A stretch of 64,000 bases of DNA, taken from Amphiscolops sp. MND2022 (taxonomy: Eukaryota). The stretch is from contig OZ076421.1 in NCBI GenBank assembly GCA_964187785.1, positions 26,660,001 to 26,724,000 on the forward strand, read 5' to 3'. Position numbers and translations under genes: made by a program. The notes under the pieces were generated by a model. The model ran no database searches. It was not told the DNA's origin and saw only the letters and a list, made by a program, of their open reading frames with translations. This document shows, in pieces, positions 1-64,000 of the stretch (within the stretch, counting starts at the first letter, position 1; the number at the start of each line of letters is the position of its first letter).

Positions 1-2
1 GA

Positions 3-1891
3 TCTTTTTGGACCGAGAGTTTCTTTCATGAAATCCAGAAGAAATTGAGTTATGACAACGACGTAATGAGTTTATCGGTTATAACAGCTCTGGTTAATCG
101 TAATCACAATCTTGGAAATTCCTTTTCACTTGACGATTGCTATGAAAAATATATTCATTTCATGATAACAGAAAAGTTGAAGAAAGAGCAACCTCGGAAG
201 CAGGCTCCGATTTCGGCTGATGAAATTGCGAAATATTCCGTATCGCTGCAGGAAAGCGCAATTTCAAGATACGCAGAAAGCCGAAGTTATTCCGATAAAG
301 AGCTTCTATCGGAGCTATCATTGACGCTTCGGCTGTTTTTGATAAAACAGCACTTAAAAAGTCTGAAAAGACCGACAGAAAAGAAAAACGTTCTGGAATC
401 TTTAGAACTTTTGTGCCCTCGACTGAGCAGAGATGTCTCAAATATGCTAGAAGAAAAGAAACAAGCTCAATCTAAACTCGTTTTACTGTCTAATAAGCAA
501 TTGAAAGAATTTTTCCAAGCATCTCAAAGCCACAACTCAACAATCAGTCAAATTCTCATTAGTTTGAAGGAAATATTCTTCACCGTGGAAGAAATATCAT
601 CATGGCAGCAAAACGGAAGTAAAGTTGAAAGTTTTCAAATACGGATTGAAAACTTAGCACCCGCTAAACTTACGTCTATTCTTGAAAAATTTGCAGATAT
701 TGCGCAACTTTCACTGTCATTTCGAAATGTTAGCGGTCAATACATCCAAAATACATCAAACTCATCCATTCCAATTGAGTATTTAATTCCAAACTTTCCA
801 TACTTATCTTTGAGACAGTTAACACTCCATGACATTCCTTGCCAGCTAATCCTGGATAACTTCTCCAACATTCTAACCGGAAGTTCATCGAAGTTCAACC
901 TGAACAAAATTGTTTTCAAGCGACTAAACATTGATTTTGGTCACGTTTATCTTCTCAAAGAATTTGAACGAAATTTGGCCGAACTGGCCAAAAAAGTTTC
1001 GAATTTCGCTTTGGAAATTCAGAATTGTACCTTCAATGTAAACGGTATAAATAGAAATATTGGGCTTGTCGTTTTGGGAACCTTCGCATCAGATATTGAA
1101 ACAGACGACTTGATGAGTATTTCGCATGACGAGAAGTATTCATTCTATGCTGCGTTTAAGCATGATAGTTTAGACAATCTTATTTTGGAGTTCAATGATG
1201 GAATGTTGGACGAAATTTCAATCAGTGGCACAATCATTTCGCAATCGTGCTCAGATTCGGCTGAAATATGCAAACATCTGAAATTCAAGCCGTTTTCCAG
1301 CAAACTGGATTGTTCCAATATGAACATAATGTGCAAAAACGCTCGTTGTTTCAACTGCTCGTCTTTGTTACTTTTACAAGGTATTTGTCAAACTGGGGAT
1401 TCTTCGTTGAAAACGCATCACATGACAAGAATTATTGATTTCGGGCCCAAAAACTTCCTCCATGAAAATGTTACTTTCCTGACTGAGAACCTCTCGCCTT
1501 CTCTGTCAAAAACAAATTCAAATCGATTAACTGTCAAATTCGCTGGTCTTACCTTCGGATCCGACGCCACAAAAATCGAAACAAGCTCAGTAGAAACATT
1601 TGGGCTGAAAAATACGAAATCTCCCGACTCTGTTTCAAGTCTGACTAAACTGAAATCACAGAATGTGGTTTTTGAACTGGAGACAATCAAAGAAAGATTG
1701 GCTTCGGTTGAAAGTGACGATGAATCCATGATAGTTTGTCCAGATGAGAGCCACTGTGAGGTTTTGGACATTGAAGTTGACAACACTGGCTGGGGGTTTA
1801 CCAGGTTCAACTTGACCCAAGACCCTATAACTGTTTGCTTCAGCAATGGGGTCACTATCGAATGGCCTCCAAACTCAACGGTCGAATCGAG
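3..1891 (+). CDS. Large exon: putative STAND-NTPase helical/winged-helix region, degenerate LRR-like region, acidic linker and start of ZU5
   Basis: More than 620 stop-free codons. DVMSLSVITAL..LDDCYEKYIHFM resembles post-NACHT helical domains. LRQLTLHDIP, LNKIVFKRLNI and LDNLILEF are LxxLxL-like. GVTIEWPPNS matches the ZU5 N-terminal strand. An alternative phase-2 donor exists at 1967. Confidence 0.6.
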
Positions 1892-4800
1892 GTCAAGATT
1901 GCTCAAATTTCTACGTTTGCTGCAGAGTAAAATTAGGCAATTATGGTTCAATTTTGGTCTCCTTGGGTAAACTTTTGCTAGGACGTAAAGTCTCTAAAAA
2001 TGGACCTTACTTTATGAGCTGCTTTTTGGAGAAAAAACACTAGCCGTTGTGATAGTCAGGCACATTTTACTCGTACTGACGCTCCATTGGACTCATAGAT
2101 TGCTAAGGCTAACTCCAGTTTTAAAACATTATCAAGCCCTTACAAGTCTTTGGCAGAACTTGAGAAAATTAATGAATTTGCTAATTAATCGATACTTTTA
2201 CAAATGTTTATTCATATACAAGTTCAAATTGTGGGGATTTTGTGGAAATTAAAAGTGTAAATCTTTTCAGTTTGAAACGATTTCATCTTGTAATGCTTGA
2301 AGGCAACAGGTAAAACCTCAAACCCCAAATTTACCACGGATGAATCGCAAAAGCAAAACATGAAATCCGAAATAAATAATACTTTTTACAAATAGTTTTC
2401 TAAGCATTTTTCTGCTGTATAAGAATTTTTACAATCATCTCTTAGTTACGAAACGTTCCACCAGTCTTCTTTGAAAAATTTCACTGTCACTGGAGTCAAT
2501 GTTTTTGGGTTTGAAAGGCATTTTTTCTCACTAAAAGTATCAAAAAATCCAAAGCAAAAACCCTTTTGTGAAATGAATAATTTTCCAAAAAAATCGCACA
2601 GTGCCAAGGAACCCAAAGAAAACCCTTTGGTTTTAATTTTTTAAACTAGAGAATTCAAAAATGATTAAAATTAAAACTTTTCGAAAAAAAGTACATTTCC
2701 AAAAAAGACCCTCAGATTTGTTTTTAATCCAAGTGATATTGTCGAAAAATGTTTATAACTGTTACGAATTTTTTTATAGAATTTTGGCATGGTCACTTCA
2801 ATCGTATCGAAAAAAAAAACAACTAAAAGCTACTATAATAGTCGCGTTTCATTTCAGAAAGCGCCAACTAAAAACCAATTTATCTACTTTAATGATGATT
2901 TTATAAATTATTGGCAAAAACTTTCTGGACGTTTTTCAATTGAGCAACATTGACCTAGGCTTGTTTGTGTCGAAGTTCATGTCATGCCACCGGACATCAT
3001 TAAGAGAGTTTGCCAGTCAAAACACGAACCTCTTTGTATGTTGAGCCCTTTTTTATTCATCGATCAAATCGACGACAAACCATTTCTGCAGCCAGTCACA
3101 GTAACAATGCCATACTCGACTTCCAATCACAGCGCAGTCCCGAGCTCGAATCTTCATACTCGTGTCTTTTCATACCGAGATGGCAATGTGAAGCAATGGC
3201 AAACAGTCGTTGACCAATCAAAATACGAGTTGAAGGAGAATGTTTTCAAATACATCTCCAAGACGTTTTCACCCGTCGGGGCCGTTACTGATTCCCAAGG
3301 AAGTTCTTTGAACCCGACTGATTTCTGGGAAGTTTACCTTCCGGAATCGGTTTACGTTATAGTATGCCCATCTCAAAAAGACACGTACATTATTTTTGAT
3401 TGTCGCAAATTTCGAAACGAAGAGGAACACAAGAAACTGAAGACTACGCCAGGTGCAAGGTAAGTGATTATAGAAGGAAAACTTCATCCTGAAATTGAAC
3501 ATTTCTGACGAAATTCTTTCAGAAATTTCATTAATTCGTGATAAGTGGAACTACAGTTATTGGGGAACAGTTGATGTAATTGAGGGGAATTTTATGATTC
3601 GAAGAGCAATTTATTATGCAAATTCAAAAAATTATTAGGTTTTTGCGCTGATGAATGTTATCAGCAAAAGAAAAGGATAACTTTGAGAAAAAATAAGAGT
3701 AGAAAAATTTGCTGTCAAATGATACTGATTAGTTTGGTTAGACGTCAGAATTAAAAATGTTTTCTACTTGAGATCTAACTTTTCAAAAAGACCCTTTCTA
3801 TTCGTTCTTCGTTCTTATTCATTCCAAAAAAAATATGCAGCATAATCGAACTCAAATTCCAAAGAAATGTTTTGTTTTGAATTATAAAAAATTTTGTAGA
3901 AACTGGATGAAAATTATTTTTTCAAAAACCCTCAATTTTAATTGTAAATATCCGAAACAAGTTCCCATTTTGTGTGAAGGGACTGAGTTTTTCTAATCAT
4001 TTTGAAGGTTCCGGAAACTAAACGAAATGAAAGAAGGAGAACTGCTTTACGGGTCAATCGCTGGAAATCTCATCATCGACGAAGCCTGTGGCTATTCTTT
4101 GAGAGAAGACAAGAAACTGGTTTTCTATTACCCCGACCCCGAGCATGAGAGCAACAAACAGGAATACAAAATGAAAATTCTGTCACGAGCACGGGATCCC
4201 GAAGGCACTATCACTTACTACAAGGTAGGGGTTGAAGAAAAACATACAATATTAAACATTGCATTCCTAACATTCCCAAGTTGAACCTAACATTCCGACG
4301 ACGACGTCATTTTGAAATCTCATTTTGATAATTCTGGATTATTTCGATAAACCAAAATTATTGCTGTAATTATTCCATTAACGGCTCATTAAAACAGCGA
4401 CAAAAACTTGCATACCCAAAACTCGAATTTCAATGTTTTTGCAATCAGAGGAATTGGAATTTTTTGAATCAAATTTTAAAAATTACGCTTCCTGTTCTTT
4501 CGTACATAAAAGTGAAGTTTCTGAATCCGTCGACATTAATTACCCAATGAAGGCATTTAATTCATTTGGTTCAAACCCTGAACACATAGACATATTATTA
4601 GTGTATTCAATCCTCGTTTAAGGTACAATCGGTGGAGACTTCAAATTTTCACAAACTGTTCCATTTGAAACTGGAATTACAATTTACGCCCGTGAATTTT
4701 GAAAGACCCGGATACAAACGAAAAAATTCATCAGCAAGCCAATCTTCACCCAAAAAGATGGCTACTCAGTACAGCGGAAGTAACTTGGTTCTCACTTTCG

Positions 4801-6193
4801 ACGTCTTGAAGGAAGTCATCACAGTTTGTGGGAAGAAATGGCCTGAATTGTTGGAAAAGTTGAATATGGGCCGAGACAGAGTTGCGGAAATTATTGATCA
4901 TCATATTCAAGACGTGTTTCTGACTCTGAAAGGTAGACTAAGGATAAAGATGATGGAAACCATAGAAAAAAAAAACAAAATTAGATCTGATTCGGTTTCG
5001 TTAGGGTTAGAAAACCAAAGCGAATAGAACAGTATGTTCATCCGGATCCGAAATTATGTAACCTCGATTTGATTCCAAAGAACTCGTCGCAAGTACATAA
5101 AACCACCTCATCAAAAACCAAAATATAATGCTAATTTGGGGATCCTGTTGCATTAAGAACAAGATTATTGAACAAGATTATTAAGAACACTGTAAACTAT
5201 AAAAGTAAGACATTTCAAGCAATTATACAACTGAAAACTATATTATGCGTAAAATTTCATGCATCAATCAGGGAAAATTAATCCATAGCTAGCACTTTGC
5301 AATAACATTTATAAGCATTTTTCTTGTGCATTACTTACAGGCAATTAATAATGTAATGTTTTTGACAAGTTTTTATATCAGTTTTCTGCCCTTTAACTCG
5401 GACGAGTTGCATTCAGCGAGTTGTTTTCGACGAGTACGAGTTTTCCGCATACCAATTGCAGATAGAACCAATTGATCAACGTAAATATCAACATACGATA
5501 CCATGCATAGAAACTGTGTGAAACAATCATACGGAATCGTTTGGTTCCAAACTAAGAGTTGCATGAGATTTGATGATGTTTGGAACTGGAATCCATATTG
5601 TTATGTTTGGAAGCTAAAGAAACAAACTTTTATAAGATTCCCCAAGTATTACCTCGAGAAGGCTTACCCATTATCGTAAAAAAAATTAAAAAATTAAAAA
5701 CTCTCGATGAATTTGAGAAATTTTTTGACGGAGATGATTTAAAATGCTCCAAAAACTAAACCTATCATCTTTGCGATCTACAGACGAAATGGACCTCACA
5801 AAGAGCAAAGACTTCCTGAGAAAACTGTTTCTATTGTCCGAATTCTCTCCTCTTCAATTTGAGACAACTTTCAACAACTTCCAGAGGGACTACAAAGAAC
5901 AAGGCTTGGAGGCTTTTTATCAAATTTGTGTGAAATGGGTGGAAACTGCACCCGAACACTGCCGGACAATCGATACAATTGCAAAAAGTCTGGAAAGTTC
6001 TGGGTTACAATCCAAGGTCAAACATTTGGAGGTGATATCACCGGGCGCCAAATCCAGTGCATGTAAAGAAATGATTCGTATCATTGATAAAGAGGGAGAA
6101 AAAGAGTCAATAAAGGTCGTCGCAACTTTCTTGAATTCCCAAGACAGCGAGGCATGCAAAAAAATGGCGTTCACACTTCTTATGAAAATGTGA
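3..6193 (+). CDS. Multi-exon NLR-like/death-fold gene (helical + LRR-like region, ZU5-UPA, death domain(s)); 5' end lies outside the window. Proposed exons 3-1891, 2959-3459, 4008-4224, 4623-4932, 5784-6193
   Basis: The frame is open from base 3. Four GT-AG introns have matching phases: AG|gtcaag 1892 to cctag|G 2959 (phase 2), AG|gtaagt 3460 to ttgaag|G 4008 (phase 2), AAG|gtaggg 4225 to tttaag|GTA 4623 (phase 0), G|gtagac 4933 to ctacag|AC 5784 (phase 1). The joined protein gives contiguous ZU5, UPA and death-domain-like motifs. Confidence 0.8.
2560..2875 (+). repeat. Partial copy of HINE/DINE-1-like non-autonomous repeat in intron 1
   Basis: Contains the family body motif TCGCACAGTGCC and the terminal motif ATAGTCGCGTTTCA..AGCGCCAACTAA, whose reverse complement recurs near 48075 and 49505. 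Confidence 0.5.
2959..3459 (+). CDS. Exon encoding the ZU5 core and start of UPA
   Basis: LSPFLFI..PFLQPVTVTMPYS..W..KTFSPVG is a ZU5-type pattern. The donor at 3460 is a perfect GTAAGT. Confidence 0.85.
4008..4224 (+). CDS. Exon encoding UPA-like domain
   Basis: EMKEGELLYGSIAGNL resembles the ankyrin UPA segment EVLEGKPIYVDCYGNL. Both splice sites are frame-consistent. Confidence 0.75.
4623..4932 (+). CDS. Exon encoding end of UPA, linker and first death-fold-like helices
   Basis: VLKEVITVCGKKWPELLEKLNM..RVAEII matches the death-domain N-terminal pattern (L..V...G..W..L...L). The donor at 4933 is less certain. Confidence 0.65.
5784..6193 (+). CDS. Last exon: death domain and C-terminal tail
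   Basis: KEQGLEAFYQICVKW...RTIDTIAKSLESSGL matches the death-domain C-terminal pattern EQ.Y.ML..W....T...L..AL...G. Stop TGA at 6191-6193. Confidence 0.75.
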
Positions 6194-6689
6194 TGTTGAA
6201 AATTCGATGGAAAAATGTTCTGATATGCTGCCATATTCGAATCGAACATCGATGATAATTCTATGATTCTATGCATGAATACGAATATGATTTTTGCAAT
6301 TCAATATCATCTTGAAAGACGGAGTTTTTTCAACCATCACAGCTGAAACTATTGCGGCAAATCAGGATTGAGCAAAAAATGATTGACCGCAAATTCAAAC
6401 AGTTACTACTTTATATCTTGTGAACCAATTACAATCCCATAACGAATAATTGATGCTTAAAGTCCTCGAAATTTTCCAACCGAAGCATCGAACAGGGCTC
6501 AATAAAGATGATGTTAGATCAAGTGAGCCTAAACTAGTTTTCTAACTGGTGACCCTGACAAAAAACTGTTGACCCTCACATCGTCTTGCAGCTGTAGTTT
6601 CAAAGTGGTTTGATCAAGATCACAAAGGTCCGAATGATTGATCACCATTGCTTTTTGCTTTTCACCGCCAAATGCATTATTTTGTCATT

Positions 6690-6808
6690 GGCCAAACCAC
6701 CAAACTAGGGATGAAGGACTTGCTTAAGGCCCAACAACGGGGAGTTGAGAGAGATGCGAACCTGATACCGCCCCAGTACAAATCGAATGCTCTAACCACT
6801 ACACCACG
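6690..6808 (-). mobile_element. tRNA-derived SINE head with CORE-like segment
   Basis: The minus strand reads TCGTGGTGTAGTGGTTAGAGC (A box) and GGTTCGCATCT (B box), then GCCTTAAGCAAGTCCTTCATCCC, similar to the CORE/MIR motif CCTTGGGCAAGTCACTTAACC. There is no intact cloverleaf. Confidence 0.55.
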
Positions 6809-7049
6809 ATGAAAAGGACATGGTAACAATCATGGATCCCGTACATATTCGTACCAGAACCAAATTCTTTGAAATTCCTTCCACTGTTGGTCGATTCTAA
6901 TAGAAAGATCAGGTAAAATTTTCCTTCGTCACAGAATTTCGTTTCTCATCGCAGTTGCGCAACTTGTAACTCGAGAGCAGCCCAAGTGGGCGGGAAAAAC
7001 GTCTGGTGAGAAACGCCTAAAAGTCTTCTGGGATCCGAGAATAACATTA

Positions 7050-7130
7050 AACAAGACGGGAACGTCTGAAGTCGGCGCTATAGTCAAGGCTCGAAACGCT
7101 TTCGAAATATGCTCAGAACGTTATGAAAAA
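7050..7130 (+). repeat. 5' end of HINE/DINE-1-like repeat
   Basis: AACAAGACGGGAACGTCTGAAGTCGGCGCTATAG is nearly identical to the start of the 9931 copy. Confidence 0.55.
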
Positions 7131-9930
7131 CTCACAAAAAGTTCCGAAAAACCGAAAAGGTGACTTTCGTGCTCAGAAAATGCTTCAGAAGTTTGGATAT
7201 AGCGTGCTAAAACCTCCGCTTCCGCTTTGGTGGGCGGGGCATTTTCACCTCGTTTGTATTCGGCCGGCGATCCGCCTCAAGCTTGTGGTATGTGGCAGAA
7301 GTTGCAAAATAAACCTAAAATTTTATCTAACTGTTAGAAGTTGCTCATTTTTTGCATGTGGCTTCAGAATCCGAATACAAGAAGAACACGTTTTTCCCGT
7401 TACAGATTTGTTGTTGACTTTTGGGCAAAAAACCGGTTATGACGTCGAAAATCAACCGAAAATATCCGAAGTGTCGCCATAACTTCTTCCAGGGCGTCCT
7501 AGCGATTTTAGTTGCTCTTACGTTGCGTTGCAGCATGTGAAAATACATCTGCTGAAAAATTTTCGTTGCAATCAGATCACCCCCTCCGAGATAGAGAGGT
7601 ACCCCCTCCAATTTAAGCGCTCCCCAATTTGGCAATATACCAATTTTGAACAAGAAGCAGTGGATTTAGCGAAGCCGCATCCTGCTAAAGTTTTGTTGGC
7701 CGTATTTTTGTTGATTTAATGACATGTCTTGTTTTTACCTATGGGACCGGAAATGGCCTTTTATGTGTTTTTCGAAAACAATTTTTCAGCAATAAGGAGT
7801 TATTTTCAGCAATAAGTTGTTTTAAGGACACCTAGCGTGTCAAAGTTGAAATATCACCTAATCACAACCTGATGACAACATTTTGGTCAGTCTTGGGTAC
7901 AGGTAAGACCGGAAATGTGGTCAAATCCCTGTTATTTGAAGTTTTTTAACTGTGCTTCGTATTTCGATCACACTTTGGTCTCGTCAGCCTCTTGAACCAT
8001 TGTGACGTTTCAATGTTGAGCAACTAAAAATTTGTTAACTACGCTCATATCTACCCGAAAATTACCCCCTTCACCGGAAGTTGTCACTATTAGGATAGGA
8101 AATAGTCCAATAAGGGAACAAAATTGGTTTTTCTGTTGCTTTCTGTAAACTTCGTTATGTTTGTTTGAAATGAAAAAGATTCTTGTTGAAGATTAAGGTT
8201 GCCTCACTGCTTTACGGAGAAAGGATCACCTTTATCACCCCCTATAGCCTTTCAAGTTGACCCTGGGTTTTGCATGTTTTTGACCAATCGATATTTCATT
8301 TAGCCCTCATTAGACATCATGAATGACACTGTCGCATATAATGCGACCAGTGATGCATGAAAGAAGGAACATAGTAAACATATGTAAACATAGTTTTTTA
8401 ATGTATGGGGCGCCCAATAGTATCAATAGGACGGAGAAGCAAAACAGAAAAGGCCATTGTTGGGTTTTGGTAGTTTGGATCCTTCGTTAATGCGTTTTTG
8501 CAGTTTTTACTGTACTTCAGAAAATTGATTCTAGCCCGGCCAACCACTATTGTTACAAGTTACAGAATTAAAATTTCTCTGTCTGCAAGATTCACCAGCC
8601 GAAGTCATGAATAATTCCAAAGTTTGTTGTTTGAGCTGAATTTGCTACAAAAAGCGGTAACTATATACCGCAAGTTGTAATGGTTCAGTGTTGTCAAATT
8701 TAACAATTATATAAGTTAACCCTTATTTTTTGTTGCAAATTTTCTCAAAGATTTGGATTTTTAGTTGAATGTATTTAATTGAGCTACATTTGTTTTCATT
8801 CGACTTTCAGCTGCGACGTGTTTTGTTCATGTTATCTGACATCTACTCCTTTTCCGTTATAATCGACAAGAAGTTCAATTTTGTACGAGTGTTTTCCAAT
8901 CAATTTTGTGCGGGAGAGCTTGTTAGAATAATTCAAATTCCAAAGTTGTTTCGGCGTTTTTGAAATGTTTGAAAAATTTCTTCTGCTCTTACTATACCTG
9001 TTGAAAAACTGGTTTCTAATTGTTTTACGGAAATTTACATGTATGTTATCTAAATGGAGAAAACGAAAGTTTTGCTGCAACCTCACAAGTCTTCCGGTTA
9101 TCAAAATTCTTTTGGGAAAAGTGAGATTTTGAGAAATATGGCAAATGTGATTTGTTTTTCGTTTCTGTATTTTGAGCGTTGAGTTCCTTCATTGAGTTGA
9201 AGTGAAACGTTTCTTTTTTCACACTCTAGTTTTCACGCTTCCGGTTTTGAGCAGGTCATTTTTTGTGAACATATTCTCTTTCATGCATTGTTCAGGTGGT
9301 TTGAGAAAATTACGAATGCCTGAGAAGTTTATTCGCGGGAAATTGAAGCCACTAACATCGCATCGCCAGCGAAGTTCATAATAAAGGTAACACTTTCTTA
9401 TCATTTTCCCATGCAATTTTGACTGAATTTTAATAATTGAATAACTATATCGAATTCTTTGTTTCAACGGATAGTAATTTGGCTCCCAAAACTTTTGTTC
9501 GCACTACGTCATTCAAAGAATTAAAGCTGCGTGAAGAATTCTCAAATTGTGAAACAACAACTTCTTGTAACAAAGTCGCTCATTTAAAACCTTTTTCCCT
9601 AAAAACCTAATTTATCACGTTGTTTTTCAAACGCATGTGAAAAACCGTAACTGAATTACAATCCAGGTTGCGGATGTTGGTGTTGAAGTGTAGTAATCGT
9701 CTCGCTGAAATTTGCTCTAAATTGTTTCGGATGCAAAAAGGTTACGTAATTAGACTTTTCGATGTAATTTTGGTCTAATTCAATTTGTAAGCATTTGTGG
9801 AATCTTTTTCCACTTCAATTAGAACCACAAATTTGATGGCGAAGGGTAGTGTATGTATAATTGAAGCGTGGTTCTTTTAATATGTTCACTTTGAGCGGTT
9901 TTCACAGTTGAATAGGAGATAGTAATGATT

Positions 9931-10478
9931 AACAAGACGAGAACGTCTAAAGTCGGCGCTATATCTAAGGCTCAAAAAGCGCAAAACATTTTTAAAAAAC
10001 TTGAAGATTTCGGGAATTTTTTTCTTTCGCAAAATATCGCACAAAGCCGAAAAATTTAGAAGGGGGACCCTTTGGTATTTATTAACATACAATCAGTTGC
10101 AAAATATCAAAAAACTGGAAGGGGGACCCTTTAGGTACATTTAAAATTTTCGAAAAAAAGTCGCACAGTGCCGAAAAAAATCCAACAGGGGGACCCTTTA
10201 GGCACGTCCGGTTTTGTAGGTTGCCTTGAAAAAGTAAAAAGGGGGACCCTTTACACTCAACCCGTTTTGTGGGCTACGTTTAAAAAGTGAAAAACCAAAG
10301 GGGGCTCTATAGAGACAAAAATTTTCGAAAAAAGTTGCACATTGCCAAAAAAAATCGAAAATGGGACCCTTTAGTCCCGTCCGATTTTGCAGGTAACGCT
10401 TCGAGTCTGTCCTAAAACAAAATAAACGAGTGACTGTAATAGTCGGACTCTTTAATTAATAAAAGCGCCGACTAAAGA
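9931..10478 (+). mobile_element. Complete non-autonomous HINE/DINE-1-like (Helentron-associated) element
   Basis: Starts AACAAG. Subterminal inverted repeat AGTCGGCGCT (9951-9960) pairs with AGCGCCGACT (10464-10473). Internal dispersed motifs GGGGGACCCTTT and CACAGTGCCGAAAA. The superfamily assignment is by resemblance only. Confidence 0.55.
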
Positions 10479-10539
10479 GACACTAATTGCCTCATTTACT
10501 GTAGACTGTGGATCCACTCTGTTGTTTAGAGCCTTTAAC

Positions 10540-10966
10540 GGGAGCGGTGCACTAAGCCGACGGTTCACTAAGCGGACGGTTCACTAAGCGGACGGTTCAC
10601 TAGGCCGACGGTTCACTAAGCCGGCCAAGTTTAAAAAACTTTTTTCTTTGGAGAGGTTAGCATATCTGTTGTATGGCTCGGTTGCTTCGCTCCCTTCGCC
10701 AAGTAGCAACATTGACGCATGGCCATAAGGCACGTCGCTCCGCTTCGTTTCTGTCCTGCATTTAGGGCACTAGAGGTATGTGACCATAGCTGACTACGTT
10801 ATCGTAATGTTCGATTGTCGCTATTTTGGTTACATGTACTATTATGTATTTGTCCAATCAAATTTGAGAATGAATATAATCGCGCGTTCAGAATGAAATT
10901 ATTCACGCGCTGAGAATGAATTTTTTTGGTCGGCTTAGTGAACTGTCTGCATAGTGAGCCGCTCCC
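10540..10966. mobile_element. MITE with TIRs GGGAGCGG and 16-bp subterminal tandem repeats (GCCGACGGTTCACTAA)
   Basis: Begins GGGAGCGG and ends CCGCTCCC. About five 16-bp repeats lie at 10555-10625, with a partial inverted copy at the right end. The body is the reverse complement of 42060-42438. No TSD is visible. Confidence 0.7.
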
Positions 10967-11300
10967 TCTGGATATTCCGAACAAGGCTATTGTAAAACAA
11001 TGGAATTTGCACTCGCAGCAACGTTCAATCTTTTGTTATCTTCAGGAAGTCTCCGACTTTCAAAAACCGTTTTTGTCCAGGAGTAGTAACTGATAGGTTG
11101 ATTTCCTGCCTAGTACCTGAACAAAATCATTTTTTGAAAAATTTTCACTGATTTTCATCTAAAGTCATTTATTACTCAAGATGTCAAATACTGTATCTAT
11201 GAAGCAAGTCACCTTTAAATACTTAAACTTAACTTTCATTCGGTACTAGATGGGTTCGAGCATAAATAAATCGACGTAAGAAAGGTAAGTCAAGAATGGA

Positions 11301-11480
11301 TGTTGTACCTTAAGAGTATGAAAATTTAGCATCGTAACAAGACTGTATTTTATCTCTGATCAATCTGTACTGAATAAGAATAGTAGCGTAGTATAGTAAA
11401 ATGTTAACAGGTACTTGGGACTAATTATATAAACAGGATAGAGTCTCATAGTAGTTTGTCCTCTAAATTCCTATTCTTCA
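11301..11480 (-). repeat. Gypsy 3' LTR
   Basis: TGTTGTACC...TTCTTCA aligns with 17390-17581 (about 85% by eye). The polypurine tract AGAGAGGGGAA (minus strand, 11481-11491) abuts it. Confidence 0.9.
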
Positions 11481-11844
11481 TTCCCCTCTCTATGATTGGG
11501 AAAGAATTAGCCAATGAGGGAGTATTGTTTTCTTTGGAGGCGGTAGGCCGGCCCAAGCATTGTATTGCCGCGATGTTCCGTTCTGCATCAATAGTTCAGG
11601 TCCGGTCGTGGTAATGTTTTTCCGGACAGGCGTGTTCAATGGTCGTGTTTAGCTGATATCAGGTGTTGTTTCCCGGTTGTTTAGTCTTTTGACTGTATTA
11701 CCTGTAATCAGAGGATACTGGGTTATTAAGTCTAACGATTGAATTTGTTTTTATCGAACGTTTCGATCTAAGTAGGTTATGTTCTTTTGTTTCTTGTTCT
11801 AATTCAGTGCTTGAGCTAAGATTGCTTAGTAGTTCGAGTTCAGA

Positions 11845-14800
11845 CTATTCGTCCAGTTTCCCTATTTCTTCTTCTTCTTTCTCCTCTCTTTTGGGAGTTT
11901 CGAATTTATTTTGAAAGACCTTACCGATGATGTCTTTAATGTGTATTTCCGTGTTAGCCTTATCGGCATCCTTAATAGCGGGGTCAAAATCTTCGTTTGT
12001 CAAGTTCTCCGCCACTGTCGTCAACGGTCCAATAGTTGCCAGCGACTGGCCTGCTTGCGGTGACTCACGACGTGAATTCGAACTCTGGCGATTTCGGATC
12101 AGCTTCGGGCGCCCTCTTCCCAATGTGCCAGTCTTTTTTGGAGTGGTCATACCTGGGGGCTCCGGTTCCAAGTCTTCAGATTCGCTGTCCGAGTCGTGAA
12201 TGTTGAATGTCCGGGGGGAGTTTATAAACGGGAATCCGGTCCATGTAGCACTGTTCCTCTGTTGTTGTGTAAGTTCAGAAATTGGTTTACTTATATGTTA
12301 TCTATGTTAAACCCTATTATCAGCTGTGGTAACGGTGTAGTTGGTGGCCGATACCACTATTTGGACTTTATCGGAGTATGCACTATCGCAATTTGGTTTC
12401 ACTATTTTTTTGCGTGGTGAAAAAAGAAGGGGCAATTTTTAACTCCTTTCGATCCTTTCTTCTGTTTCTTCGGCAGTTGGTCAGAGACACCGCCAGCTCC
12501 GTTGAATGAATACACCTGTAGGGTGTCCGGGTTTGCTGAATAACACGTTTTCGTTACTTTTTACAACGCGTCAAGAATTAATAAACTGCTGATCTCGATG
12601 TTTGGTTCGCGACCATAGTGTGGCTCGAATGCGGATTTATATATTCGTGTATGGGGTGTTTTCCGCATTACGTTTAATGCGGTGTCTAATGCTTTACCAA
12701 ATTTTTCGCAAGCATTTATGTTGGTTAGTACTTTTTCGTTTAGCGTTCTAACGCCCGTTCAACTAATCCTGTGGGTGTGTGTATATACCGTGTGCCGTAT
12801 GTCAACTTTGTTTTATAATTTTTGCAGAATTCTCTATATAACTGACCCGCGAATGCGGTCGCCTTATCTGTTCTAATCGTTTTTGGGACGCCGTTTTGGT
12901 TTATATATTGTTCCAAAAATTTGACCGCTGTCTGGCCTTCCGTTGTTTTACAGAAGCTGGCTGCCGGCCTATTACTAAACCGGTCCGGTCCATAAAGAGC
13001 AAAATGTAAAATCTATGGTTCTTCTCGGTGATTGGACCGATGAAATCCAATTGAATTTCTTCGTTTGGTTTACTTAGCGGTGGTAGCTGGTTTTTTGCCG
13101 TATTAGGTATATTAGGTTTGACGTTCTTACCTGACTTTTTGCAAGGGACGCAGTTATCACATTGTTTCTGTATGGCTTCGGTAATCCATGGCCACCAGAA
13201 GTGTCTTGCCGCCATTGACATTTGGTTTATGGCTGGGTGTCCCTTATGTAGGAGGCTGTTGACAGTTGTCCTCAAGTTCTCTAGGACTATTATATTGTCC
13301 TCGTAAAAACCAGTCCGCATCTGGTTGATAGCTTCTATTTATATAGAGAGTATTCGTCGGGCATATTGTCGAGCTGTTTTCTCTCTAAGCCAACAAAGCG
13401 TTTTGAGGAGACTTGGGTCATTTGTTGTCTCCATCATGACCTTTTTCAGGTCTGTGGCGAAATGCTTTTCCGTTTCCCTGACGTCATTTCCCAAATCCCA
13501 GTCGTTGGCTTCTTCTGCGTCCACTTTCGGCGCATGGCCCATTTTTATGGATTGGACGCTCTCGACGCCCACGTATTTGGCCCAGTCGACTGCCGGGACC
13601 TCCAGTACTGACAAGTCGTGGTCCGCTTTCGATCCAATTTCACCTTCTTCCATGGGGACCTGTTGTATTTGTCTTGAAGGCGGTCCTGGCTCGTCCTTTC
13701 GTTGTGGGTGTCGGCGTTGTGGGCGGTCCACTTCCCAAAAGAGGTCCACTGTCCACTGATCGTTGCGTTTTCCTCGTGGTTGGAAGCCCTGATGCTGATC
13801 CGCTTGTCTGTTATTTATATTTCTGATGGCCATTTGCAGTTGTCCTTCAATGATTCTCCTTTCACTTCGGAGGAATCTGAGCTCGTGGTATATTTTCCAC
13901 CGGCCACGGGATTATTGCCTGTAAACGCCGGGTTTGACTGTATCTCGCCAGTGGGCTATCAAGTTTCTGGTTTCTGCAGAAGGATCAGCGAGTTCTAAGT
14001 CAACGATGGTGCGTGCATCCATGTTTAAATTAACTTTTGTAAGTTGAAAATTCGTTCAGCTTTCCGTCGTTTGATTAAGGCAAGCAATGGCTGTTTGTTC
14101 ACGCCTATTGGATTGTTTCAGTTCGTTACGTTATATCCCGCTTTGTGATTGGCCTTAATGGTTGCTAAGGCAACCGTATTTGGTCATGAATTTATAGTGC
14201 GGTACGATGCTATTGATTACGTATTCTTTGTCGTATGCGTCATCTGCTTGCGGTGGTGCGGACGGACTTCTACTGAGATAATCCGCGTGTGCTAAATGCT
14301 TACCGGCTGTATGGCTTACGTTGATTGAAAAGTGGGCTAGCCGGTCCAGCCATCTCGTTAGCCTTGCGCTATACGTTTTGTGACTGATTGCGCTTAATTA
14401 GTGGTTCCTGCGCTTGGTGATCCGTGAGCGATTTTATCGGTTTCTCGTAAATATATAGACGGAAATGCTCCAGTCCCCAAACCACCGCTAATAATTCAAA
14501 TTCTTTGATGGCGTGTTTCTTTTCCGTATTCGAAAGGAAACGGCTGGGAAATCCGAGCAGTCTCAATTTTCCGTCTGGTTCTTCTTGCCAGAGCGTGGCC
14601 CCGAGGCCTTTTGTGTTCGCGTCCCTGGTTATTATATTTGGATAGTTCGAATTATAGTGTGCCAGACACGGTATTTTTTGTTTTAATTTTTTTGAACGCT
14701 TCCGTATGTTCTTCGGTCCATTTCCACTCCGTATATTTTTTGAGTAATTGTCTCAAAATGTCCGTTTGGGCTGAACGATTTTCGATATATTTAGACAAAT

Positions 14801-17035
14801 ATTGGATTGCTCCGAGGAAAGACTTTAGTTCCTTTTCGTTTTTTGGTTCTTTTAATTCTTTGATTACAAGTAGTTTGTCTTGTAACTGTCGGATTCCGTT
14901 ATTGTTTAATTTATGACCAATCCATTCTTATTCTGTTTTGAATAAATTGGATTTGGTTTCTCTCAAACTGTAGTCAGTCAAATTGTACGTCTAATAGCTC
15001 GTCCATGTGTTTTTCTTTGGAGCCTTTTGTTACTACTATTATGTCGTCCAACCAGGATGGTTGTTTATTTTCCAATGTTTGATCAATTTTTTCTAGAAAT
15101 ATGGTCGGGGTGTCCGCTAGCCCGTAAAAGCTTTTTAGGAACCGATATTATCCGGTGAAATTACCTCCGGTGACTTCAAAAACGCATAGGTTCATTGCTC
15201 TCTTTGAGATTTGTAATTGGTCGTATGCATAATCGAGATCAAACTTGGAAATCCAAATTTCGTCCGCTGGTTCCTCCGCTACTTTCCTGGAAACTCTCGA
15301 TATTAGTTCTTCCATATTTGGAAATTGTGCCTTTCTTTTTATAGTTATTTCATTCATTTTACTTGAACCTAACGCTATTTTCACTGATTCGTCTTTTTTT
15401 GAATTACCGCGGGACTTACGAAACAGTTTTCATCTATGTTTTTTGCTTCTTCAATGTTTCCCTGTTTTTTCAGTTTTTCAATTTCTTTTTTTACCGCGGG
15501 TTGTAGGTGGATGGGAAGAGGTCTACCCCTTTGCTGTATCCGTTTCGATTCCTCTCTTAGTTGGATAACTATTTCTACATTTTTACTGTAGGGCTTTTTG
15601 TGAAAAGTTTGTGGGACTTACTTTTCAGTGTTGCTATATCTGCGTCTTGTCTGTTGTTGATTTGGTCCGGTTTATTCATGTTGTTGACTTTTTGGTGTGG
15701 GGCTTCCGATTTCAGGGTTATCCCCAGTTTTCATCCAGTTGAGTCCTAGTAGAGGGTGAGTTTGTTTAGTAGTTATCAATAGTTCCAGTTGTTTTACTTT
15801 TCGGTCGATTTCGATGTTTGCCATGGTTTTACCTTTGAACTTTATTTTTTATCGTTTACGTCCGGTAATCTTCCAATACCGGTCTAATTTTGGTTATCTT
15901 GTTAAATCTTGCCTTCGGTATCAGTGTTACCGGTGAGTCTGTGTGGTCGATAAATTTTATTGGTCGGTTAATAACCAAAAGCGTTTGTGTATAAAACAGT
16001 TTTTCGCTCCTTTGTTTTTCGTTCCCATTAAATGTATCTTTTTTTAATTGAGTGGATTTTGTCTGGTATCCAGTCATCTTAGTCTTCACTGTATGCGTCT
16101 TCGTTTGCGATGTGGTTTATTTTCCAGGCTGATCTGCAACATTTTGCGTAATGTCCCAGTTTACCGCATTTTATGCATTTCTTTCCTTTGCGGGACATTC
16201 ATGCTGTTTGGACCAATTGGGAGCTCCACATTTATTGCCGTCCAGTTATCTTGTTTCCGGGTAACGTTCGGTTTGTTCTTTGCTATTTTTAGTTTTCTTT
16301 TGCCACGTATCGGAGTTTCTTTTCCTCTTCTGTTTCGAATGATTCGTTTAGTTTTTCGTACATATATGCGTGTAATGCGTCTTGTGATTGCTTCTACGGA
16401 CATCGCTTTTTCGAATTTTTTTAGTTCATAGTCCCTCGTAGACTTTCCGATTAGTGATGGGAATTTTAAGGCTATGAGCTCGGCTGCTGTTATTGTCTCG
16501 AATTCGCAATTCTTTTCGACGTCTAAGGTCTTTTTCCATATGTCCGCGGCTGTTTCTTTTGCTTCTCTTTTTAGGTCGAAAAAATCGGCACGGCTGTGTT
16601 GTAAATTTACTTCTGAGGTACAGTGCAAACGGAATGAAGTGTCAGTTTGTATAACGGTAGGGCACTGGGCTCCGATTCTCTCACCGTTTTTGTCATTTCT
16701 GTTAGTGCACATTGTCCAATCGCCCATAGGAATGTATCTTTTATCTCGAGTTCCAGTTGGTCTCGGAATTTTGGCGGTACCTCTTTTGAGTCGGTCATAA
16801 TTGACAATTTGATGACCTTTGTCATTTTTATGTTTGGCACAAACTTCCGCCACCAGAGATTTTTGCTGGATCTATCGTGTTTCTCTAGGCATGGAACGGA
16901 TAGTTTCTGGGTGCATGTCCGGTCGCCCGCTCTCATTGGAGTCTCATTGGGTATTGACCGGCTGCTTGTCGACTGATCGGTTGTCCGATTCTGTTGTCCT
17001 CCCGTTTGTGGAAAGATCTTGTTGGAGTCATCCAT
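11845..17035 (-). pseudogene. Gypsy gag-pol, multiply disrupted
   Basis: RT (FPNMEELI..ISKFDLDYAY, 15148-15384), RNase H (ELLAVVWGLEHFRLY..TDHQA, 14369-14566) and integrase HHCC plus core (HKGHPA..FWWP..CDNCVPC..IQLDFIGP, 12901-13320). Gag-like ORFs at 16161-17035. Many stops and frameshifts. Confidence 0.9.
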
Positions 17036-17136
17036 TCGTTATTTTCCGCCCACAGAAATGGGGGAGGAAAATCATGATCTGTGATCCGTTTTTTTACAAA
17101 TGTTGCCAAAACTCCACTTTGTTACTCCATATTTTG

Positions 17137-17208
17137 GTCACCGTAGCCCAGTGGGTAGTGCGTCTGCCTGGCAGACACGAGGTCATGGGTTCGAGCCCGT
17201 GCTGGTGC
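17137..17208 (+). other. tRNA-Ala-like SINE head or tRNA pseudogene inside the Gypsy leader (antisense to the element)
   Basis: GTAGCCCAGTGG (A box), GGTTCGAGCCC (B box) and spacing like tRNA-Ala with GGC at the anticodon position. The anticodon and acceptor stems pair poorly. A second B box GGTTCGAACC lies near 17243. Confidence 0.55.
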
Positions 17209-17379
17209 TTGAATTTTTTTGTTTCTCAGCCAGTAGGTCGTGGGTTCGAACCTCTCCTTCGCCCTACTTTTTTTAGCAATAAGCGTGTCGCGGAAAATAT
17301 GCCGGTGCTCAGCGGGCGTCTTGTTTGGAGTGGGTCGTTGTTAGCTAGTTCTGATTTAGTTGTCAGTTAAACTGACACT

Positions 17380-17389
17380 GACTGCGCCA
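17380..17389 (-). promoter_or_regulatory. Primer-binding site TGGCGCAGTC (tRNA-Ser type)
   Basis: Directly follows the CA end of the 5' LTR on the minus strand and is complementary to a tRNA 3' end GACTGCGCCA. Confidence 0.75.
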
Positions 17390-17581
17390 TGTTTCAACTT
17401 CAGAGTATGAAAATTTAGTATCGTAATAAGACTGTATTTCATCTCTGATCAATCTGTACTAAGATTAGTGAATAAGAATATTAGCGTAGTATGGTAAAAT
17501 GTTAACACGTACTTGAGACTAACTATATAAATAGGATACAGTCTCATAATAGTTTGTCCTCTAACTTCTTCTTTTTCTCCA
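17390..17581 (-). repeat. Gypsy 5' LTR
   Basis: TGTTTC...CTCCA is homologous to 11301-11480 with a small insertion. Confidence 0.9.
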
Positions 17582-17779
17582 ATGGGGGTACTGTTTTATG
17601 AGCATAACTCTGGCTTTTATCTTCAAAGCCAGCATAATGCTGATTTATTTTGTTGGGTTTTTGAATGAACGATGTATGATCATCACTAGCGAAAGGAAAA
17701 CGTTTAACATTGAACATTTAAAACAACGACATAATTAAAAACGCGCGTTGATACCAATGTATCTAATCATGCAAAAATC

Positions 17780-20280
17780 GGTTCATCAAATTTCCAGATT
17801 CTCAAAAATTCAACGATCCATATGCTTCACAGTTACCTAGGTTACGGATTTCTTCAATAACCTCATCAACTCGTAATTTCAATGTGGCAATAGCACGCAA
17901 TTGTTCAGACAAAATGACTCGTTCAGAATTAGTTGGGAAACCAAATAAAAAGACGGCTAGTGACCATGGCTGCAATTTCAATTTCCCAGTAACACCTTTC
18001 ATCTGTCCGCATTGTGCCGACTTAATTCTGCAAATAAATTAATTCTGCGAATCTCAACACGTATGGGAAGTATGTGCAGTGCAAGAAAGTCAACAATTTT
18101 TAGCTCTGGATTCACGAACTGTGCCAGTGCATCAAATCGGTTTTGTACTGCTATTTCACGCCTTGTCGTTTCCTTCAATATGCTTCGAATGGCCTGTAGA
18201 GTTTTTTGTCTAAATCGTCACAATTAGATTAGATTACTGCGGCTTAATACAGATCGAGGCTCTAAATGAAGACTCATTTAATTTATCAAAATCATTGAAA
18301 GGCCTTTTTTCAATGCTAAAATTAAGTGTTGCTACTGAAAGAATGAAAGATACTACTGACTTGGCACCAACAAAAAACAACATTTTGGAACTCATTAACA
18401 CGGCTTACAATAACATAGAGCTGCGATTTCATCCATAGACAGTAATTCGTGTCACTAGCAGATAATTGGGTCGCAATCTTTGCAAAAGTGTCACCCATTA
18501 CTTTATGACAGGTACGGGCGACGTAAATGTTGACTGGAAATTGCGTTCTCCGAAGAGTGGAATCTCTTTGCGAACGTAAAACCAGTTGTCCTGCTAATTC
18601 TTTTCACGGGCCAAAACTAGAATTTATTCTGGACAAACAAATCAGGTTCAAATACGGAATCTACATGGGGAGCGACGTAAACTTGTATAGACGAATCATC
18701 AATCAAGGTGTTTTTCCTCTGCACTGAACTAAAAGAAGTGGCCTAAAAGTTCGTAATTCAAAGCCCAAACAGAAGACCAAAAATAAAATGACTTGATTTT
18801 CTAGGAACATGACACTTTTGGCATGGACGGTTCAGCGCCATGTCTATCGCAAATCTCGCCAACAGTGAGTGTAGGAGGCATGTAAGCAGTGCTGAGATTG
18901 GAAGCGTTAAGGAATGTGTGGATTGCGAGCATGGCAAACAGTGAAGACCCAGTAGATCCACGTAGATGATCGTCTATCAGACATTGCAAGTGAAGAATTG
19001 ACAGGAGAGGAAATGTGGGACAAGAAAGCATCGTCAATTTCACTCATTTCACTCAGGCGGAGAGCAGGTCAGGCCTACGAGACACCTTTAATTTTTCTGT
19101 TTTCGTCAAAAGTTTCTCACTCTTGACGTTGAACTTTCTTTTGTTTGTTAACTGAACAGCGCTAATTCTACCATAACCACCTTTGCTAGTAACCATGGTG
19201 AACGTGTTTTAATAACTTCCGACTTTGTTGAGAGTGGCATATCAAAATTGAGGCAAGAATGGCAAGTCGATCAGCTTGTGGGTGCATCAAGTTAACGAAA
19301 GGTGAGGTTGGAACATGCTGGAAGTTTTTCTCGATAGAAGTGTTTTGCAAAGAACAAGTTACAATTTCCCATCCGTCATTGTTCACTGTTAGGCAGGGAG
19401 AACAAAGAAACTGATCCAAATGAATTTTCGCTGATAAGTAATCTCGTGTCATGCCGCCAAAGATATGCTTGGAAGATTTAAATGAAGTGAATAAAGGGAA
19501 GAGCTTGTTCAACGAATGTTTGAACGATATGATGGAATCGTATGATGACACGTGTCTTGTACTGAACACCCACCTGGGCACTTAGCAAAAAGGATTGTCG
19601 AAAAATTTAAACTAGATTTCAACAATCTTGCTTTTTTGTTTCTCGTATACTTTTGTAATTGTTCAGTATGATCATCAAAGTCATTGAACAGCGGCAAATT
19701 TTTGACTTTTTTAAATCCCGTAGCAGTTTATGCAGCTGAAAACCACGTTTGAGCCAAAGTGAAAGGCAACTGAGAATAAAAATTTTGATCGTTGCTGTTA
19801 ACTTTTTCTTCGAAGAACATGAGGAGTAAACACAAAAGAGACGGCCAGGCAAACTTCCACATACTTCGATGCATCAAGTAAGATTTACACTGGTCGCAAA
19901 GCGCGACAGAAGCGTTTTTCTGCAGGTGCACCGAATGAAACAGTAGACGAGACAGAAACTTTTTCTTTTGTTAAAGTTATTGGATGATGATGAGTACTTT
20001 GGCGAAAACATTTCTGGCAAGTATCTTTAGGCAAAGATATTGACTTGAAGTTGCAGCGTTTTTGATTTTGGAGTTATTCAAGCAGTTTGCGCTGTGCAAT
20101 GTTGAACATTGGTGTCGGGTTACAGGTCCAAAAGAATAAAATTAAATTTTTATTGTCTAATAAGATTGCAGAAATCCAGCGTAAGAAATATTTATATAAT
20201 TCTCTGTAATCTGATTGACTGAAGCGGGCGGACCGGAACGAAGTCCGTTCCAAGACTTTTAAAAATGAATTTTTCAATTT
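17780..20280 (-). pseudogene. Decayed coding relic of unknown Cys-rich protein (possibly from a large Helitron-like element)
   Basis: Protein-like pieces in shifting frames on the minus strand: FRSARFSQSDY..LY.YFL, LCDQCKSYL..WKFAWPS, KCPGGCS, FLCSPC, HPQADRLA, KGGYGRISAVQLTNKRKF..EKL..RPDL. They are broken by stops and frameshifts. Confidence 0.4.
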
Positions 20281-20313
20281 CCCCTATATTCACTATGTTC
20301 CCCTATGTTCCCT

Positions 20314-20408
20314 AGTCAGCTATGTTCACATACTCCTAGTATCCTAAAAGGAGCGAAGCGGAGCGACGTGCCATATGGCCTTGCCTCAATGTTGCTACTT
20401 GGCGAAGA
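20314..20408. repeat. Fragment of the 10540/42060 MITE family
   Basis: AGTCAGCTATG..GAGCGAAGCG..GCCTCAATGTTGCTACTTGGCGAAG is shared with about 42208-42310. Confidence 0.7.
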
Positions 20409-20440
20409 GATCGAAGCCATTCAACAAATATGATAAGTGT

Positions 20441-20536
20441 TTTTTCGGACTTGTGCAACCGAAATTTATTTTCGGACTTGTGCAACCCAAATTTATTTTC
20501 GGACTTGTGCAACCTAAATTTATTTTTGGACTTGTG
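20441..20536. repeat. 27-bp minisatellite, about 3.5 copies
   Basis: TTTTCGGACTTGTGCAACCNAAATTTA is tandemly repeated. Confidence 0.9.
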
Positions 20537-22576
20537 AATAGCCGCCTGAACATTGATACCACATTAAGTGTTCCGTTCCCGAATATCTCTGTCAATTTTA
20601 TGAGAGTGGCGAACAACTGTTGTGTCTTGCCTTTCATTCACAAAAAGTAACGAAAAAAAGCTACATATCTTGAATCGCTGGTAGTATCTTGACTGCCTAC
20701 GTTTAGCAAAGTTAATGTCACTAATGAATCATCCTTGGGTGTTTCTGTGTGATATTATTCTGCGCTTTCTTTTCGGCCTCATGCTATCGAAGTAAAAGGA
20801 ACAATTAACATTTCGTGGTATGACTGGAGTAGCACACGACAGCGTGATACTACGCTACATAGGACGAAATGTATTAAATGTCGAGAAACCTCACAGACGT
20901 TAGCAAACAGCGGATAAAGAGAGCTATTCGCTATTCGGAATCACACGATTTATAAAAATTTAAAAAAATCAAAGATAAACGCCTGGGATTTCAGTAAATT
21001 CAGTTTGTAGGGCCATGTTGAATACTTTAATAGCTTTGATGCAGGTCCTTCTTTGCGGATTGGTTACCAAAATGACCTCGATATTTAATATTACAAGGTC
21101 ACCCCTCATTGCTGAAAAAAAAACAAATAAACTCAATGAATTGCAACACTAGTCTTAGGACATAAATGAAAACTAGTAAAAGAACATGACAACTATTTCG
21201 AAAATTAAAAACAGTCTCTTCCATCGTCCCCAATTCACGTCTAGACGTTGGATTGAAACTCACATCGTTCCCACCGTATAAAACTACCACGCGCTTTTAG
21301 AGCAGTATTTGGAATCTCCTGTGGCGTTCCAAGAGATTAGTCGTTGTTAGCCTTCCGCCACCACGTATGATGCAGTCGTTTTCAAAGAGAAAAGTTCTGA
21401 TAAGCGCCTCACATGGCTGTCTCCAATAATTGGAGTAGTTATAATCCTAACAGGTGGACCAGATAAATTACATCGAAAGTTGAATGTTACCACCATAAAT
21501 GCAAAGACGGAAACTTCTCTTCGTGTGTATGTGTGATTTCGCAAATTTGAGTTTTAATAAACAGACGTGTTGATCGACAGTCAAACCCTACTTAAAGAAG
21601 CGAGTGAATGTACTTATGATCTCATGATCGTGACGACTTTTGCAAGTTACCTGCCCAAAACGTTCGCAGTGTCGACAGAACGGTCTCGAAAATCAATAAT
21701 CACAAAATTTAAACAAGTTCATAATAAACCTTAGATAGCGCCGAAAAAAGTTGGTTGTAAAGTATGGAAATCTAATAAAATAAAGTTGGTATAAGGTGTA
21801 TATATTTTCTCGAGACTTTTGTTACATGAAATTCCCAGAAAAACTTTTTTCGGGTCTTGATGTTATAAATCAATGGTAAAACATCACTTCAACTAACAAT
21901 CTAATTTACAACGTAAATCAGATAAAGTTCAAAGATTACCCAATGTTATGTGTAACGCAAAAACCAAGTAGAAAAAATCAATTCGATCATGTAAGGTGAG
22001 AAATAAACAAGGCAACTATTGAGACAGAGGAGATTTGGCAAAACACCTGAATGAATTGAAAGATTCAATAACTAAAGCAAATGCAGGCTGGTTTTAGAGG
22101 TGATTAGTTGCATAAATCGTCAATACCTTTCTCCATTGACATGCATGCCGTCAGTATCAGCGTGCCTGTTGAGGGAAATCTGTGGAAAAGACATAACATA
22201 ACCATTGTAAAAAATATACAACGTTGAAAAGTAGCAGACTACTTGTGTTACCGCTGCGTTTAAGCCCGGCTATTAAAATGTGACAAGGCAAAAACCAAAG
22301 CAATTGTTTCAAAACGATTCGGAAGATGTTATAAACAAATGAGAAGGCAAGTATAACAAATGACCCTCAACTATGATAATCCCCTATCTTACCTTTGAGC
22401 CCAAGATCAAGACTGCGCCTGGGATTTCTACAAAATCAGTTCGTAGGGCCATGTTGAATCCTTTAATACACTATGGTACCAGAAAGCTACGTACACCTGT
22501 TGAATTTTTAAAAACTGAGAGGAAAATTTGAAATTTAAACAGAAAAAAAATATAATCAAATTAGGAGACAAACACA

Positions 22577-24483
22577 CTAATAACCAATCATATTTCCATC
22601 GTTTTTTATAGTTTTTACGAGGCGACTCTCATAAGATGCGTACATATTTCGGATAATTTCGGGACTGATATTGTTCCAAATATCAATCACTGTTTCTTCC
22701 AAATTTTCCCACGTTAGAGTTTGTCCTTGCAGGGATTTCTTCAGTATAGCCCAAATATTTTCCATGGGGTTCAAATCAGGACTATACGGAGGCCATTCGA
22801 GCACATCCCACTTCTTTTCACTTAGATAGTTGGAAACCTCTCTGCTTCTGTGAATTGGGGCATTATCGTGCTGGAAAACAATGTCCGGTAGGTGCAAATT
22901 TCTGTCATACTTTTCAAGAATTTCGACATAGCCGCTGCTGTTGAGTGTTGCCGGGCATCTAATTAGCATCTTCCTGCCATCCGATCGAATAGCTCCCCAG
23001 AACATAAGCGAGCGTTTATCAGTGTTCTGCCCTTGAATATTTTTTGAGTGGAAACGCGATCCTTTTTCTCGGAAAACTCTTACAATACCGTCACTGTTCA
23101 GACGCACACGAGTTTCATCAGTGAAAACCACATTTTCCCAGAATCCTTTTCCATCCAGCCAAGATTATTATGTAAAACTTCATGAGAAAAAGAATAGCAA
23201 AAGTAGAGTACTACAAAAATCTGCGATAATAAAAAACAAAAGAAAAAGTCAGAAAAAGTTGAAACACTTTGTCGATAAATTTGAGGCTTAAGCAGGTCAC
23301 CGACTTACGCTGTTCCCCGATTGTTTACGGTTCTTAGTCGGCGCTTATATCAAAAAGTGCCCGACTATTACAATGACATTTATTTTTTTAGTCGCCGCTT
23401 TTAACTGTTCGAATTCAAGTAGATTTGGCGCAGCCGGTTGAATTCTCACTTTTGACACCAAAGATTGTGGGTTCCACCCCAGGGCTGTCCCGTGTTTTTA
23501 GACGATTTCGCAAACAGAAGAAAAGGGTCACCCTGTGAATTTTTTTCGGCCCTGTGAAACAAAAAAAATGAAATATTCGAAAAATCGAAATTTTGAAAAA
23601 AATTCCAAAATTCATGCATGGATTTTGTTTCAGTTCAAGGCCGTAATTGGAAGGTTTCAAAAATAAAAGAATGCATTCTTATTGTGAAATGTTGTGAAAA
23701 AAATTGGGAAAATTTCGAAGATTTTTTTCGAAAATTTCGATTTTTTTTCTAAATTTTTGATTTTTTTGTCTCACAGTGCTGAAAAATTTCGAAGGGAGAC
23801 CCTTTGGTGTTGAGAAAAAATTGTCTCACAGTGCCGAAAAGTTTGTAGGAGGGGCCGTTTGGTGTTGCGATAAAAAAATTAGGAAAATTCCGAAACTTTG
23901 AGATTTTCTTCGAAAATTTCCGATTTTTTTGCTGAAAATTTTCGTCTATTTGCGGACTCTGTGTATGACTCTGTGTATGATTTTCCTTCCCAAAATTGAA
24001 AATTTTTTACTATGTACTTTTTTCAGTGAGTGCAAGGCTGGACAAAAAACCGAGCGGCTTCTTGGACATTCGCAAGCACCATTTTTTCCTCGTTGTTCGT
24101 TGTTTTTTATTGAGCTGAAATTTTTTAGCCGCCACTCTAGAAACTAGCCCATACTTCTTCAGAACTCGCCGAATTGTAGATCTTGAGACACTTTTTGAGG
24201 TTGCAAAAGAATTATACTTTACCCTGATTCTTTGTAATGTAGTTTTGGGATCGTTTTTGACGCTTCTTATAATTAATCTTTTGTCTTTTTTGCTAAGTTT
24301 TTCCGGTCTTCCTGGTGGTTTTTTTGGAGAATAAGAACTGGTTTTCAAAAAGCGCTTGTAAGCTGACTGTGCTGTTGATCGTGACTTCAAACCCAATTTC
24401 TCTTTGATTTGATTGTAAGATAACCCAATCTCGCGAAGAGTAACAATTTTGCAAACCAAAAATGAATCAAGCGGTTTAACCAT
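22577..24483 (-). CDS. Tc1-family DD34E transposase, split by a 905-nt insert (parts 24051-24483 and 22577-23145)
   Basis: N-terminal HTH with GRPEKL. C-terminal VFTDE...HDN-x-WPPYSPDLNPME with exactly 34 residues between the second D and E. Joining the two parts gives 333 aa without stops. Confidence 0.9.
23146..24050. mobile_element. Composite non-autonomous insert within the Tc1 ORF
   Basis: Imperfect terminal inverted repeats (TTTTTTGTCCAGCC vs TTTTCCATCCAGCC). Contains a HINE-family terminus near 23335-23380, a tRNA-like A/B-box pair (23426-23480) and GGGAGACCCTTT/CACAGTGCCGAAAA body motifs. Confidence 0.7.
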
Positions 24484-24757
24484 TTTCGAAGCACAACTTC
24501 CGGTAACTGATTGAAATTGTTCACAAATGTTTTCATTTTTTTTTGACTTGAAAAAAATTCAAAAAATTCAGCTGTACTTAGCTTTTTGGTACCATAGTGT
24601 AGCTTGGATGCAGGTCCTACTTTAAGGACTGGTTACCAAAATGACCTCGATGCCTAAAATTACAAGTTCACCCCTCATTGGTACCAAAAACCAAATAAAC
24701 TCAATGAATTGCAACATTAGTTTTAGGACATAAATGAAAACTAGTAAAAGAACATTA

Positions 24758-25266
24758 TCAACTAAATCGAAAATTGAAAACAGTCTCTTCCATCGTCCTC
24801 AATACACTTCTGGACTTTGGATTGAAACTAGCATCGCTCCCTCCGGAGAGCATCATTTGGAATCACCTGTGGCTTTCCAAGAGATTGTTCATTGTTAGCC
24901 CTCCTGCACCACGTTTGATGTAGTCGTCGTCAAAGAAAAAAGTTCTGATAAGCGCCTCACATGGCTGTCTCCAATAATGAGAGTAGTCATAATCCTAAAC
25001 TGTGAACAAGATAAACTACCTCGCAAGTTGAAGGTCACCTCCATAAATGCAAACACCAAGGTAAAATTCTCTTTGTCTGTATGTGATTTCGCAAATTTGA
25101 GTTTTAATAAACAGATGTGTTGATCGACAGTCAAACCCTACTTAAAGAAGCGAGGGAATGTACTTATGATCTCATGATCGTGAAGACTTTTGCAAGATAC
25201 CTGCCCAAAACGTTCGCAGTTTCGACAGAACAGTCTCGAAAATCAATAATCACAAAATTTAAACAT
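24758..25266 (-). pseudogene. 5' exons of one array-unit gene (Cys/His motif plus SGNH block I)
   Basis: Exon 1 25201-25266 (MFKFCDY*FSRLFCRNCERFGQ), 63-nt intron, exon 2 25039-25137 (GLTVDQHICLL...FME), 39-nt intron, then exon 3 from 24999 with MTTLIIGDSH (GDSH at 24961-24972). Both introns are GT-AG and phase 0. Confidence 0.65.
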
Positions 25267-27106
25267 CTTCATAATAAACCTTAGATAGCGTTGAAAAAAC
25301 TTGGTTGTAAAATATGGAAATCTAATTAAATAAAGTTGGTATAATATGTATATATATTTGCGAGACTTTTGATACAAGAAACTCCCAGAAAAGTTTTTTT
25401 TTCGGTTCGTTGATGTTATAAATCAATGGTAGAACATCAATTCAACTAACAATCTAATTTACAACGTAAGTCAGATAAGGTTCAAAGAATACCCAATGTT
25501 ATTTATAACGCGAAAACCAAGTAGACAAAATCTATTCGATCCTGTAAGGTGAGAAATAAACAAAGCAATCATTGAGACAGAGAATTGGCAAAACACCTGA
25601 ATGAATTAAAAGATTCAATGACTAAGGAAAATGCAGGCTGGTTGTGAAGGTGATTAGTTGCATAAATCGTCAACACCCTTCTCCATTGACATGCAAGCCG
25701 TCAGTATCAGCGTGCTTGTTGAAGGAAATCTGTGGAAAAGACATAGCATAACTTTTGTAAAAATTATACAACGTTTAGAGGTAGCAGACTACTTGTGTTA
25801 TCGCTGCGTTTAATCCCGGCTAATAAAATGTGACAAAGCAAAAACCAAAGCGATTGTTTCAAAATGATTCGAAAGATGTCAAAAACAAATCAGAAGTCGA
25901 GTATAACAAATGACCCTCAACTATGATAATCCCCTATCTTACCTTTGAGCCCAAAACCAATACTACGCCTGGGATTTCTACAAAATCAGTTCGTAGGGCC
26001 ATGTTGAATCCTTTAATGGCTTTGATGCAGGTCCTTCTTTGCAGACTGGTTACCAAAATGACCTCGATGCCTAAATTTACAAGTTCACCCCTCATTCCTT
26101 ACAAAAACCAAATAAACTCAACGAATTGCAACACTAGTCTTAAAACATAAATGAAAACTAGTAAAGGAACATTATCAACTAACTCGAAAAATAAAAACAG
26201 TCTCTTCCACCGTCCTCAATACACCTCTGGACTTTGAATTGAAACTAGCTTCGTTCTCTCCGAATGAAACTACCACGCGCTCTGAGAGCATCAATTGGAA
26301 TCTCCTGTGGCGTTCCAAGAGATTAGTCGTTGTTAGCCCTTCTGCACCACATATGATGCATTCGTCGTCAAAGAAAACAAATCTGATAAGAACCTCACAT
26401 GGCTGTCTCCAATAATTAGAGTAGTCATAATCCTAACCTGTGAACAAGATAACCTACCTTGCAAGTTGAAGGTTACATCCATAAATGCAAATATCAAGGG
26501 AAACTTCTCTTTGCGTGTATGTGATTTCGCAAATTTGAGTTTTAATAAACAGACGTGTTAATCGACAGTCAAACCCTACTTAAAAAAGCGAGTGAAAGTA
26601 CTTATGATCTGATGATCCTGAAGACTTTTGCAAGTTACCTGCCCAAAAGGTTCGCAGTTTCGAATAAACAGTCTCGAAAATCAAAAATCACAAAATTTAC
26701 ACATGTTCATATTAAACCTAGATAGCGTTGAAAAAACTTGGTTGTAAAGTATGGAAATCTAATTTAAAAAATTTGGTATAAAATTTATTTATTTTCTCGA
26801 GACTTTTGATACATGAAATCCTCAGGAAAGTTTTTTTTCGGTTCGTTGATGTTATAAATCAATGGTAAAACATCAGTTCAACTAACAATCTATTTTACAA
26901 CGTAAACCAGATAAGGTTCAAAGAATACAAAATGTTTTGTATAACACAAAAACCAAGTAGAAAAAATCTATTCGATCCTGTAAGAAGAGAATTAAACCAA
27001 GCAACTATTGAGACAGCGAATTGGCAAAACACCTGAATGAAAAAAAAAGATTCAATAACTAAAGAAAATGCAGCCTGGTTTTAGAGGTGATTAGTTGCAC
27101 AAATCG

Positions 27107-27875
27107 TCAACACCCTTCTCCATTGACATGCATGCCGTCAGTATCAGCGTGCTTGTTGAGGGAAATCTGTGGAAAAGACAAAACATAATCATTGTGAAAA
27201 TTATACAATGTTGAAAGGTAGCGGACTACTTCTGTTACCGTTGCGTTTAAGACCGGCTATTAAAATGTGACAAAGCAAAAACCAAAGCGATTGTTTCAAA
27301 ACGATTCGGAAGATGTTATAAACAAATCAGAAGGCGAGTATAACAAATGACCCTCAACTATGATAATCCCTATCTTACCTTTGAGCCCAAAATCAAGACT
27401 GCGCCTGGGATTTCTACAAAATCAGTTCGTAGGGACATGTTGAATCCTTTAATAGCTTTGATGCAGGTCCTTCTTTGCGGACTGGTTACCAAAATGACCT
27501 CGATGCCTAAAATTACAAGTTCACCCCTCATTGCTACCAAAAACCAAATAAACTCAACGAATTGCAACACTAGTCTTATGACATAAATGGAAACTAGTAA
27601 AAAAAACATTATCAACTTACTCGAAAAATAAAAGCAGTCTCTTCTACCGTCCTCAATACACGTCTGGACTTTAGATTGAAACTAGCATCGTTCCCTCTGC
27701 ATAAAACTACAAGGCGCTCTGTGATCTGAGAGCATCATTTGGAATCTCCTGTGGCGTTCCAAGAGATTAGTCGTTGTTAGCCCTCCTGCACCACGTATGA
27801 TGCAGTCGTCGTCAAAGAAAACAAATCTGATAAGAACCTCACTTGGCTGTCTCCAATAATTAGAGTAGTCATAAT
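27107..27875 (-). pseudogene. 3' exons of one array-unit SGNH/GDSL hydrolase gene
   Basis: Exon 3 ends at 27617, then an 83-nt intron, exon 4 27379-27533 (MRGELVILGIEVILVTSPQRR...GSK), a 212-nt intron, and exon 5 from 27166 (ISLNKHADTDGMHVNGEG; block V DGMH at 27128-27139). Block III CGGNDA is intact in other copies, e.g. 33449-33466. Confidence 0.75.
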
Positions 27876-30800
27876 CCTAACCTGTGAACAAGATAACCTA
27901 CCTTGCAAGTTGAAGGTTACATCCATAAATGCAAATATCAAGGGAATTTTCTCTTTGCGTGTATGTGATTTCGCAAATTTGAGTTTTAATAAACAGACGT
28001 GTTGATCGACAGTCAAACCCTACTTAAAAAAGCGAGTGAAAGTACTTATGTTCTGATGATCCTGAAGTTTTTTGCAAGTTACCTGCCCAAAAGGTTCGCA
28101 GTTTCGAATAAACAGTCTCGAAAATCAAAAATCACAAAATTTACACATGTTCATATTAAACCTAGATAGCGTTGAAAAAACTTGGTTGTAAAGTATGGAA
28201 ATCTAATTTAAAAAATTTGGTATAAAATTTATATATTTTCTCGAGACTTTTGATACATGAAATCCTCAGAAAAGTTTTTTTTCGGTTCGTTGATGTTATA
28301 AATCAATGGTAAAACATCAGTTCAACTAACAATCTAATTTACAACGTAAACCAGATAAGGTTCAAAGAATACAAAATGTTTTGTATAACGCAAAAACCAA
28401 GTAGAAAAAGTCTATTCGATCCTGTAAGGTGAGAATTAAACCAAGCAACTATTGAGACAGAGAATTGGCAAAACACCTGAATGAAAAAAAAACTCAATAA
28501 CTAAAGAAAATGCAGCCTGGTTTTAGAGGTGATTAGTTGCACAAATCGTCAACACCCTTCTCCATTGACATGCATGCCGTCAGTATCAGCGTGCTTGTTG
28601 AGGGAAATCTGTGGAAAAGACAAAACATAATCATTGTAAAAATTATACAATGTTGAAAGGTAGCAGACTACTTGTGTTACCGCTGCGTTTAAGACCGGCT
28701 ATTAAAATGTGACAAAGCAAAAACCAAAGCAATTGTTTCAAAACGATTCGGAAGATGTTATAAACAAATCAGAAGGCGAGTATAACAAATGACCCTCAAC
28801 TATGATAATCCCCTATCTTACCTTTGAGCCCAAAATCAAGACTGCGCCTGGGATTTCTACAAAATCAGTTCGTAGGGCCATGTTGAACCCTTTAAAAGCT
28901 TTGATGCAGGTCCTTCTTTGCGGACTGGTTACCAAAATGACCTCGATGCCTAAAATTACAAGTTCACCCCTCATTGCTACCAAAAACCAAATAAACTCAA
29001 CGAATTGCAACGCTAGTCTTATGACATAAATGGAAACTAGTAAAAAACATTATCAACTAACTCGAAAAATAAAAGCAGTCTCTTCTACCGTCTTCAATAC
29101 ACGTCTGGACTTTAGATTGAAACTAGCATCGTTCCCTATGCATAAAACTACAAGGCGCTCTGTGGTCTGAGAGCATCATTTGGAATCTCTTGTGGCGTTC
29201 CAAAAGATTAGTCGTTGTTAGCCCTCCTGCACCACGTATGATGTAGTCTTCGTCAAAGAAAAAAGTTCTGATAAGCGCCTCACATGGCTGCCTCCAATAA
29301 TTAGAGTTGTCATAATCCTAACCTGTGAACAAGATAAACTACCTCGCAAGTTGAAGGTTAGAGCCTTAAATGCAAATATCAAGGGAAAGTTCTCTTTGTC
29401 TGTATGTGATTTCACAAATTTGAGTTTTAATAAACAGACGTGTTGATCGACAGTCAAACCCTATTAAAGAAGCGAGTCAAAGTACTTATGATCTGATGAT
29501 CGTGAAGACTTTTGCAAGTTACCTGCTCAAAACGTTCGCAGTGTCGACAGAACAGTTTCGAAAATCAATAATCACAAATTTTAAACATGTTCATAAAAAA
29601 CCTTAGATAGCGTTGAAAAAACTTGGTTGTAACATATGGAAATCTAATTTAAAAAAGTTGGTATATTATGTATATTTATTCTCAAGACTTTTGATACATG
29701 AATTTCCCAGAAAAGCTTTTTCGTTTCGTTGATGTTATATTTCAATGGTAAAACATCACTTCGATTGACAATCTAATTTACAACGTAAGTCAGATAAGGT
29801 TCAAAGAATACCCAATGATATGTACAACGCAAAAACCAAGTAGAAAAAATCTATTCGATCATGTAAGGTGAGAATTAAACAAAGCAACTATTGACACAGA
29901 GGAGAATTGGCAAAACACCTGAATGAATTGGAAGATTCAATAAGTAAAGCAAATGCAGGCTGGTTTTAGAGGTGATTAGTTGCATAAATCATCAATGCCC
30001 TTCTCCATTGGAATGCATGCCGTCAGTATCAGCGTGCTTGTTGAGGGAAATCTGTGGAAAAGACAAAACATAATCATTGTAAGAATTATACAATGTTGAA
30101 AGGTAGCAGACTACTTGTGTTACCGCCGCCTTTAAGACCGGCTATTAAATTGTGACAAAGCAAAAACCAAAGCGATTGTTTCAAAACGATTCGGAAGATG
30201 TTATAAACAAATCAGAAGGCGAGTATAACAAATGACCCTCAACTATGATCATCCCCTATCTTACCTTTGAGCCCAAAATCAAGACTGCGCCTGGGATTTC
30301 AACAAAATCAGTTCGTAGGGCCATGTTGAATCCTTTAATAGCTTGGATGCAGGTCCTTTTTTAGGGACTGGTTACCAAAATGACCTCGATGCCTAAAATT
30401 ACAAGTTCACCCCTCATTGCTACCAAAAACCAAATAAACTCAACGAATTGCAACACTAGTCATAGGACATAAATGAAAACTAGTAAAAGAACTTTATCAA
30501 CTAACTCGAAAATTAAAAACAGTCTCTTCTACCGCCCTCAATACACGTCTGGACTTTAAATTGAAACTAGCATCGTTCCCTCTGCATAAAACTACAAGGC
30601 GCTCTGTGATCTGAGAGCATCATTTGGAATCTCCTGTGGCGTCCCAAGAGATTAGTCGTTGTTAGCCCTCCTGCACCACGTATGATGTAGTCTTCGTCAA
30701 AGAAAAAAGTTCTGATAAGCGCCTCACATGGCTGCCTCCAATAATTAGAGTAGTCATAATCCTAACCTGTGAACAAGATAAACTACCTCGCAAGTTGAAG

Positions 30801-33800
30801 GTTAGAGCCTTAAATGCAAATATCAAGGGAAACTTCTCGTTGTCTGTATGTGATTTCACAACTTTGAGTTTTAATAAACAGACGTGTTGATCGACAGTCA
30901 AACCCTATTAAAGAAGCGAGTGAAAGTACTTATGATCTGATGATCGTGAAGACTTTTGCAAGTTACCTGCTCAAAACGTTCGCAGTGTCGACAGAACAGT
31001 TTCGAAAATCAATAATCACAAATTTTACACATGTTCATAAAAAACCTTAGATAGCGTTGAAAAAACTTGGTTGTAAAATATGGAAATCTAATTAAATAAA
31101 GTTGGTATATTATGTATATATATTCTCAAGACTTTTGATACATGAAATTCCCAGAAAAGCTTTTTCGTTTCGTTGATATTATATTTCAATGGTTAAACAT
31201 CACTTCGATTGACAATCTAATTTACAACGTAAGTCAGATAAGGTTCAAAGAATAGCCATTGATGTGTACAACGCAAAAACCAAGTAGAAAAAATCTATTC
31301 GATCATGTAAGGTGAGAATTAAACAAAGCAACTATTGACACAGAGGAGAATTGGCAAAACACCTGAATGAATTAAAAGATTCAATTACTAAAGAAAATGC
31401 AGGCTGGTTTTGAAGGTGATTAGTTGCATAAATCGTCACTACCCTTCTCCATTGACATGCAAGCGTCAGTATCAGCGTGCTTGTTGAGGGAAATCTGTGG
31501 AAAAGACATAACATAACCATTGTAAAAGTTTTACATTGTTGAAAGGTAGCAGACTACTTGTGTTACCGCTGCGTTTAAGCCCGGCTAATAAAATGGGACA
31601 AAGCAAAAACAAAAGCGATTGTTTCAAAACGATTGGAAAGATGTTATAATTGAATCACAAGGCGAGTAAAACAAATGACGCTCAACTATGATAATCCCTT
31701 ATCTTACCTTTGAGCCCAAGATCAAGACTGCGCCTGGGATTTCTACAAAATCAGTTCATTGGGCCATGTTGAATCCTTTAATAGCTTGAATGCAGGTCCT
31801 TCTTTAAGGACTGGTTACCAAAATGACCTCGATGCCTAAAATTACAAGTTCACCCCTCATTGCTACCAAAAACCAAATAAACTCAACGAATTGCAACACT
31901 AGTCTTAGGACATAAATAAAAACTAGTAAAAAAACATTTTCAACTAACCCGAAAAATAAAAGCAGTCTCTTCTACCGTCCTCAATACACGTATGGACTTC
32001 AGATTGAAACTAGCACTGTTCCATCGGCATAAAACTACAAGGCGCTCTGAGAGCATCAGTTTAAATCTCCTGTGGCGTTCCAAGAGATTAGTCGTTGTTA
32101 GCCCTCCTGCAACACGTACGATGTAGTCGTCGTCAAAGACAAAAGTTCTGATAAGCGCCTCACAGGGCGGCCTCCAATAATTAGAGTAGTCACAATCCCA
32201 ACCTGTGAACAAGATAAACTACCTCGCAAGTTGAAGGTTAGAGCCATAGTGCAAATATCAAAGGAAACTTCTCTTTGTTTGTATGTGATTTCACAAATTT
32301 GAGTTTTATTAAACAGACGTGTTGATCGACAGTCAAACCGTACTTAAAGAAGCGAGTGAAAGTACTTATGATCTGATGATCGTGAAGACTTTTGCAAGTT
32401 ACCTGCCCAAAACGTTCGCAGTGTCGACAGAACAGTTTCGAAAATCAATAATCACAAATTTTAAACATGTTAATAATAAACCTTAAATAGCGTTTAAAAA
32501 GTTGGTTGTAAAATATGGAAATCTAATTAAATAAAGTTGGTATAATATGTATATATTTTTTCAAGACTTTTGATACATGAAATTCCCAGAAAAGTTTTTT
32601 CGTTTCGTTGTTGTTAAATTACAATGGTAAAACATCACTTCGATTGACAATCTAATTTACAACGTAAATCAGATAAGGTTCAAAGTATACCCAATGATAT
32701 GTATATCGCAAAAACCAAGTAGAAAAAATCTATTCGATCATGTAAGGTGAGAATTAAACAAAGCAACTATTGACACAGAGGAGAATTGGCAAAATACCTG
32801 AATGAATTAAAAGATTCAATAAGTAAAGCAAATGCAGGCTGGTTTTAGAGGTAATAAATTGCATAAATCATCAATACCCTTCTCCATTGGAATGCATGCC
32901 GTCAGTATCAGCGTGCTTGTTGAGGGAAATCTGTGGAAAAGACATAACATAACCATTGTAAAAATTATACATAGTTGAAAGGTAGCAGACTACTTGTGTT
33001 ACCACTGCGTTTAGGCCCGGCTATTAAAATGTGACAAAGCAAAAACAAAAACGATTGTTTCAAAACGATTCGAAAGATGTTATAAACTTCTCAGAAGGCG
33101 AGTATAACAAATGACCCTCAACAATGATAATCCCCTATCTTACCTTTGAGCCCAAAAATCAAGACTGCGCCTGGGGTTTCTGCAAAATCAGTTCGTAGGG
33201 CCATGTTGAATCCTTTAAGTGCTTCGATGCAGGTCCTTCTTTGCGGACTGGTTACCAAAATGACCTCGATGCCTAAAATTACAAGTTCACCCCTCATTGC
33301 TAACAAAAACCAAATAAACTCAACGAATTGCAACACTAGTTTTGGGACATGAATGAAAACTATTAAAAAAACATTATCAATTAACTCGAAAAACAAAAGC
33401 AGTCTCTTCCACCGTCCTCAAAACACGTCTGGACTTTGGATTGAAACTGGCATCGTTCCCTCCGCATAAAACTACCACGCGCTCTGAGAGCATCATTTGG
33501 AATCTCCTGTGGCGTTCCAAGAGATTAGTCTTTGTTAGCCCTCCTGCACCACCTATGATGTAGTCGTCGTCAAAGAAAGAAGTTCTGATAAGCGCCTCAC
33601 ATGGGTGTCTCCGATAATAAGTGTAGTCATAATCCTAACCTGTGAACAAGATAAATTACCTCGAAAGTTGAAGGTTACCTCCATCAATGCAAGTATCAAG
33701 GAAAACTTCTCTTTGTGTGTAAGTAATTTCGCAAATTTGAGTTTTAATAAACAGATGTGTTGCGCGACAGTCAAACCATACTTAAAGAAGCGAGTGAAAG

Positions 33801-36800
33801 TACTTATGATCTGATGATCGTGAAGACTTTTGCAAGTTACCTGCCCAAATGTTCGCAGTTTCGACAGAACAGTCCCGAAAATCATTAATCACAAATTTTA
33901 AACATGTTCATAAAAAACCTTAGATAGCGTTGAAAAACTTGGTTGTAAAATATGGAAGTCTACCTGAATAAAGTTGGTATTTTGTGTATATTTTTTACCG
34001 AGTCATTTGATACATGAAATTCCCGGAATTTTTTTTTCGGTTCGTTGATGTTATATATCAATGGTAAAACATCACTTCAACTAACAATCTAATTTACAAC
34101 GTAAATCAGATAAGGTTCAAAGAATACCCAATGTTACTTATAACGCAAAAACCAAGTAGAAAAAATCTATTTGATCATGTAAGGTGAGAATTAAACAAAG
34201 CAACTATTGAGACAGAAGAGAATTGGAAAAACACCTGAATGAATTAAAAGATTCAATAAGTAAAGCAACTGCACGCTGGTTTTAGAGGTAATAAATTGCA
34301 TAAATCATCAATACCCTTCTCCATTGGAATGCATGCCGTCAGTATCAGCGTGCTTGTTGAGGGAAATCTGTGGAAAAGACATAACATAACCATTGTAAAA
34401 ATTATACATAGTTGAAAGGTAGCAGACTACTTGTGTTACCACTGCGTTTAGGCCCGGCTATTAAAATGTGACAAAGCAAAAACAAAAACGATTGTTTCAA
34501 AACGATTCGAAAGATGTTATAAACTTCTCAGAAGGCGAGTATAACAAATGACCCTCAACTATGATAATCCCCTATCTTACCTTTGAGCCCAAAAATCAAG
34601 ACTGCGCCTGGGGTTTCTGCAAAATCAGTTCGTAGGGCCATGTTGAATCCTTTAAGTGCTTCGATGCAGGTCCTTCTTTGCGGACTGGTTACCAAAATGA
34701 CCTCGATGCCTAAAATTACAAGTTCACCCCTCATTGCTAACAAAAACCAAATAAACTCAACGAATTGCAACATTAGTCTTAAGACATAAATGAAAACTAG
34801 TAAAAGAACATTATCAACTAACTCGAAAAAAAATGCAGTCTCTTCCACCGTCCTCAAAACACGTCTGGACATTGGATTGAAACTGGCATCGTTCCCTCCG
34901 CATAAAATACCACGCGCTCTGAGAGCATCATTTGGAATCTCCTGTGGCGTTCCAAGAGATTAGTCTTTGTTAGCCCTCCTGCACCACCTATGATGTAGTC
35001 GTCGTCAAAGAAAGAAGTTCTGATAAGTGCCTCACATGGGTGTCTCCGATAATTAGAGTTGTCATAATCCTAACCTACGAACAAGATAAATTACCTCGAA
35101 AGTTTAAGGTTACCTCCATGAATACAAATATCAAGGAAAACTTCTCTTTGTTTGTATGTGATTTCACAAATTTGAGTTTTAATAAACAGACGTGTTGATC
35201 GACAGTCGAACCCTACTTAAAGAAGCGAGTGAAAGTACTTATGATCTGATGATCGTGAAGACTTTTGCGAGTTACGTGCCCAAAACGTTCGCAGTGTCGA
35301 CAGAACAGTTTCGAAAATCAATAATCACAAATTTTACACATGTTCATAATAAACCTTAAATAGCGTTGAAAAAACTTGGTTGTAAAATATGGAAATCTAA
35401 TTAAATAAAGTTGGTATAATATGTATTTATATTTTCAAGACTTTTGATACATGAAATTCCCAGAAAAGTTTTTTCGTTTCGTTGATGTTATATTTCAATG
35501 GTAAAACATCACTTCGATTGACAATCTAATTTACAACGTAAATCAGATAAGGTTCAAAGAATACCCAGTGATATGTATAACGCAAAAACCAAGTAGAAAA
35601 ATCTATTTGATCATGTAAGGTGAGAATAAAACAAAGCAACTATTGACACAGAGGAGAATTGGCAAAATACCTGAATAAATTAAAAGATTCAAAAGGTAAA
35701 GCAAATGCAGGCTGGTTTTAGAGGTGATTAGTTGCATAAATCATCAATACCCTTCTCCATTGGAATGCATGCCGTCAGTATCAGCGTGCTTGTTGAGAGA
35801 AATCTGTGGAAAAGACAAAACATAACCATTGTAAAAATTATACAATGTTGAAAGGTAGCAGACTACTTGTGTTACCGTTGGGTTTAAGACCGGCTATTAA
35901 AATGTGACAAAGCAAAAACCAAAGCGATTGTTTCAAAACGATTCGGAAGATGTTATAAACAAATCAGAAGGCGAGTATAACAAATGTCCCTCAACTATGA
36001 TAATCCCCTATCTTACAATTGAGCCCAAAATCAAGACTGCGCCTGGGATTTCTACAAAATCAATTCGTAGGGCCATGTTGAATCCTTTAATAGCTTTGAA
36101 GCAGGTCCTTCTTTGCCGACTGGTTACCAAAATGACCTCGATGCCTAAAATTACAAGTTTACCCCTCATTGCTACCAAAAACCAAATAAACTCAACGAAT
36201 TGCAACACTAGTTTTGGGACATGAATGAAAACTATTAAAAAAACATTATCAATTAACTCGAAAAATAAAAGCAGTCTCTTCCACCGTCCTCAAAACACGT
36301 CTGGACTTTGGATTGAAACTGGCATTGTTCCCTCCGCATAAAACTACCACGCGCTCTGAGAGCATCATTTGGAATCTCCTGTGGCGTTCCAAGAGATTAG
36401 TCTTTGTTAGCCCTCCTGCACCACCTATGATGTAGTCGTCGTCAAAGAAAGAAGTTCTGATAAGCGCCTCACATGGGTGTCTCCGATAATTAGAGTAGTC
36501 ATAATCCTAACATGTGAACAAGATAAATTACCTCGAGAGTTGAAGGTTACCTCCATAAATGCAAATATCAAGGAAAACTTCTCTTTGTGTGTATGTAACT
36601 TCGCAAATTTGAGTTTTAATAAACAGATGTGTTGAGCGACAGTCAAACCCTACTTAAAGAAGCGAGGGAAAGTACTTATGATCTGATGATCGTGAAGACT
36701 TTTGCAAGTTACCTGCCCAAAACGTTCGCAGTTTCGACAGAACAGTCCCGAAAATCATTAATCACAAATTTTAAACATGTTCATAATAAACCTTAGATAG

Positions 36801-39800
36801 CGTTGAAAAACTTGGTTGTAAAATATGGAAGTCTACTTAAATAAAGTTGGTATTTTGTGTATATTTTTTCCCGAGTCTTTTGATACATGAAATTCCCGGA
36901 AATTTTTTTTTCGGTTCGTTGATGTTATATATCAATGGTAAAACATCACTTCAACTAACAATCTAATTTACAACGTAAATCAGATAAGGTTCAAAGAATA
37001 CCCAATGTTACTTATAACGCAAAAACCAAGTAGAAAAAATCTATTTGATCATGTAAGGTGAGAATTAAACAAAGTAGCTATTGAGACAGAAGAGAATTGG
37101 AAAAACACCTGAATGAATTAAAAGATTCAATAAGTAAAGCAACTGCACGCTGGTTTTAGAGGTGATTAGTTGCCTAAATCTTCAATACCCTTCTCCATTG
37201 ACATCCATGCCGTCAGTATCAGCGTGCTTGTTGAGGGAAATCTGTGGAAGAGACATAACATAACCATTGTAAAATATTTACAATGTTGAAATGTAGCAGA
37301 CTACTTGCGTTACCGCTGCGTTTAAGCCCGGCTAATAAAATGCGAGAAAGCAAAAACAAAAGCAATTGTTTCAAAACGATTCGAAAGATGTTATAAACAA
37401 ATCAGAGGGCGAGTATAACAAATGACCCTCAACTATGATAACCCCTATCTTACCTTTGAGCCCAAGATCAACACTGCGCCTGAGATTTCTACAAAATCAG
37501 TTCGTAGGGCCATGTTGAATCCTTTAATAGCTTTGATGCAGGTTCTTCTTTGCGGACTGGTTATAAAAATGACCTCGATGCCTAAAATTACGAGTTCGCC
37601 CCTTATTGCTACCAAAAACCAAATAAACTCAACGAATTGCAACACTAGTCTTTGGACATAAATGAAAACTAGTAAAAGAACTTTATCAACTAACTCGAAA
37701 ATTAAAAACAGTCTCCTCCGCCGTCCTCAATACACGCCTGGACTTTGGTTTGAAACTAGCATCGTTCCCTCCGCATAAAACTACCACACGCTCTTAGAGC
37801 ATCAGTTGAAATCTCCTGTGGCGTTCCAAGAGATTAGTTGTTGTAAGCCCTCCTGCACCACATAAGATGCAGTCGTCAAAGAGAAACGTTCAGATAAGCA
37901 CCTCACATAGCTCTCTCTAATAATTAGAGTAGTCATAATCCTAACATGTGAACCAGATAAACTACCTCGCAAGTTGAAGGTTACCTCCATAAATTCAAAT
38001 ATCAAGGGAAACTTCTCTTGGTGTGTATGTGATTCCGCAATATTGAGTTTCAATAAAAAGACGTGTTGATCGACAGTCAAACCCTACTTAAAGAAGCGAG
38101 TGAAATTACTTATGATTTGATGATCGTGAAGACTTTTGCAAGTTACCTGCCCAAAACGTTCGCAGTTTCGACAGAACAGTCTCGAAATTCAATAATCACA
38201 AAGTTTAAACATGTTCATAATAAACCTTAGATAGCGTTGAAAAAACTTGGTTGTAAAATATGGAAATCTGAATAAATAAAACTGGTCTATCGTGTATATA
38301 TTTTCTGGAGACTTTTGATACATGAAATTCCCAGAAAAATTTTTTTCGGTTCGTGGATGTTGTATATCAATGGTGAAACATCACTTCAACTAACAATCTG
38401 ATTTACAACGCAAATCATATAAGGTTCAAAGAATACCCAATGTTATGTATAACGCAGAAACCAAGTAGAAAAAAATCAATTCGATCATGTAAGGTGAGAA
38501 ATAAAGAAAGCAATCATTGAGTCAGAGAATTGGCAAAACACCTGAATGAATTAAAAGATTCAATTACTAAAGAAAATGCAGGCTGGTTTTGAAGGTGATT
38601 AGTTGCATAAATCGTCAATACCCTTCTCCATTGACATGCAAGCCGTCAGTATCAGCGTGCTTGTTGAGGGAAATCTGTGGAAAAGACATAACATAACCAT
38701 TGTAAAAATTTTACAACGTTGAAAGGTAGCAGACTACTTGTGTTACCGCTGCGTTTAAGCCCGGCTAATAAAATGGGACAAAGCAAAAACAAAAGCGATT
38801 GTTTCAAAACGATTGGAAAGATGTTATGATTAAATCAGAATGCGAGTAAAACAAATGACACTCAACTATGATAATCCCTTATCTTACCTTTGAGCCCAAG
38901 ATCAAGACTGCGCATGGGATTACTACAAAATCAGTTCGTAGGGCCATGTTGAATCCTTTAATAGCTTTGATGCAGGTCCTTCTTTGCGGACTGGTTATCA
39001 AAATGACCTCGATGCCTAAAATTACAAGTTCACCCTCATTGCTGCCGAAAACCAAATAAACTCAACGAATTGCAACACTAGTCTTAGGACATAAATGAAA
39101 ACTAACATATGAACATTTTCAACTAACTCGAAATTAAAAACAGGTTCTTCCACCGTCCTCAATACTTAGCAGGACTTTGGATTGAAACTAGCATCGTTCC
39201 TTCCGCATAAAACTACCACGCGCTCTGAGAGCATCATTTGGAATCTCCTGTGGCGTTCCAAGAGATTAGTTGTTGTAAGCCCTCCTGCACCACGTATGAT
39301 GTAGTTGTCTTCAAAGAAAATGTTCTGATAAGCGCCTCACATGGCTGTCTTCAAAAATTAGAGTAGTCATAATCCTAACTTGTGAACAAGATAAACTACA
39401 TCGCAAGTTGAAGGTTTCCTCCATAAATGCAAATATCAAGGCAATCTTCTCTTTGTGTGTATGTGATTTCGCAAATTTGAGTGTTAATAAAGAGACGTGT
39501 TGATCGACAGTCAAACCCTACTTAAAGAAGCGAGTGAAAGTACTTATGATCTGATGATTGTGAAGACTTTTGCAAGTTACCTGCCCAAAACGTTCGCAGT
39601 TTCAACAGAACAGTCTCGAAAGTCAATAATCACAAAATTTAAACATGTTCATAATAAACCTCAGATAGCGTTGAAAAAACTTGGTTGTAAAATATGGAAA
39701 TTTAATTAAATAAAGTTGGTTTAATGTGCATATATTTTCTCGAAACTTTTGATACTTGAAATTCCCAGAAAAGTTTTTTTTTCGATTAGTTGATGCTATA

Positions 39801-42059
39801 AATCAATGGTAAAACATCACTTCAACTAACAATCTAATTTACAACGTAAATCAGATAAAGTTCAAAGAATACCCAATGATATGTAAAACGCAAAAAGCAA
39901 GTAGAAAAAATCTATTCGATCATGTAAGGTGAGAACTAAACAAAGCAACTATTGAGACAAGAGAACTGGCAAAACACCTGAACGAATTAAAAGATTCAAT
40001 AACTGAAGCCGATGGCTGGTTTTAGAGCCGATTAGTTGCATAAATCGTCAATACCCTTCTCCATTGACATGCATACCGTCAGTATCAGCGTGCTTGCTGA
40101 AGGAAATCTGTGGAAAAGACATAACATAACCATTGTAAAAATAATACAACGTTGAAAGGTAGCAGACTACTTGTGTTACCGCTGTGTTTAAGCCCGGCTA
40201 TCAAAATGTGACAAAGCAAAAACAAAAACGATTGTTTCAAAACGGTTCGAAAGATGTTATATACAAATCAGAAGGCGAGTATAACAAAGGCCCCTCAACT
40301 ATGATAATCCCCTATCTTACCTTTGAGCCCAAGATCAAGACTGCGCCTAGGATTTCTGCAAAATCAGTTCGTAGGGCCATGTTGAATCCTTTAATAGCTT
40401 TGATCCAGGTCCTTCTTTGCGGACTGGTTATAAAAATGACCTCGATGCCTAAAATTACGAGTTCGCCCCTTATTGCTACCAAAAACCAAATAAACTCAAC
40501 GAATTGCAACACTAGTCTTTGGACATAAATGAAAACTAGTAAAAGAACTTTATCAACTAACTCGAAAATTAAAAACAGTCTCCTCCGCCGTCCTCAATAC
40601 ACGCCTGGACTTTGGTTTGAAACTAGCATCGTTCCCTCCGCATAAAACTACCACACGCTCTTAGAGCATCAGTTGAAATCTCCTGTGGCGTTCCAAGAGA
40701 TTAGTTGTTGTAAGCCCTCCTGCACCACATAAGATGCAGTCGTCAAAGAGAAACGTTCAGATAAGCACCTCACATAGCTCTCTCCAATAATTAGAATAGT
40801 CATAATCCTAACACGTGAACCAGATAAATTACTTCGCAAGTTGAAGGTTACCAGCATTAATGCAAAGATCAAGGGATACTTCTCTTTGTGTGTGTGTGTG
40901 ATTTCGCAACTTTGAATGTTAATAAAGAGACGTGGTATTCTACTGTCAAATCCTACTAAAACAAGCAAGTGAAAGTACTTATGATCTGATATTCATCCAA
41001 GATTTTTGCAAGTTACTTGCGCTAAACTTTCGCAGCTTTGACAAAATTGTCTCAGAAATCATCGAACACTAACTTTTAAAAAGTTCATAATAGATCTTAG
41101 ACAGCCTTGAAAAGAATTGGTTCTAAAAAATGGATCTTTAATTCCATAAACTGTATATAATGGGTATTCGTTTTCTCGAGACTTTTGATACATGAAATTC
41201 CCAGAAATTGTTTTTCGATTCGTTGATGCTATAAATCAATGGTAAAACATCACTTCAACGAACAATCTAAGTTACAACGTAAATCCGATAAGATTCAAAC
41301 ATTACCCAATATTATGTTTACGGAAGACCAAGTAGAAAAAACTCGATTCGATGATGTGATGTAAGGTGAGAACCAAACCAAGCAACTATTGAGAGAGAGG
41401 AGAATTGACAAAACACCTCAATGAAGTAAAAGACTCAATAACTAAAGCAAATGCAGGCTGGTTTTGGGGTGATTAGTTGCATAAATCGTCACTACCCTTC
41501 TCCATTGACATGCATGCCGTCAGTATCAGCGTGCTTGTTGAGGGAAATCTGTGGAAAAGACATAACATAACCAATATAATAATTATACAACGTTGAAAGG
41601 TAACGGACTAATTGTGTTACAGCTGCGTTGAAAACCGGCTATTAGAATGTGACTAAGCTAAAACAGAAGATATAATTTCCAGACGATTCGAAAGATGTTA
41701 TGATTAACAGATCAGAAGGCGAGTATAACAATCGACCCTCAACAATGACAGCCCCTATCTTACTTATGACCCCAAGCTCAAGACTGCCCCTGGGGTTTCA
41801 GCAAATTCAGTTTGGTGGGCCATGTTGAATCCTTTAATAGCTTGGATGCAGGTCCTTTTTTAAGGACTGGTTACCAAAATGACCTCGATGCCTAAAATTA
41901 CAAGTTCACCCCTCATTGCTACCAAAAACCAAATGAGCCCAAAGAAATGCAACACTAGTCTTATGATTAAAACAATAGTCTATAGGTATCAGTTCCAGAG
42001 ATGTAAGTGAATCCAATTTAAAGAGTAAAATTGGTATGTCTAATGTAATTGTAGTTAAA

Positions 42060-42438
42060 GGCGGCCGAATAAATTCATTCTCAGCGCGTGATAAAATCCA
42101 TTCTGAACGCGCGATTAAATTCATTCTCAAATTTGATTGTACAAATACATAATCCAAATAATAGTACATGTAAACAAAATAGCGTCAATCGAACATTACG
42201 ATAACGTAGTCAGCTATGGTCACATACCTCTAGGGCCCTAAATGCAGGAGCGAAGCGAAATGGAGCGACTTGCCATATGGCCCTGCCTCAATGTTGCTAC
42301 TTGGCGAAGGGAGCGAAGCAACCGAGCCATACAACATATATGCTAACCTCTTCAAAGAAATCAATTCATTTATTGAATTTACTTGGTCGGCTTAGTGAAC
42401 CGTCGGTTTAGTCAACCGTCGGCTTGGTGCACCGCCCC
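42060..42438. mobile_element. Second copy of the MITE, opposite orientation to 10540-10966
   Basis: Reverse complement of about 10545-10940, ending TCGGCTTGGTGCACCGCCCC. The other TIR is truncated. Confidence 0.75.
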
Positions 42439-43399
42439 TATGCAGATTACAGTAACCCGGGACTTCAATTAAAATAACACGTGTCTTCTACTTAAATAGA
42501 GGTGTTCTTTATCGTCATTGGAGATATATCGTAACTTGTCTCAAACTTTTGATACATTTTTTACCACATCAAATAGTTATCTTGTTCTATCTCGAAGTCA
42601 ATATCATTTCAATCCCGTTTTTATTATAGTAGCTTTCCACAGAAAAACGCCCTTTAAAATGTACCTTCGCGTGTCGTAGTCTGAATTTAACTCAGAATTC
42701 CGCCGCAGATTTGATTGTCCTTACTTCACAATGAGTAGAAGATACGTAAGCTCAAATGTGTGATGACAATAATGAACATATCTCTTTGTCATGACACAAT
42801 CTCAACTCGAATTTCTTCAGTGCTAAAATGAATCGCATAGCGTGTAACGAAAATAGCATAGCGCATAACGAAAGCACAGCGTGTTTAAGCATATGAAAAG
42901 AAAAAAATACGTTTATTTTGTTCCAAAAGTAACTATGCAATATATGACGAATTAAGTGTGAGATACACACATCGTGTATTTCCCATCAAAACCGCGACAG
43001 AGGATTACTTGAGGAATCACATGTCGTGTGTCTCATTCGTTTAAATTCTTTATTTTACGAAACTAGATGAGCAACCAAGTATGTCTCCTAGTTTTTCAGG
43101 CATCATTGTTCAACAACAGAAATAATGGCGACTGGTTTCATAAAATCAGGTAAGCCACTCGAACAAAGGAAGATGGAGATCGAACGAAACTTTTGTTGCC
43201 AAGTACAACGAACTATTTTGTGATGAGGTAGCCTTGCCACGACGGTACATTACAAAGTGCGTATTACTGTACACTACTCTTGGCTTGAAAAAAAATGAAT
43301 TACGTCAAGCAAACTCGTGGAAATGCATCAAAGTTCAGGCAAATTGAAGTGACTTCATACGACAGCTTTATTGTGTTGGGTATCGAGGGAAACACAGTA

Positions 43400-44240
43400 T
43401 GTTTTGCTTATGTACACAATGACATCAGATGAAACGAGGCGGCAAATATGCAGCTCCAGGAACGCCTGTGTGGTTGTTGGTGCGGGAAAGTCATTGGTTT
43501 CCTGGAAAAGGCAGCTGTCTTTTTTGACTTCGTAGCAGCTAATTTCATGGTCGTGCAGGCGGTGCCTAAAGACATCGTTTGTACTGGGAGACTATGTGAC
43601 GCGCAGGGTCCCTCTAACAACTGTGGTGGCTTTAGCGGTCCTTCGCAAAAATACTGGGCCTTGTCTCTCACTGTTCAATGTGACGAGCTGTTGTTGCAAT
43701 AATCAAACTGTCTGAGCAACTATGGAGCGATCAAATTGATGCTCATCACATGGACGACTGTGTTGCTGTTTTAGCTGCAGCTGTTTACGGTAATAAAAAA
43801 ATTAGAGTGATTGGTTGGTTTAAACCATCGCAAGACGACGACGGAGTTGCTGTCGGTAATTTTTCATACCACATTTGTCTACTGCTGCCAAACAGTGAAC
43901 TGACAGACTATTATCAGCAATCACTTTTGTATGGTGCTAGGGCTGTGGAATATGCAGGTGATAATGCAAGCACCGGATTTTCACCAGAAACTATCGATTT
44001 CCCAAACTTGGATTCCATGACTTATTCAGCTGATTTATCTTCTACACTCCGTGACCATATAGCGCCCCTTCACACCTTGACGGAGAAGAGAATACTCCAA
44101 CAAATGAAACGTAATCAGATACTATGTGAAACTTTTGGTAACTCGTATCGAGTGCCATTCTTTTATTTCCAAAGATTTAGTGTGCTTTTACAACTATACA
44201 GCAGTACGCAAAACCTATACGAAATTAATTGCTCTCCGGT
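43400..44240 (+). pseudogene. Coding relic of unknown Cys-rich protein, copy 1
   Basis: GKVIGF..VVQAVPKDIVCTGRLCDAQ..KYWAL..QCDEL and LWSDQIDAHHMDDCVAVLAAAVYGNKKIRVIGWFKP lie in overlapping ORFs 43448-43702 and 43750-44244. Confidence 0.45.
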
Positions 44241-45619
44241 GTAAAGGTAAAATTTTCTTCTACGTAGTAGTTTGTTTCATAGCAGAACATAGTTTTGACA
44301 TTAAAATAATGAGATTTTTGTTTCGTGTTCTGCCTTTGAATAAATTTATAAAAATTTAATGTACTGAACGATTGAAATAAATGATACTTTGTAAAAAACT
44401 AAAAATGAATGACGTTAACAATTGATAATTATCATTTCTGTTTTATTGTTCAATCAACGACGTTCCTATAGTATTTCGGCTTTTACCGATACTAGACCCT
44501 TAGAGAAATTGCAGTCAAATTGTTTGCATTAGGCTGTTGCGTAAATTTTGTCCTCCCAGAAAAAAAAACGATTTAGCGAGAAAACTACACACTGTCGGCT
44601 CTGTCCTCTTTATTGAGACGTTTTAAATGATTGCGTTCAGATTCACTATGGTATCACAAAGTGTTCTTCATAATTATATGTTTATTTCATTGAGATAAAA
44701 GACGATTATCAAACCAGTGAAGACATTGGTCACTTATTGTCACCTTAGTGACTCTAAATGACATTTTTTCCAATCTTTAGTTTTTGATGCACATCAGGTT
44801 AGATATGGGAACTAAGATAAAGTAACGGTTGTCATAGCGCTTTCCAAGTTTTGGAGTAATGCTATATTTCTGTTGCGATTACCAAAATTGTTCCATCCGA
44901 AGTCATTATTTAACATTAGCACAACCTATAGATTATCAAATAGACTCTGCAAAGATTAGTTGCTTATTTAAAAATGTGCGACCGAATGTTTCGTTGAAAT
45001 AAGTTGGGCACAGGTGTATGGACAGATAATTTTAACTATTATTTCTCAGTCCTTTGCTTCTATTGTTGTTTTCATAACCTAAAAGTCTTCTGAGCTTTGA
45101 GGGAAAATATAAGGTCTCTAACTTCTTTTATACATCAACGACAACAAAAAATAAAAGATATCCACAATGTCATGTATGCCTACGTTCTGTTGAAATGGAG
45201 TAACTAATGTCTTTGGGTAAAACTGACAAGCCTGTTTATATTACACTAAGACGATCACAATTTTCTCATTAAATCAATTGGCAGTCACAAAATTGTTATA
45301 TAGGAATCGGCGTAACTTACAAAGTTAAGAACAATTCATTGGCATTTCATTAAAGTTCAAGTGCAAATCAACGCAATTAATTGTTTCCTCCTGAAACGAA
45401 CAATTGTGTCTTTTTTGTGTATTAGGTCTGCTGTATATAAACAAAATAATTATTTTGTAGCAAAATCACATTTATTTGATTCTATTCTTCAACATATCGT
45501 ACATGGTTTAAATATTGTGTGATACGTGAGAATTGTCATCCTTTGACGCTATGAAGTAACATGCAACTACAGGATTTTTGTGTTGGTCATCGAAGGTAGG
45601 CACCATGTTTTCCTGATGT

Positions 45620-46400
45620 TCACCATGACGTCAAAAGCGATGCGGCGCTTGTTCAGCTTCTACAAACTTATAGATCCGGTACCGCCGGTGTTATTGTTGT
45701 GCCGGAAGGTCATTGGTTTCCTTCAAAAATTCCGATATATAAAAACTGTCGAACTTTCAACAACAACAACCAAAAATAGCATACTCAAGTCACAAATGGC
45801 GATTATTCAATTGGAAGACACGTATCGTTTGACTACGTTGCAACTAATTTTACGATCGTAAGGACAACTTGCGTACCTGAATAATTTATCATGCACAGGG
45901 TCCTTGTACCAACTGTGGTTTACTGAGAGAGTTGACGGAAAAATAATTGGCATAGAGGCGACTGCATTCACTTGTACAAAAGCTACAAAGTTCTTTGTTG
46001 CAACTATCAAACGGTCGGAGCCACTATGCAGTGATCAAATGGATAAATATCACATGGTGACTGTCTTGCACCTTCAGCAGCAGCTGTTGACTGCAATCAA
46101 AAGTTTAGACTGATTGGTTCGTTTAAAACTTTGCAATACTACGACAGTCGTCCACATTTTTCTGCCACATTTGTCTACTGTTGCCAAATATTGAACTAGA
46201 CGGTTATCATCAATTACTGAAGGATGATTCTAGATCTATGGACATTCTGTGATAGTGCAAGCACAAGATTTTCACCAGATAGTGTCGTATCGCCAGTGCT
46301 TGTTCCGCGATCTTGGAATACTTGAGCTTTTTTAATGCGATCTCCTAATCACAGTGACCATTTTTCACTCCTTCACAACTTTGATGCAGACGACATTGTT
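45620..46400 (+). pseudogene. Diverged paralog of the 43400-44240 relic, copy 2
   Basis: Collinear DNA similarity (GGAAGGTCATTGGTTTCC; GATCAAATGGAT..CACATGG; GATTGGTT.GTTTAAA; ATTTGTCTACTG.TGCCAAA; GATTTTCACCAGA). More degraded than copy 1. Confidence 0.5.
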
Positions 46401-46722
46401 CCGCTACTTGAAAAAGTAGCAATTACAAGGAAACACTATTGGTCACTTGTTTTGTGTGTCATTTTTTCTTCTCATACATTAGTGTGCTTTTCAAACAATC
46501 CTGCATTACTCAAAACTCATGTTAATTGGTTTCCGCTTTTAAGTTGAAACCTCTTTCTACGCTGTTCTTGGTTTCCTGGCAGAATATATTTAATACTGAT
46601 TTTGATTTCAGATCATTTGCATTGTTATTTTCCGACCCCAGATTTTAAAAATGGGGGAGGAAAATCATGATCTGTGACTTTTTTTTCCAGATTGCCAAAT
46701 CTCCACAATCTTCACCTTTTGA

Positions 46723-46770
46723 TTACTTGACTATTTTATATAGTTACTAGTAACTAAAATAGTCAAGTAA
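46723..46770. other. Long hairpin with 22-bp arms and a 4-nt bulge
   Basis: TTACTTGACTATTTT[ATAT]AGTTACT pairs with AGTAACTAAAATAGTCAAGTAA. It is followed by several AATAAGATCTAAA repeats (46790-46905). Confidence 0.8.
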
Positions 46771-46927
46771 CTGAAATAGCATACAGCGGGAACAATATCT
46801 AAAGTCAAAAAAGGGAAAAAAATCTAAAGGGAATAAGATCTAAAATTTCAGGGCGGGAATAAGATCCAAAAGGAATAAGATCTAAAATCACTAAATTATA
46901 GATCTCATTCTTTAGCTCCTATTCCCC

Positions 46928-47695
46928 AGTTCGGAACACGAATAAAATAATCATTCTTTCATAGTAAACTTGAAAGAGTAGTAACTCGGATGACTCTTAC
47001 GTAACCGTTCTCTTTGAAGTTCAGAGGTCTTTAACGGTCATTCGGGTTTCGTGCTTTGCTTTTGCATTGATAAAAAGGTTTTGCGTTTCGTGTGTACCAA
47101 CGAAGGTACCATTTTGATCGTTCGTGCTCTTTTTGGGATCTACGCTTACAGTCGCCTACTGAACCCGGTTCTCGTTAGTTTTCGGATATAGATTGAACGT
47201 TTGTCGATCCATGTCAATCACTTGAATGACATTTCAACAATCTTCATAGTGAAGTTCCTTCAGTTCAAACGTTACGTAATTTGATTCAAGTTACGTAAGA
47301 GCTGATTCAACTTGCGTTACTTTTTTTACCGGTTTTAATTTATAAGTCAAGGAAAGAGTTCCTTCCCAGACAACGACTTGTCTGGTACTTGCTAAAGTAA
47401 CTTAAACGTTTTGTGAATCCTTCCTAAGACATTTAGAGTTTAAATAACTTGGGAAACAAGCACTCCTCGGGCAACAGTAAATTTTCACTGCTAGTTGCTG
47501 GTTCCTTTATGAGCTGTAATCTTGTAACCAAGCCATAATTCCCATTCCTATTAACTTTTGACTTAATCTTCAATGTAAACCAACTTTGCTTTATACTTGA
47601 ACAACTAATCAATTAATTCTTCAATTCATTCCTCAGCCGTTGATGCTCCAAAGTTAACAGCCACAAACCCCCCTGTGTGCACGCGGGCACAAATA
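46928..47695 (+). repeat. BEL/Pao 5' LTR (termini mutated to AG...TA)
   Basis: Aligns with 57545-58390 end to end (about 90% by eye). Confidence 0.92.
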
Positions 47696-48074
47696 TACTC
47701 TACCAACTGAGGTTCGCTTTCTTTTCTGGCTGTCTGGAGGAGTGACCGTTGTGAAGTAGTGATCGGAAAAACACTTTCGTTTGGTGGAGGACGTCAGGTT
47801 CTGGTTCCTTGGACTGGCCTTTTGTTTCTGGGTGGAGCACGTCAACTGTACTGCTGGAGTATTCAGTCCTTTCAACCTTTCGTAGTTCCTCTCCTTATTA
47901 ATTATCAGCAACTCCATCGTCGCAGTGTTGTTCGTCGCTGTAACGAGTTGGTGTTCGTCGCAGTAACGACATGGGTTTGCGTCGCAGAAACGATGATAAG
48001 GAATGCAGTTGCCCGTTCAAGGGTCGTGAGTTGTGAACTTTGAACTTTGTTTTTGGCATCAGCTCCATTTTTTA

Positions 48075-48738
48075 GTCGGTGCTTCATGAAGTGAAACGCG
48101 ACTATTATAGTGACTCTTTTTTTCAATTCACACGAACTGACCAAAATAGTTCTTGAAAGTTCTACAAAATATTATGGTGTCAAATTGCACCATTTGGCCC
48201 AACGAACTGGACCAATATGGTTTTACCTGTTTTTCCGCGTAACATACCATACCGGGCGAGACCAAAGAGTCCCCCCCCCTTTCAATTTTTTTCGGCACTG
48301 CGAGACATTTTTTCGGAATTTTTTTCAAGAATTTTTTTCCTCAAAGGGACCCCCCTGCATTTTTTTGATGTTTTGCGACAGAATGGATGTTGGAAAATCC
48401 CAAAGGGTTCCTCCTTTCAGTTTTTTTCGGCATTGTGAGATTTTTTCCCGAAAATGAAAAAAAAATTTCATTCAATTTTTTCATGTTTTGCGACAGAATG
48501 GATGTTGAAAAACCTCAAAGGGTCCCCCTTTCAGTTTTTCGGCATTGTGAGACGTTAGCGCGCCAAGGGCTCGCGCTAGCGAGCCCCGGCGCGCCACTCG
48601 ATCCATTTTTTTAATATGTAATTTTTTCAAAAAAAATTTCCGAAAAATTTTCGATTTTCGACTACTGTAAAAGAATACTTGACAATTGGAAGTCTTTTTG
48701 CTGTTTTTGAGCCTTGGATATGGCGCCGACTTGTTTAT
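48075..48738 (-). mobile_element. HINE/DINE-1-like copy nested in the Pao leader
   Basis: Both family termini appear in reverse orientation (TAGTCGGTGCTT..GACTATTATAGTGAC; GATATGGCGCCGACTTGTT). Body motifs AAAGGGTCCCCC and TTTTCGGCATTGTGAGA. GC-rich hairpin at 48558-48594. Confidence 0.6.
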
Positions 48739-49499
48739 TATCCAGTTGGGTGGAAAAAATAAAAATACTCAAAGAGGGGGCCTTTGGCGACATGAAAAAA
48801 AATCGGGAGAAGAGTCTAATACTGCCGGAAAAAAACAGTAAAACCAATTGAAAAAAGTTTCAAAAACTATGGTACTCAAAGGTAGCGCACAAAGATAGGA
48901 AGGCCTTTAGAAATTTTGTAAAAAGTGGACTTTTCAGTGGGACCTGTGTGGTCTAGAAAACAAAGGTCGCTGTAAGAGTTGGTCAGTTTTTGTTTCAAAA
49001 AGCGCCAAGTAAAAATGAGAATTCATGTGATAAAAGAGGTAATGTTCAGGTAAAAATTAGCTGAATAGTTAAGGATACTTTGTTTTGCTTGCAAATGCAA
49101 AGATCTTGAATGTATCAAAATGGAGTGATCTCTGTTTCCACTTTTAGCTCACCGAAAAATGTTAGTACCATTTCAAAAGTTCTCTAAAAATTGGCTTCTG
49201 AAGAATATTTGTCTATGACAACTTGTATCCCTATATGGAAATATCGTATGGTCTAACGTTAGATCAACTCGGCGATAAGCAGTGGAACGAGGTCTAAAAT
49301 CAACGTTTTTTGGTGAATTATGATCCAATTTTTCTGTATTTTGGTAGATTGAGGCTGAAGATTAGTGTATCCCGTAGAATGATGCCTTCATCTTGTGTTT
49401 TGTCGTTATTCCAATGTTGGGACTTTTTTTACAAAAATGAATTAGTTGTTTCACAAAATGTTAGTATCTTGATGGAATAAACTACTGTATACATTAGTT

Positions 49500-50772
49500 T
49501 TCATCGGTGGTTCATGAAGTGAAACGTGACAATAATAGTGACTTTTTTCAATCCACACGAACTGACCAAAATATTTCTTCAAAGTACTCCCTTGTTGAAA
49601 CTGCGTGAACTTTTTGCATGTACTTTAATGTTGCCAGCAACTTTTTTCATGATTTTCTAAAACTCTTACGGAAACTTTCATGCGACAATATTTCCCTGTT
49701 GTATTTAACTTTTATCGAGCTGCTTGAAAGATTCATCAAAGTTTTGGCGGCAATTTTAAGCCTTGAAGTTTTGCACGTTTCATTATGCATCAGTTCTAAT
49801 TTTAAAGCAGCTGAGACATTAGCAAATTTGCCGTCATTTTAATGCAAATTAACTTCATTCACAATGTAAACAACAAACTAGGGTCATCTTCAGCGTCCTA
49901 TTTGAGAAGCGGTGGTCAAATCAGATGAGTAGTTGAGAAAATAAGGTGTGAATACAAAGTGATTGTGTCGGTAATGTAGTGGAATTTATTTTCAAATATA
50001 CTAACAGGAGTGGAAAATTCAGTGTAATTGTACATGATTTACTATCCGAAGTTCTCTGAATTTTCTAGGTTTCATAACAAAAATTACCCTGCATACAGGC
50101 CTACAGCATGTAAAAAGTTCCTGTAGTTTCAACTAGGGCTACGAAACTTTAAGGTAGCAAATTGGACCGTTTGACCGAAGGAAATTAACCAAAAGGGCTT
50201 TAATCAGCGCATCATTCAATACCAGGTGAACCTTAGGAGTCCCACTTCAGTTTTTTCGATGTTTTGCGACCGAATGGATGTTGAAAAAGCCCAAAGGGTT
50301 CCCCTTTCATTTTTTTGACATTGTGACACTTTTTAGAATACTTTTAATGTCTCAAAGGCTCCCCCTTCACGTTTTTTGATGTTTTGAGACAGAAATATTG
50401 AAAATTCCGAAAGGGTCCCACGATACATATGCCGCTGCGAACTAGCAAGATCTTGCTAGTTCGATTAACAGCCAATAAAAACGCGTTCTTATTTCAGATT
50501 ATACGCGTTACGAGTTTTGCTACAAGGCAAAGAATCACCACTTTCAGTTTTTTTCGGCATTGTGAGACTTTCTTTTCGAAAATTTTTCAAGGTCTCTAGA
50601 GTGTACCCCTTCAATTTTCTTGATATTTTGCAACTGAATGGATGTCAAAAAATCGGAAAAGGTTCCCCCTTTTAGCGCGCCAATTCGGTTCAACTTTTGG
50701 GTTTTTCGGTACTGTAAAAGAGTACTTGACACTTTGAAGTCCTTTTGCTGTTTTTGAGCCTCAGATATGGCG
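49500..50772 (-). mobile_element. Further HINE-like copy or copies in the Pao leader
   Basis: The terminus at about 49505 duplicates 48080-48150. Body motifs at 50230-50700 and end GATATGGCGCCGA at about 50765. A perfect 26-bp palindrome lies at 50438-50463. Confidence 0.5.
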
Positions 50773-51133
50773 CCGATTTATGCCGATCCCGGCTTGTTTT
50801 TCGTCCTTTCGTCTTTCCCTTTAGCCAGCATCAGCGCTGTACGTACTCTCAATTCCGAAAATCTTGCATTTTTTCACAGTTTTTTCGTTTGTGCTGATTC
50901 ATCCAAATTTTTCTGAAGCCTTTTCCATTTCATAGATTGTAAAAAGTACTTATTGGAGCAAAACCGCTTTGAAAACCGAAAGCACACCATTTTGTGCACT
51001 TACAGTAGTGCTTTAATTTTTTGAACGTTTTTGACTTTGCTGAACCAAACGTTAATTTTCGCAGTTTGTATTCATTTTGGGCGCAGTTTTTGACTTTTCC
51101 TGAGATTTGCCCTGCGTGCTGTTTTTTCATTCC

Positions 51134-51266
51134 ATCGAGCCCTATGCTCCCTTAATAACTTTATTCGAGTCTTATGCTCTATCAATCTCCTAATCGAGCC
51201 TTATGCTGTATTGATCTCTTATCGAGCCATATGCTCTTTCATTCCCTTATTGAACCCTATGCTCTT
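51134..51266. repeat. 28-30-bp degenerate minisatellite, 5 copies, upstream of Pao gag
   Basis: ATCGAGCCYTATGCTC core at about 51134, 51164, 51193, 51221 and 51250. Confidence 0.8.
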
Positions 51267-51739
51267 ATTTCCTTCAAGTTGCATGTTGCCTCCATTTCCG
51301 TGCCTTGCCATTTTAGTAGTCCGAATCAGTAGCTAGCTTGGTTTTTCGTAAACTTTGGGTGTAGTACCGTGTTTCCCGTTTTCCTCCTTTGTCCTCACAT
51401 ACGGGATATAACAGAACAAGTTAGGACAAGTTTTTTTTGTTTTTTGCTGCTTGGTAGCACAAGAGGCAGAGGTTTAACTGGATGTACTCTGACTTTTGTT
51501 TCGGCAGCATACAAATCTAGTTTTTTCAGAACAAAAGCAGTTGATAGTACTCAAAGTACTCCGACTCTTGTTGTTTTCGTCTCCGACAGATCACCTACTG
51601 AGTCGTTCAGATTGAATTTTTTTTTGCGTGTTCAATTGAACTTAGTGGAACGTGAGAGTTTATTTTTTTCATCAGTGTTTTATATGCCAGTTTCAGTTTG
51701 AAAGACTTTCGAAAACAGTTGGTTGAGCGAACGTTCGCA

Positions 51740-54700
51740 ATGCCAGAAAAAGATAAAAAACTCCTTTTGGACAGGAAAAAGTCTATATAAGTTATTTCAA
51801 GCCCTTGATGCTCTCGATGACAATGTCAATGGAAGTTGTCGATGAATAAAAGTACAGGCCTTGATTGACGAATGTGTCAACTTGCAACATATTGTTGCAG
51901 AGATAAATACAAATTGACAAAAAGTGATCCCAAAGGTGTCCTCGCAGAAGCAACTGCTAACGCGGAACAAGTGAATGATCGTTGTAAGCCATCGCTTGAA
52001 GAAGCACGTAACTATGTCTTTGCGCAGTCCCCAAAAAGTCAGAAATCAAAACAGTCTACTAAACGCTCCAAAACCTCTAGTAAGGCACACGCCCTAGTTG
52101 AATTGCAACTAGAACAAGAGGAGCTGGAAAGACAAGGCGCAGAAAAAGTTATTAGAAGCTGAAATGCACCTGAAAGCCTTACAAATTGAAGAAGTCACGC
52201 GTAAAAAGTTTCAATCTGCAAAAGATAAAGCTTGTTTAGCCAGCATTGACGACGATGAGTCAGATAACGATCCGGAAGAGTCAATGATTTCAGCAAAAGT
52301 GAAAGCTGCTACTAAAACCGCAAAATGAGTCAACGACATAGTAGCAAATCGTGAAAGTACGGAAGTCCGTTCCGAACCGATATTGTCTTTTGCAAAAAAG
52401 GCCGTTACCAGTGCTGGTATTTTTCCTCACAGTAATTCTTCACACTTTGTACCAACCCAGCAAACAACTCAATTGAACTTTACTAGGAATCCACCTTCGG
52501 GCCTTGTGAACAAGCCTATATTTTCGAATTGTGACCCACCCCAAAACGTGCAGTTTCACGTACCAAATTCTTCAACTACTAATGCTGCTCCTGCTCTCGT
52601 TCCCCCATCGAACCATGCACTTCCAACTGTACAAACTGGATTACCTGTGGTGAACTTACCATCTTTTTTCGATACTCGTTTGTTTCAGAAATCATTACCA
52701 AAACCTAATTTCAAATGTTTTTCGGGAGATCCATTGAAATGACCTGAAAGAAAGGGCATGTTCCAATCGACCTGTTGTCATTCATCTGTTTCAAATGATC
52801 ACAAGATGCGATACTGGAAACTTTTTCCAGCCGGAAAAGCCAAAGCGACAATAGAGGGTTTTGGTTTTGGTGGTAATTTTTCGAGCAAGCTTTCACTGCC
52901 CTGCAGCGACGCTTTGGGTCACCCCACTTAGTCGTAGATGCAAAAATAGACAAGATGAGGAAAATCCGCATGTCAAAATGCACAATTCGGAATCGATCAT
53001 TGAGTTTTCCCAGGCAGTGGATGCATTTGTATCTGTTCTCTCGTCCGAGCAGTATTTTAGTGACTTGCAGTCCTCTAGTAATTTGTCTCTTCTTGTGTCT
53101 AAACTCCCTATAAATCTTCGAGAACAGTGGTTCGCATTCACTGAGAACTCGAAGTCTGCAGTGAAATTAGTTAGTTTTCGTGATTGGCTACAGAAGAAAG
53201 CGATGATTCATGAACGCCTTCTCTTATCATCTACAAAGACAGAAAAATGTGATTAAAAACCTGAAAGGGTTCGAAGAGCAAACGTCTTGGCAACTAGTGT
53301 CTCCAACTCAACCGATAAAAACCGAAGTAATCAAAATTCATGTCCCCTTTGCCAAGGTAGTTATAAACTGTGGATGTGCGGTGCATTTCTCGGAAAATCT
53401 GTTAAGCAACGAAGTACGTTCGCGTGAGATAATAAACTCTGTTGTTCCTGCCTTCAAGCCGGTCATATGTCTGAGGATTGTAAGATGGATTTGAAGTGCA
53501 TGCAAAAAGTCCCACAATGTCCTTTTACACTTTGAAAACAGCGAGAAGTCTGGCAAAGCCACCGAAATAGCGACTGTGTCAGAAAATTCTATCGCTTCTT
53601 TACTGTTGCACAAGATTTCAGAGGAGCCTTGCAGGTATTAGAAGTTTGTTTGAGGAATGGTTCCTCCGAAGCAAAAGCTTGGACACTTTGTGATACCGGG
53701 AGTACCCATTCGTGGGTGTCTGAGAAGTTGCGTTCTTAAATGGGTTTGAAGGTTTCTCATGAAGTTGTTTTTGTTCGCTGTGTTACTGGGACCAATGAAG
53801 GTAGAACTCGTTGTGTAGATTCGGAGTTTTTTTCGTTAGAGGACAACAAATTTGTTCCGTTGAAATTTTCCGCTTTGGTAAGACCCGGTTTGTACTTGGG
53901 CAATGAAAAGCTAGATCTTCGGAATCTCACCCATGATTGCTCGCATCTGAAACATGTCGTTACTGACGTTATTGATTACTCCAAAATCTATGTGATTCTT
54001 GGTCAAGATGTGTTCTCAGCCATCTGTCCCATCGGTTTTAGTACTTCCGATAAACATTTTCCAGCGGCCGTCCAGTTACCCATCGGCTGTGTTGTTAGCG
54101 GACCGCTGCCTAATTGGAAACAACTGAAGGAAAAATGTTGCATGTTTTCTTCTACTGAAACCAATTCGGATAAAAGCGATGGATGTGCAGATTATTTGTC
54201 ATCACAAGTGTCAAAATGGTGGGCGCTTGAGTTCTACTTTTTGTTTGTCAATGTACCGCCGAGATCTAAAAGTGACAAACAGGCTTTGAAAAATTTGAAC
54301 GAGACATGTTACTTCAATGGTTCTCGTTATTCAGTTGGAATGCTGTGGTAAACTGAACACATCAAACTGCCGAATAATTTTGGGCAAGCCAAAGCTCACT
54401 TATTAAGTCTCGAAAGACAATTAGAAACTACTCCGGAAATCAAAGCTCTTTATTCTGAAACAAGAAAAGCAGACCTTGCCAAAGGTTATGTACGCAATCT
54501 GTCACTGGAGGAAGTAAAGTCCAATTGTGAATTCGCAACAGTGGTATCTTCCTCACCATCCCCTGCAAAATCCACATAAAGCTGATAAACTTAGGCGTGT
54601 TTGCAATGCTGCGTGTAGGTTCAGTGGAACTTCTTTGAATGATGTGTTGTTGCCCGGTCCAGATTTGTTGTGCGATCTCATTGGAATTTTGATACGTTTT

Positions 54701-57540
54701 CGTTTGTTCCGTATTGCAGTGTGTGAAGACATAGAAGCAATATTCATGCAGGTCGAAGTCCCTGTGCATGAGCAGAATTTTCTGAGAATTTTGTGGCGGG
54801 AGGGTATCTCTGATGAGATTGAAATTTTTCAATATACCCGACACATCTTCGGAGCGAAGTCTTCGCCAACTTGCGCTAACTTCGCTGTGCAAAAAGTCGC
54901 AAGCGTTAACAAAGATGATTTTCCTCAAGCCGCCGAACCGGTTTTCGACTCATTTTATGTCGATAATTTTTTGAAATCTTTCGCGTCAGCCGGTAAAGCC
55001 ATTGAAGTCATGACTTAGTTAATTGAGATGATGAAACGGGGTGGGTTCAACTTGACCAAAATCATCACGAATAGCGAATCAGTGTTTGAGTCAAAACACG
55101 AAGACATTGCTTTTGCAAATCCATCCATTTCTGACGTTGGAAGCGTTAGCGTTCTTGGGCTTAACTGGGATACGCGAGATGATACTTTTTCTGTGTCTCG
55201 TGGTGTTTCGAATGATCTTCCGGCCAAGTTAACCGAACAAAAAATTTTATCTTCAGTCTCTTCAGTTTACGATCCGTTAGGCATCGTAGCCCCATTCACC
55301 ATTCGCGGTTGTCTAATCCTAAAAGAATTGTGGTGTTGCGTAGGCCAGTCATGGGACACTGTCGTTCCGCAAAACATCAATGACTTGTTCCATGAATGGA
55401 ATGGCGAGAAAGATGTCATTCCAAACGTAAAGTTAGCTCGTTGTATTTTTACTCAGTCCAGTCATTCAAACATTGAACTTCACACTTTTGTTGATGCATC
55501 CCAAGCAGCCATGTCTGTTGTGGTTTATGTGCGACCCAAATGTAATGAAGAAGTGTTTGTGGAATTTGTAGTCGGAAAGTGCAGCATTGCACCAATCCGT
55601 TCTAGCACGATACCGAAGCTGGAGTTACAAGCAGCCTTGATTGGCATGCGGCTTTGTACAGCAGTCATTTCCTTCTTGCCGTTCGATGATGAACGTTGTT
55701 GGTTTTGGAGCGACAGTTCCACGGTCTTTCATTGGATTTATTCCTCTCACAAAAAACTCGCTGTTTTCGTAGCAAATCGGGTCGCAGAAATCCTCGATAA
55801 CACAACGGTTGATCAGTGGCGGTTTGTACCCGGAATTTGAATCCTGTCGACCTTGGCACAAGAGGATTAAAGTGTAATGAAATAAAGAGTACGGAGTGGC
55901 TCACTGGAGCCTCTTTACTGAAACTTGACCAGAACCAGTGGCCGAAAACAGATCTTCCAATTCAAGAAAATTCACTTCTGACGGCAACAGTTGCCGGTGA
56001 TTTTTTGTTGTCTTCAGTGTTTTCACACTTGTGGTGCAGGATTTCGAGTTTTGCAAAAATTTCTCGAATCCTAGCTTACGTCAAACGCTTCAGTGATCGA
56101 TTGTTGCCATCACGCAGTGGTAATCAGTGCGAAGCTCAAGAGAGTAGTCGTTCTCTTTCCGCTCCGGAGTTAGCATCGGCCGAACTCGTGATTTGGAAAC
56201 ATGTTCAGGCAGAGTCTTTCAGTAATGAAATCAAAGCGTTGAAAAAAGAGCAGCCCATTGCGAACTCAACCAGGATCGCTCCTCTGATGCCATTTTTGTC
56301 AAGCGTACTTTTGAGAGCCTAAGGCCGAGTTCGGAGGGCTTCATTCCTTCCTTTTGAGCAGAAGCATCCAATTATACTTTCTGCCACCCATCCAGCGGTG
56401 AAAGTTTTTTTGCGCAAAGTTCATGTCACTTATAATTTCCATGAAAGCATTGAGTACCTGCGGTCCGTAATACAACAAATGTTTTGGATCCTCGGGTTGA
56501 GGTGTGAGCTCAGACGGATTAAAGTGAAATGTGGACTGTGTAGTAAACGTCAGCCTGAGTCGCTTCAACCGCAAATGGCTGACCTTCCAGTTGAGCGTTG
56601 CTTTCCAATTGAAAATGCCATTCGCTTTCACTGGCATTGACTTCGTTGGTCTATTTGAGATAAGACTTTGCCGTTCGTCGCATAAAAGATGGTGTTGTTT
56701 GTTCACGTGCCTCACCACAAGAGCCGTGCACATTGAGGTTTGTCATGGTCTCACTACCAATTCTTATTTACTAGCTGTTCAAAGTTTCATTGCGCGCCGA
56801 GGTGTACCTTCATCTTTTGAATCAGATAATGGCACGAACTTTGTTGGGGCCGCTCGAGAGCTTCGAGAGTTTGCATCTTTGTTGAAAAGTGATACAAGTA
56901 TTCATTCATTTTTAGCTGAGCGTGCTTGTCATTGGAAGTTCAACCCACCAGCTTCTCCTCATTTTGGAGGAGCATGGGAGAGACTCGTCCGGTCTTGTAA
57001 GAAGGCAATGTTTGTCGTGTTGTCGAGCCGTCGTCTCACTGAAGAGACGCTTTCAACCACCATGTGTCTTGTCCAACAAATTTCCAATGCCAGACTGTTG
57101 ACAGCAATTAGTTCTGATACCCAAGACCTTGAAGCATTAACCCCTAATCATTTTTTACTTAATCGCTCGACTGTTTTTTTGCCTGTCGGTTTAAATCAAC
57201 CTTTGTATTTCTCATATTGCCGTGTTTCTAAACAAGCCCAATCGCACGTTGACTGGGTATGGAAACGTTGGCTTTCGGACTATGTCCCGCAACTTCAGCG
57301 CCGTAGTAAATGGGTTTTTGATTCGTCTTGTCACTTGATTGTTGGTTCACTTGTTTGGATCGTGGACACCGATAGTCATTGAGGCTCTTATCCATTGGCG
57401 CGTGTTGATAAATTGCACTTGGGCGATGATGGTCGTGTCCGGTCTGCAACTTTAAAAACGAAGTCAGTTTCATTGGTTCGTCCTTTGGTGAAGCTTGTTC
57501 CTTTACCAGACATTGGTTCTTATGACCAGGAACGGGGCCC
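51740..57540 (+). pseudogene. BEL/Pao gag-pol, multiply disrupted
   Basis: Gag LPKPNFKCFSGDPLK and Zn knuckles (CPLC; C..C...GH...C). Protease CDTGST. RT with YVDN instead of YVDD. RNase H HTFVDAS. Integrase TGIDFVG, SDNGTNF and FGGAWERLV. Many stops and frameshifts. Confidence 0.93.
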
Positions 57541-57544
57541 GGGA

Positions 57545-58390
57545 TGTTCGGGACACGATCTAAATTATTTATTCTTTCATAGTAACCTCGAAAGAGTAGT
57601 AACTTGGATGACTCTTACGTAACCCTTCTCTTTGAAGTTTAGAGGTCTTTAACGGTCATTCGGGTTTCGTGCTTTGCTTTTGCATTGATAAAAGGTTTTG
57701 CGTTTCGTGTTTACCAACGAAGGTACCATTTCGATCATTCGTGCTCTTTTTTGGGTTCTACGCTTACAGTCGCCTACTGAACCCGGTTCTCGTTAGTTTT
57801 CGGATATAGATTGAACGTTTGTCGATCCATGTCAATCACTTGAATGACACTTCAACAGTTTTCATAGTGAAGTTCCTTGAGTCCAAACGTTACGTAATTT
57901 GATCATCTTTCATTCAGTTCACAACGCCATACAAAAACAATGCTTTTGTGCAGCATGTTCAAATGTCTTTGAACATTCCGGAATCGGTAAAGAGCTGATT
58001 CAACTTGCGTTACTTTTTTACCGGTTTTAATTCATAAGTCAAGAAAAGAGTTTTTTCTCAGACAACTTGTCTGGTACCTGCTAAAGTAACTGAAACGTTT
58101 TGTGAATCAATTCCTAGGACATTTTGAGTTGAAATAACTTGGGAAACAAGCACTGCTCGGGTCAATCCAACATTAAACTTTCACTGCTAGCTGCTGGTTC
58201 CTTTAAGAGCTGTAATCTCGTAACCAAGCCATAATTCCCATTCCTATTTACTTTTGACTAAATATTCAATGTAAATCAACTTTGCTTTATACTTGAACAA
58301 CTAATCAAATAATTCTTCAATTCATTCCTCAGCCTTTTATGCTCCAAAGTTAACAGCCACAAACCCCCTTCGTGCACGCGGGCACAAACA
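57545..58390 (+). repeat. BEL/Pao 3' LTR (TG...CA) with an internal insertion of about 80-90 bp
   Basis: TGTTCGGGACACG...GGCACAAACA. The segment at about 57903-57988 has no counterpart in the 5' LTR. Confidence 0.92.
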
Positions 58391-59399
58391 TCCCCCTCCC
58401 AAAATAGCTATGGCTCAGTTGGTGATGGCGAACAGGGCGGAAAAAATCCCGGTGCTTAGCAGGCGTCTTGTTTTCGTTGTTCTGTCGCTTAATGTGACTT
58501 ATAAGAGTTTAGTACACCGTATGATAATGAAAATTGATTGATACTAAGTGTGAAATTCTTATAAATAGTAATCGAGGAATTTATTGAAAAGATTTCGGTT
58601 ATTTTTGTTGCTTATGATAATAAAATGTTGCTCCTGAAGTTTTCTTTTCCCTGTGACTGTCATCTCAGAAAAGTCATTCTAATTAGGAATAGGTTGTCGT
58701 GTGTATACAAACAACCAAAGGAACAACTCAGCTAGATAACTAAACGGTCGGCTATCTTCGCATTATCTAGGCATTTTGAATCAGTTAGGTCAGCTTCATT
58801 ATGCCATCCGATTTTTGAAATTATTCATGGTAATCATTCATCTTGGACATTGATATGAAACTTTATCAAGGTCAGGAGAAAAATTTGCTCATGGTAAATG
58901 TCAGATTAGTGAAGTAGGCCCATTCGGGGCAGATTACTATTTCTGCTTTAATCTTTCAATAATAATAGAATCATATCTGGAATACCAATGCACTCCTGTT
59001 TAATCAATATTTAGCGCACAATATTTCACTGTACCAGTTTACACCGCCTTTAATTCTTCTCGGAATATAGAAAATATGTATAAATACTAAACGTAGACGA
59101 AGTTTCGCATTCGCATCTGAATGCAGGCGAAGCTTTCAACGAACAAATATTTAACACTCTTTCGCTTCATTCCATTATACGAAAGCAAAATTACGAACAT
59201 TCGCTCGCTTTATCTCAATGACTTCAGCGTACGATTGCCACTCGCTCGTTCCATCGCACGAGAATTGAATTGTCGTCGGCAGCTTGAGAAATTTAATTAT
59301 CACGCTTATAGCCACTCCCGAACAAAATATGAATTATTCAGTGTAAGAATTTTACTGAAAAAAAGTTGACATCTTGAAGTTCCAATAATATTCCGGCTA

Positions 59400-59718
59400 T
59401 CGCAGAAATAATAAAAATGGCAAAACCTTCTGTGTCTCACCGATAGCCCTACTTTTCTAATGGCGGACCAGGCCGCTCCATCAGCCAAAAAATGATTGAA
59501 AACGGAAAAATTATTATTTCCGGAAGATTTGTGTCTAGCAATTAAAAAACACAGATGCGGGAAAACAAAAAACACATGTGAAAGTATTTACAAAATGCGG
59601 GAGGAAATATTCACCCAAGATACATGTATGATTTTACAATTTTGAACTACAATTTGAAGTCAATTAATTGAAGGAATGACTCATCGATCTCAAATTAAAT
59701 TCCATTCAGAACATAACA
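59400..59718 (-). repeat. Probable 3' LTR of the second Pao element; inner edge supported, outer edge not determined
   Basis: The minus strand reads TGTTATGTTCTG immediately after the PPT. The partner LTR is outside the window, so the start coordinate is a placeholder. Confidence 0.4.
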
Positions 59719-62700
59719 CCGCCTGCCTTGATTTCGCAGGGAAGAATTTAACAAGAGCGTTGAACACGCAAGCGCAATAAAAGAAGGCACACTGAAAGAA
59801 ATATAAGGTTAGGGAACAAAGTCATTTGAAATCATCATTGAAATTAGCATCAAACATTTTCTTCAATTTATGCACCAGTCGATTGTAGATTCCTGTAGCG
59901 GTTTTTATTTTTACGACTCTCACAAACTTGTCTGGGCCGGTGAAGACTGGATTTTAGCCAATGGCCACTGTAGTGGGGAAACATTGTCATCAATTACAAA
60001 AACAATATCACCAACTTTCAAATTAGAAGTTTCTAGTCTCCATTTATTTCTTTCTTGCAGGGAGAGTACATATTCTTTGACCCATCTTTTCCAAAAATGA
60101 GAGACCATTTTCTGTATTTGTGTCCATCTTTTTGTGGGTGAATGTGTACTGTCAGGATTTTTCAAATCATCGGTAGTTTGGCTCAAGGGTAGATTCTCCA
60201 AATTTCCACCCAAGCAGAAATGAGCAGGAGTTAAGAAAAACTCGTCATTTGGATCTTCTGATAATGGGCAGATTGGTCTTGAATTCAAAATCATTTCGAT
60301 TTGACAAAGTAGAGTACATAGTTCTTCAAAGGACAGAACTTTGTTTCCCATAACTTTTCGGAGATGTATCTTTGCACACTTGATTGCTGATTCCCATAGG
60401 CCACCAAAATGAGGAGCTCTTGGAGGGATGAAGAACCACTTGATGTGCAAGCCTGCTGCCTCAGCCTGCAAGGAGTCACAGTGTTCATTCCTTAATATCT
60501 TTTGCAGGTCTGCTATTTCTTTCTCCGAACCAACAAAATTTTTCCCATTGTCACTATAAAGATTTTTAAGACAACCTCTGCGAGAAACGAATCTTCAAAT
60601 GGCTGCAATACATGCTGCTGTACTAAGATCAGAGACTAGTTCCAGGTGAACTGCTTTACTTGCAAAGCACACAAAAAGAGCTAGGTAGAATTTCTCATGA
60701 GAATTCGGAGATTTCCTACAAAGGAAAGAACAAGCAAAGTCTAGGCCCACGTCCTCAAAGGCCTTTATAGGAGGGTCAACTCTTGTCTTTGGAAGATCTC
60801 CCATCAAGGGGAAAAATGGCTTCGAGTTGAAGCGATTACAATTGACACAATTCATTATCATTTTTCGAACCAAATTTCTACAATTGGGAATCCAGAAACG
60901 AGTTCTAATATGAGCAATTGTTTGACTAGTCTCACTATGGAGTGTCAGCTGGTGAGAATTCAATACATTCAGACGTGCGAGGTGACTATCTTGAGGAATT
61001 AGTCTTTGAAACTTGCTTTCTTCGGGCAACTTTGCATGTACTATTCTTCCTCCGACACAAAGAATGCCATGATCGAGAAACGGGTATAATTTGCAGGTTT
61101 GACTCTTGGGCTTAACTTGTTGTGCAATTTCTAGAGTTCGGATTTCTTCCGAATATCGTTTCTTTTGTTTTTGGCGAATCAAAATTATGATTGACTTGTT
61201 AACTCTGGGGCAGTAATGTAACATGGTAAAATAACCACGTTCTTCTTCAGTTTATCAATAAAACGTTTAGCGTAAGCAAGAATTCGGAGGACTTTGTATA
61301 AGGAGTTAAACCTCGACAAATCAATAACATCCTTTTGGGTATCCCTGTGAGCCACAGAGGTATGAAGACTGGTAATTCTTGTTGTTAGAGTCGACTTTTT
61401 CAACTCTTCAGACGTTTCAACAATTGACAATGATTCCGGAAATTCCCCTGTCATTAACCACTTCGGACCATTCCACCAAAGGTCATGTTGGTTTATTTCG
61501 TCATGGTTAATTCCCCGAGATGCAGGATCCGCGGGATTCTCTTCGGAACACACATGATTCCAATTCAATTTGTTTTCACCTTGAATTTCACTAATTCTGT
61601 TTGAAACAAAAGTTGACCAGCGAGATGGTTCTTTTGACAACCAACACAGAACTATTGTTGAATCAGTCCACGCGAAGGTTTTCTCAATAACAACTGGCGT
61701 TTGACCAATAGACTTGATGACATATTGATAAATCCTAGTGCCTAGCAAAGCAGCACATAATTCTAATCTCGGAACAGTTTGTGTTTTCACGGGGCTACCT
61801 CGGTTTTGGCAACAAGCAGGGATGACTTCCGCCTGCAATGAGAATCTGTGGCAACAATATAAATACAAGCGGCATAAGCCCTTTCTGATGCATCACAGTA
61901 GAGATGCAACTCAATCTTGTCCGAGAATCCATCAAGTAATACGAATCGGTGCAATTCCACATCCTTTAAAGAGATCAATTTCGTTCTCCACTTCAAAAAT
62001 TGGTCGGCAAGTTCGGAAGGGAGGTGATCATCCATGAAATTTTTGCTTCCCAAGCCCTTTGCATTAACTGTTTCAAGAAAATGGTAACTGGTGACAACCA
62101 ACGCAATGGGTCAAAAGTCTTTGAAACGTCACTGAGCATTTGTCTTCTGGTCAGAACCTTTGCTTTAAAGTTTTCCTTTTCGATGTGGGAAACCTCAAAA
62201 ACGAAGCGATCTTCGCTGTGTTGCCAAACAATACCGAGCGTTTTTATTGTATGGTCTTTGTCTAAAAACTCCAAGTTATCATTTGCTTCGCGATACTCCG
62301 GCGGAAGGTCTAAGATAATGCTGGATTCGTTCGAAGTCCACTTGCGGAGATCAAATCTTCCTCGTTTAAGAGTTTTTACTGATTGCTTTTGGAGTATTCG
62401 AGCTTCATCGATCGAATTGGCTCCAGTGAGAATGTCATCAACATAAAAATCTCTCAATATAGCTCTTCGAACCTCAGTGGATACTTCCGACAAATTGGCA
62501 CATTCTCGCAAAGATAGGATTGAATGATACAATGAGGAAGCTACGCCATACATAACTCGGGTCATGCGTTAGGTTTCAACCGGACCATCAGCTGTAAATC
62601 TCCAGAGGATCCGATGAAAGTCTCGATCGGCTTTATCCAGCTCAACTTGCCGATACTGCTTCGCTACATCAGCTGATAAAGCAACCTTGAAGAAACGGAA

Positions 62701-64000
62701 TCGTACGAGAATATTGAACAAATCATCTCGAAGTTTGGGACCAACTAGCAAGTAATCATTAAGTGAAAAACCAGTTGTCGTTTTAGCACTAGCGTCAAAT
62801 ACAACACGCAACTTGGTGGTTGTACTAATTTCTTTCAGCACGCAATGATGAGGCAAGTAGAAGTTTGGAGAATTAGTAATCTCCCCGGGTTGGACCTTCT
62901 CCAAGTGTCCAAGGTCAATGAATTCTTGAATGAAAGCTGAATACTTTCGAGAAAGGTCGACATTATGGCGCAAAGTGTATTCGAGACGAATGAAACGCTT
63001 CATTGCGTTCGCTTTCGAAAGACCTAAATTGTGGGGTCCATCTTTAAATGGCATCTGTACTACGAAACGGCCGTCTTCATTGCGTTTTGTAGTGCTATCG
63101 AAGTGCTCTTCAAAACGACGCTCATCCAAAGTTAAGAGTCTAGTTTCAGGGACACTTTCTACTTCCCAAAATTTCAAAAGGAGTTGGTCAGAGTCACAAT
63201 TCGGAGTGGTAGTCATGTGGGACACAACGTTGTTACTGCCAGACGAATACACAGGACCAGACACTACCCAACCGAATACGGAATCCCGAATGCACAAGCC
63301 GTTGTCCTTTATTTTATTATCAAGCATAATGTCTTCTATAACATCTGCACCTAGCGAGAGGTCAACCTTATTAGGCACGTTGAAAGTGGGATCAGCCAAG
63401 TCAAGATTGTTCACATGGCGCAAGGTCGAAACGTCAATTTCTTTATCAGGAATGGTATTGGAGATTTTTGGTATGAGATGAAGATTAACTTCGATAGTAT
63501 CATTCAACTTCGCAGGCAATAAGCCTCGAGTTTTTTGGAAATGGGAAGAACCAATTGTAGAAACATTTATTTGGCTGCACTGAGTTGGCAGCATGAGCGC
63601 CTTTGCAACATCTTCTGTTACGAAACTGGCTTGTGAACCGGAACCTAAGAGAGCCAGCAGCTTGATCGCGTCTCCCGATGAATTCCGAATTGTTACAAGA
63701 GATGTAGAAAGAAGAACAGTATTTATTTCATTGTCAGCACTAAAGTGCCCTGTGGTGAATTGCTTTGTAGACTCCATTTTGTTGGAAGTTGAATTCATAC
63801 TTGACTAAGTCTTTGTAGAGGTGCGTTGATCAAGGAGCTGTTTCTGAGGTCGATGAAGCAAGGTGTGATGTTTCATTTTGCACTCACGACAAGTGAACTT
63901 AGATGGGCACGCATTAGACGAGTGTCCTGATTGGAAGCAGTTGAAACAGAGCTTTTGGTCTTTTATGAACTTATGTCTATCAGGAAGACACATTCTTTTG
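59719..64000 (-). mobile_element. Second, unrelated BEL/Pao element (internal region, truncated by the window edge), decayed
   Basis: Minus strand: gag CFNC..SGH...C..C..C...HHTLLH, protease ALLGSGSQ (catalytic D to G), RT FYVDD, RNase H LYCDAS, integrase VGLDF, YSDNGKNF and FGGLWES. PPT-like AAGGCAGGCGG at 59719-59729. Confidence 0.93.

Follow-up and report, generated by a model that had tools for sequence, protein, structure and literature searches.

An acoel gene for an NLRP1/PIDD-like protein with a degenerate NACHT-like module and a candidate autoproteolysis site

We analysed 64,000 nucleotides of Amphiscolops sp. MND2022 (contig OZ076421.1 of assembly GCA_964187785.1), a stretch called here the window. 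Positions 3 to 6193 of its forward strand contain five coding segments bounded by GT..AG, whose phases match and which join into a single open frame ending with the TGA at 6191-6193. These five ORF pieces are one real, conserved acoel gene; five frame-consistent exons had been proposed by a sequence-only reading of this DNA, and canonical GT..AG boundaries, phases, colinearity with intronless relatives and purifying selection bear the proposal out. The interval is the larger part of a multi-exon gene of an acoel-type animal; the ORF of exon 1 extends 224 codons 5' of the window start, as seen in P0001 and L001. P0001 represents this locus in another assembly (99.8% DNA identity) and supplies these 224 extra residues; the encoded protein has at least 1,332 residues. 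The features are as follows.

Upstream of the window (P0001 residues ~80-240): NACHT-like module, Walker A-like motif at residues 89-97
..3-1891, + strand: exon 1, in-window part; open frame, donor picked via homologue colinearity
48-470, + strand: post-NTPase helical region (HD/WHD-like), low-confidence model; helices 212-378 of the P0001 model
468-1700, + strand: LRR-like alpha/beta solenoid of RNase-inhibitor/NLR type, ~10 beta-alpha units; from model, VIA and Atlas
1758-1891, + strand: first four strands of ZU5, closing exon 1; they correspond by alignment to model residues 15-60 (pLDDT ~90)
1892-2958, + strand: intron 1, containing the 1968-1970 stop; GT..AG, phase 2 on both sides
2959-3459, + strand: exon 2, with the remainder of ZU5 to 3292 and UPA beginning at 3314; from frame and homologue alignment
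3266-3274, + strand: Phe-Ser-Pro, candidate autoproteolysis site at the ZU5/UPA boundary, context KTF/SPVG
4008-4224, + strand: exon 3, mid UPA; from frame and homologue alignment
4623-4932, + strand: exon 4, with the UPA end to 4676, a Ser/Lys-rich linker at 4680-4796 and DD-like helices 1-4 from 4797
5784-6193, + strand: exon 5, with the end of the DD-like bundle at ~5890, a second helical bundle, whose fold is uncertain, at 5903-6187 and the TGA at 6191-6193
6501-6506, + strand: AATAAA, possible polyadenylation signal 308 nt past the stop, read in the sequence

Exon 1 offers two donors of the same phase, GAG/GTCAAG at 1891/1892 and TGG/GTAAAC at 1966/1967. The second, at the end of the ORF, was rejected because it would put into ZU5 25 residues that are absent from every homologue; all of the homologues (at least 12) read ...ST.E.R/.VC.EVH... 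at this point. The donor is therefore the one at 1891; exon 1 ends there and not at the 1968-1970 stop, which is intronic. Intron 1 splits the ZU5 domain, carries 15-nt terminal inverted repeats (1892-1906 and 2940-2954) and is missing from the orthologous ORFs of L002, L003 and L004. After splicing, all four junctions are colinear with an intronless relative with zero indels, junctions 1-3 being matched by the L003 ORF and junction 4 by P0002 and P0019. A candidate additional exon in intron 4 (~5614-5675, an ORF resembling a DD helix) was discarded, since its phases are incompatible with those of the last exon, and since the junction 4932/5784 is colinear with the intronless ORFs. Four sequencing runs (Logan contigs) hold the introns too, without joints, and thus behave as DNA. 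Comparison of the upstream DNA of L001 and L003 revealed no 5' start-codon exon and no earlier conserved block; their conservation begins exactly at a common TTTCAG acceptor. Rfam and tandem-repeat scans of positions 1-7000 gave nothing relevant, and no paralogue was found elsewhere in the window.

In Symsagittifera roscoffensis the whole protein lies in one unbroken 3.9-kb ORF, colinear over the four junctions and annotated merely as 'uncharacterized protein LOC134846193'; uninterrupted orthologous ORFs measure 3,906 nt and 3,993 nt. Against L003, dN is 0.05-0.25 and dS is saturated in each of the five exons, values which indicate purifying selection on every one of them; dN/dS is 0.06 in exon 2 and 0.01 in exon 3, where amino-acid identity reaches 92%. 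No other part of the protein is nearly as conserved as ZU5-UPA in the L003 comparison (84-92% identity). Between the S. roscoffensis and window proteins, identity is 71-83% in ZU5-UPA and falls to 35-45% in the helical tail. When the C-terminal half or the helical tail served as query, word-indexed homologue searches gave orthologues and ORFs of the locus itself and nothing else.

From its N-terminus onward the protein very probably has this order of parts, from the NACHT-like module to the helical tail: a short N-terminus, a NACHT-like module, a helical region, an LRR-like solenoid of RNase-inhibitor type, a single ZU5, Phe-Ser-Pro, UPA, a Ser/Lys-rich linker, a DD-like bundle and a further bundle. 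These parts escape domain models at the level of sequence. In fact, Pfam searches with the five ORF pieces, ten homologues and sub-regions, and NCBIfam searches with the N-terminus, gave nothing above cut-off, and neither phmmer with single exons nor profiles built from alignments A1, A4, A5, A6 and A7 found a significant match among PDB sequences, where no solved NLRP1 chain shows sequence similarity. The sole consistent sub-threshold PDB matches were ABC-type P-loops and the death domains of FADD and RIPK1.

An NTPase core had been expected upstream of the window, and the 5' extension, proposed beforehand as a search for Walker A and Walker B, turned up a degenerate Walker A and a Walker B-like motif behind ~80 residues without a recognisable domain. 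Residues 89-97 of the ORF read GKRGCGMST, in register with the ABC-type GKNGCGKST, and the same ORF contains the Walker B-like IIIFDNVE and a NACHT-type GFS motif. The STAND/NACHT motif order (Walker A, Walker B, sensor 1, GFS, helical domains) is present, in a part of the model where pLDDT is low. The Walker A motif is GKRGCGMST, GERGCGMST or GKRGCGIST in the four orthologues, Lys being replaced by Met or Ile in 4/4, so that an intact GxxxxGK[ST] occurs in none of them; the sensor-1 Arg is absent as well (TILCSFQS). Language-model neighbours belong to the NACHT, NPHP3_N and nSTAND families (0.93, with 159-174 shared features). Pfam NACHT (PF05729) remains below threshold with E 0.07 and 13.4 bits against a cut-off of 26.7, nSTAND_NTPase5 is sub-threshold with E 0.026, and the PDB profile search of the module matches at the P-loop only. 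Of the expected core, a NACHT-like module in the same ORF was thus recovered, but with the Walker A Lys replaced and a Pfam NACHT E-value of 0.07; the module is probably a nucleotide-dead, NACHT-like STAND NTPase. Since none of the orthologues keeps the P-loop Lys, the switch is unlikely to be an oligomerisation of NACHT driven by nucleotide.

The region that follows had been likened to post-NACHT helical domains and degenerate LRRs, a likeness supported by the VIA and Foldseek fold matches, with low confidence in the helical part. VIA aligned model residues 80..787 with residues 135..1036 of NLRP3, the alignment beginning at the NACHT of NLRP3 and NLRP9. With the N-terminal model as query, Foldseek placed whole NLRs on top, NLRC4 (1.3e-5) and then NOD2, NLRP9, NLRP3 and NLRP1, with E-values better than those of LRR-only proteins; these N-terminal matches are soft because the first 330 model residues have long stretches with pLDDT <50. 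The LRR region is modelled at pLDDT ~85-94 (about 88), has VIA Z of 10-12 against the LRRs of NLRP3, NLRP2, RNase inhibitor, RanGAP and FBXL17, and matches Atlas LRR families with TM ~0.5 by target. Pfam LRR gave no match, and the C-terminal LRR solenoid of an NLR is found here at fold level only.

For the C-terminal half the S. roscoffensis orthologue was modelled, and window coordinates were mapped to it by alignment; the model shows a ZU5 followed by a UPA in a protein 71-83% identical here. The earlier claim of a ZU5-UPA is strongly supported, with Foldseek E-values from 1.5e-11 to 1.7e-6 and Z of 15-17. Foldseek retrieved the ankyrin-B ZU5-ZU5-UPA-DD (4D8O, 1.5e-11), UNC5b (3G5B, 1.6e-8) and the rat NLRP1 FIIND (7CRW, 1.7e-6); VIA gave Z of 17.2, 16.7 and 15.4 for ZU5-UPA, and the ZU5 superposes with an rmsd of 3.0 A over 150 residues. 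Moreover, the Atlas neighbours include ZU5, UPA and Death families, among them PIDD-like and MACC1/SH3BP4 ones. The Pfam ZU5, UPA and FIIND models had no match.

Thr-Phe-Ser-Pro spans window 3263-3274, and in the model Phe-Ser-Pro is placed between the last ZU5 strand and the strand that follows. Its Ser and Pro show conservation of 90% or more, and its Phe is found in 10/12 family members of just 25-30% identity; HFS and SFS variants occur at the Phe-Ser site of paralogues. CARD8 and NLRP1 need Phe and the following Ser for autoproteolysis (PMC3210808), and a site of the [S/H]-Phe-Ser class, in which the Phe and the second Ser are essential, is found at the C-terminal end of ZU5. On this basis we lean, by a small margin, towards predicting autoproteolysis at the Phe-Ser site.

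Beyond UPA, whose part of the model ends at residue 318, six helices are found at model residues 364-444 (pLDDT 56-88), and the ankyrin-B alignment reaches model residue 482 (chain residue 1523). Of the 100 nearest Atlas clusters, about 80 belong to Death, DED or CARD families (0.72-0.84). The three best sub-threshold PDB profile matches include the death domains of FADD and RIPK1, in helix register and with E ~0.7-1; Pfam Death had no match. The second helical bundle is modelled with pLDDT <60 and gave no DD signal in the PDB profile search. Of the death domains claimed from the letters, one DD-like six-helix bundle is therefore probable from the model, and the assignment of the second C-terminal bundle to the death fold is uncertain.

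The NACHT-LRR-FIIND-DD layout proposed as a parallel to NLRP1 is supported, each of its parts having been recovered only through fold matches, language-model features or motifs. The findings named beforehand as refuting it, namely the lack of both an upstream NTPase and an LRR fold, or transcripts in which exon 1 ends at the 1968-1970 stop as a separate gene, were not observed. NLRP1 (PYD-NACHT-LRR-FIIND(ZU5-UPA)-CARD) very probably shares this order, with a NACHT-type module, an RI-type LRR, one ZU5, [x]-Phe-Ser, UPA and a death fold, and the acoel fold matches the rat NLRP1 FIIND (Foldseek 1.7e-6, Z 7.2); the complete NLRP1-like order is very probably present in at least four acoel assemblies. 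NLRP1, however, has a PYD and a CARD, whereas the acoel protein has no N-terminal PYD, ends in a domain that looks DD-type plus an extra helical bundle, and no longer carries the lysine of Walker A or the arginine of sensor 1. Neither an N-terminal PYD, nor a C-terminal CARD, nor sequence-level orthology to NLRP1 was found, and we do not claim orthology, as no sequence similarity can be detected and acoels are distant from vertebrates. FIIND-CARD NLRs have been described only in vertebrates (PMC11508797). CARD8 shares ZU5-UPA with a Phe-Ser site and a death-fold domain after it, but is without the NACHT-like/LRR half and carries a CARD in place of the DD-like bundle. NACHT-ZU5 proteins of unknown function are known in sponges, cnidarians and ctenophores (PMC12909245; PMC8260672); these were found by Pfam domains, whereas the acoel family escapes all Pfam models; the resemblance drawn here is the pairing of NACHT with ZU5.

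Taken as a whole, our preferred reading, to which we give a probability of roughly 0.6, is that the gene encodes an autoproteolytic sensor of NLRP1/PIDD-like type whose NACHT is nucleotide-dead; sensing and signalling through the death domain are predicted roles. A mechanism can be modelled on NLRP1/CARD8 and PIDD1, with precedent in the literature (PMC7483925). The protein would cut itself between Phe and Ser, and the NACHT-like/LRR/ZU5 fragment would remain bound to the UPA-death-fold fragment, thereby silencing it. Loss or displacement of the N-terminal fragment, for which 'functional degradation' following attack by a pathogen enzyme is one possible route, would free the UPA-death-fold piece, which could then oligomerise and recruit death-fold partners, leading to a cell-death or defence response. 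The N-terminal half would more likely be a bait or an autoinhibitory scaffold. Release by degradation is a tentative part of this reading, to which we give somewhat less than even odds.

The main competitor, which we consider improbable although it is the best of the alternatives, is a PIDD-like platform, in which self-cleavage would produce active fragments and the DD would bring an adaptor and a caspase together in a complex of PIDDosome type. The conserved core of the family would then be LRR-like, ZU5-UPA and DD, degradation of the N-terminus would be unneeded, and the NACHT-like module would be an addition specific to the lineage. PIDD1 (LRR-ZU5-ZU5-UPA-DD) shares the LRR followed by ZU5-UPA, the DD (probable here) and an HFS-type autoproteolytic motif, and one acoel paralogue reads HFS; PIDD-like clusters with LRR, ZU5 and Death are found among the Atlas structural neighbours, and the first helical bundle looks like DD (FADD and RIPK1 matches) rather than CARD. 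Paralogues of the same and related assemblies also combine the LRR-like part and ZU5-UPA without a NACHT-like part either in the ORF or beside it, none being found within 1-6 kb upstream of four of them, but these paralogues are prokaryote-style ORF calls, and upstream exons could therefore be missed. PIDD1 differs in its tandem pair of ZU5 domains, which has two cleavage sites, in its short LRR of SDS22 type and in lacking an NTPase module. The acoel protein has a single ZU5, an LRR of RNase-inhibitor/NLR type and, in four orthologues, an NLR-like NTPase-helical module before the LRR; no tandem ZU5 pair was found, and the gap from LRR to ZU5 is only ~80 low-confidence residues.

Many ZU5-UPA proteins, such as ankyrins and UNC5, are not self-cleaving, and the acoel protein could be a non-cleaving ZU5-UPA-DD supramodule of ankyrin/UNC5 style, that is, a closed, autoinhibited scaffold for partner binding with no immune role. 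The best structural matches of its ZU5-UPA are ankyrin-B/G and erythrocyte ankyrin ZU5B-UPA, UNC5 and MACC1/SH3BP4 standing close by, and 84-92% conservation of ZU5-UPA is what a binding module would be expected to show. MACC1/SH3BP4 proteins also have two C-terminal death-fold domains, with a best Atlas TM of 0.37 over residues 28-543. Ankyrin, UNC5 and MACC1/SH3BP4, however, differ in their N-terminal halves, have no known self-cleavage and are without the Phe-Ser site, UNC5b carrying Leu at the Phe position (PMC3210808). In the acoel protein Phe-Ser-Pro lies exactly at the ZU5 C-terminus and is retained in paralogues of 25-30% identity; ANK repeats, transmembrane and Ig/TSP parts are all absent, and the N-terminal half is NLR-like. 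We regard the scaffold as still less probable than the PIDD-like platform. That exon 1 is a separate gene running to the 1968-1970 stop, where the public ORF call P0001 ends, or that three insertions have turned the locus into a pseudogene with the downstream ORFs as relics, is very improbable: introns 1-3 are absent from relatives and the inverted repeats of intron 1 are transposon-like, but the three insertions are GT..AG-bounded and excise exactly in frame, with no indel against intronless relatives, exons 2-5 are free of stops with dN of 0.05-0.19 and saturated dS, and ZU5 would be halved.

Acoels are reported to be without Toll/MyD88 and complement pathways. FIIND-bearing NLRs are treated as a vertebrate feature, and in invertebrates only loosely described NACHT-ZU5 combinations are on record (PMC11508797, PMC12909245, PMC8260672); the NACHT-ZU5 pairing has thus already been reported in invertebrates, and the NLRP1-like acoel layout adds a variant of it. 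Since no Pfam model detects its parts, at least this one family is overlooked when acoel immunity is surveyed by domains (PMC12849515). The P-loop would have been dead since before the four acoel species split, and the family offers a natural test of whether a FIIND sensor can function without nucleotide binding by NACHT, and of whether the logic of release by degradation evolved more than once. A bolder proposal, which we consider rather unlikely, is that acoels carry an independently assembled or very ancient tripwire of NLRP1 type, with a nucleotide-dead NACHT-LRR decoy mounted on a self-cleaved UPA-death-domain effector. If this were true, the family would be invisible to every domain-based survey of immune genes, and sensing by functional degradation would be no vertebrate invention.

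The window, eukaryotic DNA rich in AT (GC 0.34-0.46), holds at positions 3-6193 one open frame of 655 codons followed by four shorter ORFs in different frames. The sequence-only reading had joined these unlike-looking pieces as five frame-consistent exons, and in-script splicing agrees with it: the five segments have canonical GT..AG boundaries and matching phases, and give one frame closing at the TGA at 6191-6193. We put at about 0.85 the probability that the gene has a NACHT-like/LRR-like/ZU5-UPA/DD-like architecture; its parts are as follows.

Parts of the gene (window coordinates unless stated)
..3-1891, plus strand: exon 1, an open frame that continues upstream of the window
2959-3459, plus strand: exon 2, by GT..AG and phase
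4008-4224, plus strand: exon 3, by GT..AG and phase
4623-4932, plus strand: exon 4, by GT..AG and phase
5784-6193, plus strand: exon 5, by GT..AG and phase, with the TGA at 6191-6193
P0001 residues ~80-240, almost all upstream of the window, plus strand: NTPase-like module, by motifs, language-model neighbours and fold matches
468-1700, plus strand: LRR-like solenoid, by AlphaFold model and VIA

Two donors of equal phase are available to exon 1, 1891/1892 and 1966/1967. In all of the 12 or more aligned homologues ...ST.E.R runs straight into.VC.EVH..P, which makes 1891 the donor and rules out the one at 1966/1967; the stop at 1968-1970, considered earlier as a possible end of exon 1, is therefore intronic. 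At the other end, conservation between L001 (DNA extending the locus upstream) and L003 (a related assembly) starts exactly at a common TTTCAG acceptor, which lies 26 nt ahead of the start of the called ORF (L001 9950-10001, L003 5715-5764), and on this sequence comparison the start codon is therefore placed in a still earlier short exon; such an exon was not found within 10 kb upstream by DNA and translated comparison of L001 with L003.

No domain of the protein is recognised at the sequence level by Pfam, NCBIfam or PDB (phmmer or profile), and the domain evidence is therefore structural, motif-based and drawn from language-model features. An NTPase core had been predicted upstream of the window, and P0001, the ORF of this locus in a second public assembly (DNA 99.8% identical), which reaches 224 codons further upstream than the window start, supplies its motifs in part: a Walker A-like GKRGCGMST (89-97), a Walker B-like IIIFDNVE (155-162) and the NACHT-typical GFS (209-211) are present, but the Walker A lysine and the sensor-1 arginine (TILCSFQS at that position) are missing. 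HMMER aligns the first motif in register with the P-loop GKNGCGKST of ABC ATPases, which has Lys where the window gene has Met. This lysine is replaced in all four orthologues (Met, Met, Met, Ile), so that its loss is old and retained. Language-model neighbours of P0001 62-345 belong to NACHT, NPHP3_N and nSTAND families (0.93, with as many as 174 features shared). AlphaFold models this part poorly (pLDDT <50 over long stretches); despite this, the top Foldseek matches of the N-terminal model are NLRs only, over ~900 columns (NLRC4 at 1.3e-5, then NOD2, NLRP9, NLRP3 and NLRP1), NLRs outscore LRR-only proteins, and VIA alignments begin at the NACHT of NLRP3 and NLRP9. The degenerate LRRs proposed upstream of ZU5-UPA, which match no sequence library, find support at the fold level: the solenoid has about ten beta-alpha units (pLDDT 85-94), reaches a VIA Z of 10-12 when aligned with the LRRs of NLRP3, NLRP2, RNase inhibitor, RanGAP and FBXL17, and gives TM ~0.5 by target with LRR families of the Atlas protein clusters.

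The ZU5-UPA was modelled on the Symsagittifera roscoffensis orthologue, 71-83% identical to the window protein there, and in this orthologue's model the assignment holds, with Foldseek E values of 1.5e-11 to 5.0e-4 and VIA Z of 7.2-17.2.

Structural matches of the ZU5-UPA model
Ankyrin-B ZU5-ZU5-UPA-DD (4D8O): Foldseek E 1.5e-11; VIA Z 16.7
AnkB/beta4-spectrin complex (6M3Q): Foldseek E 1.1e-10; VIA Z 17.2
Erythrocyte ankyrin ZU5A-ZU5B (3UD2): Foldseek E 5.0e-4; VIA Z 15.4, rmsd 3.0 A over 150 residues
UNC5b cytoplasmic domain (3G5B): Foldseek E 1.6e-8; VIA Z 8.1
Rat NLRP1 FIIND (7CRW): Foldseek E 1.7e-6; VIA Z 7.2

At the ZU5 end lies a candidate cleavage site, KTF|SPVG (3260-3280), whose Ser and Pro are conserved in at least 90% and whose Phe in 10 of 12 family members, at a mutual identity of only 25-30%; HFS and SFS variants occur in paralogues. 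The same Phe and Ser are essential in CARD8 and NLRP1, where the first motif position tolerates change (PMC3210808). By analogy with NLRP1/CARD8 and PIDD1, the protein would cut itself at Phe|Ser and its N- and C-terminal fragments would remain non-covalently bound; removal of the former would then set the UPA-death-fold fragment free, which is the release known as functional degradation (PMC7483925). The dead P-loop speaks against oligomerisation driven by nucleotide and fits a NACHT-LRR half acting as bait or autoinhibitory part; a Walker A mutation in mouse NLRP1B did not abolish activity but made the protein constitutively active (PMC7483925). A PIDD-like platform is a rival to this NLRP1-like working, and the closest Atlas clusters of the ZU5-UPA are ZU5, UPA and Death families which include PIDD-like LRR+ZU5+Death proteins as well as MACC1/SH3BP4. 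Another is a scaffold of the ankyrin/UNC5 type without self-cleavage; in UNC5b, for which self-cleavage is not known, Leu takes the place of the Phe (PMC3210808), whereas the window gene has Phe-Ser-Pro.

A Ser/Lys-rich linker is followed in the model by six helices (364-444, pLDDT 56-88) and then by six more of low confidence. The ankyrin-B alignment extends past the end of the model's UPA part, to model residue 482 (chain residue 1523). Of the 100 Atlas clusters closest to the helical region, about 80 belong to Death, DED or CARD families (scores 0.72-0.84, only a lead), and a profile of the region has the death domains of FADD (E 0.71) and RIPK1 (E 0.97) in its three best PDB matches, in register over helices 1-4. 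On this evidence one DD-like domain is probable; of the plural death domains proposed after ZU5-UPA, the second bundle gave no death-domain signal in the PDB profile search.

Exon 1, used as the query of an exhaustive HMMER search, brought up 14 relatives. P0002, an orthologue in the cluster of S. roscoffensis XP_063719515.1, whose only name is 'uncharacterized protein', is 41% identical to the whole spliced window protein and forms one unbroken ORF of 3,906 nt in its own contig; P0019, from another assembly, is likewise a single ORF (3,993 nt), and P0020 (69% identical) is one ORF over the equivalents of exons 1-4, the last intron being the only one present. At each proposed junction, at least one of these intronless ORFs aligns colinearly and free of indels. 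A broken gene, or exon 1 as a separate gene, is thus very unlikely: dN against L003 is 0.25, 0.09, 0.05, 0.11 and 0.19 in exons 1-5 with synonymous sites saturated, so that all five are constrained coding sequence, and intron 1 cuts through the ZU5 domain, so that exon 1 is no complete separate product. The four sequencing runs found all span the introns, as DNA does, and show no joints. On the comparative evidence the exons of 3-6193 belong to one gene.

The orthologous ORFs of three related assemblies (L002, L003, L004) lack introns 1-3 (1892-2958, 3460-4007, 4225-4622), which therefore look like gains in the window's lineage. Intron 1 carries a 15-nt inverted repeat at its start and near its end (1892-1906 / 2940-2954, 13/15 complementary); with CGAG and CTAG on its flanks, it resembles a TIR element in which the AG acceptor comes from the target duplication. 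Introns 2 and 3 lie between direct repeats (AAGGT and AAGGTA), and no second copy of any of the three was found in the DNA examined. Intron 4 contains a very high-copy short repeat at 5203-5524, for which Rfam gave no match: the summed depth of contigs in each of the four DNA runs climbs from ~90 to 230-800 at 5203-5363 and to ~10,000-36,000 at 5364-5524, with 2.5 copies of the 14-nt unit GACGAGTTGCATTC at 5401-5435. A lesser spike, about 10-fold, lies in intron 1 (2788-2948). In two of the four runs, 8 nt are inserted after 4581 (intron 3) and 1 nt is missing at 4966 (intron 4); the other differences are single bases, five of them intronic, with one more in each of exon 3 (4080) and exon 5 (6130). 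These variants are ordinary polymorphism, mostly intronic. The rest of the window, judged by eye, is mostly transposon-derived ORFs (12901-13833, 22577-24483, 52861-57382, 59920-63798), including a minus-strand Tc1/mariner-like transposase, split into two pieces, and LTR-type retroelement ORFs (integrase, RNase H, reverse-transcriptase-like) on both strands.

A search for paralogues had been suggested, and it returned P0010 (L007 1001-5698) and P0004 (L008 6001-7578) in the window's assembly and P0005 and P0007 in a related one, all with LRR-like and ZU5-UPA parts. The N-termini of the first two differ from that of the window gene, and P0010 aligns with the query twice, over residues 167-699 and again over 839-1406. 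A NACHT-like part was not found in these four paralogues nor 1-6 kb upstream. By their sequences, P0010 and P0004 suggest that the family has undergone a small expansion in this genome.

FIIND-CARD NLRs have been described in vertebrates only (PMC11508797), and in sponges, cnidarians and ctenophores 'NACHT-ZU5' combinations are on record, their function being unknown (PMC12909245, PMC8260672). Counts of acoel NLRs have relied on domain search (PMC12849515), which is blind to the family of the window gene.

What the first reader, a model, noticed from the sequence alone, without database searches (positions are those of the whole stretch)
20980..41965. A 1.44-kb macrosatellite whose repeat unit is a whole spliced SGNH/GDSL hydrolase gene
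The array looks like satellite DNA and the ORF track shows only fragments, but the minus strand of each unit reads as one five-exon gene of about 210-225 aa. Seen: block I IIGDSH, block II GAGG, block III CGGND and block V DGMHVNGEG in the canonical order, joined by four phase-consistent GT-AG introns (63, 39, ~83 and ~212 nt). The gene plus a spacer of about 330 bp fills the unit. Established: these blocks define SGNH hydrolases (Ser nucleophile, Gly/Asn oxyanion hole, Asp-His). SGNH esterases also occur in ORF1 of some CR1/L2/RTEX LINEs, but those lack introns. Inference: this is either an amplified esterase gene cluster or a satellite born from a gene, possibly cargo of a larger mobile element.
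Basis: partly seen in the sequence, partly recalled or inferred. Interest (0 to 1): 0.85.

Follow-up and report, generated by a model that had tools for sequence, protein, structure and literature searches.

The report
Dead esterase gene amplified beside Helitron
A 21-kb block of 13 head-to-tail repeats is real, but each repeat is a broken copy of a small three-exon esterase-like gene that travels with a Helitron-type jumping gene, while intact copies of that gene sit elsewhere in the same genome.

Summary
The array is confirmed: window 20980-41965, 13.1 units of about 1437 bp, 88-96% alike, split by a Tc1/mariner insertion at 22468-24600.

The SGNH motifs (GDS, GxGG, GGND, DGxH) lie on the minus strand in the canonical order. 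The five-exon model is wrong. Two paralogues in the same assembly (L001, L002) read as intact three-exon genes of 171 aa. Their introns are 77-79 nt (phase 1) and 218 nt (phase 0), and they evolve under constraint (dN/dS 0.35; exons 4% diverged, introns 13%).

Against them, every array unit shares three defects: a +2 nt frameshift between blocks I and II, a -1 nt shift before the first donor, and a TGA just after block V. Units drift near-neutrally (dN/dS 0.69). Eight of 11 carry private frameshifts and most have lost catalytic residues. The array is therefore an amplified pseudogene.

Context: in L002 the gene lies 3.3 kb upstream, on the same strand, of an ORF over 2067 aa long with Helitron Rep-like and PIF1 helicase matches. 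In the window the array abuts a decayed homologue of that ORF (18660-20776).

The scan had already noted an SGNH + Rep + PIF1 element elsewhere in this genome.

The SGNH assignment rests on motifs and sub-threshold matches. No RNA data were available.

The parts
20980..41965 (-). Macrosatellite of 13.1 units of about 1437 bp. Each unit is a pseudogene copy of a three-exon SGNH-like gene plus about 640 bp of its 3' flank. On the minus strand the array starts inside intron 1 (41965) and ends inside exon 2 (20980).
   Evidence: unit identities 88-96%
35250..36710 (-). Reference unit u9. It holds the ATG at about 36501, block I (36490-36470), block II (36425-36411) and block III (36338-36324). Intron 1 runs 36257-36172, exon 2 runs 36171-36017, intron 2 runs 36016-35804, and block V is at 35776-35765. 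A shared TGA stop lies two codons after NGEG. The spacer runs from about 35745 to 35250.
36440..36452 (-). Shared +2 nt insertion relative to L001/L002, in a GACGACGAC run between blocks I and II. It is present in all full units, and it stops translation from the ATG after about 31-44 codons.
   Evidence: alignment A1 columns 130-131; ORF translations
22468..24600 (-). Tc1/mariner element inserted into the array. It has 33-nt terminal inverted repeats and HTH_Tnp_Tc3_2 and DDE_3 transposase pieces.
18660..20776 (-). Decayed homologue of the first about 575 residues of the Helitron-type Rep/helicase ORF of L002 (31-58% aa identity). It is broken into several frames and truncated after residue 575.
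   Evidence: tblastn; short ORFs in different frames
20547..20949 (-). Sequence homologous to the region just upstream of and into the Rep/helicase ORF start in L002 (L002 13585-14267, 69-75% identity). It directly adjoins the last, truncated array unit.
   Evidence: blastn

Best explanation
The array is a tandemly amplified pseudogene. Its founder was a diverged paralogue of a small three-exon SGNH/GDSL-like esterase gene of 171 aa. In this genome that gene sits just upstream, on the same strand, of the Rep/PIF1-helicase gene of a Helitron-like transposon.

Shown: the founder's lineage was under coding constraint for most of its history. The copy that was amplified already carried two frameshifts and a premature stop, because all units share them. 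A segment of about 1.44 kb (the gene from about 25 nt upstream of its ATG, plus its 3' flank) was multiplied head to tail to at least 13 copies. Since then the copies have drifted almost neutrally, picked up private frameshifts and stops, lost catalytic residues, and been hit by a Tc1 element. The neighbouring Rep/helicase gene is decayed and truncated.

Inferred: the array makes no esterase. At most it gives a peptide of 31-44 residues. It is a by-product of a dead transposon copy. Amplification was by unequal crossing-over or replication slippage, possibly seeded by the element's rolling-circle replication. A second locus (L001) carries a 1.9-kb macrosatellite made from a Rep/helicase fragment of the same element family, which suggests that these elements are prone to internal tandem amplification. 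The intact paralogues in L001 and L002 probably encode a working accessory esterase of the element.
For: Array anatomy.

Same genome: L003, fetched from ENA ERZ25074608, is 100% identical to window 24070-37609. L001 and L002 come from that same assembly with similar coverage labels.

Intact three-exon genes in L001 and L002: they have canonical splice sites and all four SGNH blocks. L001 versus L002 gives dN/dS 0.35. Exon divergence is 22/516 against 39/295 in introns, Fisher p = 6e-6.

Founder history: the array majority versus L001/L002 gives dS 0.65-0.68 and dN/dS 0.24-0.29.

Decay in the array: among units dN/dS is 0.69. Diversity is equal in exon-like and spacer parts, with no third-position excess. 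Eight of 11 units have private frameshifts and every unit has 1-4 stops. Block I reads GGS, GGR, GDT, RES, EDS or GES in 9 of 11 units. The shared +2, -1 and TGA lesions are. No GT-AG intron can bridge blocks I and II.

Helitron link: the L002 ORF of more than 2067 aa matches Helitron_like_N at E 5.9e-5 and PIF1 at E 2.7e-5, and PIF1 helicase structures at E 1.6e-7. Its homologue lies directly beside the array in the window, and a fragment of it sits in every unit of the L001 1.9-kb array.

SGNH call.
Against: No profile match reaches a curated threshold: Lipase_GDSL_2 scores 16.6 bits against a cut-off of 32.9, and Helitron_like_N scores 23.8 against 28.9.

The full-length spliced protein could not be submitted to Pfam or a fold predictor, so the SGNH fold is not demonstrated. 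AlphaFold on exon 1 alone gave pLDDT 44.

An exhaustive phmmer search with a block III to exon 2 query found no annotated relative anywhere.

No RNA data were found. The four runs behave like DNA, with even depth and no joints, so splicing of the intact genes and silence of the array are both inferred.

Helitron termini were not identified, so whether the SGNH-like gene lies inside the mobile unit rests on repeated linkage at three loci, not on defined ends.

The upstream (right) edge of the array is not flanked by element sequence.
Confidence: 0.75

Rival explanations
1. Functional gene cluster: each unit is a working, spliced five-exon SGNH esterase gene, amplified for dosage.
For: All four motif blocks occur in order in most units. 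The splice signals of the two real introns are retained.
Against: No in-frame GT-AG join exists between blocks I and II. The intact paralogues read that stretch as continuous exon, so removing it would delete about 20 residues between the nucleophile block and the oxyanion glycine. All units share frameshifts and a stop, and 8 of 11 have private frameshifts. The nucleophile motif is mutated in 9 of 11 units. There is no codon-position signal.
Confidence: 0.03
2. Host gene family: the SGNH-like genes are ordinary cellular genes. One copy was tandemly duplicated and decayed, and the adjacency to Helitron-like genes reflects gene capture or insertion nearby, not an integral accessory gene.
For: The gene has two spliceosomal introns and its own stop 3.3 kb before the Rep/helicase ATG. 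Fish texim genes are thought to be host genes captured by Helitrons (PMC4021074). No element termini were defined here.
Against: Three separately diverged loci show the same order and strand: the SGNH-like gene, then Rep/helicase-derived sequence. The window gene is about 73% identical to L002 at the nucleotide level, and L001 versus L002 is 86-89%. The two components have diverged by comparable amounts between the window and L002: 72-73% nt for the gene, 69-80% nt for the Rep 5' region.
Confidence: 0.15
3. LINE-derived: the units derive from the ORF1 esterase of a CR1, L2 or RTEX-type non-LTR retrotransposon.
For: The protein is compact, with GDS at the extreme N-terminus. SGNH esterases are known as ORF1 in those clades (PMC3905857).
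Against: Two introns are conserved in L001, L002 and the array. No reverse transcriptase lies next to any of the three loci; the neighbour is a Rep/PIF1 ORF. A PDB sequence search with exon 1 found nothing at E up to 10, in a database that should hold the retrotransposon esterase solved in PMC3905857.
Confidence: 0.03
4. The array is kept for a non-coding role, for example as a small-RNA source against the Helitron-like family or as a chromatin or structural satellite.
For: It is a long array of transposon-derived sequence in one orientation. A second transposon-derived macrosatellite exists at L001.
Against: No region of the unit is markedly conserved. Diversity is 0.04-0.16 throughout. No expression data exist.
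Confidence: 0.05

Closest known systems
texim / teximY SGNH hydrolase genes associated with Helitrons in bony fish (Tomaszkiewicz et al. 2014, PMC4021074)
   Same: A multicopy, intron-containing SGNH hydrolase gene lies a few kb upstream of a Helitron coding region. Copies have multiplied in the genome, and the enzyme's function is unknown.
   Different: Platyfish teximY genes have 15 exons and lie 80-280 kb apart, not in a 1.44-kb head-to-tail array. That paper found no Helitron association outside bony fish. Sequence relatedness to Texim was not tested here. The array copies here are dead.
Satellite-like central repeats carried by non-autonomous Helentrons (Cg_HINE) in the Pacific oyster (PMC7492417)
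   Same: Tandem repeats are embedded in, and probably propagated with, rolling-circle transposons.
   Different: Those are described as satellite-DNA-like central repeats, with no gene content mentioned in the abstract read here. Here the unit is 1.44 kb and is a whole pseudogene, and in L001 it is a 1.9-kb piece of the Rep/helicase gene.
Gene-containing macrosatellites (from my own knowledge, not checked here: human D4Z4/DUX4, RS447/USP17, CT47)
   Same: Kilobase-scale units, each holding an entire small gene or pseudogene, arrayed head to tail.
   Different: Those units mostly hold intact ORFs and are not transposon cargo. Here every unit is broken.
SGNH/GDSL esterases as accessory ORFs of retroelements (CR1/L2/RTEX ORF1, PMC3905857; bdelloid Vesta LTR elements and Athena, PMC5408684)
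   Same: An SGNH-type esterase is recruited as an accessory gene of a mobile element.
   Different: Those are intronless ORFs of retroelements. This one has two introns and accompanies a rolling-circle DNA transposon.

Membership tests
SGNH/GDSL hydrolase superfamily | Block I GDS(x) with the nucleophile Ser near the N-terminus | tested here: met
   IIGDS is at residues 5-9 of the 171-aa L001 and L002 proteins. Among array units, only 2 of 11 keep GDS.
SGNH/GDSL hydrolase superfamily | Block II Gly, block III GxND and block V DxxH in this order with typical spacing | tested here: met
   GVGG is at 27-30, GGND at 55-58, and DSIH or DGIH at 143-146.
SGNH/GDSL hydrolase superfamily | Significant profile match (Pfam gathering score) | tested here: not met
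   Lipase_GDSL_2 is the top hit, but at 15.7-16.6 bits against a cut-off of 32.9, on exon 1 alone. Exons 2 and 3 gave no hit. The spliced protein has no reference and was not submitted.
SGNH/GDSL hydrolase superfamily | Three-layer alpha/beta/alpha fold | tested here: inconclusive
   AlphaFold on exon 1 alone gave pLDDT 43.6. Language-model features place exon 1 among GDSL/SGNH clusters for 99 of 100 named neighbours, with a top score of 0.89.
Macrosatellite | Head-to-tail units of 1 kb or more in many copies | tested here: met
   13.1 units of 1433-1444 bp.
Helitron / Helentron (context of the array) | One large ORF with a Rep (HUH) domain followed by a PIF1-type helicase | tested here: met
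   In L002 13989-20189, Helitron_like_N matches residues 1043-1146 (E 5.9e-5) and PIF1 matches 1768-1907 (E 2.7e-5). Both are just under Pfam's cut-offs. PIF1 structures match at E 1.6e-7. The window copy keeps only residues 2-575, decayed.
Helitron / Helentron (context of the array) | Defined termini and 3' hairpin, with insertion without target duplication | not tested
   Too few copies were in hand to define the ends.
CR1/L2/RTEX ORF1 esterase | Intronless ORF1 directly upstream of an APE/RT ORF2 | tested here: not met
   Two conserved introns are present. The downstream neighbour is a Rep/PIF1 ORF, not a reverse transcriptase.
texim genes | SGNH gene physically linked to a Helitron coding region | tested here: met
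   compare PMC4021074.
texim genes | Sequence membership in the Texim clade | not tested
   No Texim sequence was available by reference.

The most novel reading that the evidence does not exclude
The 171-aa intron-containing SGNH-like esterase is a genuine, selected accessory gene of a Helitron-like family in an animal outside the bony fishes. If so, the esterase-Helitron partnership seen for fish texim is ancient or recurrent and functionally meaningful. The same family would also repeatedly turn its own internal segments into kilobase macrosatellites: the esterase gene here, a helicase fragment in L001.
Probability: 0.35. Interest if true: 0.6.

Novelty: new variant of a known kind. Interest (0 to 1): 0.4.

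Why it matters
The array itself is a dead by-product and has little functional interest. Its value is as a pointer to three things.

First, it exposes a small SGNH-like esterase gene under purifying selection, with no annotated relative found in a search of 1.8 billion representative proteins, that sits beside the Rep/helicase gene of a Helitron-like transposon. A comparable esterase-Helitron link was described in fish (texim) and was not found in the invertebrate deuterostomes examined there. Its meaning is an open question: transposition factor, or captured host gene.

Second, two loci show kilobase-unit macrosatellites made from internal pieces of the same element family. That extends the known link between rolling-circle transposons and satellite birth from short non-coding monomers to whole-gene units.

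Third, for annotation, the array should be masked as a transposon-derived pseudogene satellite and not called as 13 esterase genes.

Tried and rejected
- Pfam and NCBIfam on single array pieces and on single exons gave only sub-threshold hits or none.
- ESM Atlas on two array pieces was uninformative, with low recognition.
- PDB sequence searches with array piece B and with L001 exon 1 gave nothing relevant.
- The exhaustive phmmer search with the 134-aa u8 ORF returned only the window's own copy, one paralogue ORF (P0003) and a spurious low-complexity repeat protein.
- Word-based searches with L001 exon 1 and with P0003 found only proteins of the same assembly.
- AlphaFold on exon 1 alone gave pLDDT 44 and was not used for a fold search.
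- I fetched E. coli TesA and 112 close homologues to build an SGNH profile. Both hmmsearch against 2000 shuffles and hhalign showed no signal, because the profile is too narrow.
- Read laying on one unit: the four runs that hold the unit have even depth over exon-like and spacer parts and show no joints, so they behave as DNA and say nothing about splicing. Depth could not be calibrated to a copy number.
- The 380-bp repeat at the right edge of the array is absent from L001 and L002. It is therefore an unrelated interspersed repeat, not an element terminus.
- The full-length spliced 171-aa protein has no reference, so I did not submit it to Pfam, structure prediction or fold search.
Full report
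**1. Observation**

Direct-repeat analysis finds 13 copies in register, with start-to-start spacing of 1433-1444 bp. One spacing of about 3550 bp marks an insertion. Full units are 88-96% identical, and the edge unit u13 is more diverged.

The insertion at 22468-24600 is a Tc1/mariner element. It has 33-nt terminal inverted repeats and transposase pieces matching HTH_Tnp_Tc3_2 (E 1e-13) and DDE_3 (E 2e-20). Without it the array is 18.85 kb, or 13.1 units.

On the minus strand the motifs IIGDSH, G(G)AGG, CGGND and DGMH recur once per unit in that order.

**2. Gene structure**

In a reference unit the four blocks lie in three different reading frames. I enumerated every GT...AG pair that could join neighbouring pieces in frame without stops.
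- Between blocks I and II there is none.
- Between the end of the exon 2 part and block V there is an excellent intron: GTAAGA...TTTTCCACAG, 213 nt.

An exhaustive phmmer search with the longest natural ORF of the array (u8, 134 aa) found only the window's own copy, a spurious repeat protein, and an 84-aa ORF, P0003, at 59% identity.

P0003 lies on contig L001 of ENA assembly ERZ25074608. A further ORF, P0004, led to L002 in the same assembly. The window's own ORF P0001 led to L003. L003 is 100% identical to window 24070-37609. So L001 and L002 are other loci of the same genome.

L001 and L002 each hold one copy of the unit, at 72-74% nucleotide identity. In both, the gene is intact:
- Exon 1 runs from the ATG through blocks I, II and III in a single frame.
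- Intron 1 is 77-79 nt, with GTAAGT or GTTAGT at the donor, TTAG at the acceptor, and phase 1.
- Exon 2 follows, then intron 2 of 218 nt (GTAAGA...CACAG, phase 0).
- Exon 3 carries block V and a C-terminal helix-like tail.
- The protein is 171 aa, with GDS at 7-9, GVGG at 27-30, GGND at 55-58 and D(S/G)IH at 143-146.

The real structure is therefore three exons. The 63-nt and 39-nt 'introns' were devices to step over frameshifts.

**3. The intact paralogues are constrained; the array is not**

*L001 versus L002.* dN/dS is 0.35. There are 22 differences in 516 exon positions against 39 in 295 intron positions, Fisher p = 6e-6.

*Array majority versus L001/L002.* dS is 0.65-0.68 and dN/dS is 0.24-0.29. 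The founder of the array was therefore a long-diverged paralogue that was still under coding constraint for most of that time.

*Shared lesions.* Against L001 and L002, every unit shares three defects:
- a +2 nt insertion between blocks I and II;
- a 1-nt deletion just before the first donor, which puts the donor in the wrong phase;
- a TGA two codons after NGEG.

Translation from the ATG stops after 31-44 codons.

*Among units.*
- Nucleotide diversity is the same in exon-like parts (0.06-0.12) as in spacer and intron parts (0.08-0.10), with no third-position excess.
- Summed dN/dS is 0.69.
- Eight of 11 full units have private frameshifting indels, and each has 1-4 stops in the L001 codon register.
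- Block I reads GDS in only two units. Elsewhere it reads GGS, GGR, GDT, RES, EDS or GES.

The array is an amplified pseudogene. The lesions predate the amplification, or were spread through it by homogenisation.

**4. Is it SGNH?**

Pfam's Lipase_GDSL_2 is the top hit for exon 1 of L001 (E 0.021) and of L002 (E 0.012), and for array piece B (E 0.26). In each case it aligns to the matching part of the profile, but far below the gathering score.

Language-model features of L002 exon 1 place it among GDSL/SGNH clusters for 99 of the 100 nearest named clusters. The best score is 0.89, against a eukaryotic cluster.

Motif order and spacing fit the superfamily. I regard the assignment as likely but not proven. 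The spliced protein has no reference, so I could not submit it to Pfam or to structure prediction. Exon 1 alone folded poorly, and a TesA-based profile was too narrow to be informative.

**5. Context**

In L002 the gene is followed, 3.3 kb downstream on the same strand, by an uninterrupted ORF of more than 2067 aa that runs off the locus. It matches Helitron_like_N at residues 1043-1146 (E 5.9e-5) and PIF1 at 1768-1907 (E 2.7e-5). It also matches solved PIF1 helicases at E 1.6e-7. This is the Rep/helicase architecture of Helitron-type rolling-circle transposons.

In the window, the sequence directly after the last, truncated array unit (20949-20547) is homologous to the region around that ORF's start. 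Window 20776-18660 encodes a decayed, multi-frame homologue of its residues 2-575, after which homology stops.

In L001 the gene is flanked by a different macrosatellite of 1.77-1.9-kb units. Each of those units contains a homologue of Rep/helicase residues 1561-1665 on the same strand.

So three diverged loci show the same order and strand: the SGNH-like gene, then Rep/helicase-derived sequence. This favours the gene being part of the element. Element termini were not defined, however, and capture of a host gene remains possible.

Other first-stage notes on this genome report an 'SGNH + Rep + PIF1 + GIY-YIG' element on another piece (s1-172848), and SGNH-like extra genes in several other transposon classes. 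These are unchecked leads. My L002 result independently agrees with the first three components.

**6. Mechanism**

The unit corresponds collinearly to L001 9686-10504 plus 11120-11602. That is the gene from about 25 nt upstream of its ATG, plus part of its 3' flank.

The array begins inside intron 1 and ends inside exon 2, as expected for a satellite whose edges have been eroded.

Whether amplification was by unequal exchange or was seeded by rolling-circle replication cannot be decided from the sequence. Pairs of units two apart (u7/u9 at 96%, u8/u10 at 93%, u10/u12 at 92%) are as similar as, or more similar than, neighbours. This hints at duplication of two-unit blocks.

**7. Expression**

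The only runs that hold the unit behave as DNA: depth is even over exon-like and spacer parts, and there are no joints. No statement about transcription can be made.

**8. Comparison and verdict**

The closest described case is fish texim/teximY: multicopy SGNH hydrolase genes linked to Helitrons (PMC4021074). Helentron-borne satellite-like repeats in oyster (PMC7492417) and SGNH esterases as accessory ORFs of retroelements (PMC3905857; PMC5408684) are further relatives in kind.

This case differs in three ways:
- it is a head-to-tail kilobase array of whole pseudogene units;
- the gene is small and has only three exons;
- it involves an apparently different host lineage.

The macrosatellite of gene-sized units with SGNH motifs is real, but the units are dead copies of a three-exon transposon-linked gene. 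The interest lies in the intact paralogues and their Helitron link, not in the array.

Noticed in passing
L002:13989-20189: An uninterrupted ORF of more than 2067 aa, running off the locus, with Helitron Rep-like and PIF1 helicase matches. It looks like an intact Rep/helicase gene of a Helitron-like element, 3.3 kb downstream of an intact SGNH-like gene.
   Followed up: partly
L001:2010-7159 and 11786-18000: A second macrosatellite of 1.77-1.9-kb units lies on both sides of the SGNH-like gene. Each unit holds a homologue of Rep/helicase residues 1561-1665. L001 4900-5907 recurs at 19244-20255, which suggests a higher-order repeat of about 14.3 kb.
   Followed up: partly
window 22468-24600: A Tc1/mariner element with 33-nt inverted terminal repeats. 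Its transposase is split into an HTH part (24010-24483) and a DDE part (22577-23131) by about 880 nt of other sequence.
   Followed up: partly
window 42058-42437, 10574-10936, 20313-20436: A 380-bp interspersed repeat sits about 90 bp beyond the right edge of the array. An inverted copy (86% identical) lies at 10.6-10.9 kb beside a 16-mer tandem repeat (10545-10623). A 140-bp fragment lies near the left edge. It is absent from L001 and L002.
   Followed up: partly
window 53740-57382 (+) and 59920-63798 (-): Two decayed BEL/Pao LTR-retrotransposon remnants, with Peptidase_A17, rve, Integrase_H2C2 and DUF5641 matches in broken ORFs.
   Followed up: no
window 49589-50137 and 9688-10538: Fragments about 71% identical to L002 7227-7785 and 8945-9258, which are parts of the 4.6-kb segment shared by L001 and L002 upstream of the SGNH-like gene. 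They lie on the opposite strand to the array, so they are not collinear with it.
   Followed up: no
window 12000-18000: A stretch with strong AT skew (-0.24 to -0.33). Its one ORF of 230 aa (16161-16853, minus) has no Pfam match. It lies just beyond the point where Rep/helicase homology ends.
   Followed up: no
window 20442-20536: A 27-nt tandem repeat (3.5 copies, 95% matches) lies inside the region homologous to the upstream and start region of the Rep/helicase ORF.
   Followed up: no
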